A program made the translations under genes and the position numbers. From IMG/VR virus record IMGVR_UViG_3300044983_000295, positions 1 through 29,089 of that record: 29,089 bases of DNA. The stretch is one strand, 5' to 3'. The notes beneath the pieces were generated by a model, which did no database searches, was not told where the DNA came from, and saw only the letters and a program-made list of their open reading frames with translations. Origin of the DNA: a virus. Its lineage: Duplodnaviria; Caudoviricetes. Shown here in pieces: positions 1-29,089 of the stretch; position 1 is the first letter of the stretch, and each line of letters opens with the position of its first letter.

Positions 1-65
1 TCTTGACACCGGTACCATCGGACGGCGGACCGTCCCTCTGCGCGTCGGTGTAGCCGGTGTGAAGA
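1..65. repeat. Imperfect nested hairpin, probably in host flanking DNA
   Basis: tcttgacaccgg (1-12) pairs with ccggtgtgaaga (54-65) with one mismatch; inner stem ggacgg/ccgtcc. Confidence 0.45.
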
Positions 66-76
66 CTCTGGAATTC

Positions 77-175
77 TGTACCTTTCACAAAAAAATGGCG
101 AGATCGGGGAATAGATGGCGAATTGTGCGATCGAGCGCTTGGCGGATTATTCGTTTTCCCATTGGCGGATTGTCG
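77..175. repeat. Putative prophage terminus: 5'-TGTA followed by four imperfect direct repeats (TGGCG core), candidate transposase-binding sites
   Basis: TGGCG cores at 96, 116, 140 and 163 (tggcgagatc, tggcgaattg, tggcggatta, tggcggattg), spacing 20/24/23 bp, just past the last tail gene; TG at 77-78. Confidence 0.6.
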
Positions 176-207
176 GTCGGAAATGCCTCTGCAGTGCCCC
201 TGCATTC

Positions 208-2325
208 TCACTGATAAGCCCCACCAAAATATTCGGCGGCTTGCAGCTTCAAATAGTCGTTCTCATCGTGATCCAGCTTAAGGATCCTAAACTGTTTTGC
301 GCTCCATCCAGGTTGGCTGCTGTGGGTCACTGAGATTATATCCTCCGGTTCCAGGGCCAGCCCCTTCACCGTAGTCGTAAATTCGCAGACGTAATTGGCG
401 TTCACTTCTTCGGCCAGGATCGTCATGGCCAGGAGCTGGGCTTGCTCCAGATTGGTTACCGCGGGGAATTTCAGGTTTTCATCAACAATGCCGTTATTCC
501 CGGCGCGATCGGCCCTGGCATCCTGATTGAGCTGGTCGTCCACTATCAGCTCGGTTTCGGAGTTTTGGCTGTCTTCTGAATGGTAGAATACGTGCAGACG
601 ATTGGCGCGATCGGCGCGTTCCACCAGCTCGGAGCTGAATGAGCCTTTCAGGATGTTGGTTTGGTCAAAGCTGAAGATGCTGGCCCCTGCTCTCCGCTCG
701 CGCACAACGAATTTGCCGCTCGAGATAAACAACGAACCATGACAGGCGTCCAGGATCGCGCGCATGTGCTCCTGAATCGGTTTGCGCGCATCAATCGCAT
801 AATTGGCTTCGTATCGGGGGCGGGTAATTGGGCCGTCTGCAGTCTGGATCACAATCTGTTCGTCGCACCTGGTGGCGAATGCGTCAGCCGCCGACCAGTC
901 GATTTTGTCCTCGGAAAAGCCTTTGCCGCGTAGCGGTTCGGTCAGGAGGTAAATGATCTGGGCGACGTTGTTCTGGGTCCAGGTCCGCGGGTAATAGTCG
1001 TAGGTGATGGTGATGGTGGATGCGGCGGCCGGGGCGGTGATGAATTCGACGTAACCCTTAAGTTTGTTCAGGCGATAGACGTCGCCGCTCTGATTGCCCG
1101 GCCCGATCTCCGTGAAGCTGGTTGCGCCGACGGTTAACGAGCTGATGCTGATGACGTCGGCATTGGCCAAGGCAAAGCGGACTTTTACGCCGTCGGCGCC
1201 GGGTAAATCCTCCGCGGCCGCTGTTGCGGTGATGAATCCATTTTCATCGAATTGCCGACAGAGGCGCCCTTTCACGCGGCAGATGAGATTGAAATTGCCC
1301 AGGACTTCGCCATTGGCCAGGCGAAAGACCAGGTAACCGCAGCCGCTCAGGCCATAGATGGGAAGTGTACGATCGTACCAGGCCCTGACGTCGACGGGCA
1401 CTGAGATTGCATGGGCTCCGTCATAGCGGCTGATGGATGGGACTGTGGAATCGCCGGAGATGCTGCCGGTAACGGCTTCGGCTTTGGTCTGGGCTGGATC
1501 CAGCCTGAATCCGATCACGGTGCCTGAATGGAAGCTCTGGTCTTCGTAGGATAAGCCGTTAATCTTGAGGCCGGTCAGGGTGTCGAAATCATCAAAGGGA
1601 GCTGAGCCGAGCACGACGATTTTGTTCCACATCTGCAGCGTCTTGTCAGTGATGCTTTGGGTGTTGTCGATAAGCTGGGAATAAATGGCATTTCCGGCGA
1701 CCACGACGCTGCCCAAAAGATCGGCCAATGGCAGTTCGGAGGAGGTCTGGGTAACGAGTGGGTTCTGGGAATATCTGCCTGTTTGATTGAGGAATCTGGG
1801 CAGTTTCGGTTTGGGCGTGAGCTGGGCGGCAATGAAGCTCAGCGCCAAGCCAATGAGCAGGGCGATTACCTGCACCCAGCCCAGATCCGGATTGTTCAGG
1901 GCCTGGCAAAGTTTATCAGCTTCTTCGGAGCCCAGTGCGCCCATGGGTTCAAGACCTAACCTCCGCAGCAGCTCCGGGCCGTTATCGATGCGGGATTCGC
2001 AGCCGGCTAAGATGTGCAGCAATCGACCATGGCCAATATGAATAGCCACGTGGCAGGGCCGGCCGGATTGTTTGTGGCGAAAGAATAGGATGTCGCCTGC
2101 GCGCCAGATCTGGTGAAGCATCGCGGAGCGGAGGATGCGATCGGCGCCGACTGTTGGGGGGCGATTAAAGATGACCAGCCCCTTTTGTTCCTGGAGCCAA
2201 AGCAGGGCCAAGCCGCGGCAGTCCAGGCCCGCGCGGGTCAGGCCGCCTTCTAGCCAGGGCAGATTGCAATAGGTTTCCAGGGTGGGATGAATGAAACCGA
2301 TGGGATTTATGGCTGTCTCGGTCAT
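208..2325 (-). CDS. Tail tip (central hub/megatron-like, Phage-tail_3-type) protein with N-terminal NlpC/P60 peptidase domain
   Basis: Start moved to ATG 2325, which overlaps the upstream TGA. N-terminus LPWLEGGLTRAGLDCRGL...GDILFF...HVAIHIGHGRLLH fits NlpC/P60 Cys-His-His. A hydrophobic stretch follows, then gpJ/megatron-like motifs (VKGRLC, NNVAQIIYLLT...G.G...IDW, GKFVV, EFTTTVKGLALEPEDIISVTH). Confidence 0.85.
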   Translation of the reverse strand: MTETAINPIGFIHPTLETYCNLPWLEGGLTRAGLDCRGLALLWLQEQKGLVIFNRPPTVGADRILRSAMLHQIWRAGDILFFRHKQSGRPCHVAIHIGHGRLLHILAGCESRIDNGPELLRRLGLEPMGALGSEEADKLCQALNNPDLGWVQVIALLIGLALSFIAAQLTPKPKLPRFLNQTGRYSQNPLVTQTSSELPLADLLGSVVVAGNAIYSQLIDNTQSITDKTLQMWNKIVVLGSAPFDDFDTLTGLKINGLSYEDQSFHSGTVIGFRLDPAQTKAEAVTGSISGDSTVPSISRYDGAHAISVPVDVRAWYDRTLPIYGLSGCGYLVFRLANGEVLGNFNLICRVKGRLCRQFDENGFITATAAAEDLPGADGVKVRFALANADVISISSLTVGATSFTEIGPGNQSGDVYRLNKLKGYVEFITAPAAASTITITYDYYPRTWTQNNVAQIIYLLTEPLRGKGFSEDKIDWSAADAFATRCDEQIVIQTADGPITRPRYEANYAIDARKPIQEHMRAILDACHGSLFISSGKFVVRERRAGASIFSFDQTNILKGSFSSELVERADRANRLHVFYHSEDSQNSETELIVDDQLNQDARADRAGNNGIVDENLKFPAVTNLEQAQLLAMTILAEEVNANYVCEFTTTVKGLALEPEDIISVTHSSQPGWSAKQFRILKLDHDENDYLKLQAAEYFGGAYQ

Positions 2326-4481
2326 CGAATGATGGCTTGATTGGGCAGATCCAGGAAGCCACCGAAGTTCTCCCAGTTTTGGCGCTCGGTGCAGCCGTTG
2401 AATGTGCGCGGGCAACCGCGCTCGATGACGAAGGTATCGCCGTTGGCGGGGGCCGCCGGCAGGGGTGGAACAATGATTTCGCCCGAGTAGCTTTCCAGGA
2501 CTGGGCGGCTGATGTTTCGAAGAGCGACCGTGGCGGTATTTGAATCGAATACGATTCGACCGTACGCCCACCAATTGCGGGAGAGTTCGAAGGCGCGGAT
2601 TTCATCGAACATCCCGAATGAAACGGCTTCGCCCCAACGGCTGCGCACACAGATCCGCCAAAAGCGTTTGGAGATGGATTTGGGCATGAGCACATCGAAG
2701 AGGCGCCCGCCCACGGGGCGCATCTCGAAATATGTCATTAACCGAAATGCACTGATGATCACCGAGGTGCCATTGGTGGTGATGTCTATTGCGGCTCCAT
2801 CGATTGTGGCGGCGACCTTGAAATCATTTGTGGTGACGTCGCGCGCGAAATAGCCGGTCTCAAAGGCGAGCCCCCCGGGCAGAGGCGATCCCGCGAATTC
2901 GATCGTATCCCAATTCTTGAGCCCATGCGCGGCGAGCGTGACTTTGTCGGTGGTGTTATCCACCGTCACGGCGGCTGAATTATGGATGAACGCGAAGATC
3001 TCAATGAGCCGAACCAGGTCTTCCGAGCGCGCATTTGCTCCCGAGGCAACGCGCCATACTTTCGGTGTGACGGCGCCGCCGAAGTCGAAATGAATAAAGG
3101 GTTCGAGCAGGGCGTTTTTCAGGCCGGCCTGAGCATCGGGGATTTGCCAGTAGCCCTGGACGTTTGTGCCCCAATCGCTGGCTTGTTGAAAGCGCCAGCC
3201 GTTGGCATTGCTGGCTTTGACGTTGCTGGCTGCATAATTGCCGACTGTAGAGATGTCCACGCCTGAGCCGGCGGAGCCAAATGTCGGGCGGGTTGTTCCA
3301 TCCGGATCGTCTGGAATCGTAGTGACGCTGAACCAATTCCCACCGTAAACATAAAGGTAATAGGTGACCCCGAACGTAATCCCGGAGGGCGCAACGGAGC
3401 CCGCGAATACCACCGGATCGCCAGTGATCAATCCAGCTTGCGCAATCGAGAATGACACTGTCCCGAATGCGCCGAGCTGAAAGGTCACAGGCACATTGAC
3501 CAGCGTGACCTTGGTACTCGAGGCGGTGATCGAACCATCAGGGATTTGATCCATGATATCTGTACCATAGATGGGATCCGAATCCATGAGGACGCTGGTG
3601 CCGTTGGTGGTGATATCGATCGCCGATCCGCCGAGTGTGGCGGCGACTTTGAAATCGTTCGTGGCTTTGTTGACGACGTAATAGGTCGTGCCGGCAGTCA
3701 GCCCCGTCGGCATCACTGCAGCCGAAAATCTGACGGTATCGTTGAGGCTCAGGAAATGGGCGGCGAGCGTGATTTTGTCCGTGGTGGCATCCACCGTCAC
3801 GGCCTGGCCAGTGTAACGATTGTGGGCAGTGTCTTCATTGAAATCGGCGGACTTAACGAGGGTCATACTCGAGCCTGAGCCGACGGTGCCTGCCTTATAG
3901 TTTTCCTCCAGATATCGAATGGCGGTGCATTGGTCGTCGGCCCAGCCGAATCTACAGTTCTGATGCATGTTCTCGCGCGGGGCGATCGAGCTGAGGTTGC
4001 CCAGGTCGTTTGAGCAGGCGAATTGGAGCTGCTCCAGCGTGATCTTCGCGGAATCGATCAGGCCGGAAAAGATGGTGACGCAATCATCGGCAGTGGGCAC
4101 GGCGATCGTAGTGCTGACTTTGCGGATGACGACGGGGGTGTCATACCAATCGACTGCCGCCAGCATCTGGGCCCATTCAGTGGTGACGTTGCTGGCGGCG
4201 ATCATGAGTTTGTCATTGGCCGTTTGAGAAGCCGCGCGAACGATCTCCCGCTTTATCGGCCAGTGATGGTACGTCGCGGCGTCGCCTTGGGTTCCGACGG
4301 GTTCGGGAGCGTGTTGCGGGGTGAAGAATGCGAGATCGCCGGGGAGTGTAGTGAGACGGATTGTGCTGATTGTGCCCCATGGAGTGGAGATGGCGGCCTT
4401 GAGATAGAAATCGTACAGCTCAGCCCAGCCGGATTGGTCGGCGTCTTTCTGCGTTATGAGGGGGGCTGTAAGGGTCTTCAT
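2322..4481 (-). CDS. Tail hub protein (DUF2163/BR0599-like, lambda gpL-like Cys motif) with inserted repeat and discoidin-like domains
   Basis: N-terminal AELYDF...IFSGLID; Cys motifs CRFGWADDQC and GCPRTFNGC...NWENFGGFLDLP at the C-terminus; lies between Dit and NlpC/P60. Confidence 0.85.
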   Translation of the reverse strand: MKTLTAPLITQKDADQSGWAELYDFYLKAAISTPWGTISTIRLTTLPGDLAFFTPQHAPEPVGTQGDAATYHHWPIKREIVRAASQTANDKLMIAASNVTTEWAQMLAAVDWYDTPVVIRKVSTTIAVPTADDCVTIFSGLIDSAKITLEQLQFACSNDLGNLSSIAPRENMHQNCRFGWADDQCTAIRYLEENYKAGTVGSGSSMTLVKSADFNEDTAHNRYTGQAVTVDATTDKITLAAHFLSLNDTVRFSAAVMPTGLTAGTTYYVVNKATNDFKVAATLGGSAIDITTNGTSVLMDSDPIYGTDIMDQIPDGSITASSTKVTLVNVPVTFQLGAFGTVSFSIAQAGLITGDPVVFAGSVAPSGITFGVTYYLYVYGGNWFSVTTIPDDPDGTTRPTFGSAGSGVDISTVGNYAASNVKASNANGWRFQQASDWGTNVQGYWQIPDAQAGLKNALLEPFIHFDFGGAVTPKVWRVASGANARSEDLVRLIEIFAFIHNSAAVTVDNTTDKVTLAAHGLKNWDTIEFAGSPLPGGLAFETGYFARDVTTNDFKVAATIDGAAIDITTNGTSVIISAFRLMTYFEMRPVGGRLFDVLMPKSISKRFWRICVRSRWGEAVSFGMFDEIRAFELSRNWWAYGRIVFDSNTATVALRNISRPVLESYSGEIIVPPLPAAPANGDTFVIERGCPRTFNGCTERQNWENFGGFLDLPNQAIIR

Positions 4482-4509
4482 TTGATTGGCCGCCGCTTCA
4501 CAGCGGCGG

Positions 4510-5586
4510 CTACGCTACGAGAGCCATGCCGTACTGATAGGCCAAGAGGTTGTGGACGGCTTTGACCTGGGCGAGGCTCAATGCGGCGGGGAACACTAAC
4601 AGATGCGCGATTTGGCCACTCAATTTCAGCGTGCCATCGATGGCGGCGCCCAATGTCGCGGGGCCAGCGGTCAGCGATCGCGTGTTGCTGGCAGAGCCGA
4701 TCGAGGCGGCATTGACGTACAACGTCGCGCTATTGCTGGCTGCCGCCCAGGTGACGGCCACCGAGCGCCACGTGCTCGCGGCCGAATTCGTGAATTGCGC
4801 CCCAGCCCATGTCTCAGCTCCGCCGATCCACGGTTCGTATTGGTTGGCCGCGCTGATGGCGATGCCGAGCGCGGCCCCGGCGCCCATCGCGCCGATCGCG
4901 GCAATGATCTGTTTGCTGGCGGCGGCCGCCTGCTGCGTAATCGCCAGAACGGTCGTTGCGGGTTGGGCCCCGACGAGCTCAGTGATATTCGGGGTTGTCT
5001 TGGCCCATTCAGTGGCCGTGCAAAGGTAATGCTGGTACTGTGCAGCGGCGTTGCCGAGGTTCAATCCGCCGCCGTTTTGCCATGTGGCGGCGTACTTCTG
5101 CCCTACGTCGTAGGCGGCGGCGTCCTTGGTGATGACGCTCATGTGCGAGATGTAAATTTCCCGATTCGCATCCCACCAAATTGCCGGCAGCGTGCCGGCG
5201 GCCGTCGTGATCTCCGTCAACTCTGGGATCCCGCGGATGGGGGCGGTTTCTTCGAGTTCAATGCGCAGATCGTAAACTGCGGGCCCGCGATGGATCTGCA
5301 GGGGATTTGCGAACCTGGATTTGATATTGCCGGAGCGATTGACGTTGTCGCGAAACCAAAAAGTATCGTACATCCCGCTCCGGGAAGTATGGAAAGCGCG
5401 CAGGGTCTGGAATTCGTTAAAGGTCAGAGGCGAATGCTGGAGGCTCACGCGACGTTTGAAACTGTTCGCCGCCCAGAGCGCTCGAGCGGATGTTGCACCG
5501 GATTCGAATTCGTCGCGGATCGTCCGATCGGTGCGCTGAACTGTCTGATCGGCGATCAAGCCCAGGGGATAGATGACGTCGCTCAT
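4510..5586 (-). CDS. Distal tail (Dit)-like protein with C-terminal concanavalin A/LamG-like domain
   Basis: Directly after the tape measure. N-terminal EFESGATSARALW...LRAFHTSRSGMYDTFWFRD is Dit/DUF2460-like; C-terminal WRSVAVTW...ATLYVNA...LSGQIAHLLVFPAALSLAQV is LamG-like. Confidence 0.75.
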   Translation of the reverse strand: MSDVIYPLGLIADQTVQRTDRTIRDEFESGATSARALWAANSFKRRVSLQHSPLTFNEFQTLRAFHTSRSGMYDTFWFRDNVNRSGNIKSRFANPLQIHRGPAVYDLRIELEETAPIRGIPELTEITTAAGTLPAIWWDANREIYISHMSVITKDAAAYDVGQKYAATWQNGGGLNLGNAAAQYQHYLCTATEWAKTTPNITELVGAQPATTVLAITQQAAAASKQIIAAIGAMGAGAALGIAISAANQYEPWIGGAETWAGAQFTNSAASTWRSVAVTWAAASNSATLYVNAASIGSASNTRSLTAGPATLGAAIDGTLKLSGQIAHLLVFPAALSLAQVKAVHNLLAYQYGMALVA

Positions 5587-5604
5587 AGACACAAATTCCA
5601 CCGA

Positions 5605-5690
5605 GACACGGGGAAGACACGGATTACACGGATTTTCACGGAGGGAGCGATCCGTGTTAATCCGTGAAATCCGTGTCTAAATCCGTGTCT
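5605..5690. repeat. CACGGAT-family hairpin repeat (copy 1)
   Basis: agacacggattacacggattttcacgga (5615-5642) / tccgtgttaatccgtgaaatccgtgtct (5651-5678), plus an extra partial unit to 5690. Confidence 0.9.
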
Positions 5691-7375
5691 CATGTGACCA
5701 GCCCTTTCACGGCGCGCGACGTATCGGTGTCCTGGCGGAGATTATTATTGATCTGCACGACTGCGCCCTGGACGGAATTGCGCGTGATGCGGACTTCAGT
5801 CTCCGGGCTGTGCGCAACCTCAATTACGATCGTTCCGCCGGCGCCGGCGCCGCGCAGATCTCCGGCGCGGCTTAGGGCCAGTTCTTCATTGCCAGCAAAG
5901 CCGACGGCGGCGCGGACGCCGCCGACTTGCATCATGCGCGGGGCCCGCAGGACGGTGAGCCATTCGGGGCCCGCTTCCCCGGCCTGCACGTTGAACCTGG
6001 GCAAATAAACCGGGCTCGATGCCAAGCCCACGCCGGCAATGCCGCCAGCGGCCATTTGTCTTGGATAAATGCCACCTTGCGCGGCGGTGAGGCCAGTAAT
6101 GGCGGTGCCGAGCGCGCCGCCGCCCAATCCGCTGAAGATCGCGCGGAGAACTACGGCTTGAATGAGCATCTGGGCCATCTGCTGCAGGAATTGTTGGGCG
6201 AACTTCCTGAAGGCATCGCCGCCCTCGCTGAATGCCCCCACGACAGCGCTTGAGAATCCCGAGGCGAAGTTCTGCGCCGCGCCCGTTGCGACGCGGCCCC
6301 ATTCACTTGCGGCGAACTGCTGGGCTTTGAGCTTTTCCGTTGCCTTACCAATAGCGATTTCCAACTCCGCCTCCATTTTGATTTGCTCAGTGGTTGACAG
6401 CCCGGCCTGATAAACCAGATCGACGATAGCTTGTTTCTGCTTGGTATATTGCTGAGTGAGCTGGTCTAGCTGGTACGCCTCGGCCGTCATGCTATCGGAA
6501 TGAATTTGGTCCCACACCTTTTGCTTTTGAGCCGTAGCTTCGCGCTCGGCGTTATAGACGGCGCCGGTCCGCGCGATGAGGGCTTGGGTGACAAGGTCTT
6601 CGCGGCGGATGCCGGTGCGTTTTTCCTCATCGGCAATTTCCTTAAGAATAGCCTGATGATCGAATTCGATTTCTGCCTTGCGGTGTGCAAGGCCTTCTGT
6701 CGTGGCGAGCGTGAGGCGATGTCTCAGTTCGATCGCGCCTTCGGTCACTGCATTGATATCCTCCAGCTCGCGAGCGATTTCATGGAGGCCTTTGCTTGCT
6801 GCTCCCGGGTCATTCAGCTTCGTCATTTCCTGCAAGGCTGTCAAAAGCTGTGATCCGCGTTCGAAAGACAATGTGCCGGTGACTTGAGCGGCAACGATCG
6901 AACGCTGCAGCGTCGCTAAAAGTCGCTGGTTTGCATTAACCAATTCCAACCTGGTATCGACATCCCGAAGTTCCGCTTTCCACATTCTTAAGCGTTCAAC
7001 GATGATCCAGATCGAGCCCCCCAATGCGACCAAGCCGCCACCTAAAGCAATGCTGGAAACGCCAAGTATTTTGGCTGATGCAGCAGTACTATTGAGGGCG
7101 AGCCCGGCGACGGCCGTTTGTTGTGCGAATTGCGGGAAAGCAATAAATCCAAGCAGGCGCAGCTCGCCGCTGAGGGCGCTGGCGGCCTGGCGCATCTTAG
7201 ACGCGTTGGCAACGAATTGCGTTCCGGTGGCGACGGCATTGGTGGAAATCGCGGTTGTCGCCGCATTGGTCGAGACAGCAGCGGCCTGGACCGACTGCAG
7301 ATCCTTGACGGCTTCAGGCGCGCCTGTGCCGCGCTTGACGATTTCGATTGCGTATTCTGTTCTCAGGTTCGCCAT
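5690..7375 (-). CDS. Tape measure protein (561 aa)
   Basis: Ala-rich helical protein with hydrophobic segments, GDAFRKFAQQFLQQMAQMLIQ and C-terminal AGEAGPEWL motif; follows the G/GT chaperones; start at MANLRTEY. Confidence 0.85.
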   Translation of the reverse strand: MANLRTEYAIEIVKRGTGAPEAVKDLQSVQAAAVSTNAATTAISTNAVATGTQFVANASKMRQAASALSGELRLLGFIAFPQFAQQTAVAGLALNSTAASAKILGVSSIALGGGLVALGGSIWIIVERLRMWKAELRDVDTRLELVNANQRLLATLQRSIVAAQVTGTLSFERGSQLLTALQEMTKLNDPGAASKGLHEIARELEDINAVTEGAIELRHRLTLATTEGLAHRKAEIEFDHQAILKEIADEEKRTGIRREDLVTQALIARTGAVYNAEREATAQKQKVWDQIHSDSMTAEAYQLDQLTQQYTKQKQAIVDLVYQAGLSTTEQIKMEAELEIAIGKATEKLKAQQFAASEWGRVATGAAQNFASGFSSAVVGAFSEGGDAFRKFAQQFLQQMAQMLIQAVVLRAIFSGLGGGALGTAITGLTAAQGGIYPRQMAAGGIAGVGLASSPVYLPRFNVQAGEAGPEWLTVLRAPRMMQVGGVRAAVGFAGNEELALSRAGDLRGAGAGGTIVIEVAHSPETEVRITRNSVQGAVVQINNNLRQDTDTSRAVKGLVT

Positions 7376-7379
7376 AAGG

Positions 7380-7613
7380 TCATTTGCACCGGCGCCAAAT
7401 CCATCCTGATCTCCAGGTCGGAGCGTCACCTACGAACGGCACTTGCTCAAACGACATCTGCGCTACTACCTCGCGAGTTTGTAGTTCGCGTTCGTAAACT
7501 GATTCCAGCACTGCATCGCCCAGGTCGCATTCGGCCAAAGTCCCGCGCAGTTCTTTGAACTTCAGGTTTTCTTCAGGCGCTCTTGGATCAAGTCCCATGT
7601 TGGCGGTGTCCAA
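7380..7613 (-). CDS. Small hypothetical protein between GT and tape measure (start uncertain)
   Basis: Fills the ~185 bp gap, co-oriented, stop 4 bp before the tape measure start; no recognisable motif. Confidence 0.35.
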   Translation of the reverse strand: MDTANMGLDPRAPEENLKFKELRGTLAECDLGDAVLESVYERELQTREVVAQMSFEQVPFVGDAPTWRSGWIWRRCK

Positions 7614-7892
7614 TCAGTTTGCTTTTGTTCGAGCCCGAGCAGCTCCCGGATGCTCGCGCGGCTCGCGCCGATGGCTTCTTCAGCCTTTTTCCCATCCCAG
7701 ACCGCGGCTGAAAGTATCAGCGCTTCGCGAACCTGGGCTTCTTCGATCAGGATCAGCCAAAGTTGGATTTTGGGTATCGACCATTGTTTTACTTCGATCC
7801 GATCGGCAAGCCCTGCTCGCACGATGGTGAGCTCGGCGCGGAGCCAATCGCAGTCGTCCCGATTGTCCTCAATAGCTCGGCCATTTTTTTTT
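7562..7892 (-). CDS. Tail assembly chaperone T segment (GT product via -1 frameshift)
   Basis: Open -1 frame (KNGRAIEDN...IEVKQWSIPKIQLW...) entered at the A9 run in the G gene. Confidence 0.75.
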
Positions 7893-8256
7893 GCGCCGGG
7901 GCCCCGAAGGTCAGCACGTAGGCGATGGCTTCCAGACGTCCGCAGCATTCGAAAGTGAGACTGTCGAGAAAGGCTTCATTGCTGTAAATCGGCGGCAGAC
8001 AAGCCAGGGTCGCTGGCAACATGAAATCGCCATCGGGCCGGTCCAATTCCTTTTGGATGCCGGCCAGGATGGCCGGCGCAGCGCGGCGGGATGGGGCGCT
8101 AAGACGAACGGCCAGGGGATTGGGGCCGGGATCGCCGCGGCGGTACTCGAGTGGGACATCTTTGTAGCCGCAATCGTGATCCTCGGGGGTGACCAAAGGT
8201 TCGCCGGCTTCCGGCGCTGAAGCGGCCTGAAGACCGCGCTCCTTTTGAGCGGTCAT
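7789..8256 (-). CDS. Tail assembly chaperone G
   Basis: ATGA overlap with the tail tube stop; contains the slippery site. Confidence 0.75.
   Translation of the reverse strand: MTAQKERGLQAASAPEAGEPLVTPEDHDCGYKDVPLEYRRGDPGPNPLAVRLSAPSRRAAPAILAGIQKELDRPDGDFMLPATLACLPPIYSNEAFLDSLTFECCGRLEAIAYVLTFGAPAQKKMAELLRTIGTTAIGSAPSSPSCEQGLPIGSK
7884..7892 (-). other. Programmed -1 ribosomal frameshift slippery site (A AAA AAA)
   Basis: Minus strand GCG CAA AAA AAA ATG (AQKKM); -1 frame GCA AAA AAA AAT GGC; canonical position between tail tube and tape measure. Confidence 0.8.
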
Positions 8257-9281
8257 GCGAAGGTGAGACTGAACGCGGTGGTTTCCGCTGAGGACAAGGC
8301 GCTACGCACGATATCGAAGTCCAGGCCGTGCGTCCGGACCTTGTTCCGATCGGCGTAGGGGACATTTTTGAATTCAGCCGTGGCGCTCATCTGCAGGATG
8401 TTTCCGCTGACGCTGCCCCCTTGAGGTGTGCCTACTGTCACCGCGCGAGGCGTGCTGGCTTCCCAATCGGCGAAGATGCCCCAATTCGCCACTTCGTCAG
8501 CTTCAGGATCGATCTTGCCTTTGCTCGAGCGATCGACAATCAGGAACCGGCCGATGCCATTTGTCGCGAGTGCATCCGGGCAGAGCACGACTTCATTGCC
8601 AATGTCGAACTCGGCGTTTTGAATCCTGGCAGTGGCGTATGAGCCGATGCTGACCACTTGGGCAAGGCTGAACAGCGGCGGTTTGGTATCCAGGAATGTG
8701 ATGCTCGATTGGGTCGGGAACGTATTGTCGGCCGGACGAATGTAAAAACCGGTGAACTCGAAATCGGCATATACCATCTTGTCCGCGGACCAGCGGAATT
8801 TCACCGTGCCACGCGCCCCGGTGAGCTTGTGCAGCTTGCGTTGCGTGTACCAATAGAGCGTGACGCTGGGATCGGTATTGTCGGTGAAGGTTTTGAGGTA
8901 ATAGTTGACGCTTCCATTGCGGCCGCCGCCGCTCTCGGGGGTGTAAACCGGCGTGAGATTGCAGGCTTTGAGCAACGCATCGATCTCGACGGCGTTCGCG
9001 CTGCTGCCGCTCGAAATATCTGCGGTCACGCCGTTGGTGCGATTGCCGCGCAGTTCGTAGGTGAAACTGATCTTGCCGCGTTTCATCGTGTTATAGCCGG
9101 GGATGGGCGCAATGATGGCGCCATCGAATGGTTTGCGCGGCAGCGCGTCGCTGGCGGGATCCCATTTCAGCGCGTCAATCGTTGGGATGGCGTTCGCGCC
9201 GATCGTTGGGACTGGGTCAGTGCCGTAGGTGGATTCGATCTTCGCGGTGAGAAGACCGATTTCGATGATTTCGTAGCTCAT
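8253..9281 (-). CDS. Major tail tube protein
   Basis: AKIESTYGTDP N-terminus, EIDALLKAC, SVTLYWY...HKLTGARGTVKF...DFEFTG pattern of siphovirus tube proteins; synteny. Confidence 0.85.
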   Translation of the reverse strand: MSYEIIEIGLLTAKIESTYGTDPVPTIGANAIPTIDALKWDPASDALPRKPFDGAIIAPIPGYNTMKRGKISFTYELRGNRTNGVTADISSGSSANAVEIDALLKACNLTPVYTPESGGGRNGSVNYYLKTFTDNTDPSVTLYWYTQRKLHKLTGARGTVKFRWSADKMVYADFEFTGFYIRPADNTFPTQSSITFLDTKPPLFSLAQVVSIGSYATARIQNAEFDIGNEVVLCPDALATNGIGRFLIVDRSSKGKIDPEADEVANWGIFADWEASTPRAVTVGTPQGGSVSGNILQMSATAEFKNVPYADRNKVRTHGLDFDIVRSALSSAETTAFSLTFA

Positions 9282-9514
9282 TTCTTTTTAGGCGATGGGT
9301 TAGGTTGCGATGGGGCGAACTCGATGCGCACGGCTAGAAAATCGCGGATGGCGGGAGCGAGCTCGGGATACTTTGCGGCGGCTTCGGTGAAATGCGCTTC
9401 GGTCAGCTCGGCGACGTGCGGCGAGGAAAACACATCGCCGAGGTTGGTGATGCGGCCGTCTTCTTCGAGAAGGATGCTGAGATCGGGGCCGAGGCTGAGT
9501 TTAGTAGGTGGCAT
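9278..9514 (-). CDS. Small hypothetical protein
   Basis: Co-oriented, overlaps both neighbours (ATGA with the tube gene). Confidence 0.55.
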   Translation of the reverse strand: MPPTKLSLGPDLSILLEEDGRITNLGDVFSSPHVAELTEAHFTEAAAKYPELAPAIRDFLAVRIEFAPSQPNPSPKKK

Positions 9515-9938
9515 AGGGATTTCCAAGGTATCGGCGGTATTGAATTGTCCAGGTCAGGAACGCGCCGCCGATGGGTTTGCCCAGTTCATTCAGGAAAGGT
9601 TGTTCGGCGCCGCCATCCACGATGTTCGCCAGGCCATTGAGTTGAATGTCGTTCTCGATGAGCTGTTGCACTTTCGGGACCAGGTCATCCTTGGCGGCCG
9701 CCAGGTCCTGCGGATCTTCCAGGAGCACTTTCACCCCAAGCGTAAACATAAATGTGCGGCCGCGATTGTCCGCGTCGAGTTGCGTCTCTTCGCCGTCATA
9801 CACGAACACGGAAGGCATCTGATCGGAGCTTTGCAACGGGTCTAAAGCGCGTTTGCAAAGACGAACTGAATCCGGGACCAGCGCGGCGAGATTGCTCATC
9901 ACGCGGTTCATGATCTGTTTTTTGATCGAGTCAGGCAT
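9501..9938 (-). CDS. Tail terminator/completion protein
   Basis: 145 aa, SIKKQIMNRVMSNL...MPSVFVYDGEE...LTWTIQYRR, upstream of the tube gene. Confidence 0.7.
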   Translation of the reverse strand: MPDSIKKQIMNRVMSNLAALVPDSVRLCKRALDPLQSSDQMPSVFVYDGEETQLDADNRGRTFMFTLGVKVLLEDPQDLAAAKDDLVPKVQQLIENDIQLNGLANIVDGGAEQPFLNELGKPIGGAFLTWTIQYRRYLGNPYATY

Positions 9939-9939
9939 T

Positions 9940-9967
9940 AGACACGGATTTCACGGATTAACACGGA
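9940..9967. repeat. CACGGAT-family repeat, single arm (copy 2)
   Basis: agacacggatttcacggattaacacgga; exact reverse complement of 5651-5678 and 10624-10651. Confidence 0.9.
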
Positions 9968-9974
9968 GACAGTT

Positions 9975-10562
9975 TTACGCATTGGCCAACTCCTTCTCGA
10001 TCTGCCCCAGGATCATGGGCAACGCCTTCTCCAGACCCGGCCGAATGAATGGCCGGCCTTTATAGCTGATCCTGCGCGTATGCGCTTTGACCTGGCTGAA
10101 TGCCACGTAACCCGAGCGCTGCCGGCGCGCGGCTGCTCGAGCTGTCTCGCGGAGTTCAATCTCGCCGGTTTCGCTCCGTTTCAGGATCCGCCGATCGCTG
10201 ATCTCGACGCCCTTCGCATTGAACTGGCCGGTGATCCGGGTATGGGCCTGGACGCTCTCGGTGCCGGTAAAGCCAAACTCATGGCGGGCCCCATAAATGA
10301 CATTGGTGCCGAGCCGGCCGGCGGCGCCTTGGTCGGTGATCGTAACCTCGCTCGTGATGGATTTGATCAAGCAGCCGGTAACGATATCCAGCCTGGCCGG
10401 GCGCGGACCGCTCAGGAATTGGAGCTGGACGATCGAGACGGCTCCTTCCAGGCCGCGCGCCAGGCCGCGGCCGGCCGAAGCGATCAGGCGCGGCTCGATC
10501 TCCTTCGCGCTCTTGAGCACGACGGCGAAGTTCCGCTCTTTGATTTCGGTCGTGACGATCAT
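9975..10562 (-). CDS. Neck/tail completion protein (HK97 gp10-like, virion morphogenesis family)
   Basis: TGCLIKSI...GTNVIYGARHEFG...RPFIRPGLE motifs. Confidence 0.8.
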   Translation of the reverse strand: MIVTTEIKERNFAVVLKSAKEIEPRLIASAGRGLARGLEGAVSIVQLQFLSGPRPARLDIVTGCLIKSITSEVTITDQGAAGRLGTNVIYGARHEFGFTGTESVQAHTRITGQFNAKGVEISDRRILKRSETGEIELRETARAAARRQRSGYVAFSQVKAHTRRISYKGRPFIRPGLEKALPMILGQIEKELANA

Positions 10563-10651
10563 GGCACTCGGATTAACACGAAGGGATAGACACGGATTTC
10601 ACGGATTTTCACTGATTGTTCCATCCGTGTTAATCCGTGAAATCCGTGTCT
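10563..10651. repeat. CACGGAT-family hairpin repeat (copy 3)
   Basis: agacacggatttcacggattttcactgat (10588-10616) / atccgtgttaatccgtgaaatccgtgtct (10623-10651), plus a degenerate arm at 10563-10582. Confidence 0.9.
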
Positions 10652-11229
10652 CATAGCTCGATGCGACGATAGGCGGCCAGAGTGGTTCTGACTTCCAGGA
10701 GGAATGGGAGGTTTTGCGGATCTTTCTGCAGCGCGCCGGTTTCTCCGGAGACGCTGGTTAGACCGAGCCGGTTCCGGTTCTGATACCAATAGGCGACCTG
10801 GTCTACGCAGGCGAGTTCCACTTCGGATGGCAACGAGAATTGGCCTGGATCGGTATTTGTCCCGGGCAGCACATAGCCGCCGTTGTAAAAGATGCGGCCT
10901 TGTTCGTTTGCCGTGCCCATCGCGCGGACCATGCTCACGATGCAATCCTTCCGGATGACGCATTCCCAATTGCTATAGGGAACCCAGCCGAGCAGCTCCT
11001 CCCGTTTCAGTTCGAACCCGAGGATCACTTCGATCGGATAACTGCGCGGGATGATCTCCATTTCATTCGCGCGAAATTCATAGAAGCCGCCCTCGACCCG
11101 GGCAAAGAGCCGGTTGCAATAAATGTCGAACATGCCGCTCGCCTTCACGATCAGGGACGTAAGGAAGACGTCGTCCACCGTGTCGGTGATCTTGAGGCGG
11201 TCTTTGACAGTTGTGAGCTGGGCGAGCAT
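10651..11229 (-). CDS. Head-tail connector (gp6-like adaptor)
   Basis: LTTVKDRLKITDTVDDVFLTSLI...YCNRLF...YNGGY...LPSEVELAC...AYWYQNR...LAAYRR. Confidence 0.85.
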   Translation of the reverse strand: MLAQLTTVKDRLKITDTVDDVFLTSLIVKASGMFDIYCNRLFARVEGGFYEFRANEMEIIPRSYPIEVILGFELKREELLGWVPYSNWECVIRKDCIVSMVRAMGTANEQGRIFYNGGYVLPGTNTDPGQFSLPSEVELACVDQVAYWYQNRNRLGLTSVSGETGALQKDPQNLPFLLEVRTTLAAYRRIEL

Positions 11230-12197
11230 TAGCGGTATGTTTTGCCGGACCAGGTGTTCGAGTAAGGAGATCGGCCGAAGCTGTTGGCGGCGTAAATGCG
11301 ATAGGTGTAACGGGTCCGGCTCTGGAGGTTGCTATCGATGAACCAGGTCTTACCGGCGCCGGTCAGACCGATCTCGCGATAGGCTGAGCCATTATCGGAG
11401 CGCTCGATGTGGAAAGCGTCTTCGTTGGCTGAATTGTCGCGCCAGTTCAAATCAATGCGGCTGGCTGAAATGACGTTGCCACTCAGATTCTGCGGCGCCG
11501 ACGGCGGCGTCTGGGTGGCCGGGTTGACGACGAATGCGGTGTTCGGGCCGTCTTGGTAGGTGCCGCCAATCTTGACGGCCAGATGAGCCTGCCAGATGCC
11601 TAGCGGGGCATCCGCGCGGACAGTCCAGGACGACGTCAGCGCTATGACGCCGCCGGGCGCGACGGTCTGCGCAGCCAGGCCCGGCGTCCAATCGTCAAAT
11701 GGGCCGCTCTGATTGCTTGCCCCCGGCTGCCTGGCCGTAAGCCAGCCTTCACTGATAGCGACCGGATTGGCTGTTCCATTGGTAACGTTCGCTGTGCCAG
11801 TGATCGTTTGACCAGGCGCGACATTCGTGGCGCTCAGGACAGGCGCAGAGATCGCGATGGTTCCAGATGGCGGCGGGGCCGGGGCCTTGTTTGTCCAGAT
11901 ATTGCTTGGCGGACCTTCCCCGATGTTGTTGAACGCCCGGACATAATAGCGCGTTTCGATGTTCGTATTCAGACCGACCGTCACGGACAACCCGGCGGTA
12001 TTGGTGATGGGACTGGCGAAGTTGTTCGTGCTGCAATAGACCCGGTAACCGGTGGGATTCCCCATAAGCGACGGTTCCCAGGACAGCTTGAGGGTTTGGG
12101 CTGAGGCGGTGCAGAGAGAGATTAAGAAGAAGAATACCGCCGCTTCACAGCGGCAGCTACAGGGCTTTCTCATTATTTGCTTTGGGGGCTGTTCCAT
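11229..12197 (-). CDS. Predicted exported protein with two fibronectin type III domains and a central Ig-like domain
   Basis: Signal-like AAVFFFLISLCTASA-Q (alternative start 12173); FN3 motifs LSWEP...GYRVY...YYVRAFN..GEGPPSN and PSAPQNL...IDLNWRDNS...YTYRIYAANSFGRSPYSN; stop overlaps the connector start. Confidence 0.8.
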   Translation of the reverse strand: MEQPPKQIMRKPCSCRCEAAVFFFLISLCTASAQTLKLSWEPSLMGNPTGYRVYCSTNNFASPITNTAGLSVTVGLNTNIETRYYVRAFNNIGEGPPSNIWTNKAPAPPPSGTIAISAPVLSATNVAPGQTITGTANVTNGTANPVAISEGWLTARQPGASNQSGPFDDWTPGLAAQTVAPGGVIALTSSWTVRADAPLGIWQAHLAVKIGGTYQDGPNTAFVVNPATQTPPSAPQNLSGNVISASRIDLNWRDNSANEDAFHIERSDNGSAYREIGLTGAGKTWFIDSNLQSRTRYTYRIYAANSFGRSPYSNTWSGKTYR

Positions 12198-12271
12198 GGT
12201 TAATTACGTGCGGAACCCCCGATTATGGTCGAGGGCTCCACACTAAACACAACAGTAACCAAACTACCGCT

Positions 12272-12925
12272 ATGTCTGCCAAAAAGCCTTCCATCCAAAT
12301 CGGGATCGTTCAAATCATTTCGATCATCGGCCTGCTCATCGCTCCGCGCGCAGCGGCCGCTGAATACACTCAAAGCATGGACGGTCAGGGCTTCGTGTTC
12401 ACCTTGACCGAAGATCCCAACTCCATGTCCGGCACGTTCAACAATTCGTGGGGCCCGGGATTGCATCTCGATCCTGCCGGAACAATGTTCTTCCCGTCCG
12501 GTGAACTTCATTTCGCTGGCGGGCTTGGCGACACACGTCGCGGTGTTCCCACCGGCACCGTCGGAGTCGGCTTTGGACTCCAGCCGTTTTACGACGGTTC
12601 GCCAGTGATTGATTTTGATTCCCCGAATCCGTTCACTGTCAAATTGGGAATCTCCGTGGGTGGAACCTATTTCAACGGACTCACGTTTGAACAAATGCAA
12701 ACGATTGACGAAGTAGTTGGCGACTTCCGTTATCAGGGATCTCTGTCGTATTCGTGCGCCTTCTTCGACTACGGCAATTTCGGAGCCGGTTCTTTCAGTT
12801 TCACGCGGACGCCCGTTGCCGATGCGCAGCCAGTTCCCGAGACTCTTCCGTCCGGCTCTCTGGCCGCGCTCGCTATTGTCGGGTTTGTTTTGCACTCGAT
12901 TACTGGCCGAATCCGATTGCGTTAA
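12272..12925 (+). CDS. PEP-CTERM-type (exosortase target) surface protein
   Basis: N-terminal signal peptide (IISIIGLLIAPRAAA-A); C-terminal VPET + hydrophobic segment + basic tail GRIRLR. Confidence 0.75.
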   Translation: MSAKKPSIQIGIVQIISIIGLLIAPRAAAAEYTQSMDGQGFVFTLTEDPNSMSGTFNNSWGPGLHLDPAGTMFFPSGELHFAGGLGDTRRGVPTGTVGVGFGLQPFYDGSPVIDFDSPNPFTVKLGISVGGTYFNGLTFEQMQTIDEVVGDFRYQGSLSYSCAFFDYGNFGAGSFSFTRTPVADAQPVPETLPSGSLAALAIVGFVLHSITGRIRLR

Positions 12926-14996
12926 GAACAACGACTGTTGGCGGAGGCGCAGCGGGAGTCGCGTTGGCTTCGCTGGAAAGTGCGCTCTCGCCGACACTGT
13001 TCACCGCGGAAACTTTGTAGAAATACTGCGTCCCGTTGGAGACTCCCGTATCAATATAGCTCAGCACGACACCGAGCGTCTGATAAAGCGTTTCGGTTCC
13101 GGTGCTCGTGCTCCGGTAAACTTTGTAAGCCGTGATCGCGCTGCTCCCGCTGTCCGCAGGCGCGGTCCAATTGAGCGTGACCTGGGCATTGCCCGCTGTC
13201 CCTGAAAGGTTCTGCGGAGCGCTCGGAACCGTCGGGACCGCCGTCCCGTTTTCGAGTGGCCCCATGTCCGGCGCTGTGGAATTAAACGGCCACGCAGAAG
13301 TTGAATCGTTGAAGTTGGTTAGAACGACGCCTTTGTTGATGGCCGGAGAGTTGTCAGGAATCGCTCCGGTGAGGTAGCTCGACACCAACGCATCTCCATC
13401 AAGGCCGTGAGCCTCTTGTCCGGTTCCAGTTCTGAAAGCTGCAACGGTTGCATAATCTGTCGTTGCTGGATAATTCCAATGATAGACCACTGTTCCAGCC
13501 GCCGAGCGGTGAATGTCGTAATCGAACGAATTTGTGGCTCCAGGTCCGGTGAGGTAAATCGTATTCCCCTTTGCCTCCATGATGTTGTTCCGAAAAATGT
13601 TGCAAAGTGAATTTGGCGCTCCTCCATCCTCTCCTGATGCGTCAATGCAACAGACGGTCGAGTTGTAGGAAGAAAGCAGGTTGTGAAAAATGAAGCACGG
13701 CCCTTCGGAGGCGTTCCCGCACTTCAAAACTGTCGCGTTGGTGTAGCTGCAGACGTTCCTGAACACGTAGGTCGGTCCGTAATAAATCGGCGCGATGCTG
13801 ATGCAGGAACCTTCTTCCTGGCCATTTGAATTATGGACGAGTCCAGATTTCCGGCTAACTACGTTCCCCCAAATTCGCACGTTATATCCAGCTCCGTCCG
13901 CCTCGATTCCGTCGTCACCTCCGTTCCGAATCACGTTCCTGCTGATGTCGCAGTTGTGCATCCCGTTATCGTGTCCGTATTTTCCGCTGCCACCGATGCT
14001 GTCCCAACCGCAGTTGGTGATGGTGTTGTCGGACATGACAACCGTGTCCGCTATTCCGCCGTCGCCGAAGCAGATCGCGTGGGTATTTGTTCCCGGCTCC
14101 CATCCGGTGAGATTGGCAAGGTAATTGGTCAGGATGTAAATGTTGGTGACATTGAGAACGTGGATGATCCCCGCGTCGTCGCCGGGAACGCTGATGCTGG
14201 TGTCAAACGTGCAGTTCTGGATGAACACGTCATGAGCGGTCGAATCGTTCTGAATGTTGAACTTCTGCGCTGCCGAAAAGGTGAACCCGTCCAAAACAAC
14301 GTGATGGGCCTGCATCAAAATATTCTGGTTCACGGCCCCACCGCTGATGTTCGGCGTCTGCCCTGCCGCCTTCTTCACGACTATCCAGTTATTCGCCGCT
14401 CCGGATTTTGTCCAGGTGAACGCGACATAATTCCCGTTGCTTACAACCGCTGTGTCTCCCGCGCTCGCATTCGCCAGAAAGTTCGTGATCGTTTTGTAAG
14501 GACTGCCCGACGTTCCTGATCCTTCGCTGCCCTGCGAGGCATCCACAAACTTCGTGACGCCGTTGGTCGTCTGAGCACCCGCGTAGGCAAGTGTCGTGGC
14601 GTTGTTCGTCGCCGTCGCGCTGCCGCCATTGGAGTCCGTCCAGATCGTGCGGATGTTGTAGGTCGTGTTCGTCGTCAGGCCGACGATTGAAACTCTAGCC
14701 TGCCGCAGATACGCATTGGCGAATCCGCCAACGTTCGTTCGCCGGTCAATGAACGGAAAGTAAGTCTCTTTCCAAGTGCTGCCGCCGTTCACGCGGTAGG
14801 AGACCTGAAACGTCGCGTTGCTGTTGTCGTCGCCGGTGTAGTTCGCGGCGACTCCGATACATTCGAAGGTAGGAGTCAGCGTGATCGTGCTAGGAGTGAT
14901 GCCGTTGGCCGCGCGTAGCGGCACGGAGAACAGAACCGACAACAAAAATAGAACGGTAATTTTGGTTTTCATGGCAAACAGAAAGATTCGGCTCAT
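12900..14996 (-). CDS. Predicted exported right-handed parallel beta-helix (pectin-lyase-like) protein with C-terminal FN3
   Basis: Signal KTKITVLFLLSVLFSVPLRA-A; TPTFECIG..GDDNSNA..VSYR N-domain; PYKTI...AGDTAVV..GNY; DDGIEADG..NVRIWGN beta-helix repeats; SPAINKG...APDMGPLE; terminal FN3. ATGA overlap at 14996, alternative start 14972. Confidence 0.85.
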   Translation of the reverse strand: MSRIFLFAMKTKITVLFLLSVLFSVPLRAANGITPSTITLTPTFECIGVAANYTGDDNSNATFQVSYRVNGGSTWKETYFPFIDRRTNVGGFANAYLRQARVSIVGLTTNTTYNIRTIWTDSNGGSATATNNATTLAYAGAQTTNGVTKFVDASQGSEGSGTSGSPYKTITNFLANASAGDTAVVSNGNYVAFTWTKSGAANNWIVVKKAAGQTPNISGGAVNQNILMQAHHVVLDGFTFSAAQKFNIQNDSTAHDVFIQNCTFDTSISVPGDDAGIIHVLNVTNIYILTNYLANLTGWEPGTNTHAICFGDGGIADTVVMSDNTITNCGWDSIGGSGKYGHDNGMHNCDISRNVIRNGGDDGIEADGAGYNVRIWGNVVSRKSGLVHNSNGQEEGSCISIAPIYYGPTYVFRNVCSYTNATVLKCGNASEGPCFIFHNLLSSYNSTVCCIDASGEDGGAPNSLCNIFRNNIMEAKGNTIYLTGPGATNSFDYDIHRSAAGTVVYHWNYPATTDYATVAAFRTGTGQEAHGLDGDALVSSYLTGAIPDNSPAINKGVVLTNFNDSTSAWPFNSTAPDMGPLENGTAVPTVPSAPQNLSGTAGNAQVTLNWTAPADSGSSAITAYKVYRSTSTGTETLYQTLGVVLSYIDTGVSNGTQYFYKVSAVNSVGESALSSEANATPAAPPPTVVVLNAIGFGQ

Positions 14997-17900
14997 GGCC
15001 AAGTTGGTGAAGTGTAAACCAATTTGTTAATGAATATGCTCCTTGCTGTCGTGTTGGTGTAGTTGTGAACTTTCACGACCCAAGCGCCTTTTTGTCCGGA
15101 GCGTGGCAGGTTTGACGAGTTTGTCAGGACAGCAGTTCCGTCTATGTAGAACACGTTTGAAGAACTGTTCGCCAAAATTCTGAACTGATGCCAGTTCGCG
15201 TCCAAATGAACGCCGGTATCGTTGGTCGCCGTCGTCGTTCCGTCCTTTGAATAGACCCACCAGTTTGTATCTCGCCGGAACTGCGGATCGATGTAGAACC
15301 CGGCATAGTCCCCGGCAAAGTTGTTGTTGGTGACTACTCCAAGCACGGCCGTTGAAATACCGCAGAAGAACCTTGTCGTGTTGGTCTGACTGATTTTGAG
15401 AGTAACGCGCAAGTCGTATGGCCGTCCGAAGTCTTTCGTCAACGTCCCTTCGATTCCAGCAACCCCTGTCGCGTTCGTTGCCGTTGCTCCGTCATATTGG
15501 ACATTCGGCGGAGTGGTGGCCGTTTCTACATTCTGACTTGTAGCGTTTTGCGTTACTGTCAAATCACCAGATGAAGTGCTGTTAATTCCAACCTGAGAAA
15601 CTATCGTCCCGGTCGCCTGAACCATTTCAAGTTTGTTCGTGATGAAATAATCACTCAACGCCGGAGCCGCTGCTGCCGCCGTTGCCGTCGCCGCTCCGCG
15701 CATGGTGAAATAATTCGTCCCGTCGCTGGCAACGATCACGCCTTGGTTCTGAGTCAGAGCCAATGTCGTCGCGCCGTCTATCTTCGATGTCGTCGGAGTC
15801 AACGTCGCCGTTCCCGCTCCCATGTTTTGAAAGGATACCCAAAAGCCCGATCCAAAATCGTTCGTGGCCTGTGGCAGCGTCACAGTGATGGCGGACGCAT
15901 TCGTGAGCGTAACCAAATCGCCCTTGTCAGTTTGCAGGACCGTATAGCTCGTTCCGGTCTGCCCGTTCACGGCCATGTCCGTCGCGCCAGTCGTGCCGAT
16001 CTTCTTGAGCGTGGCGTTGGCCTTGGTCTGCACTGACAGTTGATAATAGAGTCCGGTATAGCGCCAGAACAGGCGCGTGACATTGGTGTTGCCAGGAATC
16101 GTGACGCCATCCACCAACGACTGATCCTCCATCGAATACGCCTGCACGCTCAGGTTCGTGACCACGATGTTCGTGGTCGCAGTGTTGGTCACGAAATAGT
16201 CCAGGAATGCTCCAGCAACCGGCGAGCCGCTGAACGTGATGCCGAAACTGGCATTGGTGCTGAAGTCATAACTCGGACCGGAACTCCAATTCAGAGTTGT
16301 CGTATTGTGGACCGGAGAAAAGGAGACCGGGCCGGTGAACGTTTGCGCCAAGGAAAACGTATTCGGCTCATCTTCGTATGCAAGCGCACTTGGCAACTTC
16401 GAGCGGGTGGTGATCCCGAGCGCATTCAAGTCATAATCGAATATCTGCCTCCACTCCGGTATCCCATCCGCGCCGCCGCCACCTAAGACAACATTCGTTT
16501 GCATTGTTACCGATCCGGCAACCGGCTGTCCTGATCCCTGCGATACGACCAACGCGCCGACCGGAAGATTCACGCGAAGCGGGACATTCGGGTCTTTGAC
16601 CAGCCGCGCATAGTTGGTTCCGTTGCGACGTTCGACTTCAATTTCGGAAATGGCGCCGATGGCTACGGTTGTTGCTGGCGGATTCGTCGTTCCAGTTTCA
16701 GACCACATCCAGTTTGTAGGCCAGACAGTCGAATAGATGTTCGTGGCCAATTCCATCATCAAACGAAATACCGTCCCATCGGTCTCGTTGGAAGTTGTCC
16801 AGGTGATGTTGGTTTCGGTGATGAGCCTGTAAAATCGGGTGGATGCTGCGTAATTGATATTCGTGCCGCTGCCGAGGTCCAGCCAAGCGAGCCGTTGAGA
16901 AGCGTTCGTGATCGTTTGTATTCCTGAGAACGTGTTTGCCTCGTCTTCATAGGCGAGCTCCGCTGGCAGCCTGGCGCGCGCCACTGTCCCGCTGGCCAGG
17001 TTCGATGCATTCAAATTGGTCAGGCCCGCGCCATTGCCTGAGATCGTGTTGCCCAGGTTGGTCAGCGCATTGATGCCGCTGAACGTGTTCGCCTCGTCTT
17101 CATAGGCGATCTCCGCTGGTAACCGGGCCCGCGCCACGGTTCCGCTGGCGATGTTGGATCCATTGAGATTGGTCAGGCCAGCGCCATTGCCTGAGATCGT
17201 GTTGCCCAGGTTGGTCAGCGCGTTGATGCCGCTGAACGTGTTTGCCTCGTCTTCATACGCGATCGCAGCCGGCAGTTTGCTGCGGGTTGTGATTCCGGAG
17301 GCGGCCACGTCCGCGTCCACGATCGTACCATCCACGATCTGAGACGAGGAGACATTGGTCACCACAGCGGTGATGTTCGTCCCTTCAGTCACGCTATAAA
17401 CCAAGTTGCTGTTGCTCTTGAAATTCGGGTTGCTGACGGATGCGCCGTCCACAAAGGCGGATCCGGCCCCTCCAGTCTGATCGTTGCAAACAACCCAGTT
17501 CGTCCCATTGAAACAGATCACCTGCAGCGCGCCGGCGCCATTGGTCTGGATCGCCGTGAGCGGGATTCCGGTTTGCGCGTTGGCCCCGTTGTAGAAATGA
17601 TTCGTGTTCCCATCCCCCTTTGGCATTAGGCCGTGAGCCGACGTCGTAGCGTTCGCCGTCGTGACGTCTGTAAGCGCCAGTTCACCTTCAGAAATGGACG
17701 GGCCGAGAAGCGACACATTACCCGATAACCGCGCATCAGGCACGGTGCCGCTGGCGATGTTCGATCCGTTCAGATTCGTCAGGCCCCCGCCATTGCCCGA
17801 GATCGTGTTGCCCAGATTCGTGAGCGCGTTGACGCCGCTGAAGATATTCGCTTCATCTTCGTAAGCGATCGCTGAAGGGAGTTTAGCCCTGTTGGTTATC

Positions 17901-19963
17901 GAAGGCAGATCCGATTCAATGAGGGTTATCCCTACCAGGTTTGTGTTGCCATCGGTTCCCAGTATGCGGACATTGGGTCCGACGGTGAGCGGCCGCACGT
18001 TCCCATTCAGTTCCAGAATGCCGCCCCTGGCGCGGAAATAATCAACCTGGAGGAAATTATCATAGAGATGCAGCGCGGGGCTGCCGGAGCTTTTGCCGAA
18101 AGACAAATAACTGTCTTCGTTGGTCTGATAAAGCTGAAGATTGTTTCCGTTTCCGCGTGTGCCACTGCCAATGTAAAGCCCATCGGCCTGGCCGGAAGCG
18201 CCCCCGATCGTGAGCCGCGACGGACCGGCTGCCGTGGGAGTTCCAAGCGTCAGGTTGCCTGTGCTCAAATCATAGAAGACATTCGTCGCAAAGCCCATTG
18301 CGCTCGAGCTGCTGGCATAGGGAATGAGTCCGGGTGTGTAAGGCCCGGTCTGACCGAAATGCAGATTGGTGCCGGACAGAACCATTCCGTTCCCCGCTCC
18401 CGCGCCGCCGCCGGCGCCAGTCTGCCAGCCCACAGAGGTACCGTTGAAACCCAGCACCTGGTTCGCTGCCGCGCCGTTCGTGGAGATCATGTTCGTCGAG
18501 ATCCGGCTGCTGGTCAGGATGCGGCTTCCGTCAGTCACGACAGGCAGCGATGGCGTGAGATTTGCGATTTGCAGGTCACCATTGGTCAAGGTGAGCACAT
18601 TGGGAGCGGACAGATAGACGCTCACGTCCGCGCTGTTGGTGCCAGTGCCGCCGAAATGGAGAAAGCCACTGTTTTGGATACGAAGATCACCAGCCAGGTC
18701 AACGGTATAGCTGGGAGTGAGTTCGCCACCCAAGCCGAGAAATCCCCATTTGGCCCAAACCGCCCGTGTTGTGTTGCCGCTACCAATCCGTAGTCGGTCT
18801 GAACTATCCATCCATATGAAGGATTGGTTGGTTTGCCCGCCAGCGGCATCCAGCCAATAGAGGTACCGATCGTTAGGGAAGGACATGATTGAACTGCCAG
18901 CCAGGCCCATATTGCGAACCCGGACCCCATTCGCATCAACGACCAGGCGATCGAGCGTGTAAGGATAAGTCGGCGCCGTCACCGCAAACGTGTCCGCGCT
19001 GAACCAGACATAAGGGCCTTGAGGACTCGCTGCGTTCGTATAGGGAACGAACACCTGCATCACGCGCCAGGTGATGTTCGTATCAGTGAAGCCAAAATCC
19101 AGGTTGTGCTCCATCTGATGGTAAGTGACCGCGTTAAGCTTGTTTTCGAAATCCAGCCGGATCCAACCATTGGTGTTCCCCGGGTAGCGTTGATAAGTGG
19201 TGGCTCGGTTCGTGGGATGCTGGTTGTAGGCAATGATGAGCATGTCATCGCGAACGCCCGTAAATGTGGCGCTCTTGACGCCGATACTGAATGGCTCGGC
19301 TTGGGACGGGAACAGGAGGTCTTTCTCAACGCCGAGCTTGGCCAGGCCGAAGCTGAGATCATAGAGGAAGTTTGTTGCGCCGCCAAAGACGGCCGCCCCG
19401 TTCCGGAACTGCATTTCAGTACTCAATCCGCCGGGATTGCCACCGGCGATCAATGTGCCCGGTTTCCATTTCTGCGTGCCGGCATCGAAGGCCAATGCCT
19501 GGCCGTCGACCGCTTCATGGACATTCAGGACGTCTGAAAGATTGGCGAGTGTGGCGCTGCTGGCGGGCGGTTGCTGATAAACGTAAGTCAGATTGTTGAC
19601 GGCCAGGTGCTGCAGGTTGTAGGTGCCGCCATCGTTCGGGACGGAGATGAGGATTGCGTTCTGGCCATCGGCCACGACGCGATAATTGCCCTGCTCGAGG
19701 TTTACGCTGAACACGCCGTTGGTGGCAGTAAGAGTGATTGTCCTGCGCGTGATCACCGCGCCGCCTTCGATCTGCGGATTGCTCAGCGGGAAAAAGGAGA
19801 TGATGGAAGTGTAGGGCGTCCCTTCCGGAGTGATGACCAGGCCGGAGATCGTTGCGGCCTGAACAAATGAAAATGGTAGGAAGAGTAATAGCGCGAGCAA
19901 CGGGAGCTGGCGGTCTCTCTTGATTGGCTGTGTGCCGCCCTGTGTGAAGAACGAATGCGCCAT
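14993..19963 (-). CDS. Giant fibre-like protein (~1650 aa) with N-terminal signal peptide; start uncertain (frame open to 20134)
   Basis: KRDRQLPLLALLLFLPFSFVQA-A, then a domain resembling the lambda Stf N-terminus, fibre motifs (LANLSDV..DGQALAFD..TQKWKP; PGGLSTEMQF; GNGAGLTNLNASNL..GTV..ARL), and a lectin-like C-terminus (WHQFRI...VFYIDG). Confidence 0.8.
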   Translation of the reverse strand: MAHSFFTQGGTQPIKRDRQLPLLALLLFLPFSFVQAATISGLVITPEGTPYTSIISFFPLSNPQIEGGAVITRRTITLTATNGVFSVNLEQGNYRVVADGQNAILISVPNDGGTYNLQHLAVNNLTYVYQQPPASSATLANLSDVLNVHEAVDGQALAFDAGTQKWKPGTLIAGGNPGGLSTEMQFRNGAAVFGGATNFLYDLSFGLAKLGVEKDLLFPSQAEPFSIGVKSATFTGVRDDMLIIAYNQHPTNRATTYQRYPGNTNGWIRLDFENKLNAVTYHQMEHNLDFGFTDTNITWRVMQVFVPYTNAASPQGPYVWFSADTFAVTAPTYPYTLDRLVVDANGVRVRNMGLAGSSIMSFPNDRYLYWLDAAGGQTNQSFIWMDSSDRLRIGSGNTTRAVWAKWGFLGLGGELTPSYTVDLAGDLRIQNSGFLHFGGTGTNSADVSVYLSAPNVLTLTNGDLQIANLTPSLPVVTDGSRILTSSRISTNMISTNGAAANQVLGFNGTSVGWQTGAGGGAGAGNGMVLSGTNLHFGQTGPYTPGLIPYASSSSAMGFATNVFYDLSTGNLTLGTPTAAGPSRLTIGGASGQADGLYIGSGTRGNGNNLQLYQTNEDSYLSFGKSSGSPALHLYDNFLQVDYFRARGGILELNGNVRPLTVGPNVRILGTDGNTNLVGITLIESDLPSITNRAKLPSAIAYEDEANIFSGVNALTNLGNTISGNGGGLTNLNGSNIASGTVPDARLSGNVSLLGPSISEGELALTDVTTANATTSAHGLMPKGDGNTNHFYNGANAQTGIPLTAIQTNGAGALQVICFNGTNWVVCNDQTGGAGSAFVDGASVSNPNFKSNSNLVYSVTEGTNITAVVTNVSSSQIVDGTIVDADVAASGITTRSKLPAAIAYEDEANTFSGINALTNLGNTISGNGAGLTNLNGSNIASGTVARARLPAEIAYEDEANTFSGINALTNLGNTISGNGAGLTNLNASNLASGTVARARLPAELAYEDEANTFSGIQTITNASQRLAWLDLGSGTNINYAASTRFYRLITETNITWTTSNETDGTVFRLMMELATNIYSTVWPTNWMWSETGTTNPPATTVAIGAISEIEVERRNGTNYARLVKDPNVPLRVNLPVGALVVSQGSGQPVAGSVTMQTNVVLGGGGADGIPEWRQIFDYDLNALGITTRSKLPSALAYEDEPNTFSLAQTFTGPVSFSPVHNTTTLNWSSGPSYDFSTNASFGITFSGSPVAGAFLDYFVTNTATTNIVVTNLSVQAYSMEDQSLVDGVTIPGNTNVTRLFWRYTGLYYQLSVQTKANATLKKIGTTGATDMAVNGQTGTSYTVLQTDKGDLVTLTNASAITVTLPQATNDFGSGFWVSFQNMGAGTATLTPTTSKIDGATTLALTQNQGVIVASDGTNYFTMRGAATATAAAAAPALSDYFITNKLEMVQATGTIVSQVGINSTSSGDLTVTQNATSQNVETATTPPNVQYDGATATNATGVAGIEGTLTKDFGRPYDLRVTLKISQTNTTRFFCGISTAVLGVVTNNNFAGDYAGFYIDPQFRRDTNWWVYSKDGTTTATNDTGVHLDANWHQFRILANSSSNVFYIDGTAVLTNSSNLPRSGQKGAWVVKVHNYTNTTARSIFINKLVYTSPTWP
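16925..17290 (-). repeat. Intragenic 153-bp (51-aa) tandem repeat; further dispersed copies near 17730-17895 and 16360-16410
   Basis: AYEDEANTFSGINALTNLGNTISGNGAGLTNLN(G/A)SN(I/L)ASGTVARARLPAE(I/L) twice plus a partial; five AYEDE(A/P)N motifs in total. Confidence 0.9.
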
Positions 19964-20154
19964 TCCGAAATGCCGCCGGGCGCGCAGGATCATCCGATGC
20001 CTGACCGCTTCCCGTGAGAAGTCAGTTTTGATCGGCGGATTTTCTTTGCGCAATTCGTGATTCATTTCAAGCAGCGGGACGGCGGCCCAATGCCTTAAGC
20101 CGCCGCCCGCGGTAACCGGCTCGCGCGGGACCAATCGCGGGGCCGGAAATTTCT

Positions 20155-20763
20155 CTATTGCGGTGCGGCTTTGTCGTAGTAGCCGGACGCACTATTGATT
20201 GCGGTGATGGTTGTGTTGCCGAATGTGAGCAGGCGCATCGGTTGTCGCAGCGGAGCGGCGAAGATGCATATGCCGTCCTTTCTCACTGTGGCCGCGCTGA
20301 CCAGGTTCGTGTGCAGGATGGCCATCCGATAGATCTTGTCCCCGGCTGCCAGGGCAGTGCCGAGCTGGCCGGTGAGGTTGATCGTGGTGCCGTTCGTCGA
20401 GTGACACGTCGCGCTGAACACCGTGTTGTCAGCTTTCTGGAATACGACGGTATCGTTCGCGACGATGTAACTGTTGCCAATGACGACGCAGTTCGTGGCC
20501 GAGCTCGATGCTGTGGCGTTGATCGTCGCGCCATACGTGCCCGCCTGCAGCTTGAGTATAGCGCCGGCGGTGTCATTGGTGACGTCGTAGGAAGTCAACC
20601 GGAAGATGGCATCCGTGTTTGCCGGGAAGATCACCTCGGCATTCGTCGCGCCATTGGCGCGCAACGACACGAAACCATAATTCAAGTTGAGCGTTTGGGC
20701 CTGAAGGCTGAAGGCCGAAGCGGCCAGAGCCAGCAGCGTGAGTAGTTTGTTTTTCGTAATCAT
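20155..20763 (-). CDS. Predicted exported beta-rich protein (202 aa) in the capsid-decoration gene position
   Basis: MITKNKLLTLLALAASAFSLQA-Q is a classic Sec/SPI signal; starts 38 bp after the capsid stop. Confidence 0.75.
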   Translation of the reverse strand: MITKNKLLTLLALAASAFSLQAQTLNLNYGFVSLRANGATNAEVIFPANTDAIFRLTSYDVTNDTAGAILKLQAGTYGATINATASSSATNCVVIGNSYIVANDTVVFQKADNTVFSATCHSTNGTTINLTGQLGTALAAGDKIYRMAILHTNLVSAATVRKDGICIFAAPLRQPMRLLTFGNTTITAINSASGYYDKAAPQ

Positions 20764-20766
20764 AAT

Positions 20767-20800
20767 GTTCTTTGCGTTCTTTGCGTTCTTTGCGGTTAAA
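20767..20800. repeat. Three tandem 9-bp units (gttctttgc)x3 followed by ggttaaa
   Basis: Fills nearly the entire spacer between the capsid gene and the next gene. Confidence 0.85.
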
Positions 20801-20801
20801 C

Positions 20802-22070
20802 TCAGGCTGCCGCTGTGATGAGCGATGCCGTCACGTCCACCTGGGCGTAATCGAAATCGATCTCCTCGATGAACCGGGTGGCGAGTTCGTCTGTGGCGAA
20901 ATAGACATCCGCACTGAAGTCCATCCGCGGTTGGCCATGCTCGCCGAACCACCAGAAGTCCATCGCGCCGAAGATCATTACCGTCTTGTCCGCGGCCGCG
21001 TCCGTGGTGAATACCTGCAGGACATCCGTCCAGATTACCGGGTAACCATCCAGGACAGCGGAGCCGTCCGGATTACGCCGATAGAAGTTCGGTTCGGATT
21101 GGGTGTTCTGATCTCCGAGCCGTGTTTCCCAGGTGCTGTCGAGGTAATAGGCCGAGCGCGCGGCGCTGAGGGCGGCTTTGTTTACCTTGGTGCGCAGAGC
21201 GCGAATGTCTGCCTTGGTGACGTCGCCAGGCGAAGTCTTGCCAGCAGCCAGGACGCGAGTCTTGGTGTTGTCGCGGGCGATCTTGTCCACGCCCTTGACG
21301 CTTTCGTAGGTGGCCGTGCCATCGGCGAGGAATCCCCAGGTGTCTTCGGCCCGGGCGAATTCCGTCGCGCCGTAACGAGCCAGGAACTGGCCCATGGGCA
21401 CGATGCTTTGTTCGTCGATCTCGCGCGGGACACGCACGATGCCGCCCAGCTTATGCGACTCGAGCGAGGCGAAATCGATCTGAGGCGAGAGTTCACCGAA
21501 TGCGACTGCCATGGCGATGCTGCCGAATGTCGGGCGTGTCTTGAACCGGGGCGGCTTGGCTGTGCCCATCCCGATCGGGAACGGGAACATGACCCGCCGC
21601 ACGACGCCGAACTCGCTGATCAAACTGCGGATCTCAGCGAAGTATTCGGTCGGGAGCGGGATATCCGTCGTGGTGAGTGTGGCTTTCTGTTCGATGCCAA
21701 GGATGCTCTTGGATTTGTCGAACAGTTTGGCGCGCACGCCGGCATCGAGCTGCTCGAGGCGGCCGCTGCGGGCGTTACCCTGGATGAATGCCGCCGCGAT
21801 GAATTCAGCGCATTCAACGCTGACGAAGCCGGGCCGGCGGATGCTGGCGCTCTGACTGCGGCGCTGCGGGAACGCGCGGCGCAACCCGTCGATTTCCTGT
21901 TGTGCTTTGGCCAGGGCATCGGCGTCTTTTTTGCGCTCATCCTCGCGGGCCTTCTCTTTGTCTTCGATCGCCTTCAGGCGATTGGCCTGGTCATCCTGTT
22001 TCTTGTTGATGCCATCGATGCCGCTCTTGATGTCTGTCAGAGCGGTTTTTAGTTCGGCAGTGTCTAGCAT
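20802..22070 (-). CDS. Major capsid protein, HK97 fold, with N-terminal coiled-coil delta domain (422 aa)
   Basis: RBS AAAGGAAAC-ATG; coiled-coil N-terminus; LPTEYFAEI, HKLGGIVRVPREIDEQS, FARAEDTWGFLADG, LDGYPV, MIFG motifs. Confidence 0.93.
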   Translation of the reverse strand: MLDTAELKTALTDIKSGIDGINKKQDDQANRLKAIEDKEKAREDERKKDADALAKAQQEIDGLRRAFPQRRSQSASIRRPGFVSVECAEFIAAAFIQGNARSGRLEQLDAGVRAKLFDKSKSILGIEQKATLTTTDIPLPTEYFAEIRSLISEFGVVRRVMFPFPIGMGTAKPPRFKTRPTFGSIAMAVAFGELSPQIDFASLESHKLGGIVRVPREIDEQSIVPMGQFLARYGATEFARAEDTWGFLADGTATYESVKGVDKIARDNTKTRVLAAGKTSPGDVTKADIRALRTKVNKAALSAARSAYYLDSTWETRLGDQNTQSEPNFYRRNPDGSAVLDGYPVIWTDVLQVFTTDAAADKTVMIFGAMDFWWFGEHGQPRMDFSADVYFATDELATRFIEEIDFDYAQVDVTASLITAAA

Positions 22071-22083
22071 GTTTCCTTTGGGG

Positions 22084-22806
22084 TTATGGGCGGTGCAGGG
22101 CCGCCCGGATTTGCTGCAGCAACAGATGCGCGCCATCGAATCCAATCCCCCGCGCGCGGGAGTCGGGAAAGGATTCTGCCAGGTCGTTGCAAAGGTATTT
22201 CAGGAAGGCTGTCAACTCGGTCACTTCGGCCTTATTGATCACGCCGGTCTTGATCGCGAGCGGGATGGTCGCGCTCGGGTTCGCCGGCACTGACACCAGG
22301 CTGATCTCGATCAGTTCCTGTTTTTTGTAGGTGCGATACGGTTCGCCGGCCGATTCATTGCCGCGCACCCATTCAATGGGAATGAACCCGACACTTTCGC
22401 TACGGATGAAACCGCCGAGGGCCAGCTTGTAGGCGAGGGCGCCGAGCGGGTTATCGGTGGCGAACCGAACGCGGTTAACGAGTTGATCGCCACGGACAGC
22501 GACCTCGAGTGACTTGCCCAGGATCCGCGCGACACTCGAGTAATCGTGTGAATCCATCACGACTGGGTTCTTCTTGTAGTTGTCCAGTTGCCAGCCGCCG
22601 AGTTCGATGACTTCGTTGTAGCGATCGATGGACTGATCGCTGGCGATGAAATCGAGGATTGGCTCATCAATCGATCCGCCTTCAGGCGGTGGTTGGCGGA
22701 TTATGCAGTTGATCTGCCGTCGGACCCCAAGTCCGCCATTTCGTAGCGGAGTGACCCCGGGGAGAGCTTCCAGAGTGTCTTGTATTTTAGCGCCAGTGTT
22801 TTGCAT
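22084..22806 (-). CDS. Prohead maturation protease, HK97 family
   Basis: FIASDQSIDRYNEVI...NPVVMDSHD...ILGK...SVGFIP...ELIEISLVSVPANP. Confidence 0.9.
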   Translation of the reverse strand: MQNTGAKIQDTLEALPGVTPLRNGGLGVRRQINCIIRQPPPEGGSIDEPILDFIASDQSIDRYNEVIELGGWQLDNYKKNPVVMDSHDYSSVARILGKSLEVAVRGDQLVNRVRFATDNPLGALAYKLALGGFIRSESVGFIPIEWVRGNESAGEPYRTYKKQELIEISLVSVPANPSATIPLAIKTGVINKAEVTELTAFLKYLCNDLAESFPDSRARGIGFDGAHLLLQQIRAALHRP

Positions 22807-22816
22807 TTTTGTCTTT

Positions 22817-25129
22817 CTAGGCTTCGGCCCCGGAGTTGCCTCCTGAACCTTCCGATGCGCCATAAGTCAAATGCGCGCGTTTGCCGGCCCATTCTTCGAA
22901 CGTCAAAAACCGGGTAGCACAGTCCGTCCCGGCTGTGACTCGCATCCCGACTAATTCCCCAGAGGGATGGGGTGCATCCTCCAGGATGGCGTAGGTAAAA
23001 CAGCGGCAGTTGATGATGTTCCCGGCGCTGCCGTTCGGATCCCCGGGATATTGGAGGGCTTCGCCGTCCACGATGAACGCTTCATTGACCGGGATCCCCT
23101 TGGTGTAATCCTTCTCGGCCTGGATATGGGCAGGGCGCGTATTCTCCAGGTGCGATGTGCGCCAGCCTTTCTTCGGAACCCCCGCGGCCTGCATCCCTCC
23201 ATGACGCCCGCCGTTGACTGCCATGTTCGTTTCCGTGATGGCGATTGTCTGGGCCCGCGAATCGGTGGCGGTCTTGAACACGTCCTTGACGCGATCGATC
23301 AGGTCATCCATGGGCTCACCGGCTTTCAGACCATCGGCCAACGAATTCTTGAGCTGATCAAACGTCGTTTGGTTGATGTCCTTAATCTGGTTCTCGCGTT
23401 GTTGGATGTAATGAATCCCGCGCGCGGGCGGGATGGCGAAATCATCGATGCCAACTTCCTTGCCGATCTGCGCGACGCCGAAATCGAAATCCCCGCGGAT
23501 CAGAGGGGCAAGCTTTTGCCAGAGGACTTTGTTTTCCTGGGCGAGATTGATGATGTCTTCCAAGACACGGATTTCACCGATTGGCACGGATTCAGTTTTG
23601 TTCCGTGAGAATCCGTGTAATCCGTGTCCTTCCTTCGAGCCGTAAAGCTCTTTCAGTTTCTCGATGACGCGGCCGCGTTGATCCCACCAGAACCGGCGCA
23701 GCCTGCCTTCCTTCAACCGCACGCTGCCGGCCTGGGCCGCTTCGTATGCCTGCGAGCTGGGGCCGGCGCAGATGTGCGGTTCTTTGAATTTACGCAGCAA
23801 CCGCCCCAGGATCTTTGCCGGCTGATTCTCATCCACCGGCGCCGGCAGCGGCGCCGCAGCCGGCTCGGGCGCCCCGAGCTCCTGGAGGCTGAATGGGAGA
23901 AAGCTCTTTCCGGCATGGGGTAAATCCCCTGGCAAGCCCAGATCAAACACCTGGTTGCAGACATCAATGGGGACCCCAATCCCAAACGCAGATACGGCGC
24001 CGGTGTACCGATCGCGCCGCGCCTTTTGCATGATTGGCAGCGCTTCGGGATCGAACCAACCCCACAGATCCGGCCCGAACTTCTTCACAATCGGATCCAT
24101 GGAAACTTCCAATCGTTCGCCCAAGGGTATGACACGCCCCTCGATGAAATTCAGTCGGGCGGCATCGGCCACGCTGCGGTTGGCGTCTTCGGTGTAACCG
24201 AGAATTTCCTGCGGGACACGATAGACGGCGCAGATCTCCTGCCGGCTGAACTTCCTATTTTCCAGGAACTGCAGGTCCGCATTCGTGACTGCCGGTTTCT
24301 CGACCTTGAGTCCGCCTTCCAGGATGAGGGGTTTATCCGCGCGACCGGCCATGCGTTTGCGATTGCGTAAAGCGGCCTCGATCTGTTCGCGTTGATCGCC
24401 CACAAGCTTTTGCTCCGTGCTTACTACCATGCCCTGGTCGGCATTATTCATCATGAGCCCTTTCATGAACTGCGCGGCGGCATAATCCGTCTGCGCGGCG
24501 AGCAACGCGACGAACAGCGGGTTTTGCCCCTCCCAGAAATCCGCGATGCCAGGGAGCCGGATATAGATCAGTTCGTCCGGAATGAACTCGTAAGAATAGA
24601 ACGGTTCGTCGTACCCGGCTGTGTAAGTCCAGGAGATGAGGAAACCGGCTTCGCAATTCTTCCGAAAATGATCCGGGGACAGAACCAGGAGTTGATAGGG
24701 CTTTTGTTTGTCGGTCCAATTGATGACGCGATTGCCTTTGTCCAGGCCAACGATGAAACAACGCCCGCGCAACAGCAGCCAGGACACGATGTATTCCCAG
24801 AAATCGTATCGGTTCAGGTCCGGATGCGGCCGCTCGAACAGGCTGACCAGGTCGCCCGTCTCGATGATATCTTCCCCGCCGCGTTCGCCCTGGCTGAATC
24901 GGAAGGGCATGTTCGCCAGGTTCTCGGCGATCGCCGTGACGCAGGAATAAATCCAAACACTCTGGCGCTCTGCGCAGGCCATGGACAATTCGCCGGAGCT
25001 GTAACCCGAATCGCCACGCAGCCAGGCGGCCGGTGAGATCGAGCGGCGCGCGGAGATCTCCGCGATCACCTGCTCGGCGATGGGCGCCAGGTTCGGTTGT
25101 TTCATTCCCCATGGGGCGATCGTGGTCAT
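22817..25129 (-). CDS. Portal protein (HK97-type) fused to Mu gpF/SPP1 gp7-like minor head domain
   Basis: WIYSCVTAIAENLANMPF, LFERPHP..NRYDF, ILEGGLK, DLQFLENRKFSRQEICAVYRVP; C-terminal RAQTIAITET...KKGW...TRPAH...YPGDP..SAGNIINCRC; ATGA overlap with terminase. Confidence 0.9.
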   Translation of the reverse strand: MTTIAPWGMKQPNLAPIAEQVIAEISARRSISPAAWLRGDSGYSSGELSMACAERQSVWIYSCVTAIAENLANMPFRFSQGERGGEDIIETGDLVSLFERPHPDLNRYDFWEYIVSWLLLRGRCFIVGLDKGNRVINWTDKQKPYQLLVLSPDHFRKNCEAGFLISWTYTAGYDEPFYSYEFIPDELIYIRLPGIADFWEGQNPLFVALLAAQTDYAAAQFMKGLMMNNADQGMVVSTEQKLVGDQREQIEAALRNRKRMAGRADKPLILEGGLKVEKPAVTNADLQFLENRKFSRQEICAVYRVPQEILGYTEDANRSVADAARLNFIEGRVIPLGERLEVSMDPIVKKFGPDLWGWFDPEALPIMQKARRDRYTGAVSAFGIGVPIDVCNQVFDLGLPGDLPHAGKSFLPFSLQELGAPEPAAAPLPAPVDENQPAKILGRLLRKFKEPHICAGPSSQAYEAAQAGSVRLKEGRLRRFWWDQRGRVIEKLKELYGSKEGHGLHGFSRNKTESVPIGEIRVLEDIINLAQENKVLWQKLAPLIRGDFDFGVAQIGKEVGIDDFAIPPARGIHYIQQRENQIKDINQTTFDQLKNSLADGLKAGEPMDDLIDRVKDVFKTATDSRAQTIAITETNMAVNGGRHGGMQAAGVPKKGWRTSHLENTRPAHIQAEKDYTKGIPVNEAFIVDGEALQYPGDPNGSAGNIINCRCFTYAILEDAPHPSGELVGMRVTAGTDCATRFLTFEEWAGKRAHLTYGASEGSGGNSGAEA
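23563..23628. repeat. CACGGAT-family hairpin (copy 4), in-frame inside the portal-gpF CDS
   Basis: agacacggatttcaccgattggcacgga / tccgtgagaatccgtgtaatccgtgtc; 66 bp; encodes approximately GHGLHGFSRNKTESVPIGEIRV. Confidence 0.85.
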
Positions 25130-26451
25130 GTTTCGACTGCATAAGCCGCAGGCGCGATGGCCGGTTGTTTGGCAGCGTGCAGGCCGAGCGCCTTGCTCCA
25201 AAATCTGTCGCAGTGTGAATCCTCGCTTTCGCCCACGAACCGGATGTTCCCCGCGGCGGTGGTTTCCTTCCGGATCCCGCGCAGGTCCGCGCGCAAGGCG
25301 GCATCGCGCGGGATACGGATGCGCCGGTCCTCGAAGGCGCTGCGCACGGGATAAGCCAGCTCCTCCTTGACCGGACCGGTGAATGTGACGGCCTCGACTT
25401 TCCAGGAGAACTTGTCGATCGCGCGTTCGGCGAGCTGCATGCCCAGGCCGGTGCCGTCAATGCAGCAGCGTTTGACCTGGGGCAATGCCAGGTACCGATA
25501 CAGGATATCCTCCATTTCGCTGAACTTAGTGTTCAGCATCTCGATCCGGGTCCGCTCCCACATGACGTCCCCGATCTTTTCTTCAATATCGATTACGGCC
25601 AGATGCTGTTTGCGCGCGACATCCACTCCAATGAAAAGCGGGTTCTTGGCATCGAGCAGATAATCGTAATCCTTGTGGCAGTTCTCCGCTTCAGCGGCCG
25701 CGATCAATTCATAGGTGATGAAGGCCGAAGCATCATCGGCAGGCACACAGCAATACTCCTGCAACCATTGTTCCTCATCGATGCATTCGCGGCGGAGCCG
25801 ATTGGTAAAATCTTCCCGCGTCTCCGATCGTCCGCTGACCAGGTTGATCCGTTCCACGATGCCATCGAGCACGGCCCGCTGGATCGGGATGGTATGCAAA
25901 CTCCAGCCCATCGGATTGTCCTTCTCCTTGACGTCACGAATGAGCTCGTTGAACACCGTCCCCGTCCCGCGATGGGTGCTGATGACGCTGACCTGGCCGC
26001 CCCATTGCGTGGCCGGTTTGGCGATGCGATACAGCTCGCGTTGTTCGCGGTGCAGCGCGAATTCATCCAGCTTGATGTGCCCGGTCTTGCCCGCAAACGC
26101 ATCCGGCGAACTGGACAACGAATAGATGCTCAGGCCATTGGCGAATTTCAGCTCGAACGCGGTGAGATCTTTGTCCTTGTCGAACAGGACTTCGCCCAGA
26201 TCTTCGGCCGCATGATTCAGGATCCGGGCCCAGCGTTTGCAATAGAGCAGGTATTGCTTGGCCTGGACCATGTCCCGCGAACCGACGAACACGGGCAGAC
26301 GCGCGTCTTTGGGCGCAACCTTTTTGACCGTGTCGTACGAATCGGCATAGCTCAGCCCGATCTGCCGGCCCTTCTCGCAAATCCGGAGCGGGGCCTGGTC
26401 TTTGATCCAGCCGGCCTGGTAGGGCAGAAAATATTTTTGCTCGCGACTCAC
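25126..26451 (-). CDS. terL: Terminase large subunit, Mu gp28-like
   Basis: FLPYQAGWIKD..LRICEKGRQIGLS, LDEFALH (Walker B), ISTHRG, IGVDVAR, IDGTGLG..LAE, HCDRFWS nuclease motifs. Confidence 0.93.
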   Translation of the reverse strand: MSREQKYFLPYQAGWIKDQAPLRICEKGRQIGLSYADSYDTVKKVAPKDARLPVFVGSRDMVQAKQYLLYCKRWARILNHAAEDLGEVLFDKDKDLTAFELKFANGLSIYSLSSSPDAFAGKTGHIKLDEFALHREQRELYRIAKPATQWGGQVSVISTHRGTGTVFNELIRDVKEKDNPMGWSLHTIPIQRAVLDGIVERINLVSGRSETREDFTNRLRRECIDEEQWLQEYCCVPADDASAFITYELIAAAEAENCHKDYDYLLDAKNPLFIGVDVARKQHLAVIDIEEKIGDVMWERTRIEMLNTKFSEMEDILYRYLALPQVKRCCIDGTGLGMQLAERAIDKFSWKVEAVTFTGPVKEELAYPVRSAFEDRRIRIPRDAALRADLRGIRKETTAAGNIRFVGESEDSHCDRFWSKALGLHAAKQPAIAPAAYAVET

Positions 26452-26990
26452 AGCAGATTCAGCTCCCGCTCGATGCGCTCGATGGTTTCAGTGGTCAGCC
26501 CGCCTTTGGCCGAAGCAACCTTGATCTCGTCGAGTTTCTTTTTCACCTCGGTCCGGAACCGTTCGTAGCCGAGCACCTCGCTGGAGATTTTGGCCAGGCC
26601 ATTCACGACCTTGCCATAGAGCGCCGGTTTTTCGGCCAGGACATCCTTGAACGCGCTCAGGTCGTAATCGGATAGGATTTCGTAGGCTTGCGCCGCGGCC
26701 AGGTGCAGGGCGGCTTCAGTGACTTTGCTCCCTTCGTTATCCTTCACGACGTCCAGCGCCTGCTCGCGCAACAGGCGCATCTGCTCGAGCCGCTCGTTTG
26801 ATTTGAGCCAATCCTGGTACCCGCCATCCTTCCAATTGGTCAGGTTCTGTTCGTTGATCCCGGCGAACCCGCGTTTCTCCAGCTCGGTGATGATGGCAGT
26901 GTACGGTTCGCCATCGAGGAGCATGAGATTGGCTGCGTCCCGATGTTCCTTCGGGATGCGGGCCATCTTGCCTGTGCGCCTTTGGCTCAT
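26448..26990 (-). CDS. Probable terminase small subunit (Mu gp27/DUF3486-like)
   Basis: GKMARIP.E.R...Y..I..EL N-terminus and GGLTTETIERIERELNLL C-terminus; GTGA overlap with terL. Confidence 0.7.
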   Translation of the reverse strand: MSQRRTGKMARIPKEHRDAANLMLLDGEPYTAIITELEKRGFAGINEQNLTNWKDGGYQDWLKSNERLEQMRLLREQALDVVKDNEGSKVTEAALHLAAAQAYEILSDYDLSAFKDVLAEKPALYGKVVNGLAKISSEVLGYERFRTEVKKKLDEIKVASAKGGLTTETIERIERELNLL

Positions 26991-26994
26991 TTGG

Positions 26995-27022
26995 TCCGTG
27001 TGAATCCGTGAAATCCGTGTCT
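26995..27022. repeat. CACGGAT-family repeat, single arm (copy 5)
   Basis: tccgtgtgaatccgtgaaatccgtgtct; one mismatch to the copy 1 and copy 3 right arms. Confidence 0.9.
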
Positions 27023-27279
27023 CATTGCAATTCGCGCCTGGCCGCTTCGCCCAGGTCAGTGATGGCCCATTTGCGTTCGCCGAGTTTGCCGGTGATACCG
27101 AGGATCCATTTGAGTTGCTCCGCTTCTTTCAATGCCGCTTCGAAATCGGACATCGTCGCCATCGGATTAACCCGCCCGGCAATGGCGCCGAACAATTGCC
27201 ATTCCACAAACAAGCCGCCGCTCAAGTCAGCGAGCACCTGCAGAACGGCACGGATGATCTGGCGCTGGTGTTGGGTCAT
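27022..27279 (-). CDS. Small winged-helix-like protein (Mu gp26-like position)
   Basis: IIRAVLQVL...FEAALKEAEQLKWI...WAITDLG pattern; immediately upstream of the small terminase. Confidence 0.6.
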   Translation of the reverse strand: MTQHQRQIIRAVLQVLADLSGGLFVEWQLFGAIAGRVNPMATMSDFEAALKEAEQLKWILGITGKLGERKWAITDLGEAARRELQ

Positions 27280-27719
27280 TGTCCGATTTCTTTTCTGATG
27301 CTTTGTGTGTCGATGGCGGCCATATCCAGTTTGTTGAGGACCGCATGATTCGTGATGGCGGTTTCGATCACGCGCACAAGCGAAGAGGGGTCCAGATCAT
27401 CCTTGCCTTTGACGAGATAAGCCGAGGCGCCGTCATGGATGAGTTTCCTGATAAGGGCCGGATCCGAATCGCCCGAGATGACGACAACAACGGCCTGGGG
27501 CACTGCCTGGAAGAAATGCGCGAGGCTTTTGTCCCGGCTTGAATCGGGCAGGTTGAGATCGAGCAATACACAATCAATTTGATGACCGAGACACCAGGTG
27601 ATGCCATCCGTCAGCGTCCGGGCTTCGAACACCTCCCATACCGGGATGAGCCAGCGCCGGATGATCAGCCGGTAATCGGGATCGTCTTCGATAATCAGGA
27701 TTTGTCGGCCTTGGCGCAT
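27276..27719 (-). CDS. Stand-alone response regulator receiver protein
   Basis: ILIIEDD, DCVLLDLNLPD (phospho-acceptor Asp), VVVISG, GASAYLVKG; no output domain. Confidence 0.9.
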   Translation of the reverse strand: MRQGRQILIIEDDPDYRLIIRRWLIPVWEVFEARTLTDGITWCLGHQIDCVLLDLNLPDSSRDKSLAHFFQAVPQAVVVVISGDSDPALIRKLIHDGASAYLVKGKDDLDPSSLVRVIETAITNHAVLNKLDMAAIDTQSIRKEIGQ

Positions 27720-27722
27720 CGT

Positions 27723-28100
27723 TCATTTGTTGGCGCGCACTTCACCGCGCAGTTCGGCAACGACTTCGAGAATCTGATTCACTCGGGTATGGATCTTTTC
27801 CGAGCGCGCCTCGCTAGCCGCCATGATCATGTCGCGATCGATTTTCCAATCGCGTTGGAGTTGGCCGAGATCGTTGGAGAGTTTGAGCACCTGTGAATTG
27901 AGCCGTTTTTCCAGATCCATCAGATGCCCGCTAACCACATAATCGCCCAGCGGCTGATAGATTTCGTGCGGAGGCGGTTTCATCTTAAAATGCTCGATGA
28001 ATTTTGCGCCCTGATTCAGGAACCACAGCACCCCGCCGCAAGCGATGATCCAGCCGCCGATCTGGATCGATGTCGGGGAGGGCAATTCGGCGAAGAGCAT
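27723..28100 (-). CDS. Membrane-anchored coiled-coil hypothetical protein (Mu gp25-like position)
   Basis: One N-terminal TM segment (IGGWIIACGGVLWFL) followed by heptad-rich helices. Confidence 0.65.
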   Translation of the reverse strand: MLFAELPSPTSIQIGGWIIACGGVLWFLNQGAKFIEHFKMKPPPHEIYQPLGDYVVSGHLMDLEKRLNSQVLKLSNDLGQLQRDWKIDRDMIMAASEARSEKIHTRVNQILEVVAELRGEVRANK

Positions 28101-28246
28101 TTAGATCATACCGCCCGGCGCCGGCCCCGCCCAGATCGGGCCGGTCGCCGGCTTTGCAATTCGCCGCGCAGACCCAACGACCTGGGACAAGTCTCGCAGC
28201 ATATGAACCGCGGATGCATCGCGCGGTCCGGTTCGCATGGTTTGGT

Positions 28247-28621
28247 TTAATGTAGGGGTTTATCATGACCTCCCGCTCCGCGCGGAGCTTCGCGGTGCCT
28301 GTGGGTGGTGACCACGACCTGTTCACCCCACGCGCCATACCAGGCGTAACCGTTCCTTCGCTCGGATTCGATCCCGGCGATGTCGTATTTCTTCACGCCA
28401 TCGCATGATGCGGTCGAATCCGGTACAGTTGCCTTGGCTACATCCTCGATGGCGAGGCATTCGCCAATCGTGATATAGGCATCGCTCGATCGGCATTCTG
28501 CCAGGCGGCCATTGCAAGATTGCGATTGCGGCTGAGAACCGTAAAGGAGGCCACTGAGGCCCGTCGTTAGATTTACAATCCGATCACCGTCCTTGGCTGG
28601 TCTGCCATTTTTATAATGCAT
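28247..28621 (-). CDS. Hypothetical phage protein
   Basis: MHYKNGRPAKDGD...CNG...ECL pattern recalled from uncharacterised phage proteins; co-oriented. Confidence 0.6.
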   Translation of the reverse strand: MHYKNGRPAKDGDRIVNLTTGLSGLLYGSQPQSQSCNGRLAECRSSDAYITIGECLAIEDVAKATVPDSTASCDGVKKYDIAGIESERRNGYAWYGAWGEQVVVTTHRHREAPRGAGGHDKPLH

Positions 28622-28634
28622 AAATTTGCCCCAT

Positions 28635-29087
28635 TCAAAACTTGTAGCTCAGCCCGAAGCGGATCTGGTCGTAATCCTCAGCCCGGCTTTCAAACACATG
28701 CCGGAATTCCGCAGTCGCCCCGACCCGCTCAGTCAACGCATAGGCGACACCAACGCCCACGTGTGTGTTCCAACGTTCCGTGTCCCAGTTCCGGCCGATA
28801 CCGGCCAACGCATACGGATTGAGTTTAATGTTGGTGGGGAAGCGCAGGACGAACGAGGCGCTCGAGTAATCAATGAACCCGCCACTGATCTCGCTAGCGG
28901 CATTGATCGTCGAGTCCAATTTCAACCCGACGTACTCGCCGAAGAACGTGTTGATGGCGATACCGGTGCCGAATGTGCCGCCGCCGAGCCCATGTTTGAG
29001 CAGGTCCTCAAATGGCCCGCGAGCGACTGAATAAGCGCCGTAAGTTTCGAGGGTGATCTCGGTGGGCTTAACTTTTTCGTAGAGCGA
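28635..29087 (-). CDS. Outer-membrane beta-barrel protein (5' truncated by the window edge)
   Basis: Frame is open to the edge; amphipathic strands, PYALAGIG, HVGVGVAY, terminal IRFGLSYKF beta-signal. Confidence 0.8.
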   Translation of the reverse strand, partial: SLYEKVKPTEITLETYGAYSVARGPFEDLLKHGLGGGTFGTGIAINTFFGEYVGLKLDSTINAASEISGGFIDYSSASFVLRFPTNIKLNPYALAGIGRNWDTERWNTHVGVGVAYALTERVGATAEFRHVFESRAEDYDQIRFGLSYKF

Positions 29088-29089
29088 CT

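Follow-up and report, generated by a model that had tools for sequence, protein, structure and literature searches.

Two genes within the virion module of a tailed phage, here called A and B, encode proteins that resemble parts of the particle and open with signal-like leaders. A is likely to be a head decoration and B a collar or side fibre, and there is a reasonable probability that such fibres and decorations mature in the periplasm and dock on the particle at lysis. It is held that tailed-phage particles are completed in the cytoplasm, and a signal peptide has served as a ground for leaving a gene out of virion annotation. If periplasmic maturation and docking at lysis are real, a post-lysis assembly step exists, virions can bear host-made modifications that influence both capsule passage and host range, and secreted-looking genes of prophages have in many cases been mis-read.

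The stretch of DNA analysed (29,089 nt, hereafter the window) belongs to an HK97-type siphophage whose morphogenesis module runs, in order, terminase, portal, prohead protease, HK97 capsid, adaptor, neck, terminator, tube, tape measure, distal tail, hub and TipJ. Relatives of the capsid lie mostly in Verrucomicrobiota genomes, and the host is likely a bacterium of this phylum; a query with TipJ found no close viral relative. A preliminary description had placed four minus-strand ORFs, with starts at 20763, 19963, 14996 and 12197, between the major capsid gene and the head-tail adaptor. These are present as described, as are the start/stop overlaps it reported (ATGA at 14993-14996 and TAATG at 11229). 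The features of the region are:

20802..22070, minus strand: HK97-type major capsid protein, without a leader in the window phage
20155..20763, minus strand: gene A, 202 aa, starting 38 nt past the capsid gene stop, with a 22-aa signal-like leader
20698..20763, minus strand: predicted signal peptide of A, ending before QTLNL
14993..19963, minus strand: gene B, 1656 aa, fibre-like, with a 36-aa leader, a fibre-anchor domain and repeated shaft units
19856..19963, minus strand: predicted signal peptide of B, ending before ATISG
19571..19855, minus strand: N-terminal domain of B, with a phage fibre-attachment fold (structure model and Foldseek)
12900..14996, minus strand: gene C, 690-698 aa (starts 14972 or 14996), with a leader, a putative right-handed beta-helix of Pel9A-like bacterial type and a C-terminal fibronectin III domain; 12 Cys
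12272..12925, plus strand: gene of 217 aa, missing from the preliminary description, with a signal-like leader and a PEP-CTERM-like tail (by eye)
11229..12197, minus strand: gene D, 314-322 aa (starts 12173 or 12197), with a leader and two fibronectin III domains; its stop overlaps the adaptor start
10651..11229, minus strand: head-tail adaptor, without a leader

The four genes are thus co-oriented, but they are not the contiguous cassette that had been proposed: the plus-strand gene at 12272-12925 separates C from D, leaving a gap of 702 nt and placing D head to head with it. A promoter scan of 11000-13200 found none. Nor do the four travel as a conserved unit, since the closest phage (L001/L100), whose gene order is identical, retains A only; it lacks B, C and D, and its genes after TipJ are leaderless. 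Of 19 tail-less capsid loci where the sequence downstream leaves room for them, 14 have neither A nor B, and both are therefore dispensable in relatives.

Each of A, B, C and D opens with a basic-hydrophobic-small-X-small pattern, as had been claimed, and the residues that follow are QTLNL (nt 20697, A), ATISG (19855, B), ANGIT (14909, C) and QTLKL (12098, D). Leaders were called by a home-made rule requiring a basic n-region, a hydrophobic h-region and small residues at -3/-1. Among E. coli K-12 controls the rule called 19 of 20 known exported proteins and none of 34 cytoplasmic ones. The clear positives in the window are A, B, C, D and the plus-strand gene only; 17 of the other 18 genes tested are negative, and the tail terminator is borderline and lipoprotein-like. 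For C and D a second in-frame ATG (14972 and 12173, respectively) would give a shorter, more typical leader, and the hydrophobic segment is retained from either start. By the same rule leaders occur in 30 of 40 B-type proteins, 12 of 14 A proteins and 15 of 174 core virion proteins, the last being false calls made by the three-start form of the rule. The pattern is kept across the A and B families while the sequence diverges, so the leaders are conserved, which the preliminary description had left in doubt; its further concern, that the genes are a one-off insertion, does not hold for A and B, both families occurring in the virion modules of many phages.

The leader-bearing proteins share a second peculiarity. 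Window B contains 51 Thr-Asn pairs where 17 are expected, and the observed/expected ratio is 2.95 for B-type proteins and 3.21 for A, against 1.06 for core virion proteins. Leaderless B homologues have 7 pairs against 12.6 expected. In a host-order genome the ratio is 1.98 for secreted and 1.17 for cytoplasmic proteins, and in E. coli exported proteins it is 0.54. Judged from sequence, the Thr-Asn excess appears to be a second, independent mark of export that tracks with the leaders. It would serve as an export marker that does not depend on signal prediction, and it suggests that secreted proteins of the host order carry a modification not yet studied. Canonical N-glycosylation (N-x-S/T, by STT3/PglB) was considered as the main signal and rejected, with 988 N-x-S/T sites against 901 expected; STT3 occurs in three of 61 host-order genomes, which may be incomplete, and exceeds the cut-off in two.

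The case for a virion role is strongest for B. Its anchor was modelled with a pLDDT of 86, and each of the best eight Foldseek matches among 350,542 PDB chains is a part that attaches a fibre to the virion (TM 0.61-0.74): the Bxb1 tail-collar proteins gp4/gp6 (9d93 La/Ka/Lb), Ur-lambda (9e7m Ta; the lambda Stf N-terminus, PF08400), the A-1(L) neck and tail fibres (8keg and 8kec), the DEV collar (9cod) and the XM1 neck (7kjk). B thus shares with these neck, collar and side fibres a predicted fold at its mature N-terminus, a fold common to pilins too, which rank behind the eight. When the profile of this domain was run against 3240 ORFs, a set that included 400 kb of a host-order genome, the top ranks went to three Stf-type fibres and to Bxb1 gp4 (E 0.0012) and gp6 (E 0.0057), two proteins whose roles are taken from their PDB and GenBank names. 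Sequence similarity to known anchors is weak (hhalign probability 15-31%; PF08400 at E 0.093 in one of nine members, below the Pfam cut-off). B resembles fibre-attachment proteins in a weak but top-ranked profile match, in its place among virion genes and in the variable C-termini of its homologues, which, as in receptor-binding fibres, include lectin, GDSL esterase, BNR, beta-helix and K1-lyase C-terminal tailspike domains. It differs from them at the N-terminus: six aligned Stf-type proteins start at Met1 with no leader, whereas B and most of its homologues have a signal-like leader and the Thr-Asn excess.

The anchor domain of B is found in 36 of 401 genomes of the host order, and 29 of 33 B-homologue regions (from 31 of the 36 genomes) contain virion genes; four do not. 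A leader-free query retrieved 30 proteins, one of them window B itself, and a hydrophobic segment lies just before the domain in 28 of 30 (the 29 retrieved homologues and P0162). In a set of 40 homologues, 32 have this segment and five are leaderless, starting at a Met beside the domain. Shaft units (AYEDE[AP]N) recur in B at residues 700, 902, 953, 1004 and 1195, and its body matched nothing in the collected loci except a 98% relative (L098). A search with residues 20-520 found one homologue besides B itself, full-length B matched none of five phage records, and Pfam, PHROGs and NCBIfam gave no match for B or for A.

For A, placement and predicted structure make head decoration the candidate role. 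In the model of mature A, a jelly-roll is divided into two parts (about residues 28-75 and 149-200) by a single six-stranded barrel (76-148), and it is this insertion that leaves Foldseek with low-TM, mixed matches only when whole A is the query. The barrel alone aligns with the Mystique tail tube (9n71; Z 13.4, rmsd 1.3 over 73 residues) and further matches the Chi and JBD30 tail tips and capsid I-domains, such as that of P22; it is a barrel of virion-surface type. The jelly-roll reaches Z 7-8 only (XepA, HFTV1 turret, C1q, CUB), and no classical cement protein is listed among the structural matches of A. The family comprises 592 clusters with 1 to 5 barrel repeats (about 190, 340 and 490 aa); the home-made rule calls a leader in 128 of 150, a count inflated by a retrieving profile that included the leader. 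A capsid gene lies directly upstream of A in eight of the nine independently found prophages that have an upstream gene, and the capsid genes preceding A belong to three PHROG families, two of them other than the window's own. A was found in only two of 401 phylum-wide genomes, with stops within the match in both, so the family would occur chiefly in the host order or among the phages of that order.

The structural evidence favours the first option of the preliminary description, that exported proteins are virion parts, for B and, less firmly, for A; C and D resemble host-type secreted proteins. A and B are predicted to be exported through Sec, and their leaders would likely be cleaved afterwards. 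In the periplasm they may be glycosylated at Thr-Asn sites, if the mark is indeed a glycan. Once lysis opens the envelope both would dock on the finished, cytoplasm-built particle, B presumably at the neck or tail collar and A on the capsid. A broader scheme, offered only tentatively, is a two-compartment assembly in tailed phages of Verrucomicrobiota: head and tail would be built in the cytoplasm (in many relatives from membrane-tethered capsid precursors), fibres and decoration would be exported through Sec and glycosylated by an undescribed host system reading a small-Thr-Asn-x-hydrophobic motif, and the virion would receive its coat of host-made glycoproteins only when the cell lyses. If true, it represents both a new route of tailed-phage morphogenesis and a new bacterial protein-modification motif.

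Could the leaders be annotation artefacts, with true starts downstream of the hydrophobic segments and ordinary cytoplasmic virion proteins as products? The preliminary description had raised this, and leaderless B homologues with a Met start adjoining the domain do exist; GTG or TTG codons also occur near the leader-domain junction at three of 36 B-type and five of 17 A-type loci. However, no ATG lies between segment and mature domain at any of these 36 or 17 loci, window B lacks start codons of every type in that interval, the leaders keep their pattern as their sequences diverge, and the Thr-Asn excess is confined to leader-bearing members, all of which makes the artefact very improbable. 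Somewhat better placed, though still improbable, are uncleaved membrane tethers, which would keep fibres and decoration at a site of assembly on the inner membrane, their domains remaining cytoplasmic until a phage protease frees them. The related capsids lend this some substance, as 24 of 65 capsid ORFs (some loci duplicated) have a basic N-terminus and, ahead of the scaffold coil, a hydrophobic stretch that by eye often comprises two segments; together with the lack of a Thr-Asn excess in these capsids (0.97), this suggests membrane-tethered assembly in this phage group. The window capsid, however, has no such segment. The leaders of A and B are single short segments in which the N-region is basic and the small-residue cleavage motif keeps a constant position, and by the positive-inside rule such a leader directs its domain outward; their Thr-Asn mark is the same as in host secreted proteins.

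The alternative that we consider unlikely rather than improbable accepts export and denies a place in the virion: A and B would be fibre or decoration modules redeployed as late envelope or secreted factors, such as receptor decoys, superinfection blockers, adhesins, or capsule or biofilm depolymerases that aid progeny escape. C and D do look like bacterial secreted proteins, the plus-strand PEP-CTERM-like gene would be host-surface cargo entering the same slot, and many relatives are without A and B. Yet a free secreted enzyme has no need to keep a place immediately downstream of the capsid gene across three PHROG capsid families, as A does, or to retain an anchor domain while its C-terminus swaps, as B does, and leaderless B homologues carry the same anchor inside prophage virion modules (L171, L185, L186).

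Virion proteins that pass through host export machinery have precedents in the coat proteins of filamentous phages and the host-glycosylated spikes of archaeal viruses. Those viruses assemble at or bud from a membrane, whereas the window encodes a tailed phage of lytic type that has a siphotail and whose HK97 head is cytoplasmic. For A, the nearest comparisons are the HFTV1 turret (8qpg chain TD) and PBSX XepA (6i56), which match its predicted jelly-roll base at Z about 8; A differs from such jelly-roll capsid accessory proteins in its leader and its variable number of barrels, and its place on the capsid is that of a candidate. In the sections available of the HFTV1 preprint, the turret base hexamer sits on capsid hexamers and its only probable homologue is the PBSX protein; the term “signal peptide” is absent from it (10.1101/2024.12.09.627619). 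Prophages of Porphyromonas gingivalis carry genes of unknown function with Sec signals, read as host outer-membrane modifiers in the accessible portion of that report (PMC10367356). These likewise are Sec signals in temperate phages, some ending before Gln as in A and D, and some capsid proteins have signal-like N-termini, as in many relatives of the window phage; unlike here, that portion does not connect them with decoration of the virion or with fibre anchors. Elsewhere, and again as far as the available text goes, signal peptides belong to host pili, a legend noting that the P22 tailspike has none and needs no export (10.64898/2026.09.13.751334), or, in a contractile injection system, to a membrane protein with a Sec signal rather than to a fibre (PMC13266070); the part seen of PMC13252515 has nothing on collars. 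A literature search that reached few subscription papers and no supplements turned up no account of tailed-phage fibres or decoration being exported, nor of a Thr-Asn motif.

The plus-strand gene, like C and D, is probably secreted cargo of host type that was captured, and none of the three is conserved at this locus. The atlas clusters of C and D are 97-100% Bacteria, and their fibronectin III parts are 42-56% identical to host-genome proteins; no close homologues of either were found. C has feature scores of 0.93-0.98 to beta-helix/Pel9A-like clusters with no Pfam beta-helix match, and from its sequence is likely a captured host-type polysaccharide enzyme, which may ride on the fibre or may just be set free, where it would loosen capsule or biofilm. 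The plus-strand gene ends in a VPE-hydrophobic-basic tail, seen by eye, has no match in Pfam, PHROGs or NCBIfam, and has the lowest GC3 (0.61) of 12 genes measured.

The A and B-anchor families, with their natural leaderless or repeat-number variants, make the idea of periplasmic maturation directly testable. Genes for leader-bearing A and fibre-anchor B types occur in dozens of relatives of the window phage.

The window (29,089 bases) is an entire virus record, and its minus strand carries a siphophage morphogenesis operon with terminase, portal, prohead protease, HK97-type capsid, adaptor, neck, terminator, tube, tape measure, distal tail, hub and TipJ genes. Relatives of the capsid (49-68% identity) are held by 27 genome loci, whose titles give Verrucomicrobiota or subgroups of it (subdivision 3 and Limisphaerales among them) in 23 cases, Opitutaceae, which also belong to Verrucomicrobiota, in one, and Nitrospirales or Candidatus Limnocylindrales in two. 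The taxonomy of these loci suggests a host within Verrucomicrobiota. Just upstream of the terminase genes, minus-strand genes at 27276-27719 and 28635-29087 encode a stand-alone response-regulator receiver and an outer-membrane beta-barrel; the receiver gene occupies the same place in L001/L100, the closest phage.

As the preliminary description held, four genes with signal-peptide-like N-termini (leaders) lie between the capsid and adaptor genes, with start/stop overlaps at 14993-14996 and 11229, but a fifth gene splitting C from D had been overlooked:
10651-11229, minus strand: adaptor
11229-12197, minus strand: gene D (start at 12197 or 12173)
12272-12925, plus strand: fifth gene, with a leader and a PEP-CTERM-like tail recognized by eye
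12900-14996, minus strand: gene C (start at 14996 or 14972)
14993-19963, minus strand: gene B
20155-20763, minus strand: gene A
20802-22070, minus strand: capsid
Leaders were called by a home-made rule (basic n-region, nine uncharged hydrophobic residues, small residues at -3/-1) that called 19/20 exported and 0/34 cytoplasmic E. coli K-12 controls. Within the window it picks only A-D and the fifth gene, the 18 others giving one borderline lipoprotein-like call. The leader observation is real, and is conserved for A and B.

Directly after the B leader stands a 95-aa domain common to leader-bearing proteins of related phages. A leaderless query of this domain retrieved 30 proteins including B, and a hydrophobic segment lies just upstream of the domain in 28 of the 30 scored (the 29 besides B, plus P0162). 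The domain was found in 36/401 host-order genomes, and virion genes are present in 29 of the 33 regions read (from 31 of the 36 genomes), the other four (L168, L169, L182, L191) having none. The B-type gene, defined by this domain, lies between capsid and adaptor as in the window (L153, L156, L166), before the adaptor (L154, L157, L158, L190) or between tube and tape measure or hub (L152, L155, L159-L164, L170, L175), and the C-termini differ (lectin, GDSL esterase, alpha-galactosidase, BNR, beta-helix or K1-lyase tailspike domain). When the domain model (pLDDT 86) was compared with 350,542 PDB chains, the eight best matches were virion fibre-attachment parts only (Bxb1 and Ur-lambda tail tips, A-1(L) neck and tail fibres, DEV collar, XM1 neck), with pilins ranking after these. 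A profile search of 3240 ORFs placed Bxb1 gp4 (E 0.0012), gp6 (0.0057) and three Stf-type fibres as the top five and 8/8 known anchors within the top twelve; the match to PF08400 fell below the cut-off, and the sequence link to known anchors is weak though well ranked. Together, fold matches and anchor ranking suggest a role for B like that of a collar or side fibre, although B differs from known fibre anchors in carrying a leader.

In 12/12 close homologues of A, a divergent leader precedes a conserved mature start. A profile search gave 592 clusters (E<=0.001); among the best 150, the rule called a leader in 128, a share biased upward because the profile contained the leader, while five have no starting Met and 17 escaped a call, being in several cases truncated or extended at the N-terminus. 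Charged extensions occur on some homologues (P0056, P0082, P0111, P0121 and that of locus L072, where an internal signal-like segment and then the mature domain follow). An internal repeat in one, three or five copies accounts for the lengths of about 190, 340 and 490 aa. A is present in 10/401 host-order genomes, and the gene upstream is a capsid in eight of the nine having one (two from other PHROG families, phrog_1357 and phrog_283) and small-terminase-like in the ninth. In the predicted structure (pLDDT 86), a jelly-roll is split by the insertion of a six-stranded barrel. Matches to the barrel are the Mystique tail-tube domain (Z 13.4, rmsd 1.3, 73 residues), Chi and JBD30 tail tips and capsid I-domains; those to the jelly-roll, XepA and the HFTV1 turret, reach just Z about 8. 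The closest atlas clusters consist of 74-100% viral members. A is probably a head decoration. The stretch ahead of its start (20764-20801) lacks a Shine-Dalgarno-like sequence and contains CGCAAAGAA three times as a short direct repeat.

Thr-Asn is a putative independent mark of export. B holds 51 Thr-Asn against 17 expected (z 8.7), A, C and D about twice expectation each (z about 2), and the core virion proteins of the window match expectation. The hub (2322-4481, minus strand), with two inserted repeat domains (phrog_4711/9370), has neither leader nor Thr-Asn excess, which provides a control within the window for virion proteins rich in beta structure. Across phage loci, observed versus expected counts are 638 vs 216 for B-type proteins, 70 vs 22 for A, 193 vs 182 for 174 core proteins and 16 vs 16.5 for capsids, with leaders in 30/40, 12/14 and 15/174 of the B-type, A and core proteins; five Met-starting leaderless B homologues hold 7 vs 12.6. 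In 176 A-/B-family proteins the enrichment of Thr-Asn exceeds that of every other dipeptide (3.1-fold; Ser-Asn 0.98), with a small residue favored before it, Pro avoided after it and a hydrophobic residue favored at +2; N-x-S/T shows hardly any enrichment (988 vs 901). In 400 kb of G001, a genome of the host order but not the phage's actual host, the Thr-Asn ratio is 1.98 in leader-bearing and 1.17 in leaderless soluble proteins, and among the dipeptides of secreted-type proteins (regions L078-L097) Thr-Asn again ranks first in enrichment. In composition, the phage proteins therefore bear a mark also seen in secreted proteins of the host group. Thr-Asn would be a modification site, most likely for glycosylation; the excess may instead be a folding or stability bias. 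A search of 61 host-order genomes detected STT3 in only three. The ratio in E. coli exported proteins is 0.54, and enrichment in G001 but not E. coli secreted proteins possibly marks an undescribed protein-modification motif.

We favor, as somewhat better than an even prospect, a mechanism in which A and B are exported, mature in the periplasm and dock at lysis. Both would be transcribed late, exported by Sec with leader cleavage, and folded and modified in the periplasm; lysis would then mix the compartments, letting B dock on the neck or tail collar and A on the capsid. Fibers and tailspikes can join finished particles outside cells (T4 and P22 in vitro complementation). There is perhaps a one-in-four chance that A and B are exported yet remain outside the virion, as decoys or enzymes. 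That the leaders are uncleaved membrane tethers is improbable; this reading is prompted by 24/65 related capsid ORFs (some loci duplicate) in which the N-terminus is basic and a hydrophobic stretch, often two segments by eye, comes before the scaffold coil (including L002, L003, L007-L010, L013, L033-L036, L039, L040, L052-L054, L060). The stretch is absent from the capsids of the window and L001, and possibly serves membrane-tethered procapsid assembly. The objection that true starts lie downstream of the hydrophobic segments did not hold: no ATG intervenes before the domain at any of 36 B-type or 17 A-type loci whose domain starts more than 12 residues from a stop (GTG/TTG in 3/36 and 5/17), making a start artefact very unlikely.

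The virion modules involved are already known, and no description of export of tailed-phage fibers or decoration was found in the literature searched; the nearest published statement concerns P. gingivalis prophages (PMC10367356). The new elements are surveys of two families, an internal control from leaderless homologues, and the Thr-Asn signature.

The four-gene cassette does not extend to L001/L100, where gene order is the same and the slot holds A alone; leaderless genes follow TipJ. C resembles Pel9A-like beta-helix proteins of bacteria; the fibronectin III parts of C and D are 40-56% identical to host-genome proteins and full-length relatives 25-31%. In L002/L063, L064 and L010, genes directly behind the B-type gene encode lectin, peptidase or beta-helix proteins that bear leaders and are rich in Thr-Asn, so this slot repeatedly takes secreted cargo.

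Among 11 non-redundant loci with the window capsid type and a tube gene, seven carry A, eight a B-type gene and two neither; among tail-less loci having 5 kb or more downstream, 14/19 carry neither. Both parts are thus accessory. Many elements hold a capsid gene, sometimes a B-type gene, and a head-tail adaptor, and then end without tail genes (L011, L015-L025, L033, L037, L040-L042, L045, L047, L048, L053, L056, L059, L154, L156, L157, L166); these are possibly capsid-forming satellites or decayed prophages. In six loci (L050-L052, L172, L173, L180), two genes judged by eye to be of the Mu-like transposition type come close after the capsid gene, which A accompanies in most of them; no tail module is present.
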